The notes: generated from the sequence alone by a model not told the origin. 45,714 nucleotides of DNA from Euzebyaceae bacterium (GCA_013812395.1 JACCTL010000061.1:1-45714), one strand, 5' to 3'. Positions 1-45,714 are shown, numbered from the stretch's first letter. Made by a program: numbers and translations.

Positions 1-354
1 ATCGCCAGGCAGGCCAGCGCCGTGCCCGTCCGACCCTGGCCGCCGCTGCAGGCAACTTCCACCCGCTCGAACTCGGCGCGCTGCCACAGCTCAACCATGG
101 CCTCTCGGGCGGCGTCACGATCGGCCGGCAGCCGCCAGTCCGGCCACCGCACCCACCGCGACTGCCAGTCCATCGGCGGGGGCGGCTTGGCCTAGATACA
201 GTCCGAACTCGGGTCGGGCACCCCCGGGAGCGGGGCGGCGCAGTCCACGCCCGCGCACCCGCCGTCCCGACGGCAGCAACAGGACCCCCGGTTCGGTCTG
301 GTCCCATCGCTCCACCGGCCCGACGTTAGCGAGGCCGATCAAGGCCGTCCGCAT
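1..354 (-). pseudogene. protein-tyrosine/dual-specificity phosphatase-like gene, apparently frameshifted; 3' end runs off the window
   Basis: ATG at 354 opens MRTALIGLANVGPVERW...PEFGLYLGQAAP, and this frame stops at 115. From about 173 downward a shifted frame reads PPMDWQSRWVRWPDWRLPADRDAAREAMVELWQRAEFERVEVACSGGQGRTGTALACLA, which contains a CX5R(T) phosphatase P-loop. That second frame is closed upstream by TAG (192-194 on +). The switch coincides with a G5/C5 run at 178-182. Confidence 0.55.
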
Positions 355-421
355 AAGGATCGGCTTGCGCTTCGACCACGACCTGAGTGGCGGCGGCCGA
401 CGCGCACGAGAGACTAGGCGC

Positions 422-1024
422 GTGGCGATTAACGGCACCCGAGCTCACGAGGCTGAAGACGGTCTTCCGCCGCTGGTCCACGCAGCGGTCGCGGCGGCGG
501 TAAGGCGCAACTTCGCCTTCTCCTGCCTCCCATCGCATGGAAGGCTCTTGAAGGTCCTGGCGGCGGGTGTCGGCTCGGGCTTGATCGGGGAAACGGGGAC
601 GGGCTGCGGCGTAGGCCTGGCCTGGCTGGCCAGCGGAGCTTGCCCGGAAGCACGACTGGTCAGCATCGAACGGGACGCCGAGTTGGCCGCGCTAGCGCAG
701 GAGCTATTCGCGGAGGTATCCGCCGTGACCGTGGTGCACGGCGACTGGAGCCAGCTGCAGCGTTACGGACCATTCCACCTGCTCGCACTTGACGGTGGCG
801 GGCAGGGCAAGGGCTCCGAGCCGCCGCTGGAACCGGCCGGCTGGCTCAACCAGGGCGGGGTGGTAGTGCTCGACGACTTCACCCCGATGACTGACTGGCC
901 GCCGACCTACGACGGCCATGTGGACCAGGCCCGCCTGCACTGGCTGCGGCATCCGAACCTGCTCGCTACCGAGATACGCACCGAACCGGGCGCGGCCACT
1001 GTCCTCGCCAGCTTCACCGGCTGA
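422..1024 (+). CDS. class I SAM-dependent (family-3 O-methyltransferase-like) methyltransferase
   Basis: ORF 365..1024. It has a glycine-rich motif I (IGETGTGCGVGLAWLA), then RLVSIERD and HGDW...LDGG. The start is uncertain (TTG 365 or GTG 422). It is divergent from the phosphatase-like gene. Confidence 0.7.
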   Translation: MAINGTRAHEAEDGLPPLVHAAVAAAVRRNFAFSCLPSHGRLLKVLAAGVGSGLIGETGTGCGVGLAWLASGACPEARLVSIERDAELAALAQELFAEVSAVTVVHGDWSQLQRYGPFHLLALDGGGQGKGSEPPLEPAGWLNQGGVVVLDDFTPMTDWPPTYDGHVDQARLHWLRHPNLLATEIRTEPGAATVLASFTG

Positions 1025-1230
1025 CGTCGCCTCTCCGGAGTAGCCGTCGATTTCCCCTCGGCAGGCCAGTGCAAGGGGCCCTTCAGCCGTAGCTGCGCTC
1101 CAGGTCGCGGCGGTAACCGATGGCCGCGAGAACGCCGAAGACTAGGAAGCAGCCGGTGACACCATGCACCAGAACCAGTGGCTGGCCGCGATTGCCGAGC
1201 TGGAAACGCGACGGGTTGGAGTCCACCCCG

Positions 1231-1446
1231 GTGCCCGCCACCATCGAGGGCGAGGAGCACAACGAGTACAGCTACCAGTTCTGGAACTGCTCGGACGGCA
1301 CCGAGTCCCGCCAGGGCAGTTGGGCGTCTGGCACCAGCCCGGACGGCAAGGGTGAGTTCACCTACCTGGAAGACCCCCAGCCCCTCGCCGGCGCACCCAC
1401 CCCGCCTAGTCCCCGGCCCGCCGACATGTGCAACACCGGCAGCTGA
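1231..1446 (+). CDS. hypothetical small Cys-containing protein (possibly a 5'-truncated remnant)
   Basis: This is the distal part of ORF 1120..1446. By hand count roughly nine of ten codons from GTG 1231 onward end in G/C. The 1120-1230 part uses rare codons (AGA, AGG, ACT, ACA). I recognise no family. Confidence 0.3.
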   Translation: MPATIEGEEHNEYSYQFWNCSDGTESRQGSWASGTSPDGKGEFTYLEDPQPLAGAPTPPSPRPADMCNTGS

Positions 1447-1580
1447 GGGCGCGGCTTGGACCCAATGCGATAGTGCTCAACGGCTCGTCGGACAGGCGGC
1501 CAGGCTGTGCCCGACGAGCCGCCGGGCAATGCGGGCGTGGCGCCTTACCGGGCGTGGCGCGCCTGCCGGGCCTGGCAGCG

Positions 1581-2414
1581 TCAGTGGCCGGCCGAGTCCA
1601 GGCGATAGAAGGCGACGGCGTTGTCGTGCAGTGCCCGGCCGCCCAGTTCCTCGCCCAACACGTCGAGCACCAGGGCGGCGTCGCTATCGGCGAACGGTCG
1701 TGGCGCTCGGGTGGACGGCACGTCGGTGCCGAACAGCAGGGCCTGCGGATTGGTGGCGGCGATCGCCTCCAAGACCGTGGGAACGTCCAGATCACCGCGG
1801 GAAAAGCCGCTGGCCTTGACTTTGGCGCCTTGCTCTACCAGGCGTAGAAGGGCGGGCAGTCCATCGCGGGACAGTCCGAGGTGGTCCACGCTGAAGGCCG
1901 GAAGCCGGGCCAGCCATCCGCTGAGGTCAGGTAGGTCGCGGGCGTCGACGTAGAGCTCGACGTGCCAGCCGGCCAGCCTCGCGACGCGAGCCGCGAGTCC
2001 CGCGAGCTCGTCGAGATCCTGCCAGCCGCCCCCTCGGTACAGGTTGCAACGCAGCCCCCGCACTCCAGCCGCCTGCAGGGAGCGGATCTGCTCCTCGGTC
2101 GCCGTGGCCGGCAGTTGCGTGACGCCAACGAAGCCAGGACCGAGCTGGCGCAGGGCGTCGAGCAGGTAGGTCTGGTCATAGCCCTGGAACGAACCGGAAA
2201 CGACCGCCCCGCCGGTGATGGGTAGCGCAGCGGTGCGCAGGCGGTACGCCGCCACGTCAAACGGCTCGGGCGTATAGCCCTGGTTGGGCACCAGGGGGAA
2301 GCGTGGGTCGATGATGTGCAGGTGGGCGTCGAAGATCGCCCGCTGACCGGTCGAGTCGGCGGTGGGGGAGCGGACCCGGCTTGCCACGGACGACGGCCTC
2401 TGGTCGCGGGGCAT
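1581..2414 (-). CDS. amidohydrolase-2 family metal-dependent hydrolase (TIM barrel)
   Basis: ORF 1581..2648 trimmed to ATG 2414 (MPRDQRP...). It has an N-terminal FDAHLHIIDP metal-binding HxH, VDHLG, and C-terminal FGTDVP, as in the 2-pyrone-4,6-dicarboxylate hydrolase-like amidohydrolases. Confidence 0.8.
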   Translation of the reverse strand: MPRDQRPSSVASRVRSPTADSTGQRAIFDAHLHIIDPRFPLVPNQGYTPEPFDVAAYRLRTAALPITGGAVVSGSFQGYDQTYLLDALRQLGPGFVGVTQLPATATEEQIRSLQAAGVRGLRCNLYRGGGWQDLDELAGLAARVARLAGWHVELYVDARDLPDLSGWLARLPAFSVDHLGLSRDGLPALLRLVEQGAKVKASGFSRGDLDVPTVLEAIAATNPQALLFGTDVPSTRAPRPFADSDAALVLDVLGEELGGRALHDNAVAFYRLDSAGH

Positions 2415-2510
2415 CAGGCGGCGAGTATAAGAAGGACGATGTGCGCGCTTCCCGTCATCCCTGACGATGGCAACGCTCTGGAGGCCGCCGTTGGCTGAGC
2501 CGCGCGCGGT

Positions 2511-2580
2511 CCCCGGTAAACCGGGGTGGTGGGCATCCAGTACCGAATCGGTATCGGACGCCCACCACCCCGGGGTGGGC
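2511..2580 (+). repeat. nested palindromic element, copy A (candidate cis-regulatory RNA or REP-like repeat)
   Basis: The outer stem is a perfect 14 bp: CCGGGGTGGTGGGC (2521-2534) with GCCCACCACCCCGG (2560-2573). The inner hairpin is TACCG-AAT-CGGTA (2541-2553). Competing pairings are CCCCGG (2511-2516) with 2521-2526, and GCCCACC (2560-2566) with GGTGGGC (2574-2580). A near-identical core lies at 44078-44110. Confidence 0.6.
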
Positions 2581-2640
2581 GCTGCGCCGACCCGCGCCGA
2601 TGCGGCCGGCGTAACGCAGTCAGACCATGTAGGGACGGGG

Positions 2641-3786
2641 TTGCCCACCGGTCGGGAGGCGCTGGGCGTGGTGTTCGTCCTCTACGGGGCGGTCTCGGGC
2701 AGCTGGGCGGCGCGCATCCCGTGGGTCCAATCCGCGCTCGGGCTTGACCCGGGGACGCTCGGGCTGGCGCTGCTGGCACCCGCCGTCGGAGCGGTGTGCA
2801 CCATGCCCCTGGTCGGCCGGCTGGTCGCCCGCGTCGGCAGCCGCGCGGTGGTGCGAGGTTGCGTCCCGCTGCTGGCCGGCAGCCTGGCGTTGCCGGCCGT
2901 GATGCCGGCGCTGCCGCCGCTGGTCGGTGCACTCGCGCTGTACGGCGCGGCGGGTGGCGCGCTGGACGTCGCGGCCAACGCCCACGGCGTCGAGGTGGAA
3001 CGCCGAGTCGGCCGCCCCGTGATGTCGGGCCTGCACGGCATGTGGAGCATCGGCGGCCTGCTGGGCGCCGGTCTGGCCGGGGCGGTCGCCGCGCGCGGGA
3101 TCGGCGCACCAGTGCACCTGGCCTCGGTGGCGGTGGCGACCGGCCTGATCGGCACGGCGGCCGTGCTGCGGCTGGCCCACCCTGGCGACGGTGCAGGACC
3201 TGTCCCCGCGATGGGGCTGAGACGCCCATCCCGGCGGGTCCTCCTGTTGGGCTTGCTGGGGTTCTGCGCCCTGTTCACCGAGGGCGCCGCCGCCGACTGG
3301 AGCGCGGTGTACTTGCGGTCGGTGGTGGGCACCAGCGAGGGCATGGCGGCGACCGCGTTCGCGGCCTTCTCGCTGGCGATGGCCGGCGGCCGGCTGGTCG
3401 GCGACCGCGTGATCGCGGCGCTGGGACCGGTGCGTGTCGTCCGCACGGCAGGCTGCCTGGGGGCTGCAGGTCTGGCCGTCGCCCTGCTCGTGCCGAGCAC
3501 CGCGACCGGGCTCGTGGGCTTCGCCCTACTGGGGCTTGGGATGGCTTGCGTCGTCCCGCTGGCGTTCGCCGCCGCCGGCTCGGGCGACGCCACCGGCTCG
3601 GCCGACACCACCGGCGGGCGGGCGATCGCCAGCGTGGCCACCATCAGCTATCTCGGCTGGCTCTTGGCACCGACGAGCATCGGTGGACTGGCCCAGGCCA
3701 CCTCAGTGACAACGGCGCTGGGGCTGGCAGTCGTGGCTACCGCGCTGATCCCCGTCCTCGGCGGCGTGCTGCGCCAGCCACGATGA
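2641..3786 (+). CDS. MFS transporter
   Basis: ORF 2467..3786. It is a polytopic hydrophobic protein with MFS-like loops (MPLVGRLVARVGSR). The first ~58 codons of the ORF cover the palindromic element and look non-coding. The start is placed at TTG 2641; GTG 2668 is an alternative. Confidence 0.75.
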   Translation: MPTGREALGVVFVLYGAVSGSWAARIPWVQSALGLDPGTLGLALLAPAVGAVCTMPLVGRLVARVGSRAVVRGCVPLLAGSLALPAVMPALPPLVGALALYGAAGGALDVAANAHGVEVERRVGRPVMSGLHGMWSIGGLLGAGLAGAVAARGIGAPVHLASVAVATGLIGTAAVLRLAHPGDGAGPVPAMGLRRPSRRVLLLGLLGFCALFTEGAAADWSAVYLRSVVGTSEGMAATAFAAFSLAMAGGRLVGDRVIAALGPVRVVRTAGCLGAAGLAVALLVPSTATGLVGFALLGLGMACVVPLAFAAAGSGDATGSADTTGGRAIASVATISYLGWLLAPTSIGGLAQATSVTTALGLAVVATALIPVLGGVLRQPR

Positions 3787-3848
3787 CCCAGGCCGTAAGC
3801 GAGCTAATCCTCGTCCTCGGCGGCGTGCCGCGGCAGCCACGGTGATCC
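3745..3848 (+). repeat. imperfect 44-bp direct repeat (period 59 bp) duplicating the MFS gene 3' end
   Basis: 3745-3788 reads CTGATCCCCGTCCTCGGCGGCGTGCTGCGCCAGCCACGATGACC. 3804-3848 reads CTAATCCTCGTCCTCGGCGGCGTGCCGCGGCAGCCACGGTGATCC. Copy 1 ends in the MFS stop. Copy 2 supplies the GTG start (3842) of the next gene. Confidence 0.8.
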
Positions 3849-5056
3849 CGGTCCTGACCCCTGCGCAAGCCGTGCGACTGCGGCTGCGCGGCCAGCGCCT
3901 CGACGGCAGCGGACCCGCTGTTGCCGGCGGGATCGCCGGCCTGCTCCGCGGCGTCGGCGGGCTGCAGGCGCAGGTGGCCGAGGCCGCCGCACTGGGCGTG
4001 CGGGCCCGCAGCAGCGGCCTTGCAGCCGCCGACGTCGACCGCATGCTCACCCACGAGCGCACCGTCGTTCGCACCTGGGCATGGCGAGGCACCCTGCACC
4101 TGATCGCCTCCGAGGACCTGCGCTGGATGCTGGCCCTCATCGCCCCCGTCGCGCTGCCGCGAGCAGCCCGCCGCCACGCGCAGCTGGGCCTCGACCACCG
4201 CACCCTGGCGGCGGGGGCCTGCAACATCGCCGACGCGGTGGCTGCTCATGGCCCGCTCACCCGCACCGAGCTGGTCACCCGGCTGCAGGGCGCCGGCATC
4301 GACGCGTCAGGCCAGCGTGCGCCCCACCTGCTGTGGTGGACGTCGATGCACGGGACGATCTGTCAAGGGCCTGACCGGGGACGCGACGCCACCTACGTGC
4401 TGGTCGACGACTGGCTTCCCGCGCTGCGGCCTGTCGACCGGGAAGTCGCCCTTTCCGCACTGGCCGCGCGCTATCTCGCCGCCTACGGACCTGCGACACC
4501 GCAGGACTTGGCGGCCTGGTCGGGCCTGCCGCTGCGCGACGCCCGTGCCGCCTGGTCGGCGCATCGGGGACTGACCGAGGTGCGCGTCGCTGAAGCGCCC
4601 GCGTGGCTGCTGGACGGACAGCGCGCGGATACACCGGACGGCCAGCAGCAGGCACCGGACAGCCAGCAGCCGCGTGTCCGCCTGCTTCCCGCCTACGACA
4701 CCTACCTGCTAGGACACCGCAGCCGGGAGTTGATCGTGCCCGCGACACACGCACGCGCGGTGCACCCTGGCGGCGGCATCATCCATGCGGTCCTGGCGGT
4801 GGACGGCCGCGCCGCTGGGACGTGGCGTAGCCGGCGTCGGGGCCGACGTGGCCTGGAGATCAGCGTCCGCCCGTTCGACGACCCGGCCGTCCTCTCGCAG
4901 CGCAGCGGTAGCACACAAGGCGCACCCGTCCGCGCGGCGATCCACCGCGAGGCCGCCGACGTCGCGCGCTTTGTTGGCAGGCAGCCGCACGAGCTCATCC
5001 TGGAGTCGGCTGATTCGCCGCATGAACTCATTGTGGAGTCGGTGGCTGCCCCGTGA
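3842..5056 (+). CDS. winged-helix DNA-binding domain protein of the AlkZ/YcaQ (DUF1006) DNA-glycosylase family
   Basis: ORF 3842..5056. The N-terminal GLQAQ matches the Q-x-Q motif I recall for AlkZ-type glycosylases. Also present are RTWAWRGTLHL, YLAAYGPATPQDLAAWSGL and LLPAYDTYLLGH. The C-terminus carries an 11-aa duplication. Confidence 0.75.
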   Translation: MIPVLTPAQAVRLRLRGQRLDGSGPAVAGGIAGLLRGVGGLQAQVAEAAALGVRARSSGLAAADVDRMLTHERTVVRTWAWRGTLHLIASEDLRWMLALIAPVALPRAARRHAQLGLDHRTLAAGACNIADAVAAHGPLTRTELVTRLQGAGIDASGQRAPHLLWWTSMHGTICQGPDRGRDATYVLVDDWLPALRPVDREVALSALAARYLAAYGPATPQDLAAWSGLPLRDARAAWSAHRGLTEVRVAEAPAWLLDGQRADTPDGQQQAPDSQQPRVRLLPAYDTYLLGHRSRELIVPATHARAVHPGGGIIHAVLAVDGRAAGTWRSRRRGRRGLEISVRPFDDPAVLSQRSGSTQGAPVRAAIHREAADVARFVGRQPHELILESADSPHELIVESVAAP

Positions 5057-6737
5057 GCTGGTCGGCGACCCAGCGGTCCACCAGCTCGCCGAGCACGCCC
5101 AACGGCACCGCGCCGTGGCCTAGGACCTCGTCGTGGAAGGCGGGCAGGTCAAAGTCGCCGCCCAAGGTGCGCTCCGCGTGCTCCCGCAGCCGGCGGATCT
5201 CGATCTGGCCGACCTTATAGCCCAGCGCCTGGCCCGGCCAGGAGATGTAGCGGTCCACCTCGTTGGCGACGTTGTTGAGCGCCAGCGGCGAGTTGTCGCT
5301 CATGTAGGCGATCGCCTGGTCCCGGCTCCACCCGAGGTGGTGCAGGCCGGTGTCGACGACCAGCCGGCAGGCACGCCAAGAGTCAAACGACAGCATCCCC
5401 AGCCGGTCACTGTCGCCCGAGTACAGGCCCATCTCGTCGGAGAGACGCTCGACGTACAACGCCCAACCCTCGACATAGGCGTTGATCCCGGCGTGCCGGC
5501 GGAAGTCGGGCACACCGTCCAGCTCCTGGGCCATTGCCAGCTGCAGGTGGTGACCCGGCACCGACTCGTGAAAGGCCAGTGCCTCGGCCTCGAAGCGGGG
5601 TCGTGTCTGCGGCGCCCACGTGTTGATGTAGTAGGTCCCCGGCCGCGAGCCGTCATCGGCGGGCGCGTAGTAGTAGGCGATGGTGCCGTCCTTGACCTCG
5701 TGCGGGGCCATCTCGCGCACCCGGCAGTCGGCCTGGGGCAGGCGCCCGAACCACGACGGCACGTGGTCCTGGGCGCGCCGCAGGGCTTGTTCCGCCGTGG
5801 CCCTGACCTCCTCGCTGGTGGAAAAGCGCAGCTCGGGGTCGTTGCGAAGCCGGTCGAAGATGGCGCGCAGGTCGCCGGTGCCAAGGACCTGGCTTCCCAG
5901 CTCCCGGTACTCGTCGGCAAGCCCGGCGACCGCGTCGGAGCCCAGCTGGTGCAGCTGCTCAGGCGCGAGGTCTAGCGAGGTGTACTGGCGAATGGCGCGA
6001 GCGTAGATCTGGGAGCCGTCCGGTAACCAGGTCACACCGCTGTGCTCGGGCGGGCGGGCGGCAACAAGGATGTCGGTGCGCAGCCGATCGCGGTAGCGCT
6101 GCAGGGCCGGGCGCACCGTGTCGGTGAGACGTTCCTGCAGCCGGCTCCGCCACGCCGAGCCGGCGGCCTCGTCCCAGGCGGCCGGCGGCGTGGGCGTCAG
6201 CAGCGGATCATCGGCCAGAGGCCTGGCGAGGTACTCATCGAGCTGACGAATGGTAGCGGTGACCGCTTGGGCCGGTGGGGTGCGGCCGGCGGCGACGCCG
6301 TCAAGCAGCCGCTGCTCGGCCTGCGCCAGGTACCCGGCCACCTTGCCGTAGCGCACCAGCAGCGCCTCGGCGTCAGCCGGTGAGGACAGCGTGAGGTTGG
6401 GGATGGATTCCAGTAGCTCGGCATGCGGGCTGCGAAAGGTCGGCGCGACGGTGTACTCGGCCTCTGCCGAGTCCAGGGCCTCGATGTCGCTGCGCAACTC
6501 GAAGCGCAAGGTCGCCAGGTTGACCCGATCGGCGACCGGCAGCGTGGCGTCATCGAAGCTGTCGGCGCGTTCGAGCAGGGTGCGCAGGCGCCCCGCGTGC
6601 CCTGCCTGTCCCTCGGCCGACGGGTCGGGCAGCTCAGTGTCGTAGCGGTGATCGCCGAGCAGGCTGGCCCCAAGTGGGTCCGCCGCCAGCCTGGCGTTCC
6701 AGAAGTCCTCGGACAGGGTCTCCAGAATAGGATCCAT
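5028..6737 (-). CDS. DUF885 family protein (putative metallopeptidase-like)
   Basis: ORF 5028..6737, 569 aa. It has the HESVPGHHLQ motif and length typical of DUF885. Its 3' end overlaps the convergent AlkZ-like gene by 29 bp. Confidence 0.8.
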   Translation of the reverse strand: MDPILETLSEDFWNARLAADPLGASLLGDHRYDTELPDPSAEGQAGHAGRLRTLLERADSFDDATLPVADRVNLATLRFELRSDIEALDSAEAEYTVAPTFRSPHAELLESIPNLTLSSPADAEALLVRYGKVAGYLAQAEQRLLDGVAAGRTPPAQAVTATIRQLDEYLARPLADDPLLTPTPPAAWDEAAGSAWRSRLQERLTDTVRPALQRYRDRLRTDILVAARPPEHSGVTWLPDGSQIYARAIRQYTSLDLAPEQLHQLGSDAVAGLADEYRELGSQVLGTGDLRAIFDRLRNDPELRFSTSEEVRATAEQALRRAQDHVPSWFGRLPQADCRVREMAPHEVKDGTIAYYYAPADDGSRPGTYYINTWAPQTRPRFEAEALAFHESVPGHHLQLAMAQELDGVPDFRRHAGINAYVEGWALYVERLSDEMGLYSGDSDRLGMLSFDSWRACRLVVDTGLHHLGWSRDQAIAYMSDNSPLALNNVANEVDRYISWPGQALGYKVGQIEIRRLREHAERTLGGDFDLPAFHDEVLGHGAVPLGVLGELVDRWVADQLTGQPPTPQ

Positions 6738-7131
6738 GCCCTGTTGCCTACCCAGGTGCTGCCGAACCGATTGGTCTATTGGTCTGGCCTGCCGACTGGT
6801 GGACTGACCTGCGTCTTGCCGCGCCCGTTACTTGTCGACAGGTTCCCGTAACCGAGGGTTTACCGGCGCGCCTTGGCGTAGAGCCTGCCAGACGAGGCCC
6901 CGTGGTGGCCTCTGCCGTCTGCCAGCGATCGTGCCCCAGACCCCGGTCGGGTCGTCGACGGATTGTGTCGAGTGCCACCACGAGGCCTCAACCCGACTCC
7001 GCGCTCAAGTCGCGAAGCCGGAGTTCGCATAATATCAGCGTTGATTAGTCGGCAACAAATCCCGCCAGCCTCTCCCCAGCCAGGTCATCGACGAGGTTTC
7101 GCGCAGAGTCTGCTGAGCAGGCTGCGTCTTG

Positions 7132-8640
7132 ATGGATGCCCGACTTCGCGCTGTCTGTGATCTGTCCGTGCCGGCCGCCCGGGAGCATGCCGGGTTACAT
7201 GAGTACGACGGCCGCCTGCAGGACCTGTCCGCGGACGGCGTGCGCGCCGGGCTGGCCAAGCTCGGCGACGGCCCACCGCTGGACGACCCCCACGACGAAC
7301 GCCACCTCGCCGCCTTCGAGACGTTGCTGCGCGTCAGTTTCGAGGTGATCGGCGACCACCGTCGTAACCCGCTGCTGCACATGGACAACCTCGACCTGGC
7401 CTGCTACGACCGGGAGTACGCGCCGGCCGAGGAACGCGCCGCGGCTCGCCGCCGGCATCTGGCTGCCTGGCCCGACGGGATCGCCATGGCCCTCGAGGCG
7501 CTGGACGCCGTACCGGCGCCGGTGGCCCAAGCGCTGTTGCCGGCCATCCGCGGCTTGGCGGCCGGCATCGACGCCGACAGCGGGCAGGTAGAAGCCGCGG
7601 CGATCGCGGCCCACCAACAGTTCGTGGCCCACATCGCGACCGCCGCCGAACACGGCCACCCTGATGCCGCCCTCGGCGCCGACCGCTTGGCGCGGCTGAT
7701 GGGCTCCGCGGAGAGCCTCGACGTCGACCTGGGCCGGCTGGCCGAGCGCGCTGACGCCGAGCGGGACCGGCTGCGCGCGATGCTCGCCGAGGCCTGCTCG
7801 GCCCTATATCCGCAGCGCAGCCTGCCCGACGCCGTGGCCGCGCTGGTCGCCGACCATCCCGACCCGGACGGTGTGCTGACCGAGGCGAGGGCCCTGACCG
7901 AGGAGACCATCGCCTTCACCGCCCAGCACCGGCTCGTCCCGCACACCGACGGAGAATGCCGAGTGGGTCCGGCACCGGAATCGCGCCGCTGGGCGATGGC
8001 GATGATGTCATGGGCCGCGCCCCACGAGGATGACGGCCCGTCCTGGTATCACGTGACGCCACCGGACTCATCGTGGCCAGCCCAGGACCAGGAAGAGTGG
8101 CTGGCGGTGTTCAGCCGGGCCACGCTGCCGGCCGTCACCGCCCACGAAGTGGCACCCGGTCACTTCACCCACGGGCGCTCCCTGCGGCGGGCGCCGACGC
8201 TCGTCCGGCGCACGCTGTTCAGTCTGGCCTTCGTCGAAGGCTGGGCGCATTACGCCGAGGAGATGTGCCTGGAAGAAGGGCTGCGCGCTGACGACCCGCG
8301 CTTCGCGGCGGGCGTCGCCATCGAGGCGCTGGTGCGGGTAACGCGCCTGGCCGTGGCCATCGGGCTGCACAGCGGCACGATGACCACTGAGGAGGCGGTG
8401 CAACGCTTCGTCTCCGACGCGCACCTGCAGGGACCGGCGGCGCGCAGCGAGGCAGTGCGCGCGACCTTCGACCCCACCTACGGGCGCTACACCTGGGGCA
8501 AGCTCGCCCTGATGGACCTGCGGGAGCGGGCGCGCGCGACGTGGGGCAACGAGTTCTCGCTGCTGCGGTTCCACAGCGCGTTGATGGCCTTGGGCTCTCC
8601 ACCGCTGGGCCTGCTGGACACGGCGCTGGAGCGCGGCTAA
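7132..8640 (+). CDS. DUF885 family protein, paralog
   Basis: ORF 7129..8640 (TTG 7129 is followed immediately by ATG 7132). HEVAPGHFTH is the equivalent motif. It is divergent from the first DUF885 gene. Confidence 0.75.
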   Translation: MDARLRAVCDLSVPAAREHAGLHEYDGRLQDLSADGVRAGLAKLGDGPPLDDPHDERHLAAFETLLRVSFEVIGDHRRNPLLHMDNLDLACYDREYAPAEERAAARRRHLAAWPDGIAMALEALDAVPAPVAQALLPAIRGLAAGIDADSGQVEAAAIAAHQQFVAHIATAAEHGHPDAALGADRLARLMGSAESLDVDLGRLAERADAERDRLRAMLAEACSALYPQRSLPDAVAALVADHPDPDGVLTEARALTEETIAFTAQHRLVPHTDGECRVGPAPESRRWAMAMMSWAAPHEDDGPSWYHVTPPDSSWPAQDQEEWLAVFSRATLPAVTAHEVAPGHFTHGRSLRRAPTLVRRTLFSLAFVEGWAHYAEEMCLEEGLRADDPRFAAGVAIEALVRVTRLAVAIGLHSGTMTTEEAVQRFVSDAHLQGPAARSEAVRATFDPTYGRYTWGKLALMDLRERARATWGNEFSLLRFHSALMALGSPPLGLLDTALERG

Positions 8641-8676
8641 GGGCCGGCGGCGCTTTTCTCTTCGCCCGTCGTCGGT

Positions 8677-8710
8677 GCACTGGTCAGCGCACTGGTCAGC
8701 GCACTAGTCA
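8677..8710 (+). repeat. three tandem 12-mers: GCACTGGTCAGC, GCACTGGTCAGC, GCACTAGTCA
   Basis: Read directly at 8677-8688, 8689-8700 and 8701-8710, about 95 bp upstream of the histidine kinase start. Confidence 0.85.
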
Positions 8711-8804
8711 TATTGAAGGGCCGCAAGATGACCCGTTGCCGGCAGCGGCCCGCGGGCAACACTGGAAGTAATGTTCGCTAGCCAGCCGCGCTGCAGGAGC
8801 TATC

Positions 8805-10136
8805 TTGACTCAGCCCGTTGAGCACGTCCTGGCGGCCCTGCCGCGAGGCAACTCGCTGGACGACAGATCCTGGGAACGACGCCACCGGCTGCTGCTGTGG
8901 CTGCTGGTGGCTCACGTGCCGGCGTTGCTGGTGGCTGGCTGGCTGGTCGGTCATTCGCCTCACCACCTGCTCGACGTGGCGCCGCTGGCGATCCTGGCCT
9001 GCGCCGGGATCTGGCTGCCTCGCCGTGGTCTGCGCACCGGGGCGGTCACCCTGGGGCTGGTCATGTCGGCCGCGGCGTTCGTGCACCTGACCGGCGGCGC
9101 GGTCGAGGCGCACTTCCACTACTTCGTGGTCTTCGGCCTCATCGGCTTGTACCAGGACTGGCGGCCGTATCTGCTGGCCGTCTGCTACGTGGTGGTCAGC
9201 CACGGATTGCTGGAAAGGTTGTACCCGGGCGGTATCTACAGCGATCCACGTGCCCTAGAGAACCCATGGCGCTGGGCGATGATCCACGGTGGCTTCCTGC
9301 TGGCGGCCTCGGTCGGGCAGCTGGTGTTGTGGAGGATCGTCAAGCGTCAGCGCAGCGAGGCGCGCCAGTACTACACGGCGCTGTATGAGGGCGAACACGC
9401 CCTGGTTGAGCAGATGCGCCAGGCCCAGCAGCTCAAGGATGAACTGATTGCCATCGTTGGTCACGAGTTCCGCACGCCCCTGACGTCGATCGTCGGCTAC
9501 GCTCAGACCTTGACCGCGCGGATGGAGGACATGGACCGGCGGGCTGTCAAGGCCAGTGCCACCGCGATCACGCGGGAAGCCAAGCGACTGACGCGCCTGG
9601 TCGCAAACCTCTTGGCGGCGTCCGAGGAGGCCACGGGCGACGTCGACCACGTCACCGACCTGGCAGGGGTCAGCGACGCGGTCATCGGCGACCTCGACGA
9701 GCTGGCACCCGCGCTGGCCCGGCGCGTCAACGTGTCGGTGCCGGCCGGGCACCATGTGGCGATGCGTCCCGAGGCGGTCCACCAAGTCGTCTTCAACCTG
9801 CTGGACAACGCGGTCAAGTTCTCCGACCAGGCCACCGAGGTCGGCCTGACCAGCCGCCGTGACGAGCAGATGGTCGTGCTGGAGGTCACCAACGTCGGGC
9901 CCGAGATCGACGAAGCGGACCGAGGGCGCATCTTCGAGGCGTTCGTCCAGGCCGACTCATCGGACACCCGGCGCTACGGCGGCCTGGGGCTCGGGCTGCA
10001 CATCGTGCGTAAGGTCGTGGAGGCGCACGGCGGACGAGTGGGCCTGTTCGGCGAGGGCCCGCTGGTCATCTTCCGTACCTGGTTGCCGGCGGCGCAGGTC
10101 TCCCCGCAGCTGGTCGCGCCTGCGTCCTCGGCCTGA
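8805..10136 (+). CDS. sensor histidine kinase (polytopic N-terminus, HisKA, HATPase_c), orphan
   Basis: ORF 8805..10136, TTG start 5 nt after AGGAG (8795-8799). It has the H-box GHEFRTPLTSI, the N-box NLLDNAVKF and the G-box GGLGLGLHIV. No response regulator is adjacent. Confidence 0.85.
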   Translation: MTQPVEHVLAALPRGNSLDDRSWERRHRLLLWLLVAHVPALLVAGWLVGHSPHHLLDVAPLAILACAGIWLPRRGLRTGAVTLGLVMSAAAFVHLTGGAVEAHFHYFVVFGLIGLYQDWRPYLLAVCYVVVSHGLLERLYPGGIYSDPRALENPWRWAMIHGGFLLAASVGQLVLWRIVKRQRSEARQYYTALYEGEHALVEQMRQAQQLKDELIAIVGHEFRTPLTSIVGYAQTLTARMEDMDRRAVKASATAITREAKRLTRLVANLLAASEEATGDVDHVTDLAGVSDAVIGDLDELAPALARRVNVSVPAGHHVAMRPEAVHQVVFNLLDNAVKFSDQATEVGLTSRRDEQMVVLEVTNVGPEIDEADRGRIFEAFVQADSSDTRRYGGLGLGLHIVRKVVEAHGGRVGLFGEGPLVIFRTWLPAAQVSPQLVAPASSA

Positions 10137-10191
10137 GCCGTCGGGTAGAACAGGCATTACCGCCACCTCGGCGGAATCTACTTGGAGAGAT

Positions 10192-11253
10192 GTGGACCCT
10201 TCGACACGACGCCTGACCGAGTTCAGCCACGGCGCGGGGTGAGCGTGCAAGCTCGCCCCCGGCGAGCTGGCGCAGGTCCTGCGCCACCTGACCCCCGTCG
10301 CCGCCCCTGACCTGCTCGTCGGCACCGACACCGGTGACGACGCGGCGGTCTGGCGGCTGGATGCCGACCGAGCCTTGGTGGCCACGGTCGACTTCATCAC
10401 GCCTGTGGTCGACGACGCCCGCCTGTGGGGCAGAATCGCGGCCGCCAATGCCGCCTCGGACGTCTACGCGATGGGTGGTCGACCCCTGTTCGCGCTCAAC
10501 GTCGTGGGCTGGAACGCGGCCGAGCTGCCCGTCGCCCTGCTCGACGAGGTCCTGGCCGGCGCGGCGGAGGCCGCGCTGGACGGAGGCTGGGTGGTCGCCG
10601 GCGGTCACACCGTGGACGATCCCGAGCCAAAGTTCGGTCAGGCGGTCATCGGCGAGGTCCACCCCGATCGGATCCTGAGCAACGCGGGCGTGCGCGCTGG
10701 CCAGTCTCTGGTCCTGACCAAGGCGCTGGGCGTGGGGGTGGTGGCCACGGCGATCAAGCGCGGGCGGGCGCCGGCGGCGGTGGTCGAGGCCGCGGTGGCG
10801 TCGATGACGCGGCTCAACGCACAGGCGGCAGCCGCGGCGCTGACTGCGGGTGCCACCGGGGCCACCGACGTGACGGGCTTCGGGCTGCTGGGCCACCTGC
10901 GCAAGCTCGCGGAGGCCTCCAGGGTGGACGCCGAGATCGACGCCGCCGCCGTGCCGCTGCTGCCCGGCGCCCGCGAGCTCGCCGGGGCGGGCATGGTGCC
11001 GGGCGGGACCGCCCGCAACCTGGAATGGGTTCGACCGCGCCTCGACGTCGGTGGCGTCGATGACGTGACCGTCACGCTGCTCGCCGACGCGCAGACCTCG
11101 GGTGGCCTGCTGTTCGGCGCGCCCGCCGCCGCGGCAGTCGCCGCCGTGGAGGGCTTACGCCAGACCGGCCACGACGCGGCGGTCATCGGCACCGTCACCG
11201 ACGGCGCCGGCCGGATCCGCTTGCGCCCCTCGCCAAGGAGCGCAGCGCGTTGA
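10192..11253 (+). CDS. selD: selenide, water dikinase (selenophosphate synthetase) with selenocysteine encoded by in-frame TGA 10240-10242
   Basis: GTG 10192 follows GGAGAG and gives VDPSTRRLTEFSHGAG-TGA-ACKLAPGELAQVL.... This runs without another stop into ORF 10375..11253 (DFITPVVDD, GGHTVDDPEPKFG, TDVTGFGLLGH). The TGA is codon 17, the position of Cys17 in E. coli SelD (SHGAGCGCK). Confidence 0.85.
10250..10285 (+). promoter_or_regulatory. candidate SECIS region (two hairpins) downstream of the selD UGA
   Basis: AGCTCGCC (10250-10257) pairs with GGCGAGCT (10261-10268). GGCGCAG-GTC-CTGCGCC lies at 10269-10285 and has a GUC apical loop. Confidence 0.45.
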
Positions 11254-11696
11254 CGCGCGCGGAGATCCAAGGACGGATCGACCTCGACCGGCAGACCTTC
11301 GATGCCCTCGTGGCCCATGCCCGCAGCGACGCGCCGTACGAGGTCTGTGGCTTCCTCGCCGGGGCCGACGGGCAGGTGAACCGGCATTACCAGATCCCCA
11401 ACGCCGCACGGTCGATGACCTTCTACACCATGGACCCCAAGGCGATGCTGCGGGCCATGAACGACATGGACGACTCGGGCAGCGAGCTCATCGCGATCTA
11501 TCACAGCCACACCCACACCGAGGCCTTCCCCTCGGCGACCGACGTGGAGCTCGCCGCCTATCCCGACGCGGTGTACCTGATCGTCTCGCTGCAGGACGAC
11601 ACCCCCGTCGTGCGCGGCTTTGACATCGTCGAGGGCAAGATCACCGAGCGCAGTGTCTTCGTCGACGGCGCCCAAGCGCCCGGGGGTAATCGCTAG
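11250..11696 (+). CDS. mec: JAMM/MPN+ metalloprotease (CysO-cysteine peptidase, Mec+-like)
   Basis: It has the EVCGFLAG glutamate motif and the HSHTHTEAFPSATD JAMM motif. TTG 11250 overlaps the selD stop (TTGA). AAGGAG lies at 11235-11240. Confidence 0.85.
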   Translation: MTRAEIQGRIDLDRQTFDALVAHARSDAPYEVCGFLAGADGQVNRHYQIPNAARSMTFYTMDPKAMLRAMNDMDDSGSELIAIYHSHTHTEAFPSATDVELAAYPDAVYLIVSLQDDTPVVRGFDIVEGKITERSVFVDGAQAPGGNR

Positions 11697-11850
11697 CCGG
11701 CCTGCGTTTCGGCAGGTGCCGTGCGCGACGGCCAGCAAAGAGATGTGGGTTCTCTCATGAGAGCCTTACGGTCTGCTCATACCTGCGGCTCAGGCTTCAT
11801 GGCATGCGGCCTCCAACGCACTTCGCGGCAAGCCCCCTGGGGAACACGGC

Positions 11851-12540
11851 GTGAACGACGATGCTGCACGCATCCATCGAGCGATGGCGGGACCGGTGGG
11901 CTTGCGCAATCCACGCTCGCTGTGCTTCGCGCTGCCGCTGGGTCGGGGGGATCGGCTCGTTGTCGTCGGTTCGTTTCCGGAGGTGGTGCGCTCTGCGGGC
12001 GCCATGGGTGTTGACACCGTGTCAGTGCTCACCTCCAGGCAGCGTGAGGCTGCTCGACGCGGCGGCGAAGTGGCGATCGTGGATGCCGGTGACGCCGTGC
12101 CACTTGCCGACGGCTGGGCCGATCACCTCATCATCCCGGCGTTGCGCGATTGGCAGCGTTATCTCCTCGCGCGCGAGCTTGCGCGCATCGTGCGGCCCGG
12201 CGGTCACCTGTTCCTGGCCGCCAAGGCTGCATGGCGTCCAACGCGCGACAGGTCGGCGCTGACGCTGCGCCATGGTCGGCGGCTGCTGCGCAACGGCGGC
12301 TTCAAGGTCGTCGAGGAGTACGCCATGCGGCCCGGTCTGCACAACCCACATCATCTCGTACCGGTCGCCAGCAGCGAGGCGCTGCGCTGGTATGTGGAGT
12401 GCGCCTACCTACCGGTGACCGGCGGTGGCCTGCTCCACGCGCGCGTCCTGCGGCGAGTTCCCAGTCGCCTCTTGGCGTTGACGCTCTTCCCAGCGCTGGG
12501 TGTTCGCGCGCGGCGGACCGACGACGAGGTGACGCGGTGA
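11851..12540 (+). CDS. class I methyltransferase-fold protein with a degenerate SAM-binding loop
   Basis: ORF 11851..12540. LARIVRPGGHLFLA is a typical post-II methyltransferase segment. VVVGSFPE occupies the place of the glycine-rich motif I. The start could instead be ATG 11884. Confidence 0.55.
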   Translation: MNDDAARIHRAMAGPVGLRNPRSLCFALPLGRGDRLVVVGSFPEVVRSAGAMGVDTVSVLTSRQREAARRGGEVAIVDAGDAVPLADGWADHLIIPALRDWQRYLLARELARIVRPGGHLFLAAKAAWRPTRDRSALTLRHGRRLLRNGGFKVVEEYAMRPGLHNPHHLVPVASSEALRWYVECAYLPVTGGGLLHARVLRRVPSRLLALTLFPALGVRARRTDDEVTR

Positions 12541-13553
12541 TCGGCACGATTCTGGAGGAGATCGCGGGCGCCGGCATCAACATCCACGCTCACGTCCCGC
12601 CGTCGTTCGCCCGCGTTCAGATGGGCAGCCGTCGTGAGGGACGGGCGGTGTGGGCGCTGTTCGCCAATCGGCGAGCAACGCCCTCGGTCATCATCAAGGT
12701 GGATCACAGCGCCCGTTATCGCCATCGACTGGTCGCCGAACACGAAGCCCTTACCGCCTTGCGGCCACGCGAGGACCTCACCGGCACCGTGCCGCGGCCG
12801 TTGGGCTTGGTGCGCACGAAACGCCGGATCATCGTGATCCAGACCGGCCTGCCCGGGCGTCCCATGAACGTCGTGCTGCGCCAGCGCGGTCGGGCCTCGG
12901 CGAGGATCAGCGCACGTGATCACGAAGGCACCTTCGACTGGCTGTCCACCCTTCAGAGTCGGCCGCCGGCCGGGACGGTGACGATCCACCCGGACGCGGT
13001 GCACGAGCGTGTCGCGACGGCAGTGGGCGAACCTTTGGATCGCCAGCGGGCGTTCTTGCGGCATGTGCGCGATCTCGGGACGGCCATCGGCCAAGTGCAG
13101 TTGCCCCTGCTGCCCGGGCATGGCGATCTGGGAACCAGCAACTGCCTGTTGGATCGGTCGGCCGTACGGGTCATCGACTGGGAGGGCGGTGCCCACCCGC
13201 GCACGCCGATCGAGGACGCGGTGCTGCTGCTAAACCACTACGCGCGGGCGCTGCCCGTCTCCCACCTACCGCCCAACCGCTTCGACGCCTTCCACCGGGC
13301 CTTCCTCAACGGCGACTGGCTCGGTGAGTTGACCGCCCGATCATTCGGCCGGCACCTGCGGCGCCTGGGACTGCCCGTCGGCCTCGACGAGTACCTGTTC
13401 GTGGCGGCGTTGGCCGATCTGGCAACCGGGCACGCGCAGACCGCACATGTTGACGCCACCGTCACCTACTGGACGATGCTGCTGCGTAGCTACGCCGATC
13501 GATTCGCCGAATCAGTCTTGCGCGAACGGAGATCACCGGGTCGGGGACGCTAG
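12537..13553 (+). CDS. APH/choline-kinase-fold phosphotransferase
   Basis: GTG 12537 overlaps the upstream stop (GTGA). It has VIIKV (lysine), AEHEAL, the Brenner motif HGDLGTSNCLL and VIDWEG. Confidence 0.8.
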   Translation: MIGTILEEIAGAGINIHAHVPPSFARVQMGSRREGRAVWALFANRRATPSVIIKVDHSARYRHRLVAEHEALTALRPREDLTGTVPRPLGLVRTKRRIIVIQTGLPGRPMNVVLRQRGRASARISARDHEGTFDWLSTLQSRPPAGTVTIHPDAVHERVATAVGEPLDRQRAFLRHVRDLGTAIGQVQLPLLPGHGDLGTSNCLLDRSAVRVIDWEGGAHPRTPIEDAVLLLNHYARALPVSHLPPNRFDAFHRAFLNGDWLGELTARSFGRHLRRLGLPVGLDEYLFVAALADLATGHAQTAHVDATVTYWTMLLRSYADRFAESVLRERRSPGRGR

Positions 13554-13596
13554 CCTTTCAGTCCCCACCGTCAACCCGGGAGCGTGTCGGAAACCA

Positions 13597-13872
13597 ATGG
13601 CCATCGAAGTCCGGATCCCCACCGTCCTGCGCAAGCACACCGACGGTGAGGGCAAGGTGAGCGGCGAGGGCTCGACACTGGCCGAGCTGTTCGACGACCT
13701 CGGGGGGCGCAACCAAGGGCTGCACCAAGCGCTGGTCGGTAGCGACGGGCAGTTGCACCGTTTCATCAACGTCTACCTCAACGACGAGGACGTCCGCTTC
13801 CTCGGCGGCATCCAGACGCCGCTGCAGGACGGCGACACGGTCTCCATTCTTCCGGCCGTCGCCGGGGGCTGA
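13597..13872 (+). CDS. cysO: MoaD/ThiS-family sulfur carrier protein CysO
   Basis: ATG 13597. It is 91 aa and ends ...SILPAVAGG (C-terminal Gly-Gly). It sits directly before cysM. Confidence 0.85.
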   Translation: MAIEVRIPTVLRKHTDGEGKVSGEGSTLAELFDDLGGRNQGLHQALVGSDGQLHRFINVYLNDEDVRFLGGIQTPLQDGDTVSILPAVAGG

Positions 13873-13878
13873 TCGGCG

Positions 13879-14823
13879 ATGCCCGCGCGCGACATCAGCC
13901 AAGCCGTCGGCGGCACGCCACTGGTCGGATTGCCTTCGATGTCGCCGCCCGGCTACTCGCTGTATCTCAAGCTGGAGGGGCACAACCCCACCGGTTCGGT
14001 CAAGGATCGGGTCGCGGCCTACCTCATCGCCGCCGCCGAGCGCTCCGGCAAGCTGCACCAGGGCTCCCGGGTGCTGGAGCCGACCTCGGGCAACACCGGT
14101 ATCGCCCTGGCCGCGATCTGCGCACCAAAGGGCTACAAGTTGACCTGCGTCCTGCCGGAGAACACCTCGCAGGAGCGGCGCGTGCTGCTGTCGCTGTACG
14201 GCGTCGACATCGTGTCCAGCCCGGCCGGGGAGGGATCCAACGGCGCGGTCCGCGTCGCGCGTGAGATGGCCGCCGACGACCCCGATCTGTACATGCCATT
14301 CCAGTACGGCAATCCCGCCAACCCGCAGGCGCACTACGAGACCACGGCACCGGAGATCCTGCGCGACCTTCCCGACGTCGGCGCCCTGGTGGCTGGTCTG
14401 GGCACCGGTGGAACGCTGACAGGCGCCGGGCGGCGCTTCAAAGAACACGATCCGCAGATCAGGATCTTCGCCGCCGAACCGGAGTACGGTGATCTGGTCT
14501 ACGGGCTGCGCAACATCGACGAGGGCTTCGTGCCCCCAGTGCTCGACACCTCGGTACTCGACGGCCGGATCAAGGTCGACTCGCTCAAGGCGCTGCGGGC
14601 GACCCGCGACCTGGCGACAGCCGAGGGCATCTTCGCCGGCGTTTCGACGGGCGCGGCCCTGGCGGTAGCGCTGCGGGTGTGCGATCCGCGCCGCCTGCCC
14701 GAGGGCACCAAGATCGTCGTCGTCTCGCCGGACGGGGGATTCAAGTACCTGTCGACCGGCGCCTACGCTCCCGGCGACGTCGCCGGCATCGCCGAGGGGC
14801 TGTCACAGACGCTGTGGGCCTGA
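13879..14823 (+). CDS. cysM: cysteine synthase B / O-phosphoserine sulfhydrylase
   Basis: It has the PLP-lysine motif NPTGSVKDR, plus TSGNTGIALA and GLGTGGTLTG. Confidence 0.9.
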   Translation: MPARDISQAVGGTPLVGLPSMSPPGYSLYLKLEGHNPTGSVKDRVAAYLIAAAERSGKLHQGSRVLEPTSGNTGIALAAICAPKGYKLTCVLPENTSQERRVLLSLYGVDIVSSPAGEGSNGAVRVAREMAADDPDLYMPFQYGNPANPQAHYETTAPEILRDLPDVGALVAGLGTGGTLTGAGRRFKEHDPQIRIFAAEPEYGDLVYGLRNIDEGFVPPVLDTSVLDGRIKVDSLKALRATRDLATAEGIFAGVSTGAALAVALRVCDPRRLPEGTKIVVVSPDGGFKYLSTGAYAPGDVAGIAEGLSQTLWA

Positions 14824-14915
14824 CCGACCGTCGTGGAGCTATGACGGCCTGACCGGCCGCCACGCAGGCACGACGGCATGGCCGGCGGATCAGCGGGCAG
14901 CGGTCCGGGCCCGCT

Positions 14916-14921
14916 TACACT
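14916..14921 (+). promoter_or_regulatory. possible -10 hexamer TACACT for a leaderless murI transcript
   Basis: It matches TANNNT and ends 8 nt before ATG 14930. No Shine-Dalgarno sequence lies in between. Confidence 0.25.
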
Positions 14922-14929
14922 GCGCGGCG

Positions 14930-15853
14930 ATGACCAACGACCGCAGTGGCGCAGCGCCACCAGGGCCGCTAGTTGGGGACCCGCGCCCAATCGGCGTGTT
15001 CGACTCGGGCGTCGGCGGTCTGACGGTGGCGCGGGCGCTGATGGACCTGCTGCCCGACGAGCGGATCGTGTACTTCGGTGACACCGCCCGGGGACCGTAC
15101 GGTCCTCGCGACCTGGACACCGTCCGTCGCTTCACGGCCGAGATCGTGGACTGGCTCGCTGCGCAGGACACCAAACTGGTCGTCGCGGCGTGCAACACCG
15201 CCACCGCCGCGGCGCTGGAGCCGTCGGCGTCGGGGCCGCTGCGTTTCGACGTCCCGGTGGTCGGCGTCATCCGGCCCGCCGTCGACACAGCGGTCCGCGC
15301 GACGCGCAACGGCCGCATCGGCGTCATCGGCACGGTCGGCACGGTGGCGTCGGGCGCTTACGACCGGGCGGTCGCCGAGGTCGCCGCTAACGTCAAGGTC
15401 TTCAGCCAGGCGTGTCCACGCTTCGTGGAGCTGGTTGAACAGGGCCGCACGACCGACCCTTACGTCCTCGACGTCGCCGCGGACTACCTGGGCCCGATGG
15501 TGGCCGCGGGTGTTGACACACTCATCCTTGGCTGCACGCACTATCCCTTGCTCACGGGGGTGCTGACCTACGTCATGGGGCGTGGTGTGGTGCTGGTGTC
15601 CTCGGCCGAGGAGACCGCCCGCCGGGTGTTCGTCGACCTGGTCGACCGTCAGGCGCTGGCCCACGGCGAGCCGGTCCGCGCCGGTCACCGCTTCGTCGCC
15701 AGCGGCGCCCCGGCGTCGTTCGCACAGCTCGGCGCCCGCTTCCTAGGCCCACGACTGACGGCCGTGGACGTCGAACGCCGGGTGCCCGGCGTCTCCCAGC
15801 CGGTGCCGGTCGCGGGCCGCGCCGCCGCAGCCCGCGGTGGGGGCAGTCGTTGA
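14930..15853 (+). CDS. murI: glutamate racemase
   Basis: It has GVFDSGVGGLTV, VVAACNTATA and LGCTHYPLL, the two catalytic Cys motifs. Confidence 0.9.
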   Translation: MTNDRSGAAPPGPLVGDPRPIGVFDSGVGGLTVARALMDLLPDERIVYFGDTARGPYGPRDLDTVRRFTAEIVDWLAAQDTKLVVAACNTATAAALEPSASGPLRFDVPVVGVIRPAVDTAVRATRNGRIGVIGTVGTVASGAYDRAVAEVAANVKVFSQACPRFVELVEQGRTTDPYVLDVAADYLGPMVAAGVDTLILGCTHYPLLTGVLTYVMGRGVVLVSSAEETARRVFVDLVDRQALAHGEPVRAGHRFVASGAPASFAQLGARFLGPRLTAVDVERRVPGVSQPVPVAGRAAAARGGGSR

Positions 15854-16599
15854 GCCTGCGGCTGACGGTGCTCGGCTGTGCCGGCACCCACCCCGGGCCA
15901 GCGCGCATGTGCTCGTCGTACCTGCTGGAAACGCCGGACTACCGGCTGCTGGTGGACTGCGGCAACGGTTCGCTGAGCAACCTGCAGCAGCGCTGGGACG
16001 TCGCCGACATCGACGCGGTGCTGATCAGCCACCTGCACCCCGACCACTTTTCTGACCTGTACGGCCTGTACTACACGCTGCGCTTCCACCCCGACGGTCC
16101 GCTCTCGGTGCCCGTCTACGCGCCGGGCGGGGCGCAGCGGCACCTGGCGCAGGTGGTCAACGACGACGGCGAGTTCGCCAACCGCCTGCATTTCCACGCC
16201 GCCTCGGCGGGGAGCCGCTTGCAGCTGGGACCGCTGACCCTGGACCTGTTCCGCGCCAACCATCCCGTCGAGACGCTGGCGCTCCGCGTCGCCACCGACC
16301 GCGTGGTCGTGGCCTACAGCGCTGATAGCGCCGCCACACCGGCGTTGACCGAGGCCGCCCGCGACGCCGACCTGTTTCTGTGCGACGCGACCTGGCTGGA
16401 GCGGCACCGTCCGCTACCTTCCGGCATCCACATGACCGGCGCCGAGGCCGGCCGGCAAGCCGCGGACGCGGGCGCCGCCCGGCTGCTGGTGACACACGTC
16501 ATCCCCTCAAACGACCCGGCCGAGGTCGCCGCCGAAGCCGCGGCCAACTACGACGGGGAGGTCCTGGTGGCCAACGACATGTTCTCGATCGAGCTGTGA
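15850..16599 (+). CDS. MBL-fold metallo-hydrolase
   Basis: It has the [10 protein letters not shown] (HxHxDH) motif. The TTGA overlap with murI is at 15850-15853. Confidence 0.85.
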
Positions 16600-17318
16600 C
16601 GCGCAGCGACGGGCGCAGCAACGACGCTCTGCGGCCGGTGTCGGTCCGCACGGGGGTGCAGGAGTTCGCCGAAGGCTCGGCGCTGGTCAGTTTCGGTCGC
16701 ACCCAGGTCCTGTGCGCGGCCAGCCTCGATACCGGCGTTCCCCGCTGGCGGCAGGGCTCGGGACTGGGCTGGGTGACCGCCGAGTATTCGATGCTGCCCC
16801 GCGCCACCAGCGAGCGCACGGCCCGCGAGTCGACGCGGGGCCGCGTCGGCGGCCGCACCCACGAGATCCAGCGGCTGATCGGGCGCTCTCTGCGGGCCGC
16901 AGTCGATCTCGCCGACCTGCGCGAGCACACCATTCAGGTCGACTGCGACGTCCTGCAGGCCGACGGTGGCACCCGCACGGCCGCCATCACCGGGGCGTGG
17001 GTGGCACTGGCGCTGGCGATCGACGAGATGGTCCGCCGTGGCCTACGGCCCTCCAGGCCGACCATGACCCCGCTGGCCGCCGTGAGCGTCGGCGTTGTCG
17101 CAGGGGAGCCGATGCTGGATCTGTGCTACGCCGAGGACGTCGTCGCCGACACCGACTGCAACGTGGTCATGACCGGTGACGGGCGGTTCGTCGAGGTGCA
17201 GTCCACCGCTGAGCACGACCCGTTCAGCCGCGCGCAGCTCGACCGGATGCTGGAGCTGGCGACCGACGGCTGCCGTGCCCTGTTCAAGGTGCAGCAGGCG
17301 GCGGTGGAGGGGGCGTGA
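16596..17318 (+). CDS. rph: ribonuclease PH
   Basis: GTG 16596 overlaps the upstream stop. It has [27 protein letters not shown] and [19 protein letters not shown]. Confidence 0.9.
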
Positions 17319-17962
17319 CGGCGCGGCTGGTCCTGGCCAGCCGCAACCAGGGCAAGGTCGCCGAGCTGCGTCGAATCCTGGCCGCGGATCCCGCGTTGGC
17401 CGGCGTCAGGCTGCTCGACGCGGACGAGCTGGGAGTGCCCGATGTCGACGAAACCGGCGCCACCTTTGCCGACAACGCGCTGCTCAAGGCCCGTTCCGCG
17501 GTTGGCGCCTGTGGCTTGCCGTGCATCGCCGACGACAGTGGTCTGGAGGTCGCTGCGCTGGACGGGGACCCCGGGGTTCGCTCGGCGCGCTACGCGGGCG
17601 CCCACGGCGACGACGATGCCAACCTGGCGCTGGTCCTCCAACGGATGCGGGGAGTGACCGACCGCACGGCGCGGTTCGTCTGCGTGGCCGCGCTGGTTGC
17701 ACCTGACGGCGGCGAGTGGACGGCACAGGGGACCGTCGACGGCACGCTGACCGAGACTCCTCGCGGCAAGAACGGGTTCGGCTACGACCCTATCTTCCAG
17801 CCGGCCGGTCAGCGCCAGACCACGGCGGAGATGACCGCGCCGGCAAAGGACGTGATCTCGCACCGGAGCAGGGCCTTACGCGCCACTCTGCCGGCGGTGC
17901 GCCGGCTGCTGGCAGACCAGTTGCTGGGTGATCAGTCCTCGCCGCCGATGTCCACCGCATAG
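17315..17962 (+). CDS. rdgB: non-canonical purine NTP pyrophosphatase (RdgB/HAM1)
   Basis: GTG 17315 overlaps the rph stop. It has [30 protein letters not shown] and SHRSRA. Confidence 0.9.
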
Positions 17963-18408
17963 GCCTCGTACATCAGGTCCGCGCCCCGCTGGCGGTGGCG
18001 GGCCAGCAGCGCGAGTACCGTCAGGACCGCCTCGCGCACCTCCTCGGGCGGCCCCGTCAGCGCGCCCTCGGCCTTGGTGAGGGCCTCGGTGATGGTGGCG
18101 TGCTCGTCGCCGAGGTTCTGGCAGGCATTCGACAGCCGCGGGGCGCGCACCGCCAGCTGCGCGAACAGCCCGTCGGGTCCTTCGGCGGTGACCACGTGTT
18201 CGGAGAACGCCACCCGCAGCTGCGCCAGCGCCGTGCGCACCCGGGTGGCCCAGTCCACCGACCGCCCGGGGATCGGGGCGGCGATGGCGGCCTCGGCGGC
18301 GATGAGCGCGGCACGCAGGTCGGAGCGTCGCCCGCGGACAATGGCGACCGCCTGGTCGTCGCCCATCTGTGCGCCTTGCTGTGTGAGCGCGGGTTGTGTG
18401 GCGTCCAT
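17932..18408 (-). CDS. hypothetical helical protein
   Basis: ORF 17932..18438 trimmed to ATG 18408 (MDATQP...). Codon bias is good. I recognise no family. It overlaps the rdgB 3' end by 31 bp (convergent). Confidence 0.55.
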   Translation of the reverse strand: MDATQPALTQQGAQMGDDQAVAIVRGRRSDLRAALIAAEAAIAAPIPGRSVDWATRVRTALAQLRVAFSEHVVTAEGPDGLFAQLAVRAPRLSNACQNLGDEHATITEALTKAEGALTGPPEEVREAVLTVLALLARHRQRGADLMYEAYAVDIGGED

Positions 18409-18497
18409 GCCGGGCCCTTCGTCGAGTGTCAACCGCACCGTGCTGTGTCTGCACAGTGACCCACAACCGGCGCCGGCCGTCTACCCCCGTCTGAGGA

Positions 18498-18671
18498 TCA
18501 CTGGCCGCCGGCGTCCTCGTCGGGCAGCGCCAGGTCCCAGCGATCCAGGCAGTCTTCGCAGCGATACGCGACGATGTCGCCGGGTGAGAAGCCCTCGTCG
18601 GGTCGAGGCCTGCTGAGCAGATGGCAGCGACCGCCGCAGTCGACGCAGACGATGTGCTCGGGCACGTTCAC
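18498..18671 (-). CDS. small zinc-ribbon protein (57 aa), absent from the supplied ORF track
   Basis: GTG 18671 overlaps the DUF4031 stop (GTGA). The translation is VNVPEHIVCVDCGGRCHLLSRPRPDEGFSPGDIVAYRCEDCLDRWDLALPDEDAGGQ, with CxxC...CxxC. G/C third positions are strong. Confidence 0.6.
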   Translation of the reverse strand: MNVPEHIVCVDCGGRCHLLSRPRPDEGFSPGDIVAYRCEDCLDRWDLALPDEDAGGQ

Positions 18672-18958
18672 GCAGCTGGACCCTCTGCAGGCAGGTGCTG
18701 ATCACGATGAGGCTTGCGGAGGCCGGCGTCGCGCAGCCGCACAACCAGCTCGCGCGACCCCACGGCGACCGCGCCGAGCCGCACGGCTTCGGCGCGCACC
18801 GCCTCCGGCACGTCGTAGTGGTCGCCTTGGAACCATTCGCGGCGCAGCTCCAGCCGGTCGGCGAAGGCGTGCAACTCGGCGTAGCCGCTGTCACTGACCA
18901 GGTGCGCCCAGCGCCGGCCGCGCCAGCGCCAGATGGCCCGGTCGACGAGGATCGCCAT
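18668..18958 (-). CDS. DUF4031 domain protein
   Basis: ORF 18668..18982 trimmed to ATG 18958. It reads MAILVDRAIWRWRGRRWAHLVSD...ELHAFADRLEL...WFQGDHYDVPE. Confidence 0.75.
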   Translation of the reverse strand: MAILVDRAIWRWRGRRWAHLVSDSGYAELHAFADRLELRREWFQGDHYDVPEAVRAEAVRLGAVAVGSRELVVRLRDAGLRKPHRDQHLPAEGPAA

Positions 18959-19055
18959 TACTCGGCACCATAGCCCCAACACCAGGGTCGACGACCCGAT
19001 AAGCGCCGGCAGGAGGGCAGAGCGGACGGCCCGATCGCTGCCGGCAGGAGGCCGG

Positions 19056-19700
19056 ATGGACGACGCGCAGCGATGGTCGCAGGCGATAACTGAGCTGGGC
19101 GCGACCCGTGACGCGACCGCTGCGCTGGCCGACCTTCGGCGCCGCTACGCCGAGCCGCAACGGCGCTACCACACCATCGGTCACGTGCGGTCGGTGTTGA
19201 CCAGCACGCAGTGGCTGCACGACTGTGGCGAGAGGGTGGACGATCCCGGGGAGCTGGCGGCCGCCGCATGGTTCCACGACGCGGTCTACCAGCCGGGCGC
19301 GGCCGACAACGAGGCCCGCAGCGCGTCGCTGGCGGCCGCGGTGCTCGCCGGCCTCGGGGTCGCCGAGCAGCACCGCCGGCATGTGGTGGACCTGGTGCTG
19401 GCCACCGCCGACCACGCCGCGGAGGCCAACGACGCCGCGGTTCTGGTGGACGCAGACCTGGGCATCCTGGCCGCCCCCGCACCGGTCTACGTCGCCTATG
19501 CCGCGGCCGTGCGCGCCGAGTACGCCTTCCTGCCAGCACCGCGCTTCGACGCCGGACGCGCCCAGTTCATCACCGGCATGCTGTCGCGCCCGCGGATCTT
19601 CACCACGGCGACGGCCGTACAGCGGTGGGAGGCCAAAGCTCGTCGTAACCTCAGCGCGGAGCTGCGGCGCCTGAGGGGCGCGACCGGCGGGTCCGGGTGA
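19056..19700 (+). CDS. HD-superfamily metal-dependent phosphohydrolase (COG4339-like)
   Basis: ATG 19056 follows GGCAGGAGG. It has RRYHTIGHV and AAWFHDAVY. Confidence 0.7.
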   Translation: MDDAQRWSQAITELGATRDATAALADLRRRYAEPQRRYHTIGHVRSVLTSTQWLHDCGERVDDPGELAAAAWFHDAVYQPGAADNEARSASLAAAVLAGLGVAEQHRRHVVDLVLATADHAAEANDAAVLVDADLGILAAPAPVYVAYAAAVRAEYAFLPAPRFDAGRAQFITGMLSRPRIFTTATAVQRWEAKARRNLSAELRRLRGATGGSG

Positions 19701-21076
19701 CGAGGGACGGGATGGCTGACGAAGTGGGGCCGGCGGCAGCAACCGCAGCAACGCGTGCGCCCACTTCCGCCGACGCGTCGGGCGCCAGACTCGCTCGGGC
19801 ACTGCGCGTCGAGCGGTTGATGCAGCGCGTCCGCGTGGGGGCCATCCTCTTCGGGTTCGTGCAGGTGATGACCTACTACTCGCCGTACCCCGCCGGCATC
19901 CTTCCCGCTGCCTTCGCGCTGCTCGGCGTGCTCGCCGTCGGCACTGCCGCGGTGCAGCTGGCCTCGCGACGCGTCACCTCACTGCCCGCCGTTGGCAGGC
20001 TCGGTGCCTGTTCGCTGCTGCTGGACACCGCCGTTGTGACGGGGCTGGTGTTCGTGTACACGTTCGATCCCGACACGGCGATCTGGGCCATCCTCTATGT
20101 CCTGCCGCTGGAGGGAGCGATCCGCTTCGGGCTGCGGGGTGCCCTGGTGACGATGACGATCGTCGCGGTGATCTACGCCGCTCGCGAGGTGTACGGGCAA
20201 GCCGCCTACGGCAACGACGTCTTGCTGACGTCGATTTCGTTTCGCATGGGCGTCGGCTTCATCATCGCCGCGGTGGCCGGGGCGATGGCCTCCAGTCTCG
20301 TCATGGAACGCGATCAGGTAGAGCGGGCGAGAGCCGAGCTGGAGGCGTACGCCGGCGAGCTGGCCGGCGCCAACGCGGACCTGCAGGCCGCCAACAAGGT
20401 CACGCAGGATTTTCTGGCGATGACGAACCATGAGCTGCGCACACCGCTGACGACGATCCTGGGCTACACCTCGCTGCTCACCGATCGCTGGGACGTCCTG
20501 CCCGACGACAGCCGTCGCCGCTTCGTGAGCATGATCGAGCGCCAGGGCAACCGCCTGCACAGCCTCGTCGAGGACCTGCTGACCCTGTCATCTGCACGGG
20601 CCGGCAAGCTGGCGGTGGTGCTGGGGCCGGTGGAGCTCGCGCCCGCCGTCGACGACGCGATCACCAACAACGGGCAGGCAGCCGCGGACGTACGCAACGC
20701 CTGCCCGAAGGGGCTGTGGGTGACGGCCGACAACGATCGGCTCTGCCAGATCCTGGTCAACTACGTCTCCAACGCCTTGCGCTACGGCAAGCCGCCGGTG
20801 ACGGTGGTTGCCACCGTTGCACAAGGCCGGGTGCAGATTTGCGTCGAGGACCGCGGCACCGGGGTCTCCGAGGAGTTCGTGCCGCACCTGTTCGAACGGT
20901 TCGCGCGCAGCCGTCGCGCCAAGGCGACCAGCATCGACGGCACCGGCTTGGGCTTGGCGATCGTCCGTCAGCTGGCGCAGGCCCAGGCCGGCGAGGCTTG
21001 GTACGAACCCAACGCGCCCAGCGGCAGCCGCTTCTGCCTGCGCCTGCCCGTGGCTGTGACCCCGGACACGGCCTAG
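19697..21076 (+). CDS. sensor histidine kinase, orphan
   Basis: GTG 19697 overlaps the HD gene stop. The N-terminus is polytopic. There is a coiled segment, the H-box NHELRTPLTTI, NYVSNALRYG and GTGLGLAIV. Confidence 0.85.
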   Translation: MTRDGMADEVGPAAATAATRAPTSADASGARLARALRVERLMQRVRVGAILFGFVQVMTYYSPYPAGILPAAFALLGVLAVGTAAVQLASRRVTSLPAVGRLGACSLLLDTAVVTGLVFVYTFDPDTAIWAILYVLPLEGAIRFGLRGALVTMTIVAVIYAAREVYGQAAYGNDVLLTSISFRMGVGFIIAAVAGAMASSLVMERDQVERARAELEAYAGELAGANADLQAANKVTQDFLAMTNHELRTPLTTILGYTSLLTDRWDVLPDDSRRRFVSMIERQGNRLHSLVEDLLTLSSARAGKLAVVLGPVELAPAVDDAITNNGQAAADVRNACPKGLWVTADNDRLCQILVNYVSNALRYGKPPVTVVATVAQGRVQICVEDRGTGVSEEFVPHLFERFARSRRAKATSIDGTGLGLAIVRQLAQAQAGEAWYEPNAPSGSRFCLRLPVAVTPDTA

Positions 21077-21080
21077 AGGT

Positions 21081-22196
21081 ATGGCGCGAGTGGTGCTCGA
21101 CGAGGTCAGCCGGGTGCACGCTGACGGCACCAAGGCGCTGTCGCGGCTGAGCCTGCAGGTGGCCGACGGTGAGCTGATGATGATCACCGGACCGTCGGGC
21201 TGCGGGAAGACCACCACGCTTCGCGTGATCGCCGGACTGGAGCCGGTCACCACGGGGACCGTCACGATCGGCGACGACATCGTCAATGACCTGCCGACCC
21301 GACACCGCGACGTCGCCCTGGTCACCCAACAGCACACGCTCTACCCGCACATGACCGTGGGCGACAACCTGCGGTTCGCCTTGCGGATGTCGGGGACGCC
21401 ACGGCCGGAGACCGAGCAGCGGGTCGCCGCGGAGTCGCGCGTGCTGGGCATCGACCGGCTGCTGGACCGCCTGCCCAGGGTCTTGTCGGCCGGACACCGC
21501 CAGAGCGCCGCCCTTGGCAGGGCCACCGCCCGCGTACCACGGGTGTTCCTGCTCGACGAGCCGCTGTCGGCGCTGGACGCCGCCGAGCGGGTGCGCGTAC
21601 GCGCCGAGCTGCACCGCTACGTCAAGGGAACGGGCGTCACGACCCTGTACGTCGCCAACGACCAAGCCGAGGTGATGTCCCTCGCCGACCGGGTCGCATT
21701 GCTGCGCGACGGGTTGCTGCAACAGGTCGGGACGCCCCAACAGCTCCTCGACCGTCCCGTCAATCAGTTCGTGGCCGGTTTCGCCGGGCTGGACGGGATG
21801 AGCTTTCTATCCGCGCGGCTCGAGCAGTCCGCCGGCCTGGCGTGGTTCGCTGTCGGCGGCCGGCGGCTGCGATTACCGGGAGGGCTGCCAGGGACGCTGC
21901 GGTCCCATGTGGGCTCGGCGGTGACCTTGGGACTGCGTCCCCATCAGCTCGGTGACGCAGCGGCGTCGCCAGGGCATCCCGTCGACGAGCGGCTGCCGGC
22001 GACCGTCCGGCGGGTCGAGCGGCTTGGCGCCTATGACCAGGTGGTGACCGACGTCGCGGGGGCCGAGGTCCGCGCCCGCTTCGACCCTGGCACGGCACCT
22101 GCCCCGGGAAGCACCGTTGAGCTGACCGTGCAGACCCGGCTGCTGCAGGTCTTCGACCCCGTCACGACCGCGGCGCTGTGGCACGGCCGGCAATGA
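21081..22196 (+). CDS. MalK/UgpC-like ABC ATPase with degenerate signature and H-loop
   Basis: It has Walker A GPSGCGKTT and Walker B VFLLDEPLSALD. LSAGHRQS replaces the LSGGQRQR signature. YVANDQ replaces YVTHDQ. A C-terminal MalK-type regulatory domain is present. There is no permease or binding-protein gene nearby. Confidence 0.8.
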   Translation: MARVVLDEVSRVHADGTKALSRLSLQVADGELMMITGPSGCGKTTTLRVIAGLEPVTTGTVTIGDDIVNDLPTRHRDVALVTQQHTLYPHMTVGDNLRFALRMSGTPRPETEQRVAAESRVLGIDRLLDRLPRVLSAGHRQSAALGRATARVPRVFLLDEPLSALDAAERVRVRAELHRYVKGTGVTTLYVANDQAEVMSLADRVALLRDGLLQQVGTPQQLLDRPVNQFVAGFAGLDGMSFLSARLEQSAGLAWFAVGGRRLRLPGGLPGTLRSHVGSAVTLGLRPHQLGDAAASPGHPVDERLPATVRRVERLGAYDQVVTDVAGAEVRARFDPGTAPAPGSTVELTVQTRLLQVFDPVTTAALWHGRQ

Positions 22197-22723
22197 CGCC
22201 CCACGCCGCTGACGACCTCGAGGTTCGCTTCGCCACCGGGGACGACCGGGCCTTCCTCACCGAGATGCTCGCCGAGGCCGCCGGGTGGGATCCGCAGCGG
22301 CCCCGCCTCACGCCAGCGCAGGTGCTGGCCGACCCGCAGCTAGCGCACTACCTGGATGGGTGGGGTAGGCCGGACGACGTCGGCGTCATCGCCGAGGTCA
22401 GCGGCCAGCCGGTCGGCGCCGCGTGGCTCCGTCGCTTTACAGCCGACGATCCCGGCTACGGCTTCGTCGCGCCGGACGTACCTGAGCTGTCGATCGCCGT
22501 CGTGGGGGAATGGCGAGGCCGCGGCGTCGGCTCTGTACTGCTGGAGGCCGTGGTCCAGGCCGGGTCGGATCGCGGGGTCACCGCCGTCTCCCTCAGCGTC
22601 GAGACCGCCAACCCCGCCCGCGTCCTTTATGCCGCACGCGGCTTCCGCGAGGTCGGCCGCGGTCGCGGGTCGGTAACCATGCTGCGCGAGAGCGTAGCGG
22701 CGTGTCGCGGCGGGAAGGTATGA
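22193..22723 (+). CDS. GNAT family N-acetyltransferase
   Basis: ATG 22193 overlaps the ABC stop (ATGA). It has the acetyl-CoA motif WRGRGVGSVLLE and YAARGFREVG. Confidence 0.8.
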   Translation: MTPHAADDLEVRFATGDDRAFLTEMLAEAAGWDPQRPRLTPAQVLADPQLAHYLDGWGRPDDVGVIAEVSGQPVGAAWLRRFTADDPGYGFVAPDVPELSIAVVGEWRGRGVGSVLLEAVVQAGSDRGVTAVSLSVETANPARVLYAARGFREVGRGRGSVTMLRESVAACRGGKV

Positions 22724-22748
22724 GCCAACCAGCGAAAGGGATGGCTCC

Positions 22749-22835
22749 ATGGGCCTCATCTCCGGCATCGTCAAGTTGAGCTTGCTCAAGCGCCTGTTTG
22801 AGGCGGTGAAGGGCCGGCGCCGATCACCCCGATAG
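22749..22835 (+). CDS. possible 28-aa amphipathic peptide MGLISGIVKLSLLKRLFEAVKGRRRSPR
   Basis: ATG 22749 lies 7 nt after AAGGGA. G/C third positions are strong. Its last 10 codons plus the stop fall within the duplicated 39-bp unit. Confidence 0.35.
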   Translation: MGLISGIVKLSLLKRLFEAVKGRRRSPR

Positions 22836-22940
22836 ATAGGGGCCGTGAAGGGCCGGCGCCGATCACCCCGATAGATAGGGGCCGTCGCGAGAGATCGGGG
22901 CCGTCGCGAGATAGAGGACCGTCGCACGGGGGTGACGCGG
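22806..22940 (+). repeat. compound tandem repeat: 39 bp x2 (perfect) followed by about three 18-19-bp units
   Basis: GTGAAGGGCCGGCGCCGATCACCCCGATAGATAGGGGCC lies at 22806-22844 and again at 22845-22883. It is followed by GTCGCGAGAGATCGGGGCC (22884-22902), GTCGCGAGATAGAGGACC (22903-22920) and GTCGCACGGGGGTGACGC.... Confidence 0.9.
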
Positions 22941-23071
22941 CTCGGTCTGGACGTTTCACGCCTCCGACGTCACGGGTTCGCTGTCCGGAAAGCGATCGGT
23001 TACGCACCGCTCCTTGACTGTGCTGCAGCACTGGCGACCGCCGGTGCTCGGACCAGCAAGGAGCCCCCCAG

Positions 23072-24196
23072 ATGCACCCACGTACCCTGAAGCTGCTGGT
23101 GACGACGGCTGTCGTCACCTTGCTGCTGTCGACCGCCGCGGTTGCCCAACCGGCGCGTCGGGTTGGCCACCGACCTCGACCGAAGGATGCCTCGTTGCTC
23201 GTGATCGGTCACCGGGGAGCCAGCGGTTACCGTCCCGAGCACACCATGGCCTCCTACAAGCTGGCCATCCGGCTGGGCGCCGACTACATCGAGCCGGATC
23301 TCGTCTCGACCTCCGACGGCATCCTCGTCGCCCGCCACGAGAACGAGATCAGCCAGACGACCGACGTCGACCAGCATCCCGAGTTCGCCGACCGGCGCAC
23401 CACCAAGATGATCGACGGCAGGCCGCTGACCGGCTGGTTCACCGAGGACTTCACCCTCCGCGAGCTGCGCACCCTGCGCGCGAAGGAACGCATCCCGGAC
23501 GTCCGCCAGCGCAACACCCTCTACAACGGCCGCGAGCTGATCCCGACGTTCCAGCAGGTCATCAACCTTGCCAAGCGCGCCTCACGCCGCGGCCGCACCA
23601 TCGGCATCTATCCGGAAACCAAGCACCCGACCTACTTCGACAGCATCGGCCTGTCGTTGGAAGAGCCGCTGGTGCGTGCGCTGCGCCGCAATGGCCTCGA
23701 CCGGCGCAAGGCAGCGGTGTTCGTGCAGTCGTTCGAGACGGCCAACCTGCGGCAACTCGACAAGGTTGTAAAGGTGCCGCTCGTGCAACTCATCCCTGGC
23801 AGCGGCGCGCCGTATGACCGCGTTGCCGCCGGCAGCGACCAGACCTACGACGACCTCGTGACGCCGGCTGGCCTGCGCCGCGTGGCCCGCTACGCCGATG
23901 CGATCGGACCCGACAAGAACCGCATCATCCCCCGCGATCCCGGCGGCTTCCTGCAGGAGCCCACCTCGCTGGTGGACGACGCGCACGCGGCTGGGCTGCT
24001 GGTGCACCCCTACACGTTCCGCAACGAGAACACCTTCCTGCCGGCGGATTACCGCAGCAGTGGCGCTCCCGACGACTACGGCAACGCGTTCGCCGAGTAC
24101 CAGCGGTTCTTCGAACTGGGCGTCGACGGCCTCTTCAGCGACAACCCGGACACTGCCATGGAGGCTCGGCGAAGCTTCGCCGACGCGCAGGACTGA
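23072..24196 (+). CDS. glpQ: secreted glycerophosphodiester phosphodiesterase
   Basis: AAGGAG precedes ATG 23072. The signal peptide is MHPRTLKLLVTTAVVTLLLSTAAVAQP. GDPD motifs are VIGHRGASGYRPEHT and IEPDLVSTSDGILVARHE. Confidence 0.85.
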   Translation: MHPRTLKLLVTTAVVTLLLSTAAVAQPARRVGHRPRPKDASLLVIGHRGASGYRPEHTMASYKLAIRLGADYIEPDLVSTSDGILVARHENEISQTTDVDQHPEFADRRTTKMIDGRPLTGWFTEDFTLRELRTLRAKERIPDVRQRNTLYNGRELIPTFQQVINLAKRASRRGRTIGIYPETKHPTYFDSIGLSLEEPLVRALRRNGLDRRKAAVFVQSFETANLRQLDKVVKVPLVQLIPGSGAPYDRVAAGSDQTYDDLVTPAGLRRVARYADAIGPDKNRIIPRDPGGFLQEPTSLVDDAHAAGLLVHPYTFRNENTFLPADYRSSGAPDDYGNAFAEYQRFFELGVDGLFSDNPDTAMEARRSFADAQD

Positions 24197-24221
24197 CCGT
24201 TCGAGCTGGCATCGCAACACT

Positions 24222-24270
24222 GGTCCCGCGACTTTTGTCGTCGCCACAACGGCGACAAAGTCGCGGGACC
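24222..24270. terminator. long GC-rich hairpin between convergent glpQ and the Asp23-operon end (bidirectional terminator candidate)
   Basis: GGTCCCGCGACTTT...AAAGTCGCGGGACC forms a perfect 14-bp outer stem, with extra inner pairs GTCGCC/GGCGAC. It is followed by CTTTGGTT on the + strand. Confidence 0.6.
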
Positions 24271-24276
24271 CTTTGG

Positions 24277-24840
24277 TTAGCGAACTCGAGGAGGGGCTTG
24301 TGCGGTGTGGCGCAGCCACAGTTCGGTGGGCACCCGATCGAATCCGAGGCTATCGGTGGCACGCTCCAACGGCTGCGTCGCGCGGGAGCGGACCTCGTTG
24401 ACGTCAGCGTCGGACCGCAGATCCAATGCCGCCCGCAAGCGCACGGGGGTGCCGTTGGGGAGCAGCTGCACCCGGCTTCCCACCACACCGGGCAGGCGCG
24501 CCAGATCCTGCTCCACCGCCCTGGCGACCGCGCGGGCCCGGACCATGGTGCGACCCCGTTGTGCTTGGTCAACGACGATTGTCTCCAGTGGGGGCCCACC
24601 CGGGCGTGTCAGCTGGCGCAGCGCCAGCACCAGTCCCAGCAGGGCCAGCACCACGCCCAGCGCGATGGCCGCGATCCACCACCACGTCACCGTGACTGTG
24701 GTCTGTGTCAGCGAGGAGTACAGCGTGCTGGGATCGCTCACCGTCAGCACCCCGGTCGCCGCCAACAGGCCGACGACGCCGATGGCAATCAGGAGTAGCG
24801 CCAGCACGCACAGCACGAACCGGTCGACACGATCGATCAC
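24277..24840 (-). CDS. alkaline-shock-response membrane anchor (AmaP-like)
   Basis: It has two N-terminal TM helices followed by a soluble domain. It is the last gene of the Asp23 operon. The GTGA overlap with the upstream gene is at 24837-24840. Confidence 0.6.
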   Translation of the reverse strand: MIDRVDRFVLCVLALLLIAIGVVGLLAATGVLTVSDPSTLYSSLTQTTVTVTWWWIAAIALGVVLALLGLVLALRQLTRPGGPPLETIVVDQAQRGRTMVRARAVARAVEQDLARLPGVVGSRVQLLPNGTPVRLRAALDLRSDADVNEVRSRATQPLERATDSLGFDRVPTELWLRHTAQAPPRVR

Positions 24841-25376
24841 CGGACCCGCTCCTCACCACGGTTGAGCCGGACCGTCGGGCGCACAGGCCGCTGCAAGTTC
24901 AAACGCTCAAGCGCCTCGGTCAACCGGCTGTGCAGCCGCTGCCGCACCGCTGCGGTGTCCTCGGATGGCGGCACCGCGGCCTCCACGGCGACCTTTCGCT
25001 TCCCGGCCTGCACACGGGCTGTCGTCACTGCTGGGTCCTCGACGATGACCTGGCGCAGATGCTCTTGGAGCCCGCGGCGGTCCACCGCGGCGGTCATGTC
25101 CGGCGACGCCTGCTGCAACGCCAGCACCTGCGGCCGGTGCGGCCACAACTCCAGCAACAGCAGCAGCAGACCGATCACGAGCGTGCCGATGAGTACCCAC
25201 ACAACCGAGGGATCGTCCCAATGCAGTGCGCCCAGGGTCTGATCCCACACGGTGGTGGGCACCACCCACGGCGGCCTGCCGAGGCGAGCGGCTACGACCT
25301 CGGTGACGGTCACCATGCCGGCGGCCAGCAGCGCCAGCCCCACGACGAGTGCCAGCATGCGGTTGACCACCGTCAT
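24837..25376 (-). CDS. membrane protein of Asp23 operons (DUF6286-like)
   Basis: It has two TM helices followed by a soluble domain. An ATGA overlap joins it to the Asp23 gene at 25373-25376. Confidence 0.55.
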   Translation of the reverse strand: MTVVNRMLALVVGLALLAAGMVTVTEVVAARLGRPPWVVPTTVWDQTLGALHWDDPSVVWVLIGTLVIGLLLLLLELWPHRPQVLALQQASPDMTAAVDRRGLQEHLRQVIVEDPAVTTARVQAGKRKVAVEAAVPPSEDTAAVRQRLHSRLTEALERLNLQRPVRPTVRLNRGEERVR

Positions 25377-25726
25377 GGCGCGCCCATCGTCAGCGCGCCG
25401 GATGGCTCGCTGGACACGTCGGCGACGTGCACGTGGACTGGTCGTGCCGCCGCGGCGGGTAGCTCAGCGCCCAGCCGCTGTGCCACCCGGCCGCGGATGT
25501 CCTCGGCAAGGGCATTCAGGGAACGGCCAAAGGTAGCGACGACGTGGACGTCCACCGGTGCTTGCTCGCCTCGTCGCACCACCACACCACCGACCTTCGT
25601 CCCGCCGCCGTAGGTGGCGATCTCCCCGACGGCCCCGGTGTGCAGCGAGACGATGCCCGGCGTCGTCTCCACCGCCGTGGCGACGATCCGAGCCACGGCG
25701 ATGGGCGAGGCGGCACCGGACTCCAT
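25373..25726 (-). CDS. Asp23/Gls24 family protein
   Basis: It has IAVARIVATAVETTPGIVSLH and VDVHVVATFGRSLNALAEDIR, typical Asp23 repeats. Confidence 0.75.
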   Translation of the reverse strand: MESGAASPIAVARIVATAVETTPGIVSLHTGAVGEIATYGGGTKVGGVVVRRGEQAPVDVHVVATFGRSLNALAEDIRGRVAQRLGAELPAAAARPVHVHVADVSSEPSGALTMGAP

Positions 25727-25728
25727 GG

Positions 25729-26265
25729 CTACTGCACGCGGCTTGGCGGCGGGGGCTCGGGCTGGCTCGACTCCTGGTCTTCGCCTTGGCCCTGGCCCCC
25801 TGGGAATGACAGATCGGTCACGGTCACGTTGACCTCCGTGACCTCCAGGCCGGTCATCGACTCGATGCGGTCGATGACGTTGCCGCGCACGGCTTCGGCC
25901 ACTTGGTGCAGCGAGGCCGGGTACAGCACCTTCATCGTCACGTCGACCGCGGCCTGCGTCGCGCCCACCTCGACGCCGACGCCTGAGGTCTGGTGCTCGG
26001 AGCCGCGGATGCGCCCGACGACGCTACCCATGGCGCTGCCGACGCCACCACCGAGGTCGGCGACTCCCTCGACCTCCTTGGCGGCAAGTGCGGCGATCTT
26101 GGCCACCACGGAGTCCGCAATGGTCGTGGTCCCGTGCTCGGTCTGCAGCTTGGCCATCTGCGACCCGGCCGACGACGAGCTGGAAGAGCTTGACGACGGG
26201 CTGCTGGGCGTCGAAGCACTGCGGCTGCTGGAGCCAACGGGCTGGGTGGAGGAAGGATCGGACAT
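25729..26265 (-). CDS. Asp23/Gls24 family envelope stress protein with Ser-rich N-terminal tail
   Basis: AAGGAG precedes ATG 26265. It has TTIADSVVAKIAALAAKEVEGV and VDVTMKVLYPASLHQVAEAVRGNV. Confidence 0.8.
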   Translation of the reverse strand: MSDPSSTQPVGSSSRSASTPSSPSSSSSSSSSAGSQMAKLQTEHGTTTIADSVVAKIAALAAKEVEGVADLGGGVGSAMGSVVGRIRGSEHQTSGVGVEVGATQAAVDVTMKVLYPASLHQVAEAVRGNVIDRIESMTGLEVTEVNVTVTDLSFPGGQGQGEDQESSQPEPPPPSRVQ

Positions 26266-26293
26266 GACAAGCTCCTTGTGTGGTAGCGAGGGT

Positions 26294-26485
26294 CTACAGG
26301 GTCGAACTGTTGCGGTCCCGTTGACCGAACGGGTCGGTGATGTCGATTTGGCCTTGCACCACCAAGGCGACGACGTACCCGATGAGGCCGAGCAACCCGG
26401 TCAACAGGGCGCCGTCGAAGCCGGTGAAGGCCCAGACCGCCCCGATGACGAGGCCGACGATGATGGCGAAGCGAGGTGTGGACAT
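26294..26485 (-). CDS. small two-helix membrane protein (DUF2273-like)
   Basis: ORF 26294..26542 trimmed to ATG 26485. It reads MSTPRFAIIVGLVIGAVWAFTGFDGALLTGLLGLIGYVVALVV. Confidence 0.6.
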   Translation of the reverse strand: MSTPRFAIIVGLVIGAVWAFTGFDGALLTGLLGLIGYVVALVVQGQIDITDPFGQRDRNSSTL

Positions 26486-26507
26486 GACCCCTCCAGCGGG
26501 ACTTGAG

Positions 26508-26789
26508 TCAGTGCACGCGCGGCGTCGCCGCCCGCTGCACACGCAGCCGCGCGGACAGCGCGGCGAGGATCAGACGCCACCAAGGCGGCTGGTGAATGAC
26601 GATCAGCGGGGGTGGTGACGGAGCGGCCAGCGTCTGCCGGGCTTCGACGACTCGGCGGAACTGCTCCACCGAACCGCCGTGGTCAGGGTGACTGTGGCGG
26701 GCCCGAAGCCGGAAGGCAGCGTCGATGACGGCGGGGTCGCACGACCCGGGAACACCCAGGACCTCTCGTGCTTGCGCGCTGGTCATCAT
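26508..26789 (-). CDS. small J-domain protein with hydrophobic tail
   Basis: ORF 26508..26885 trimmed to ATG 26789 (MMTSAQAREVLGV...). It has the HPD motif in ARHSHPDHGG. Then comes PPWWRLILAALSARL. The longer ORF version would read through the 26-nt repeat copy. Confidence 0.6.
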   Translation of the reverse strand: MMTSAQAREVLGVPGSCDPAVIDAAFRLRARHSHPDHGGSVEQFRRVVEARQTLAAPSPPPLIVIHQPPWWRLILAALSARLRVQRAATPRVH

Positions 26790-26857
26790 CAGCTTCCCGT
26801 CGTTGCGGTCTGCAGTGGGTTCATACCCGGTCATGCGCCGTTCACGCAACTCGTCGA

Positions 26858-26917
26858 GTCCTCGTGTAGCGAAGCGGTAGGACACAAGGCAGTCCCCATG
26901 TAGCGAAGCGGTAGGAC
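26858..26917 (-). repeat. two copies of the 26-nt motif (core GTCCTACCGCTTCGCTACA on the minus strand), spacing 34 bp
   Basis: On the plus strand 26858-26883 reads GTCCTCGTGTAGCGAAGCGGTAGGAC and 26892-26917 reads GTCCCCATGTAGCGAAGCGGTAGGAC. They lie between the hydroxylase operon stop (26943) and the J-domain gene start. Confidence 0.9.
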
Positions 26918-26942
26918 GCAGACCTGCTGTTGTACGCGTTGT

Positions 26943-29027
26943 CTATGGCAGGAACCGATCCGCCGTGATGGGCAGGTCCCGGACGCGTGTCCCGGTGGCG
27001 TGATAGGCGGCGTTGGCGATGGCGGCGGCGGCGCCGACGATGCCGATCTCGCCGATGCCCTTGGAGCCCATGGGGTTGAGGTGTGGATCATGCTCGTCGA
27101 GCCAGACGGCGTCGATGTCGCCGACATCGGCGTTGGTGGCGATGTGGTACTCGGCAAAGTCGTGGTTCACGACATGGCCGCTACTGGGATCCATGACGCT
27201 GTGCTCATGCAGCGCCATGGACAGGCCCATCGTCATCCCGCCGATGAACTGGGAGCGGGCCGTACGTGGGTTGATGATCCGCCCCACGGCGAAGACCCCC
27301 AGCTGCCGGGGCACCCGGATCTCGCCGGTGTCGGCGTGCACGCGAACCTCGGCAAACTGCGCCCCGAAGGCGTGCATTGCGAAGCGCTCGCTGGCCGGGT
27401 TGTCCGGTGTCTCACCTTCGGTCTCGGAGCCGTCGGCGGGATCGGGTCCGTACTTGTCGCGGAAGGCCCGTGCCACCCCGACGATCGTCGAGCCCCAGTT
27501 GCTGATGCCCGACGACCCGCCGGCCACGGTGGCCATCGGCAGGGCGGAGTCGCCGATCTGCAGGTCGACGGCCTCGACGGGCACGTCGAGCGCGTCGGCG
27601 GCGATCTGGGTGAGCGTCGTCCAGGTGCCGGTGCCGATGTCGGCGGCGCCGATGCGCACCGTGAAGCGCCCGTCGGGGCCGGAGCGGATGTTGGCCACCG
27701 AGCCAGGTTGGCGGTAGGCCGGATAGGTCGAGCTCGCCACCCCGGTGCCGACCAGCCAGCCGCCGTCGCGCCGGGCAGCGGGCGTGGGGTCACGCCGGTC
27801 CCAGCCGAAGCGGCGCGCTCCCTCGCGCAGGCAGCCGACGAGGTTACGGCTGGAGTACGGCAGGCCCGACTCGGGGTCGGTGGCCGGCTCGTTGCGAACG
27901 CGCAACTCGATGGGGTCGATGCCGCAGGCGACGGCCAGCTCGTCCATCGCCACCTCGGGACCGAACATCCCCGGACACTCGCCGGGTGCTCGCATCCATG
28001 ACGGCACCGGCACGTCGAGAGCGGCCAGCCGGTGGCTGGTCCGACGGTTCGGCGAGGCATACATGGTCCGGGTCGAGACCGCGGTCTGCTCGGCGAACTC
28101 CTTGATCTTCGAGGTCTGCTCGACGACGTCGTGGGCGATCGCCGCCAGGTGCCCGTCGCTGTCGGCGCCGAGGCGCACCCGCTGGATCGTCGGTGTGCGG
28201 TAGCCGACGAGGCTGAACATCTGCTGGCGAGTCAAGGCCAGCTTCACGGGTCGGCCGCTGGTCACCTGGGCGGCCAAGCCGGCGAGGACGACGTGCGCAT
28301 GCGGCATGCCCTTAGACCCGAAGCCGCCGCCGACGTGGGGGGCGATCACCCTGACCCGCTCGGGGTCCAGCCCGAACACCGGGGCGACGGTCGTGCGGAC
28401 GGCGTGCACCCCCTGCGTGGAGTCGTACAGGGTGAGGCCGTCGTCGTTCCAGATCGCGACGGTGGTGTGCGGCTCCATCGGGTTGTTGTGCTGCATCGCC
28501 GTGGAGTAGGTCTGATCGACCGTCAGCGCGGCCGACTCCAGCGCGGCATCCACGTCGCCGTCGTCGGTGTCGGTCGGGAAGGAGGGGTTGACCACCTCCG
28601 GTGCGTACAGGTCGTCGCGGTCGGCGCGCAACTGCACGTCGTAGGGCTGCTCGTCGTAGGAGACGCCCATGAGGCTGGCCGCGTGCCGGGCGACCTCGGG
28701 GGTGTCGGCGATGACGGCGCCGACGAACTGGCCACGGAAGGCGACCTCGTCGGACTGCAGTACGGCGAGCTCCGCGTCGTCGGTGCTGGCGAGCCGCGGC
28801 GCGTTGACGTGCGTCAGCACGGCCACGACCCCGTCGAGCGCCTCGGCCGTCGCCGTGTCGACGGCCGTGACCCGGCCACGGGCGATGGTGGCCTGGACCG
28901 GGTGCAGGTAGGTCGCTCGCTCGAGCGGCTGCTCGAAGGCGTAGATGGCGGTACCGGTGACCTTGGCGCGCCCGTCAAGGCGTGCCAGCGATGTGCCGAT
29001 CGCGCGCGGCCGCAGCGGCTCGGTCAT
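26943..29027 (-). CDS. xanthine dehydrogenase/aldehyde oxidase family molybdopterin-binding subunit
   Basis: ORF 26943..29648 trimmed to ATG 29027 ([27 protein letters not shown]...), which overlaps the FAD-subunit stop (ATGA). The length and the GGGFG-type segment ([10 protein letters not shown]) fit the family. Confidence 0.85.
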
Positions 29028-30031
29028 GGTCGGTCCTTCGTGCCCTGGTCGCGCGCTGCCAGGTCGCGCAGCACCGCGACCAGCGTGTTGCGGGCCATCG
29101 CCACCTTGAAGCCGTTGTCGCGTAAGGGTCGCGCCTGGGCGAGCTCGGCGTCGGCGGCGGCGGCGAACGTCGCGTCGTCTGCCGGCGCGCCGCGGAGCCG
29201 CTCCTCGGCACGAGTTGCCCGCCACGGCTTGTGGGCCACCCCCCCGAGGGCGACCCGCCCGTCGCGAACCACGCCGCCGTCGATGTCCAGCGCCGCTGCC
29301 ACCGAGACCAGCGCGAAGGCGTAGGAGGCGCGGTCGCGCACCTTGCGGTAGGCCGACCTGACTGCGAATCCCAGCGCCGGCACGTCGACGGCCGTGATCA
29401 GTTCGCCGTGTTCGAGCACGGTGTCGCGCTGCGGCTCGTCGCCGGGCAACCGGTGAAAGTCCACCAGCGGGATGCTGCGCTCGCCATCCGCGCCCAGCAC
29501 CACGACGGCGGCGTCGAGCGCGGCCATCGCCACGGCCATGTCCGAGGGATGGGTGGCCACGCAATGCTCGGACGCGCCGAGGATCGCGTGGTTGCGGGTC
29601 CAGCCGTCGATCGCCGAGCAACCCGCTCCGGGTTGGCGCTTGTTGCACGGCGTGGTGACGTCCTGGAAGTACACGCAGCGGGTGCGCTGCAGCAGGTTGC
29701 CGCCGGTGGTCGCCAGGTTGCGCAGCTGACCGGACGCGCCGGCGAGCAGGGCCTCGGACAGCACCGGGTAGCGGGAGCGGATCAGCGGGTCGGCGGCCAG
29801 GTCGCTGTTGCGGACCGTCGCGCCGATGCGCACGCCGCCGCCGGGGAGCTGCTCGATCGCGTCGTAGGGCAGCCGGGTGACGTCGACGAGCAGGTCCGGG
29901 TCGGCCACGCCGAGCTTCATGTGGTCGACCAGGTTCGTGCCGCCGCCGAGGAACGCCGCGCCGGGCCGGCGAGTCACGGTGGCGACCGCGCTGGCGCCAT
30001 CCGCCGCGCGCTGGTAGTCGAACGGGATCAC
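29024..30031 (-). CDS. FAD-binding (CoxM/YagS-like) subunit of the molybdenum hydroxylase
   Basis: GTG 30031 overlaps the 2Fe-2S gene stop. It has [15 protein letters not shown] and [12 protein letters not shown]. Confidence 0.85.
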
Positions 30032-30531
30032 GGCGCCACCGCCCGGATCGCCGCGACGATGTTGGCGTACGCGCCGCAGCGGCACAGGTTGCCGCTCATG
30101 CGCTCCCGGATCTCGTCGTCGTCCAGCTGCTGCGGGCCGGTCGGGTCTTGTGTGACGTGGCTCGGGTGGCCGGCCTCGAACTCGTCGAGCATACCGACGG
30201 CGGAACAGATCTGGCCGGGCGTGCAGTAGCCGCACTGAAAGCCGTCGTGGTCGATGAAGGCCTGCTGCAGTGGGTGCAGGTTATCGCCGTCCTCCAGACC
30301 GGCGGCGGTGGTGATCCGGGCACCGTCGTGGGCCACCGCCAAGGCCAGGCACGTGTTTGCACGGCGGCCGTCCAGCAGCACCGTGCAGGCACCGCACTGG
30401 CCGTGGTCACAGCCCTTCTTTGGCGAGGTCACGCCGAGCCGCTCGCGGAGCGCGTCGAGCAGGGTCGTCCGCGTGTCGATGGTCAACGACCGCTGCTCGC
30501 CGTCCACCGACAGCGTGATCTGTGCTTGCAT
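30028..30531 (-). CDS. (2Fe-2S)-binding small subunit of the molybdenum hydroxylase
   Basis: GGAG lies 8 nt before ATG 30531. It has [20 protein letters not shown] and LCRCGAY cysteine clusters. Confidence 0.9.
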
Positions 30532-30542
30532 CCAGACGCTCC

Positions 30543-30612
30543 TGATCGTGTGTCCTACCGCTTCGCTACATGAGGACTGATCGTGTGTCCTACCGCTTCG
30601 CTACATGAGGAC
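30543..30612 (+). repeat. perfect 35-bp tandem duplication, each unit containing the 26-nt motif
   Basis: TGATCGTGTGTCCTACCGCTTCGCTACATGAGGAC lies at 30543-30577 and again at 30578-30612. The motif copies are at 30552-30577 and 30587-30612, 20 nt upstream of the operon start codon. Confidence 0.9.
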
Positions 30613-30692
30613 GGCTGGCGGCGGCGATGCGGGTGCGGTAGCGGGCGATGATGTCCGAACGCGCACCCGCCGCGGTGGTGGGTGGCGGTCGG

Positions 30693-30920
30693 TCAGGACG
30701 ACAGGCCGGTGTCTTTGGTCAGCGCGCCAAGGAACTCGTGGCAGCGAATCGCCCGCTGGCCGTCCTGCTCCTGGCAGGAGCGGATGAACGCCACTACATC
30801 GTCGTGGCCCTCGGCATCCTGAGCGTATTTGTCGTACAGCTCGGCGGCCTGCAGGGCGTGGTACTGGATGCTGACAAGGTCGTAGACGACGTCATCGGCG
30901 GGACTGTGGGCGCTACCCAT
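30693..30920 (-). CDS. small conserved-looking hypothetical protein (75 aa)
   Basis: GAGGAG lies 7 nt before ATG 30920. G/C third positions are strong. It is acidic and helical (VSIQYHALQAAELYDKYAQDAEGHDD). Confidence 0.6.
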   Translation of the reverse strand: MGSAHSPADDVVYDLVSIQYHALQAAELYDKYAQDAEGHDDVVAFIRSCQEQDGQRAIRCHEFLGALTKDTGLSS

Positions 30921-30988
30921 GGTTGGCTCCTCGTGTCGCGGCGGGTGTGGTCGGCTGGTCTACCCGGCTGTGCCACGGCCAATCGTTA

Positions 30989-31009
30989 CCCGGCGTCGGT
31001 TTCGCCGGG
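30989..31009 (-). terminator. hairpin CCCGGCG-N7-CGCCGGG just after the MFS stop
   Basis: It is a 7-bp GC stem 19 nt downstream of the stop at 31028. There is no U-tract. Confidence 0.3.
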
Positions 31010-31027
31010 CACCCGTAGCCGGATCGT

Positions 31028-32374
31028 TCACGGCAGGCGGGTCGTGACCGCGATGCCCAGCGCCCCGCCGAGCAGGCAAGAGCCGAAGGCTATCGCCAGG
31101 CCGGCGCTCGCCGGCCACGCCGCCGCCTCGCCGTAGGCAACCGCGGCCCCTCCGAGGCCGGCGCCGATGGCGACGCCGAGGTTGTCCGACAGCTGCAGGG
31201 CGGCGCTGAGGCTGCCTTCCTGGCCGTCGGGCGCGCGGGCGAGCACCACCAAGGACGTGGGCGCGTACGCCAGCCCGATGCCGAACGCGGCGGTCGTCCA
31301 TCCCGCGATCGGGACCGCCAGCGGCGTCGTGGCCAGCAGGCCGGAGGCCACCACCACGATGCTGGCGCTCAGCAGGCACATCCCGAGCGTGATCGCGTGC
31401 CGTGGCGACCAGCGGGCGGCCAGGCGTTCCTGGACCCACGCGCCGGCGGTCCACGACAGCGTCGATGCGGTCAGGACCAGTCCGGCGACGCGCACCGACT
31501 GGCCTCGCACGGACGTCAGGGTGAGCGGGATGTAGCTGTCAGCGCCGAAGAAGACGAAGGTCAACAAGCCGCGGCTGGCGATCGCGGCGGGCACATGGCC
31601 TCGCGCGCGCAGGGTGCCAGCCGGCAGGAGCCGGCGCAGCGGTCCGAAGCCGAGGGCACCGCCGGCCAGCAGCAGGATCGCGGCAACCACTGGCTGCGGC
31701 CGCAACAGGCCGGCGAGCACCAACCCGGTTCCCGCCGCGACACGCAGGGCGTCGCGGACTGTTGCCATCCGCGCCGCGGCCCCGGTGCCGCGTCCCAGCT
31801 TTCGCAGGGCAGGCAGCGTTAGGAGGGCCGACACCGCTACTCCGACCAACAGCCCCAGGAACACGATGCGCCAACCCAACCGCTGTGCGACTTCGGCGCT
31901 GACCGCCGGCCCGACCAGTCCAGGCATGACCCAGGCCGTGGACCAGATGGCGAAGACCCGGGGGCGCACGGCCTCGGGGTAGGCGCGGCGCACCGCGACG
32001 TAGGACACAGCCGTCAAGGCGCCGGCCCCCAGACCTTGCAGCGCCCTGGCGGCGACCAGCAGGCCCATGGTCGGTGCGGCCCCACCCAGCGCCAGACCGG
32101 CCGCGAACACCGCCAGCCCCGCCGCGAACGGTGGTGCCGGCCCCCGGCGGTCGGCCTCCTGTCCCGCGACAACCACGCCCACCAGCGTCCCGAGGAAGAA
32201 CGCGCTGGTCACCCAGCCGTACAGTCGCAGGCCTTGCAGGTCCTCGGCGATCAGCGGCAGGATCGTCACCACGGCCAGCGCCTCGAACGCGGCCAGGGTG
32301 ATGGTCAACACCAGTCCCGCCGTCAGGACGCGTCGGCCGGGCGCCCACACCCGCTGCTCCACGTCGATCCGCAT
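31028..32374 (-). CDS. MFS transporter (drug/H+ antiporter-like)
   Basis: ORF 31028..32428 trimmed to ATG 32374, which is preceded by AGGAGG. It has 12 or more hydrophobic helices and GQEADRRGPAP in loop 2-3. Confidence 0.8.
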   Translation of the reverse strand: MRIDVEQRVWAPGRRVLTAGLVLTITLAAFEALAVVTILPLIAEDLQGLRLYGWVTSAFFLGTLVGVVVAGQEADRRGPAPPFAAGLAVFAAGLALGGAAPTMGLLVAARALQGLGAGALTAVSYVAVRRAYPEAVRPRVFAIWSTAWVMPGLVGPAVSAEVAQRLGWRIVFLGLLVGVAVSALLTLPALRKLGRGTGAAARMATVRDALRVAAGTGLVLAGLLRPQPVVAAILLLAGGALGFGPLRRLLPAGTLRARGHVPAAIASRGLLTFVFFGADSYIPLTLTSVRGQSVRVAGLVLTASTLSWTAGAWVQERLAARWSPRHAITLGMCLLSASIVVVASGLLATTPLAVPIAGWTTAAFGIGLAYAPTSLVVLARAPDGQEGSLSAALQLSDNLGVAIGAGLGGAAVAYGEAAAWPASAGLAIAFGSCLLGGALGIAVTTRLP

Positions 32375-32510
32375 GCCTCCTGGGTAGCAGGTGCGCCCAG
32401 GCACCGCCAATGTGCTCAAGCAGCACACGTGACGGCCTCGAATGTTGACAAGACGGCAGCCGGCGCGGGATCGTTACGCACGCGACGGGGCGGAAGAAAG
32501 GTGGGAAGTC

Positions 32511-33569
32511 GTGACCACATCCCTCGACGAGCGTCTGTTCGCGGCCACGGTCGGCACGCTGGAACTGTTCAGCGTCTACCTCGGCACGCGGCTGGGGCTG
32601 TACCAAGCACTGCGCGACCACGGGCCACAGCGCAGCGCTGACCTGGCCGGCACTGCGGGGATTCACCCGCGGTACGCCCGCGAGTGGCTGGAACAACAGG
32701 CCGTTGCCGGCTTGCTGACCGTGGACGATCCAGGCCTGCCTGCCGACGAGCGCCGCTACCGGTTACCCGCCGAGCACGCCGGCGTGCTGACCGATCCCGA
32801 CGACGCTGCCCATGTCGCGCCCTTTGCCGACATGCTGGTCGGCATCGCCGGCACCCTCGACGAGGTGGTGGCCGCCTACCGGGACGGCGGCGGGGTGCCC
32901 TACTCGCGGTACGGCGCGGTGTTCCGCCGCGGGCAGGGTGACATCAACCGCCCGGCCTTCCGGTCCGATCTGGTCGGCAGCTGGCTGCCCGCGATTCCGT
33001 CGCTGCAGCAACGGCTGGAACGACCCGGCGCCCGCGTCGCCGACGTCGCCTGCGGCCACGGTTGGTCGACGATCGCGGTGGCCGAGGCCTATCCCGAGGC
33101 CGAGGTCGTCGGCTACGACGCCGATGCGGCGTCGGTGGACGAGGCGCGGACGCACGCGTGCGAGGCCGGCAGCCGCGCGCGCTTCGTGCTCGCCGACGCC
33201 GGCGTGCTGGCCGAAGACGGCCCGTTCGACGCCATCTTGCTGCTGGAGGCGCTGCACGACCTGTCCCGCCCCACCGAGGTGCTCGTCGCCTGCCGCAGCG
33301 CGCTGGCGCCGGGAGGCAGCCTGATCGTGGCTGACGAGGCGGTCGCCGATGATTTCACCGCGCCCGGCGACGACCTGGAGCGGATGATGTACGGTTGGAG
33401 CATCAGTCACTGCCTGCCCGCCGCCATGGCCGAGCAGCCCTCCGCCGCGATCGGCACGGTCATCCGCCCGGACACCGTACGCGCGTTGGCCAGCGACGCC
33501 GGCTTCACCTCGACCGAGATCGTCGACGTCGATGCCGGGATGTTCCGCCTCTACCGGCTGGTGCCGTGA
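32511..33569 (+). CDS. class I SAM-dependent methyltransferase with N-terminal winged-helix/dimerisation domain
   Basis: GTG 32511 follows GAAAGGTGGGAAG. It has motif I VADVACGHGWS and LAPGGSLIV. Confidence 0.75.
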   Translation: MTTSLDERLFAATVGTLELFSVYLGTRLGLYQALRDHGPQRSADLAGTAGIHPRYAREWLEQQAVAGLLTVDDPGLPADERRYRLPAEHAGVLTDPDDAAHVAPFADMLVGIAGTLDEVVAAYRDGGGVPYSRYGAVFRRGQGDINRPAFRSDLVGSWLPAIPSLQQRLERPGARVADVACGHGWSTIAVAEAYPEAEVVGYDADAASVDEARTHACEAGSRARFVLADAGVLAEDGPFDAILLLEALHDLSRPTEVLVACRSALAPGGSLIVADEAVADDFTAPGDDLERMMYGWSISHCLPAAMAEQPSAAIGTVIRPDTVRALASDAGFTSTEIVDVDAGMFRLYRLVP

Positions 33570-33578
33570 TCCGGTGCG

Positions 33579-34292
33579 CTACCGCTCTCGCTGCTTGAGC
33601 GCGGGATCGGGCTGGGACAGCCGGGGGAGCAGCGCCACCGCCATGCTCGCCGCGAAGCAGGCGCTGGCCACTGCCTCTACCACCTCTTCGAGGCTCTGCT
33701 GCAGTCGCTCGGTGGCCAGCGTCATGCGGTTCACGTCGAAGGTGTCGCTGATCACCGCGATCCCAGCCAGCGCCACCGCGACCAGGAACAGTCCCCGGGC
33801 CAAGGGGTCGGGGCGCAGCACGGGCCACAGCCACGGCAGGGCGATCAGCCCGGCGACCAGCAGGATCGCCAGCAGGTAGTCGCCAGGTGCTCCCCATGGC
33901 AGCCCCACCCCGAGGCCGGCCAGGTAGCCGTCGCGCAGGCGCTCGTGCAAGGCGAAGCGCTCGTCGAGCATCAGGGCGAAGAAGCCGGCCGCGAGCACGC
34001 TCCAGCGCCGGGCGGTGACTCCAGCCTGGCCAGACATGGTCGCGTGCGCGGCCGACAGGGCAGCGCAGGTGGCCGCCAGCAGCAGCAGCGCCGCCTGCAC
34101 GAACGTCATAGGGGTCTGTTCGGGGGCGAGCCATAGCCAGTAGGAGGGCCAGCGGGCGGCGGCGAGCAGCAGCGCGGCGCAGGGTGCGGCGGCGACCAGC
34201 GCGACGGCCGCACGCCGCCGGAGCCGATCGACGGTCATGGGCCGGTCGACGGTCATGGGCCGATCGACGGTCATGGGCCGATCGACGGTCAT
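33579..34292 (-). CDS. polytopic membrane protein with N-terminal MTVDRP x4 repeat
   Basis: ATG 34292 overlaps the upstream gene's stop (ATGA). Four hexapeptide repeats are followed by about six hydrophobic helices. Confidence 0.6.
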   Translation of the reverse strand: MTVDRPMTVDRPMTVDRPMTVDRLRRRAAVALVAAAPCAALLLAAARWPSYWLWLAPEQTPMTFVQAALLLLAATCAALSAAHATMSGQAGVTARRWSVLAAGFFALMLDERFALHERLRDGYLAGLGVGLPWGAPGDYLLAILLVAGLIALPWLWPVLRPDPLARGLFLVAVALAGIAVISDTFDVNRMTLATERLQQSLEEVVEAVASACFAASMAVALLPRLSQPDPALKQRER

Positions 34293-34294
34293 GG
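34224..34294 (-). repeat. 18-bp tandem repeat x4 (CCGATCGACGGTCATGGG on the + strand)
   Basis: The units are at 34224-34241, 34242-34259 (one mismatch), 34260-34277 and 34278-34294. Each carries an in-frame ATG on the minus strand. Confidence 0.9.
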
Positions 34295-35242
34295 CACGGC
34301 CGTCGGACGGATCGTGTTGCGAGGGCTGTCGTCGGCCAGCGCCACGACGTTGTCGACCCACGTGTCCAGCCCTCGGTCCAGTGCCTCCTGGGAGTACCAG
34401 GCAGTGTGGCCCGTCTCGACGATGCGGCCCTCGGTCAGCAGTCGGGCCGCCGCGGCCCGGTCCTGCAGCCAGTCATCGACGGCATAGCCGGCCACGCGGC
34501 GCTCGCGCACGGCCGCGACCATGGCGGCCTCGTCCACCAGTTGTGCCCGCGACGTGTTGATCACGATGGCGTCGGGACGTAATCGGGCGATCTGCGCCGC
34601 TGCCAGCAGCGGCGCCGCACCAAAGGTCGTGGGCGCGTGCAGGCTGACCACGTCGACCCTCGACAGCAGCTCGGGAAGGTCGCATCGCGTCACGCCCGCT
34701 ACCTCGTGGCCGCGGGGGTCGTAGCCGAACACCGGCATGCCAAGAGCTTGGCTCAGCGCGGCGACCCGTGAGCCGATCCGTCCCAGCCCCACCACGCCCA
34801 TACAGCGGCCGTGCGCCTGCCAGCCGCGGACGGACGTGCTCTCCGGCACCCGGCCCAGCCCCTTGTCCCGGCTCAGGTGCAGCCGCCGCGCCAGCGTCAG
34901 CAGCAGCCCGATCGTGTGCTCGGCGACGGACACCGCCGAGTAGTCCGGCAGGTGGGCCAGGGTGATGCCACGCCGGTGCAGCGCCGCCAGGTCTATGAAG
35001 TCGACACCGGTCGCGAAGACCGCGACGCCGCGCAGGCTGGCCGGCAGCGATGCGATCACGTCGGCGCACAGGATCGGCACGGAGCGCGGGGTCACGCCAG
35101 CGTAGGCGGCCTGCCCTAGCAGCGAGGCCAGATCCGCCGCCGGCAGCGCCGCGGTGGCGGTGTGAAACATCGTGTCGCCGGCCTGCTGCAGGCGCGCCAC
35201 CTGCGCCGAGTTGAAGGTCGCCTTGCCGTTTGCCGTCACCAT
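34289..35242 (-). CDS. D-isomer-specific 2-hydroxyacid dehydrogenase family protein
   Basis: ORF 34289..35335 trimmed to ATG 35242. It has the NAD motif GVVGLGRIGSRVA. Confidence 0.8.
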   Translation of the reverse strand: MVTANGKATFNSAQVARLQQAGDTMFHTATAALPAADLASLLGQAAYAGVTPRSVPILCADVIASLPASLRGVAVFATGVDFIDLAALHRRGITLAHLPDYSAVSVAEHTIGLLLTLARRLHLSRDKGLGRVPESTSVRGWQAHGRCMGVVGLGRIGSRVAALSQALGMPVFGYDPRGHEVAGVTRCDLPELLSRVDVVSLHAPTTFGAAPLLAAAQIARLRPDAIVINTSRAQLVDEAAMVAAVRERRVAGYAVDDWLQDRAAAARLLTEGRIVETGHTAWYSQEALDRGLDTWVDNVVALADDSPRNTIRPTAVP

Positions 35243-35331
35243 GGCGATCCGCGGCCTCAATCCCGTCCCCTTTACCCGTCGCGACCGTCGCGGTCGTTGC
35301 GCCGTGGCAGAGCCTAGGGCTTGAGTATGAA

Positions 35332-36489
35332 TCAAGTATGAGAGGGCAAGGACCGCGCCAGATCCAGCCCCAGGTCCACGAGGAAGCGGGCGTAGTGCGC
35401 TCTGCGTGCAAACAGCCGGCGCAGCTCGGGGGTGTCGACGCCGGCGAGCAGCTCGGTCGGCAGGCTCGTGAGGCCCGAGCGGATCAGCAGTGCACCCAGA
35501 TAGCCGAGCCGCACTCGGTCCTCATCGATGGCGCAGTTCTCGTCACGCAAACCCGCGACGTACTCGGGAAAGATGGCGTCGTGAACCGACGCCAGCGCCG
35601 CTGGATCCAGGTCGCCACTCTCCGCGCGTCCGGCCAGCAGTTGCCCCAAGTCGAAGCCGATGGCGCACACGCCCACGAACGTCCAGTCGATCGCCACCAA
35701 CGTGTCCGGCTCACCCGTCGCGGTGAGCAGGTTCTGCGGGCAGGCGTCGCCGTGCACCAAAGTCCGCGGAAGCTCGTCGAGCCGGTCAAGCAACGGCGGG
35801 ACGGCCTCGGCCAGCGCGGGGAGGTCGTCATGCAGCCGGTCGTCGACCGCCTCGCGCAGCAGCGGATGGTTCCACGTCGCCGGATCGCGCAGCGCGGGAA
35901 GTACAGCGTGTGTGACCCGGCCGAAGAAGTACTCGCGCAGGTCCTTGCGTTCGGCCAGCACGTCGGCCGGCAGGCGCCGTTCGGGAAGCCGGCCAGCCAT
36001 GCGGCCGAGCAGCCGCGCGGCACGCCGGTAGCGGTCGAGATCCCAGTCCGCTTCGAGGAGCGGGACGTCTTCCATCCAGATCGACATGTGCGTGTCATCA
36101 AGGTCGATCACCCGGTGGATGGCCGGCATCCGCAATCCCGCCGGCAGATGGCGGGCCAGCGAAGACCGGTACACCCGCCCCTCGGCGCGCCAGGGGAACT
36201 GGGCGAGCGCTTGTGCATGGAACTCGGCGGGGATTTGCGCGAACGCGGGGGAGTGGATGGCCGACTGAAGGGTCTTGACGAACAATGACCAGTGCGTGGA
36301 GCCGCGGTCGTCTGCGAGTTGGCCCCCCACCCGCATCAGGCTGGCCGTCATCAGGTTGGTGACGGGCTCGGAACAAGCCTCGACTGCCACGTCAGTTACC
36401 GTCGCGTTCGGTCGGTCTAAGGCCGCCCGCACGAGCGCGGCAACGTCCTCAGACTCTAGGGCCGGCAGCGCGTTTCCCGCAGTGCTCAT
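35332..36489 (-). CDS. APH-fold phosphotransferase
   Basis: It has HGDACPQNLL and AIDWTF. The start is ATG 36489, or TTG 36513. Confidence 0.75.
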   Translation of the reverse strand: MSTAGNALPALESEDVAALVRAALDRPNATVTDVAVEACSEPVTNLMTASLMRVGGQLADDRGSTHWSLFVKTLQSAIHSPAFAQIPAEFHAQALAQFPWRAEGRVYRSSLARHLPAGLRMPAIHRVIDLDDTHMSIWMEDVPLLEADWDLDRYRRAARLLGRMAGRLPERRLPADVLAERKDLREYFFGRVTHAVLPALRDPATWNHPLLREAVDDRLHDDLPALAEAVPPLLDRLDELPRTLVHGDACPQNLLTATGEPDTLVAIDWTFVGVCAIGFDLGQLLAGRAESGDLDPAALASVHDAIFPEYVAGLRDENCAIDEDRVRLGYLGALLIRSGLTSLPTELLAGVDTPELRRLFARRAHYARFLVDLGLDLARSLPSHT

Positions 36490-36548
36490 GGTTGTTCCGG
36501 ATGAGATAGTCAATGTTGCTTACTATGCGGCGATGGTAAGGTAGCTTG

Positions 36549-37019
36549 ATGAATGAAGTCAAGTCTCTTGACGAGATTCTCGATCGCCCTCGGCACATCG
36601 CCTACCTGCTGGACATGGCCCACCGCCGGATGAGAGATGATCTCACCCGGCTGGTCGATGCTCGCGCCTTTCCCGAGCTGCGCGGCTCGCACCTGCGCCT
36701 GCTGAGTCTCATCCCGAGCGCAGGGGCCCGGCCCACCGAGCTGGCGGAGACCGTGCAGGTCACCAAGCAGGCACTCGGCCAACTGGTGCAGTACCTGGCC
36801 GAGCACGGCTACGTCGAGCTCGCCGACGACCCCACCGACGGCCGTGCGGTCGTGGTCCGCCGGACCGAGCGCGGGCGCGACGCCGCCCTGGTCGCCGCGC
36901 GGGGGATCCGGGCCCTCGAGCAGGCGTGGGCGACAGAGGTGGGCGGGGACCGTTTCGAGGTGCTGCAAGAAGCCCTTGCCGCCTTGGTGGAGGGCGGCGA
37001 CCAGCCCGGGGCCGCCTGA
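36549..37019 (+). CDS. MarR family transcriptional regulator
   Basis: It has the winged-helix segment RPTELAETVQVTKQALGQLVQYLAEHGYVEL...DGRAVVV. It is divergent from the APH-like gene across an AT-richer gap of about 60 bp that contains ATAGT-N11-ACTAT (36506-36526). Confidence 0.85.
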   Translation: MNEVKSLDEILDRPRHIAYLLDMAHRRMRDDLTRLVDARAFPELRGSHLRLLSLIPSAGARPTELAETVQVTKQALGQLVQYLAEHGYVELADDPTDGRAVVVRRTERGRDAALVAARGIRALEQAWATEVGGDRFEVLQEALAALVEGGDQPGAA

Positions 37020-37034
37020 GTTCGCCTGACCGGG

Positions 37035-37814
37035 TCAGCCGGTGGCGGCGAGGATGACCTTCACAGTGGCTTGCGGACAGTCCCAGTGCGGAAAGTGGCC
37101 GCTATCGAACCACTCCAGGCGCGCGTCGGGAAACAGCTCGGTGGCGCGTTGGGCTTGACGGGGAAGGGTCAGCCGGTCCTTGCGCCCCCAGCCGATCACG
37201 ACTCGGCCGGGCGTGGATCCCGCTGGCGCGCCCTGTTGCGGGGCCCCGTAGACCAAGTCGTGCTGCACCGCGTCGAAGGAAGGCGATTGCGCAAAGCTGC
37301 GCAGCTCCTGCAGCGCGAGGTCAGCGTCCACTGCCCAGGGACGTGCCGACAGCTGCGCCAGCAGCACGGTGCGGGTGACAGCGTTCGCCGCGAGCAGCGG
37401 CATCACCGGTTGCAGCAGGCGCACCAGTCGGATCGACAGGCCAAGGGTGATGCGGAAGAACTGCAACTCGGCGGGACTCCAGAATCCGCCTGGGTCCAGC
37501 GCCACCGCCGTGCCGCCCACACCGCGCCGGGCAAGCTCCAGCACGAGTCGTGCACCCATGGAGCTGCCGACGAGGTCGACGCCCGACAACTCGTGGTCAT
37601 CGATGAAGCCGGCGACGGCCTCGGCCAGCGTGGCGATCGTCACCGGGCCATTCAGCGGTGGCGTCTGACCGAAGCCCGGCAGGTCGACGGCGATGACCTC
37701 GCGTTGGGCGGTCAGCCCCTGCAGGATCGGGTCCCAGGTCTGCCATCGCGAGCCGAGGCCGTGCACCAGCAGGAGTGGCTGACCTTCGCCGAGATGGACG
37801 TGATGAAGTTCCAT
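37035..37814 (-). CDS. alpha/beta hydrolase
   Basis: It has the HGLGS oxyanion region and the nucleophile elbow GSSMGA. Confidence 0.85.
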   Translation of the reverse strand: MELHHVHLGEGQPLLLVHGLGSRWQTWDPILQGLTAQREVIAVDLPGFGQTPPLNGPVTIATLAEAVAGFIDDHELSGVDLVGSSMGARLVLELARRGVGGTAVALDPGGFWSPAELQFFRITLGLSIRLVRLLQPVMPLLAANAVTRTVLLAQLSARPWAVDADLALQELRSFAQSPSFDAVQHDLVYGAPQQGAPAGSTPGRVVIGWGRKDRLTLPRQAQRATELFPDARLEWFDSGHFPHWDCPQATVKVILAATG

Positions 37815-37969
37815 GGTCGGCGTCTACCCGATGACCGCACCCCGTGCACCGCCAGATAGAAGGGTTGGTCACGATAGTGTGACTGCCATGGTGGTTGCGC
37901 GGCCGGCTGCGGCGGCCACAGCGGGTGGCAGCGCAGTTGGGCAGGATGGTGCTGGACAAAGGAGGCGCC

Positions 37970-39295
37970 GTGGTCGGCAGCCGTCGAGCGGGTCAGTGGT
38001 GGGTGCGGGTAGCCGTCGCCGCGGCGTTGTTGTTGCTGCCGGGCGCAGCGCCGGCTTCGGCGCAGGCTGGCCCGATCATCGAACGCGCCGCCGAAGGGCT
38101 GCGCCAGAGTCCGGTCTACGTCGACCCCGCCGCCGCGTCGGCGCTGTCAGACCAGGACGCGGAACGGATCGCCGAGCAACTTCGCTCCGCCGACGCCGGC
38201 CCGGTCTACATCGCCGTGCTGCCGGCCGAGGCGGTCGACGAGGCCGGCGGCGACCCCGACCAGGTGCTGCTGCTGCTGGGCGAGTCGGTCGGGCGAGCGG
38301 GGACCTACGCGGTCGTAGTGGGTAACCAGCTGCGCGCGGGGACGACCGAGGCCGGTACGCCGTTCGCCACAGGCGCGGTTCCCGCGGCGGCCACCGACGC
38401 GGCTTCTGAAGCCAGCGGCGAGGGCACGGCGGCGGTACTCGACGCCTTCGTCGGCCGCCTGGCTTCGGCCGCGGCTGCCGACGCCGGCGGCGAGGCACCG
38501 GCAACCGGTGGTGGCTTCTCGCTGCTGCTGCCGTTGCTGCTCCTCGGCGGGGGAGGGCTGGTGCTGGTGCGGCGGCAGCGGCGCCGGCGCAACGAGGCCG
38601 AGCAACTGGCCGAGGTGCACGAGGTCGCGCAGGAGGACGCCACCTCGCTGGCCAATGACCTGTACGACCTGGACGCCGCCCTGACAATGCCCCACGCCAA
38701 TCCCGATGCCCGCAGTGACCACGCGCAGGGGCTGGCCTCATACCAGCGCGCCAGCGGGCTGCTGGAACGCGCGAAGCGTCCCTCGGACTTGGCCGCGGTC
38801 ACCGAAGCCCTGGAGGAAGGCCGATTCGCGCTCGCCTGCGCGCAGGCGCGCCTGGCCGGCCAGCCACTGCCCGAGCGGCGTCCTCCCTGCTTCTTCGACC
38901 CGGCGCACGGGCCGTCGGTGCGTGACGTCGAATGGACGCCGGCGGCTGGGGCGCCGCGATCCGTGCCCGCCTGTCAGGCAGACGCCGTGCGAGTCGAGCG
39001 GGGCGAGGAACCGCTGGCACGTCAGGTGACCGTCGGTGGGCGCTCGCGCCCGTACTGGGACACCCCGGCCTACTACGGCCCGTGGGCCGGTGGCTGGTAC
39101 GGCGGTTTCGGCGGCGGGACCTTTTTCAACGGCATGCTCATCGGCACCATGCTGGGCGGCGGCTGGGGCGGCGGCTGGGGCTACGGCGGTGGTGACTACG
39201 GCGGCAGCGACTCCGGCGGCGGTGACTTTGGCGGCAGCGACTTCGGTGGGGGAGACTTTGGCGGCGGCGGGGACTTCGGCGGCGGGGACTTCTGA
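37970..39295 (+). CDS. bitopic membrane protein: signal peptide, TPM-like ectodomain, TM helix, Cys-containing cytoplasmic domain, Gly/Asp/Phe-rich tail
   Basis: GTG 37970 lies 4 nt after AAAGGAGG. The signal peptide reads AAALLLLPGAAPASAQA. The TM helix is FSLLLPLLLLGGGGLVLV, followed by RRQRRRR. Further motifs are PPCFFDPAHGPS and a tail of GGDFGG repeats. Confidence 0.65.
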   Translation: MVGSRRAGQWWVRVAVAAALLLLPGAAPASAQAGPIIERAAEGLRQSPVYVDPAAASALSDQDAERIAEQLRSADAGPVYIAVLPAEAVDEAGGDPDQVLLLLGESVGRAGTYAVVVGNQLRAGTTEAGTPFATGAVPAAATDAASEASGEGTAAVLDAFVGRLASAAAADAGGEAPATGGGFSLLLPLLLLGGGGLVLVRRQRRRRNEAEQLAEVHEVAQEDATSLANDLYDLDAALTMPHANPDARSDHAQGLASYQRASGLLERAKRPSDLAAVTEALEEGRFALACAQARLAGQPLPERRPPCFFDPAHGPSVRDVEWTPAAGAPRSVPACQADAVRVERGEEPLARQVTVGGRSRPYWDTPAYYGPWAGGWYGGFGGGTFFNGMLIGTMLGGGWGGGWGYGGGDYGGSDSGGGDFGGSDFGGGDFGGGGDFGGGDF

Positions 39296-39296
39296 C

Positions 39297-40391
39297 ATGG
39301 CGACCCAGCGAGCCCCCAGCGAGGCCAAGCCCATCGTCGCGGCTCCGCCGCGCCCTGCCGGCTCTGGCATCGTCGACTGTGCGCTGTACGAGAACGGCCA
39401 CCGTCGCGCCGGCGCGGTACCGCTGGGATCCGCGCTGGAGACCGCCCACGCCGCCAGTCGCCGGTCGACACAACGAACGACGGGCAAAACCGACCCCACT
39501 GCCACCCGTGACAGCTTCGTCTGGATCGGCCTGCACGAGCCGACGGCAGCGCAGTTCGAGACCGTCGCCCAGCAGTTCGCCCTGCACCCGCTCGCGGTGG
39601 AGGATGCCGTCCACGCACATCAACGGCCCAAGCTGGAGACCTACGGGGACACCGTCTTCGTCGTCCTCAAGACCGTGCGGTACGTGGATCCGACCGAGGT
39701 CATCGAGGTCGGCGAGATCATGCTGTTCCTCGGCCCCGACTTCGTGGTCACCATCCGGCATGGCGCCGGCAGTGCGCTCGGCGATGTGCGACGAGACCTG
39801 GAGGCACGGCCCGACCTGCTGCGGGCCGGACCCAGCGCCGTGCTGTACGCCGTGGCTGACAGGATCGTGGACGACTACAAAATCGCCGAGGACGGCGTCG
39901 CGGTCGACATCGAGGAGATCGAAGAGCAGGTGTTCTCCGGAGACAGTGACAATCACGCCGAGCGGATCTACAAGCTCAAGCGCGAGATCCTGGCTTTCCA
40001 AAGGGCCGTCACACCCTTGAGCGGCCCGCTGGAGCGCCTCGCGCGCGGCCAAGTCGCGTCTCTTGAACCCAGCACCGCGCCGTATTTCCGTGACGTGCAC
40101 GACCACCTACTACGCACCGCGGAGCACGTCGACGGCTTCAGCGAGCTGCTCAACAGCGTCCTGGACGCGAACGTCGCCGGGGTCACGATGCGTCAGAACG
40201 AGGACATGCGCAAGATCACGGCTTGGGTCGCGATCTTGGCCTGGATCACCATGATCGCGGGGATCTACGGCATGAACTTCGACTACATGCCCGAGCTGCA
40301 CTGGGTGATCGGCTACCCATTGGCCCTGTCCATCATGGCGTTGGGCGCCGTGGTGCTGTACCGGGCGTTCCGCAGGAACCGCTGGCTGTAG
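39297..40391 (+). CDS. corA: magnesium/cobalt transporter CorA
   Basis: ATG 39297 lies 1 nt after the upstream stop. It has the YGMNF signature and two C-terminal TM helices. Confidence 0.9.
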   Translation: MATQRAPSEAKPIVAAPPRPAGSGIVDCALYENGHRRAGAVPLGSALETAHAASRRSTQRTTGKTDPTATRDSFVWIGLHEPTAAQFETVAQQFALHPLAVEDAVHAHQRPKLETYGDTVFVVLKTVRYVDPTEVIEVGEIMLFLGPDFVVTIRHGAGSALGDVRRDLEARPDLLRAGPSAVLYAVADRIVDDYKIAEDGVAVDIEEIEEQVFSGDSDNHAERIYKLKREILAFQRAVTPLSGPLERLARGQVASLEPSTAPYFRDVHDHLLRTAEHVDGFSELLNSVLDANVAGVTMRQNEDMRKITAWVAILAWITMIAGIYGMNFDYMPELHWVIGYPLALSIMALGAVVLYRAFRRNRWL

Positions 40392-40394
40392 GCG

Positions 40395-42284
40395 ATGACA
40401 CGAGACGATGGCGATGAGCACCGCGGCAAGGCAGCCCTGGCGACGGCGGCGCTCGGGGCGCTGGGCATCGTCTACGGTGACATCGGCACCAGCCCGTTGT
40501 ATGCCATGCGCGAGACGTTCCGCGGCCATGGTCACAGCGTTGTGGTGGCTCCGGGCAACGTCCTCGGTGTGCTCTCGCTGATCTTCTGGTCGCTGGTGAT
40601 CGTCATCAGCATCAAGTACCTGGTCTTCGTGATGCGCGCCGACAACGACGGCGAGGGCGGCATCCTGGCGCTGACCTCCCTCATCCGTCCCCGGGGCGGC
40701 GGCCACTGGACGCTCATTCTACTTGGCCTGTTCGGCACCGCGTTGCTGTACGGCGACGGGATGATCACCCCCGCCATCTCGGTGCTGGCCGCGGTCGAGG
40801 GCACCGAGATCGCCTCGCCGGCGCTCGCCGACTTCGTGGTCCCCGCAGCGGTCGTGATCATCGTCGCGCTCTTCGCCCTCCAGAGTCGCGGCACTGCCAC
40901 CATCGGCAAGCTGTTCGGGCCGATCATGCTGGCGTGGTTCGCGGTGCTGGCCGTTCTCGGCATCGGCCAGATCGTTGCCGAACCCAGCGTCCTGCGTGCC
41001 GTCAACCCGCTGTACGGGCTGCGGTTCTTCCTGCAGAACGGATTTCAGGGCTTCCTCGCCCTCGGCTCGGTGTTCCTGGTGGTGACCGGCGGCGAGGCGC
41101 TCTACGCGGACATGGGCCACTTCGGCAAGCGGCCCATCCAGGTCGGCTGGTACGCGTTCGCGCTACCAGCGCTGCTGCTGAACTACTTCGGCCAAGGCGG
41201 GCTCCTGCTCGGCGATCCCGCCGCGATCGAGTCCCCCTTCTACCGGCTCGCCCCCGACTGGGGCGTGCTGCCCCTGGTGCTGCTGGCCACGGCCGCGACG
41301 GTGATCGCGTCGCAGGCGCTGATCTCGGGCGTCTTCTCGCTCACCATGCAGGCCATACAGATGGGCTACGCACCGCGGATGCGGATTGTCCACACCTCGG
41401 CCCGTGCCATCGGCCAGATCTACCTCCCGGCCGTCAACTGGGGACTGATGTTGGCCTGTGTCGCCCTCGTGATCAGCTTCGGTTCCTCGACCGCGCTGGC
41501 TGCGGCATACGGCGTCGCGGTCACATCGACCATGGTGATCACCACGTTGCTGTTCTATGTGGTCGCGCGCGAGCGCTTCGGCTGGGCACGGGTGCCCGCG
41601 GTGGCCCTGTGCATCGCGTTCGGCGTCGTCGATGTGGCGTTCCTCGGCGCGAACCTGTTCAAGGTCCCCGCCGGCGGCTGGTTCCCGCTGGCCGTTGCCG
41701 CTGGCGTCTTCACGCTGATGACGACCTGGAGGACGGGACGCGGCCTGGTCGGTGAGCGGGTCAGTGGCGGCCGAGTCCCTCTCGATACCTTCGTCGAGAA
41801 CCTCGCCACGGACGCCGCATCGCCCCAACGGGTGCCCGGGACCGCCGTCTACCTGTTCTCCCACCCAGGGATGACGCCGCCGGCGCTGATGGCCAACGTC
41901 CGGCACAACAACGCCATGCACGACCAGGTCGTCGTGCTGTCCATCGTCACCGGCGAGACACCGAAGGTCTCCCCGGAAAGCCGGGCGGAGTTGCGTGATC
42001 TCGGCGCCGGCGTCCACCAGCTGTGCCTCCATTACGGGTTCATGGAGACCCCCGACGTGCCGGGCGCGCTGCGCCAGGAGGCGAGCAACGGCCTGCCCGT
42101 CGAGGTGCGGGACGCGGCCTTCATCCTCGGGGCCGAGTGGTTGGCCGTCACCGACCGACCGGGCATGGCGCAGTGGCGCGAGCGCCTGTTCGCCGTCATG
42201 AGCCGGAATGCCACCCCGGCGGGCCGCTACTTCGGTCTGCCGCAGGATCGCACGGTCATCCTGGCCCAGCGCGTCGACCTGTAG
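40395..42284 (+). CDS. kup: KUP/HAK/KT potassium transporter
   Basis: It has GIVYGDIGTSPLY near the N-terminus and is about 630 aa and polytopic. The start lies 3 nt after the corA stop. Confidence 0.9.
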   Translation: MTRDDGDEHRGKAALATAALGALGIVYGDIGTSPLYAMRETFRGHGHSVVVAPGNVLGVLSLIFWSLVIVISIKYLVFVMRADNDGEGGILALTSLIRPRGGGHWTLILLGLFGTALLYGDGMITPAISVLAAVEGTEIASPALADFVVPAAVVIIVALFALQSRGTATIGKLFGPIMLAWFAVLAVLGIGQIVAEPSVLRAVNPLYGLRFFLQNGFQGFLALGSVFLVVTGGEALYADMGHFGKRPIQVGWYAFALPALLLNYFGQGGLLLGDPAAIESPFYRLAPDWGVLPLVLLATAATVIASQALISGVFSLTMQAIQMGYAPRMRIVHTSARAIGQIYLPAVNWGLMLACVALVISFGSSTALAAAYGVAVTSTMVITTLLFYVVARERFGWARVPAVALCIAFGVVDVAFLGANLFKVPAGGWFPLAVAAGVFTLMTTWRTGRGLVGERVSGGRVPLDTFVENLATDAASPQRVPGTAVYLFSHPGMTPPALMANVRHNNAMHDQVVVLSIVTGETPKVSPESRAELRDLGAGVHQLCLHYGFMETPDVPGALRQEASNGLPVEVRDAAFILGAEWLAVTDRPGMAQWRERLFAVMSRNATPAGRYFGLPQDRTVILAQRVDL

Positions 42285-42337
42285 ACCGCGTTCGTCCACG
42301 GCTGCGGAGAGGGGCGGATGAGCGATGACCGGTGACG

Positions 42338-43951
42338 TCAGCGACGCGACCAGTGCCGCGGTGTCACCGAGGTGTCGACGAGCTCGAAGCTGGTCGCGTA
42401 CGGCTTGAAGTCGACGTGCCGGTTGACGGCGTACAGCACCTGGGGAGCGCAGACGAACAGTGCGAGCGCCTCCTGGGTGACGTAGCGGTCGATGCGGTTG
42501 CAGGCGATGACCTGCTTGGCCTGGGCGGTCTGAGCGACGAGGTCGGCGTACAGCCGCTCGAACTCAGCGAGCACCGGCCCGGCGCGGAACTCACCAGTCA
42601 GCCCGACGAAGGCACGGTGCAACTCCAGCGGGGGAGTGTCGGCCGCCTGTGACCCTTGCTCGAGGAGCAGGACGTCCCAGGTCTGCGGCTCCAGCTTCTC
42701 CGCCAACTGCCGGCGCGCCTGCACCTGCTCATCGCCGCGCAGGACGATCACTTCCACGTCGAGGCCGAGACTGGTGCGTAGGTCGTCGGCCACCCGGCCG
42801 GCGGTGGCCTCGAAGTCGGCCATCGTGGCCAGCCGCAGCGCGCGCGGCGGACCGTTGACCGCCTGCCGCCACAGTTGCCGTGCCGCCGGCGGGTCGTAGG
42901 GGTACGGCTTGAGGCGGTCGGGGGCGCGGTGCGGGGCGGTCAGCGGCGTCGGAGGCGTGAGGCCAGCCAGCGGGCGGGCGTGACCGCCGAAGACGTCACG
43001 AACCAGGCCAGCGCGGTCGACGGCCAGGTTGAGCGCCTGCCGTGCCCGCCGGTCATGCAGCGGCAGGCCCTCGGCATCGCGGTTGATCACGCCGGCAAGG
43101 GCGCGCACGGGGTTCACGGCGACCAGCCGGGCGTGCTCGCCGTGCTGCACCTTTGCGGCGGCCGTCGCGGGTACCTCGGTGACGATGTCGACCTCGCCCT
43201 CGGTGGTGCAGACCAACTCCAGGGCTTCCTGGGCTGACAGGTCGTTGCGGAAGACGACCTCGCGCAGCCGGGGCCCCCGCAGCTTGTCCCAGTAGGTGGG
43301 GTTGGCTCGCAGGGTCAGCCGTGGGGTCCGGTCCTGTCGTTGCAGCCAGGTGCACGAGAACGGGTCATGGGTGACCACCGCCTGCTCGGTGTCCAGCGAC
43401 GAATAGCCCTCGGCCAGCACGAACGGTCCGGTGCCCCACGGGCCCGGCGCGTCGATCACTCACCAGTGGCCTTCGCCGCTTTCGTCCCTGGCGTAGCCGA
43501 AGCCCAGGTCCCGCCAGAAGCGCGAGCTCATGACGTGGGTCGCCCGCAGCTTGCCCAGCACCAGCCCGTCAGGCTCTGGGAGGTGGAAGCGCACCGTGTG
43601 CGGGCCGGACACCGAACAGCGGGTGCGCCGGTCGATGTTGAGATGCGTGCCCGGCGGATGCGGTGACACCCAGCGCACCTGCTCGTCGAAGGCGCGCTTG
43701 ACCGAGTCGGCGGTCACGGGTTCGCCGTCGGCAAAGCGCTCGTCGCGACGCAGGCGCACCTGCAGTGTCCGGTCGTCGATCCAGCGGTAGCGCCGCATCG
43801 CGGCCGGGCGGACCTTGCCCTGCTTGGTGACGCGGACGAGCTCTTCCACCGTGTGGTAGGTGATCCACAGCCAGTTGAGCGGGTTGGGATCGACGACCGT
43901 GACCGCGCCGGCGGTCCGGGGGTGTCCGGCCATCGCCGCCAGCATCTGCAT
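42338..43951 (-). pseudogene. signal-less family-5 (peptide/nickel type) solute-binding-like protein interrupted by a single in-frame TGA (43460-43462)
   Basis: ORFs 43460..44038 and 42338..43459 are contiguous in one frame: ...DESGEGHW-TGA-VIDAPGPWGTGPFVLAEGY.... It has ANPTYWDKLRGPRLREVVFR and EGEVDIV, typical of family 5. There is no signal peptide or lipobox. The N-terminal start is taken as ATG 43951. Confidence 0.6.
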
Positions 43952-44061
43952 CGTGCTCACGGATCGCGCCCTTCGTCTGTCATCCGGCGGTGGCCGACTG
44001 CGCGGCCACCCTGCCCAGCCGCGACCCGTCGCAGTCACCCGTTACCATGCGCTGCTGACTG

Positions 44062-44130
44062 CACCCCGGGTGCGCACCCGGGGTGGTAGGCATCCGGCAC
44101 CGAATCGGTAGGCGATCCTCACCACCTGGG
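44062..44130 (+). repeat. nested palindromic element, copy B
   Basis: A perfect 24-bp palindrome CACCCCGGGTGCGCACCCGGGGTG lies at 44062-44085 and overlaps the 5' arm of a bulged stem (44077-44090 with 44117-44130). That stem encloses ACCG-AAT-CGGT (44099-44109). By my count 44078-44110 matches 2521-2553 at 30 of 33 positions. Confidence 0.6.
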
Positions 44131-44167
44131 CCGTGGGAACGGTCGGTGGACGTCGGGGGGGTGAGGC

Positions 44168-45349
44168 ATGCTGGCGGTGGGAGTGACGTCGACGCTCGAG
44201 GCACGCATGCGACGGTTACGCCATGACCTGAACCACCTCATCAGCGCCGGGCTGTTCCTGGTTGCGGTGGCCGCGATCCTGACCGGCACGGTGGCGCATC
44301 TATGGGACCTCAACGATTTCTCGTGGCACACCTACTCCGGCTACGCCATGACGGCGTTCGCGCTGGCGCATGTCTGCCTGAACTGGCGCAAGATGGTTGC
44401 CTACGCGCGCTTCCGCTTCCGGCCAACCCCGACCCGCGGCCCCGCGCCCAGCAGGCAGACCGCCGCCAAGCCTGCGCCCGCCCTGCTCGCGGGGCCGCTC
44501 ACGCCCGCCGTCGTGGGGCGTGCGACAGGAACAGCCCTGCTGTCTCGTCGTGGTCTGCTCGGTCTCGGCGTTGGCGGCCTCGCCGGGGTGTTCGCCGGCC
44601 GCGGTTTGCGCCCGCCGCCGGTCATACCCGGCGGCGCCGACGTCGGTGTCGTGTATCACGAGTGGAGTAAGCCAGGGGTCCTTGACGCCATCGGTGCAGT
44701 GGCCGACTGGGGCGAGCGACCGCCGCAGTACAAGACCTACCCAGCGGCAGAGTCGATCGCGTTGCCGCCGCCAGCGGTCGACGGTGGCTTGCCGACCGAG
44801 GAGGCGATCGCCCGGCGGCATTCGACCCGCAACTACTCGGGCACGACCATGGGCCTCGACGAGTTGTCGCGGGTCTTGTGGTCCACCTGCGGCATGAATC
44901 ACGAGCGCGGCGGCTTGCGCAGCCATCCGTCCTCGGGGGCGCTGTACCCGATCGAGGTCTACCCCGTGGTGCACAACGTCGACGGTCTTGAGCCTGGGGT
45001 CTACCACTACGGGCTCCAGGATCATTCGCTGGCCAGCGTGCGCGCGGGTGATCTGCGCGCGGCGGTGGTCCGTCAGGGACTGATGCAGGAGTTCCTCGGC
45101 CAGGCCAACGTCGTGCTGGTGTTGACGGTGATCTTCCAGCGCATGCGGTTCAAATACCAGGACCGCAGCTACCGGTACGGCCTCATCGAGGCGGGCCACA
45201 TCGGGCAGAACACGTATCTCGCGGCGACCTCCATGGGGCTCGGCGCGTGCGCCGTCGGCGCCTTCATGGACGACGCAATCAACAAGATGCTCGACGTTGA
45301 CGGTCGCGACGAGGCCGCCGTCTACATGTTGAGCGTCGGCCGGGTCTGA
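44168..45349 (+). CDS. SagB/ThcOx-type nitroreductase-fold dehydrogenase fused to an N-terminal two-helix His-rich membrane module
   Basis: ATG 44168 follows GGGGGGGTGAGG. Two TM helices carry His residues (aa ~22-72). A Pro/Ala linker is followed by a Tat-like SRRGLLGLGVGGLAG at aa ~126. The nitroreductase core has RRHSTRNY, SSGALYPIE and GLIEAGHIGQN. Confidence 0.75.
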   Translation: MLAVGVTSTLEARMRRLRHDLNHLISAGLFLVAVAAILTGTVAHLWDLNDFSWHTYSGYAMTAFALAHVCLNWRKMVAYARFRFRPTPTRGPAPSRQTAAKPAPALLAGPLTPAVVGRATGTALLSRRGLLGLGVGGLAGVFAGRGLRPPPVIPGGADVGVVYHEWSKPGVLDAIGAVADWGERPPQYKTYPAAESIALPPPAVDGGLPTEEAIARRHSTRNYSGTTMGLDELSRVLWSTCGMNHERGGLRSHPSSGALYPIEVYPVVHNVDGLEPGVYHYGLQDHSLASVRAGDLRAAVVRQGLMQEFLGQANVVLVLTVIFQRMRFKYQDRSYRYGLIEAGHIGQNTYLAATSMGLGACAVGAFMDDAINKMLDVDGRDEAAVYMLSVGRV

Positions 45350-45442
45350 AGGCGCCAGGGGCGCAACGCCGGGAGTCTCAGGCGTACGGGCGCCTCCTGC
45401 CGGGTAGTGCTCGGACACGCCAACAACTGGAGGAAGCGACCG

Positions 45443-45643
45443 ATGTCTGTTGCCCGTGTCACCGAGATCAGCGCCACGTCAGACCAGAGCTTCGAGGATG
45501 CCATCCGGCAGGGCGTCCAGCGGGCGACCCAGACCCTGCGCAACGTCGAGGGCGCATGGATCAAGGAGCAAGAGGTCAGCATCTCCGACGGGAACATCAC
45601 CGCCTACAAAGTCGTCATGAAGATCACCTTCGTGCTCGAGTAG
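45443..45643 (+). CDS. dodecin family flavin-binding protein
   Basis: ATG 45443 follows GGAGGAAG. It reads MSVARVTEISATSDQSFEDAIRQGVQRATQTLRNVEGAWIKEQ.... Confidence 0.8.
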   Translation: MSVARVTEISATSDQSFEDAIRQGVQRATQTLRNVEGAWIKEQEVSISDGNITAYKVVMKITFVLE

Positions 45644-45661
45644 CGCGGCGGCGGAGTCGTC

Positions 45662-45714
45662 ATGCCACGCATCAGCCGAGAGCAGCTCCGCAAGGCGTTG
45701 GCGACCGTGGACTA
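45662..45714 (+). CDS. start of an unidentified CDS running off the window
   Basis: ATG 45662 gives MPRISREQLRKALATVD. Only 17 codons are visible. Confidence 0.25.
   Translation, partial: MPRISREQLRKALATVD

Follow-up and report, generated by a model that had tools for sequence, protein, structure and literature searches.

Why should a gene for selenophosphate synthesis run into a gene cluster for cysteine synthesis? In an Euzebyaceae bacterium (GCA_013812395.1, JACCTL010000061.1:1-45714; these 45,714 nucleotides are called the window below), selD overlaps mec at the head of a cluster that also carries cysO and cysM. The same three cysteine genes form Rv1334-Rv1336 of Mycobacterium tuberculosis, though we know of no selD at the mycobacterial locus. 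The first-pass annotation of this DNA had considered that the CysO carrier route might also handle selenium or that sulfur and selenium assimilation might be co-regulated, and had treated selD as a gene in need of a new explanation.

The selD-mec junction and its gene neighborhood

The end of selD and the beginning of mec share the tetranucleotide TTGA at 11250-11253, with TTG (11250-11252) as start and TGA (11251-11253) as stop codon, and the SD sequence AAGGAG at 11235-11240 lies inside selD, 9 nt upstream of the mec start, exactly as the first-pass annotation had it (Table 1). Its choice of mec start also holds, given that TTG 11250 is the earliest start codon of the ORF, that Mec homologues align from residue 1 with a start codon kept there in every locus whose homologue does so, and that beginning at GTG 11310, the following in-frame start, would cost 20 conserved residues. 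Because the 4-nt overlap leaves no space for a promoter or terminator between the two genes, we take them to be co-transcribed; a scan for consensus promoters and terminators, uninformative in DNA of 70% GC, gave no match on the + strand. The coupling of selD to mec is therefore physical, while the translational coupling that had been claimed along with it is a matter of likelihood, in that translation of mec is probably coupled to the completion of selD translation. The gene order of a histidine kinase followed by selD is also seen at L036, L098, L101, L102, and L181, which we mention as context only.

Table 1. Features of the selD-mec region, with positions counted from the first nucleotide of the window
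Feature	Position	Strand	Basis and details
Orphan sensor histidine kinase	8805..10136	+	Pfam HisKA + HATPase_c; 55-nt gap before selD
selD, selenide,water dikinase, Sec-type	10192..11253	+	GTG start 10192, TGA stop 11251-11253; 353 codons including UGA
In-frame TGA, predicted selenocysteine codon (codon 17 of selD)	10240..10242	+	Motif HGAG-(TGA)-ACK, catalytic Cys/Sec position
SECIS-like element, two tandem hairpins (10250-10268, 10269-10285)	10250..10285	+	Folding, covariation
mec, JAMM/MPN metalloprotease (CysO-Cys hydrolase type)	11250..11696	+	Pfam Prok-JAB PF14464, 2.5e-25; TTG start
Degenerate class-I methyltransferase-like ORF, 229 aa	11851..12540	+	Sub-threshold Pfam Methyltransf_11; cassette gene 1
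APH-fold small-molecule kinase-like protein	12537..13553	+	GTG start in GTGA overlap with preceding ORF; cassette gene 2
cysO, ThiS/MoaD-type sulfur carrier	13597..13872	+	ATG start; Pfam ThiS PF02597; C-terminus AVAGG
cysM, PLP-dependent O-phosphoserine-type cysteine synthase	13879..14823	+	PALP 4e-72
murI, MBL-fold hydrolase, rph, rdgB	14930..17962	+	Pfam Asp_Glu_race, Lactamase_B_2; RNase_PH + Ham1p_like in identical locus L001

Judged by their sequences, Mec, CysO, and CysM look like ordinary proteins of the M. tuberculosis type. Mec carries the metal motif HxHx7Sx2D (HSHTHTEAFPSATD, aligning with the JAMM structures 2KKS and 5LDA) and CysO, which ends in GG, has its best solved relatives in 4N6E_B (5.6e-29) and M. 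tuberculosis CysO (3DWG_C, 1e-26). Among solved structures, CysM of the window is closest to the M. tuberculosis enzyme (3DWG/3DKI), at 309 bits where other cysteine synthases reach 242 bits at most, yet the two are only 52.5% identical. The protein also stays under the NCBIfam thresholds of both CysK and E. coli-type CysM. Its R211 is aligned to 3DWG_A residue 222, which we take to be the phosphate-recognizing Arg220 of the M. tuberculosis protein on the assumption that the chain has 2 extra N-terminal residues, and its C-terminal tail, which binds CysO in the Rv1336 type, aligns to the last residue (...LWA). No ThiF homologue that could act as E1-like adenylase for CysO is encoded within the window, and among related loci thiF is found inside the selD-mec cluster in L061 and L064 only, right after selD-mec.

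The order of genes on one strand and the downstream flank of murI, MBL hydrolase, rph, and rdgB had been described correctly, and both match the M. tuberculosis locus. The window differs from it in that selD precedes and overlaps mec, that two further genes part mec from cysO, and that cysM and murI have no rhomboid gene between them. These two further genes follow mec after ca. 155 nt of non-coding DNA and place it 1.9 kb upstream of cysO on the same strand, whereas mec directly adjoins cysO in most related loci. They had been annotated as a methyltransferase-like gene and an APH-fold kinase, of which only the kinase stands up well. Its product shows the catalytic loop HxDxxxxN (HGDLGTSN) and the metal site IDWEG, its homologues carry PF01636, and a structure model with a pLDDT of 92, whose top Foldseek matches are APH(3') enzymes (E 3e-9), confirms the predicted APH fold. 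The 229-aa ORF, at 20.8, falls short of the Methyltransf_11 cut-off of 21.2 and has a degenerate SAM-binding motif I (VVGSFPE, no GxGxG); it does not qualify as a class I SAM methyltransferase, so that "methyltransferase-like" is a weak label, and its structure model is unusable (pLDDT 45). The search for homologues gave only 6. Orthologues of 229 aa are located at the same site in L181 and L182, and in L184-L186 the ORF is again paired with the kinase. Together, the two genes make up a cassette of their own, which is found in unrelated contexts, too.

SelD and its selenocysteine codon

With 372.4 bits for the NCBIfam equivalog TIGR00476 (cut-off 125), 346.9 bits for NF002098 (cut-off 299), and both the AIRS and AIRS_C domains of Pfam, the protein appears from its sequence to be a textbook SelD without any distinguishing feature, and its predicted product is selenophosphate. 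Among solved structures, the protein comes closest to E. coli SelD (3U0O, 246 bits), with U17 paired to Cys17 and K20 to Lys20 in the alignment; the glycine-rich N-terminal loop HGAG-U-ACK matches HGAGCGCK of the E. coli protein, and both the catalytic Sec/Cys17 and Lys20 are present. The in-frame TGA of selD had not been mentioned in the first-pass annotation.

Across related selD loci, codon 17 is TGA in 43 and TGC or TGT in 54. A few nucleotides downstream of it in the window, two tandem hairpins form a SECIS-like element with a folding z-score of -3.5, the second of which has a GUC loop with invariant G and U. When 42 distinct selD sequences of the Sec type are compared, these hairpins have 92.5% of their cells paired and 7 pairs altered on both sides; the covariation score was matched by none of 500 shuffles, and slid controls were only 27-41% paired. 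Most Cys-type selD genes lack such an element. Sec-type SelD, with a SECIS directly following its UGA codon, is well known as a variant, and SelD itself is, as far as its gene can tell, a selenoprotein whose UGA would be read as Sec with the two-hairpin SECIS. Since selD combines a UGA codon with a covarying SECIS-like structure, the organism can be expected to decode Sec, and the canonical Sec pathway would therefore already account for selD without any new explanation.

The first-pass annotation had itself named a complete Sec-decoding set, along with ordinary selenoproteins, as the finding that could explain selD in this ordinary way, and the UGA codon with its SECIS comes close to that, although selA, selB, and selC were not located. 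Neither selA, selB, nor a tRNA-Sec gene is present within the 45.7-kb window, nor within 10 kb or more of selD when the window and the related selD-mec loci are considered together, and we infer that selA, selB, and selC are located elsewhere in the host genome. Three SelA candidates for this genome were rejected on follow-up, each coming from another organism. In sister lineages belonging to the Nitriliruptoraceae, an orthologous selD resides inside a canonical selC / selD-selA-selB cluster (L045, L049, L077, L175), and lineages other than the Nitriliruptoraceae carry such a cluster as well. The SelD of the window resembles those of canonical Sec clusters in orthology, in its TIGR00476 match, and in having Sec or Cys 17 together with Lys 20, yet the downstream partner of its gene is mec and not selA/selB. 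No orphan-SelD genome was demonstrated among the genomes examined.

Conserved selD neighborhoods have earlier exposed other selenium traits, namely YbbB/SelU, a fusion with an NADH oxidoreductase, SirA-like proteins, and YqeB/YqeC (Zhang et al. 2008, PMC2432076), and the selD-mec order is evidence of the same type. The previous links, however, had co-occurrence and orphan-SelD genomes behind them, whereas the selD of the window comes with an implied Sec trait, and Mec, CysO, and CysM are absent among the selD links listed in that study. YqeB/YqeC, SirA-like, and XdhC-type genes, as markers of the third selenium trait, were not among the scanned selD neighbors. An enzyme of the XDH family is encoded 16 kb from selD, with none of these markers among the scanned neighbors.

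Recurrence and descent of the gene order

Whether selD is next to mec in relatives had been proposed as a test, and the adjacency indeed recurs across four deep actinobacterial lineages and is not specific to one strain. We found it in GTDB species at 7 of 80 SelD loci, in three further sister species, and in 23 of the 29 assessable metagenome loci with a Mec at least 54% identical, compared to none of the 23 assessable metagenome loci where Mec is less than 54% identical. Recurrence in dozens of independent contigs puts the adjacency far beyond chance. Pairwise identities of SelD and CysM are strongly correlated (Spearman rho 0.87, 19 loci), which argues for one ancient block inherited in the four deep lineages, and CysM proteins of different lineages are 51-63% identical, i.e., as far apart from each other as from M. 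tuberculosis CysM. The order selD-mec-cysO-cysM thus seems to have arisen once and to have been inherited as a block, with the lineages that carry it apparently comprising Euzebyales/Egibacterales-like Nitriliruptoria and three others. Within one group of actinobacteria, the selD-mec order is both old and frequent, and it is held with Sec-type and with Cys-type SelD.

The junction itself is less uniform. Overlaps of 4 nt recur in five lineages and are also seen in L181, L093, L100, and L101, while the spacing in other loci is 1-177 nt and reaches up to 1.5 kb, with unrelated genes in between such as amt, encoding an ammonium transporter (L011, L092, L115), or the gene of a beta-lactamase-fold hydrolase (L122 group). 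At six related loci (L091, L096, L104, L108, L109, L130), selD is absent from the site. Given these inserted genes and selD-less loci, selection for tight coupling of selD and mec is not universal. The synteny of cysM, murI, rph, and rdgB is as old as the selD-mec order, and to our knowledge murI, rph, and rdgB have no functional tie to cysteine synthesis.

Possible meanings of the shared locus

On balance, we somewhat favor the view that two canonical systems, the SelD of a Sec pathway and the Mec/CysO/CysM route, share one old transcription unit. SelD would supply selenophosphate to the ordinary selenocysteine pathway, with its own UGA-17 read as Sec via the two-hairpin SECIS, while Mec, CysO, and CysM would make cysteine from O-phosphoserine and CysO-thiocarboxylate in the M. 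tuberculosis way; selD and mec would be on one transcript, with mec translation probably coupled to the end of selD, and the two modules would have no intermediate in common. It is credible, if rather unlikely, that the arrangement is instead frozen synteny without functional meaning, in which selD fell at the 5' edge of a stable mec-cysO-cysM-murI-MBL-rph-rdgB series and was then carried along. The equally deep conservation of the downstream gene order fits this account, as do identity patterns that suit a single origin with vertical descent, the insertions and gaps at the selD-mec junction, the six loci without selD, and the tolerance of a cassette of unrelated context within the cluster. 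It sits less well with a selD that is patchy and often lost or relocated, yet retains its place and strand at some 80% of the assessable loci from four deep lineages, nor would it predict recurrent 4-nt start/stop overlaps in five lineages, which are typical of operons under selection. Retention for co-regulation and neutral synteny are indistinguishable with these data.

Nothing in the analysis shows that selD and the cysteine-synthesis systems share chemistry, and we regard it as improbable that selenium passes directly through the CysO/CysM/Mec machinery. Such a route might run from a CysO-selenocarboxylate via CysO-Sec to free selenocysteine, might have selenophosphate attack the aminoacrylate that CysM forms from O-phosphoserine, as in SepSecS or SelA, or might yield free Sec or a perselenide as selenium source of SelD; a CysO acyl-selenide or free-selenocysteine route is, at present, purely conjectural. 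The deep conservation of gene order and the recurring overlaps could be read in its favor, as could the order common to Sec-type and Cys-type SelD and the E1 gene thiF in the cluster of L061 and L064. Free Sec can moreover be made from selenide by O-acetylserine sulfhydrylases, and a PLP-bound aminoacrylate is the acceptor of selenophosphate in SelA and SepSecS. The likeness to PSTK/SepSecS is a chemical analogy only: Both combine a PLP enzyme for an O-phosphoserine moiety with a selenophosphate synthetase encoded alongside, and this subclade's cluster even contains a kinase gene, but PSTK/SepSecS turns O-phosphoseryl-tRNA and selenophosphate into Sec-tRNA while CysM uses free O-phosphoserine and a protein thiocarboxylate, there is no sequence relationship, and the kinase of the window is part of a cassette seen in unrelated contexts. 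Direct passage of selenium is further disfavored by an ordinary SelD that is explained by the Sec trait implied by its own UGA, by orthologous SelDs of the sister lineages that sit with selA and selB, by the lack of any demonstrated orphan-SelD genome, by genes inserted at the junction of selD and mec and sites that lack selD altogether, and by the ordinary M. tuberculosis type of CysM, CysO, and Mec. In the literature searched, we found neither a biochemical precedent nor any described link of SelD to CysO, Mec, or the thiocarboxylate route, in line with the first-pass annotation, which knew of no link between SelD and CysO/CysM/Mec. We would give still less credence to a selenium-sensing polarity by which ribosomes stop at UGA-17 when selenium is low, uncoupling mec, possibly with Rho-dependent polarity, and making the cysteine genes selenium-dependent. 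The UGA at codon 17 with its SECIS and the TTGA overlap would suit such a switch, and the same layout of Sec codon and overlap is seen in L181, L093, and L100. Against it speak the Cys-type SelDs with the same gene order, one of which (L101) even has the same 4-nt overlap, the many Sec-type loci with gaps or inserted genes before mec, and the position of cysO and cysM in the window, another 1.9 kb downstream and past both the 155-nt gap and the cassette.

For these actinobacteria, the reading as two canonical systems in one old transcription unit would mean that the block persists because the same conditions call for both modules, be it for a thiol/selenol redox economy or for the supply of sulfur and selenium.

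Gene order and the selD/mec junction

The DNA of the window has a G+C content of ca. 70%, and its plus-strand gene order was derived from third-position GC and family searches (see table), with the genes of RNase PH and RdgB/Ham1 following next after the MBL hydrolase. Contigs with an identical CysM and neighbouring proteins of 98% to 100% identity were found in the MAGs GCA_965611335.1 and GCA_030858365.1 and in several ENA/JGI metagenome assemblies, and Euzebyaceae, Euzebyales and Egibacteraceae are the labels on the nearest labelled relatives, which suggests an actinobacterium of the class Nitriliruptoria. The same-species assemblies are three indels apart, which represent either assembly errors or genuine strain variation; a 1-nt indel at 11682 near the 3' end of mec alters the final Mec residues, another 1-nt indel lies at 11945 within the methyltransferase-like ORF, and a 107-nt intergenic segment (11718-11824) is absent in L005 and L006 (L numbers denote homologous loci from GTDB species genomes, NCBI MAGs and metagenome contigs). 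A scan of positions 8600-15100 for consensus promoters and terminators gave no plus-strand matches, which is uninformative at 70% GC, and Rfam returned zero matches at gathering threshold across the whole window.

Genes around selD and mec in the window, assigned from third-position GC and family searches
Feature	Position	Strand
DUF885	7129-8640	+
Orphan histidine kinase	8805-10136	+
selD	10192-11253	+
mec	11250-11696	+
229-aa methyltransferase-like ORF	11851-12540	+
APH-fold kinase	12537-13553	+
cysO	13597-13872	+
cysM	13879-14823	+
murI	14930-15853	+
MBL hydrolase	15850-16599	+

At the selD/mec junction, AAGGAG (11235-11240) precedes a TTG (11250-11252) that overlaps the TGA stop of selD (11251-11253), and all of these positions, noted in a first-pass annotation made from the sequence alone, were borne out on checking. 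No start codon of the mec ORF precedes this TTG, and the same position is ATG, GTG or TTG in all related loci with a Mec homologue aligned from residue 1. The assigned identities of SelD, Mec, CysO and CysM were likewise confirmed by family scores, motifs and nearest solved structures: SelD scores 372 bits against its NCBIfam equivalog (cut-off 125) and matches E. coli SelD (3U0O) over its full length, Mec belongs to Prok-JAB and carries the motif HxHx7Sx2D, and CysO has a ThiS fold and a GG C-terminus, with 4N6E_B and 3DWG_C as the nearest solved CysO proteins. CysM is nearest to M. tuberculosis CysM (309 bits; no other cysteine synthase exceeds 242), and their alignment extends to the last residue and contains a conserved arginine that we take to be the equivalent of Arg220. 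To our knowledge, the carrier-protein pathway is the one route of cysteine synthesis that makes no use of free sulfide.

We note that a second DUF885 gene lies near selD on the minus strand of the window (5028-6737) and that such genes recur a few kb from selD in loci with and without mec (L018, L094, L181, L007, L010 and L013); in L007, L010 and L013, a VTT-domain protein and DUF885 take the place of mec after selD. A histidine kinase without adjacent response regulator is encoded directly upstream of selD in the window as well as in L036, L098, L101, L102 and L181.

selD as a probable selenoprotein gene

Codon 17 of selD is TGA (10240-10242) within the motif HGAG-*-ACK and falls on the catalytic Cys/Sec17 position of the 3U0O alignment, with Lys20 three residues on. 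Two tandem hairpins lie directly 3' of this codon (10250-10268 and 10269-10285; folding z-score -3.5). Across 42 distinct Sec-type selD sequences, i.e., those with UGA at codon 17, 92.5% of cells in these hairpins are paired, seven pairs show change on both sides, and the covariation score was equalled in 0 of 500 shuffles, while control slid registers reached only 27% to 41% pairing. The loop G and U of the second hairpin are invariant, and the pair of hairpins is missing in most Cys-type genes; among related selD genes, codon 17 is TGA in 43 loci and TGC or TGT in 54. Rfam gave only noise around the SECIS. Together, the in-frame TGA at Cys/Sec17 and the covarying hairpins argue that selD is a genuine selenoprotein gene. 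The first-pass annotation had the identity and coordinates of selD right and missed its in-frame TGA and SECIS, and public gene calls on contigs of the window's own species, which our analysis corrects, truncate selD to 291 to 321 aa at the Sec codon.

An organism with selD as a selenoprotein gene must possess Sec-decoding machinery, from which we infer the presence of selA, selB and selC in the window's genome. The 45.7-kb window itself holds no tRNA gene, no selA and no selB, and the candidates from a search of Nitriliruptoraceae SelA homologues for the selA of this species (proteins P0076, P0024 and P0082) all come from other organisms. In Nitriliruptoraceae, as in several further actinobacteria, the orthologous selD belongs to a canonical selD-selA-selB cluster, in several of these beside tRNA-Sec. 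In an unrelated actinobacterial metagenome lineage (L167, 6001-10316), selA-selB are directly followed by clpS and DUF2017, genes that in M. tuberculosis are located just upstream of the mec region; an ancestral link via clpS-DUF2017 was dropped because neither the window nor any examined locus besides L167 has a ClpS or DUF2017 homologue. The window also encodes an XDH/CO-dehydrogenase-family molybdenum enzyme on its minus strand (26943-30531; a 901-aa large subunit and a 2Fe-2S subunit), and no selenium-cofactor marker such as yqeB, yqeC or xdhC was found among its Pfam-scanned neighbours.

Recurrence, age and insertions of the block

The selD-mec adjacency is not peculiar to the window's strain, and the comparative-genomics premise of the first-pass annotation is supported, with recurrence in GTDB species, metagenome contigs and sister species. 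A scan of GTDB species genomes with SelD returned 80 loci, seven of which have selD on the strand of mec-cysO-cysM-murI and upstream of these genes (L011 and L026, Egibacteraceae; L018, Euzebyales; L036, L050, L061 and L064, unclassified Actinomycetota or Actinomycetes). Among the 80 loci returned by a scan of JGI metagenome contigs with Mec, selD lies upstream in 23 of the 29 assessable loci with at least 54% Mec identity (within 200 bp in 16 of the 23; two more loci, beyond the 29, are the window's own species) and in 0 of 23 loci below 54%, many of which have the order cysO-cysM-mec. Three further sister species with the block (L181, L182 and L183) were reached through the kinase. The MAGs GCA_030858865.1 and GCA_013698135.1 have the block as well. 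The 4-nt stop/start overlap is also present in L181, L093, L100 and L101, and SelDs of the block are Sec-type and Cys-type alike, with L026, L036, L061, L064 and the L122 group among those of Cys type. The lineage of L061 and L064 has the order selD-mec-thiF-cysO-x-cysM, with the gene of an E1-like adenylase inside the block (thiF at 11522-12340 and 11596-12396, respectively) and x being an unknown gene in L061 and a phosphoesterase-family gene in L064.

Four deep lineages carry the block (the window's Nitriliruptoria-like group; L122/L123/L125; L061/L064; L050), and CysM proteins of different lineages share 51% to 66% identity. This divergence is about that to M. tuberculosis CysM (52.5% identity to the window's protein), so that the selD-mec-cysO-cysM arrangement must be old. 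Pairwise identities of SelD and CysM correlate across 19 loci carrying the block (Spearman 0.87), as would fit co-inheritance of one block of single origin. In a rough neighbor-joining tree without support values, mec-linked SelDs are mixed among SelDs of other contexts; we do not claim convergence through independent origins of the adjacency because the distance correlation is the better test of the two.

Inserted genes and loci without selD also occur. In L011, L092 and L115, selD and mec are separated by an ammonium transporter gene, in the L122 group by a beta-lactamase-fold serine hydrolase gene that overlaps the selD stop, and L117, L119 and L126 have a similar selD-mec gap of 1.1 to 1.3 kb. 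The mec cluster stands without selD in six related loci, among them L091, where the histidine kinase seen upstream of selD elsewhere abuts mec. These inserted genes and selD-less loci, together with the canonical sel clusters and the stable murI-rdgB linkage, speak against a tight functional tie.

Between mec and cysO, the methyltransferase-like ORF and the kinase gene overlap as GTGA and together make up a two-gene cassette. The kinase fold proposed earlier stood (confident model, pLDDT 92, matching APH(3') enzymes), and the methyltransferase label proved weak, with a Pfam score slightly under cut-off, a degenerate motif I and an unusable structure model (pLDDT 45). Both families are very small (6 methyltransferase-like and 17 kinase homologues found). 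The cassette occupies the same place in L181-L183, is absent from L089 (SelD 88% identical) and from most selD-mec-cysO-cysM loci, and in L184-L186 the same pair of genes (37% to 47% and 41% to 50% identity) lies beside unrelated genes of other actinobacteria, its neighbours being GMC oxidoreductase, TetR/P450 and MetH/GGDEF genes. It is an insertion and no conserved part of the pathway, which leaves no case for the kinase as a serine kinase supplying O-phosphoserine to CysM. A second APH-family phosphotransferase gene (35332-36513, minus strand) adjoins a 2-hydroxyacid dehydrogenase gene.

Possible meanings of the selD-mec link

We lean somewhat toward a reading in which two canonical systems, the Sec pathway and cysteine synthesis by Mec/CysO/CysM, share one ancient operon and are linked by co-expression. 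SelD would act in the Sec pathway, a role implied by the UGA in its gene, cysteine would be the product of Mec, CysO and CysM, and co-expression of the two systems may have been selected for thiol/selenol redox needs or for S/Se supply. That the gene order is merely frozen, neutral synteny seems rather unlikely to us; in its favour, murI, the MBL hydrolase gene, rph and rdgB are as stably linked to cysM over equal depth, and we know of no tie of these genes to cysteine synthesis.

The first-pass annotation had proposed selenium traffic via the CysO route as one of two possibilities, the other being co-regulation of S and Se assimilation. We find the biochemical idea, drawn from gene order only, unsupported, selD being already explained by the Sec trait, and consider it improbable that selenium chemistry runs directly through CysO/CysM/Mec. 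We would be quite surprised if selD-mec-(thiF)-cysO-cysM were a branch of carrier-protein cysteine synthesis that handles selenium, in either of two versions, one making free selenocysteine from O-phosphoserine and a SelD-derived selenium donor (by a CysO-selenocarboxylate or by selenophosphate attacking the CysM aminoacrylate directly) and the other a protected route delivering selenium to SelD. If true, either version would add to the selenium traits of Actinomycetota a new one that depends on SelD. A polarity switch responding to selenium, with UGA17 gating the coupled mec, is as attractive an idea as the direct chemistry but likewise comes from gene order only, and we consider it highly improbable.

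SelU and the YqeB/YqeC trait exemplify the new selenium biology to which conserved selD neighbourhoods have repeatedly led. The selD-mec neighbourhood, present on dozens of contigs, is apparently undescribed: a full-text literature search found no paper tying selenophosphate synthetase to CysO, and searches for cysteine synthase, thiocarboxylates or sulfur carrier proteins in connection with SelD yielded nothing relevant. The SelD neighbourhood and fusion links described by Zhang et al. 2008 (PMC2432076) comprise YbbB, SelA/SelB, an NADH oxidoreductase, a SirA-like protein and HP1/HP2 and include no member of the cysteine pathway. The block is a new operon variant made of known families, and it joins the selenium-activating enzyme to a cysteine pathway independent of free sulfide. 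A regulatory link would bear on how S and Se use are coordinated or kept apart in aerobic, often haloalkaliphilic actinobacteria; a biochemical one would represent a new selenium route.
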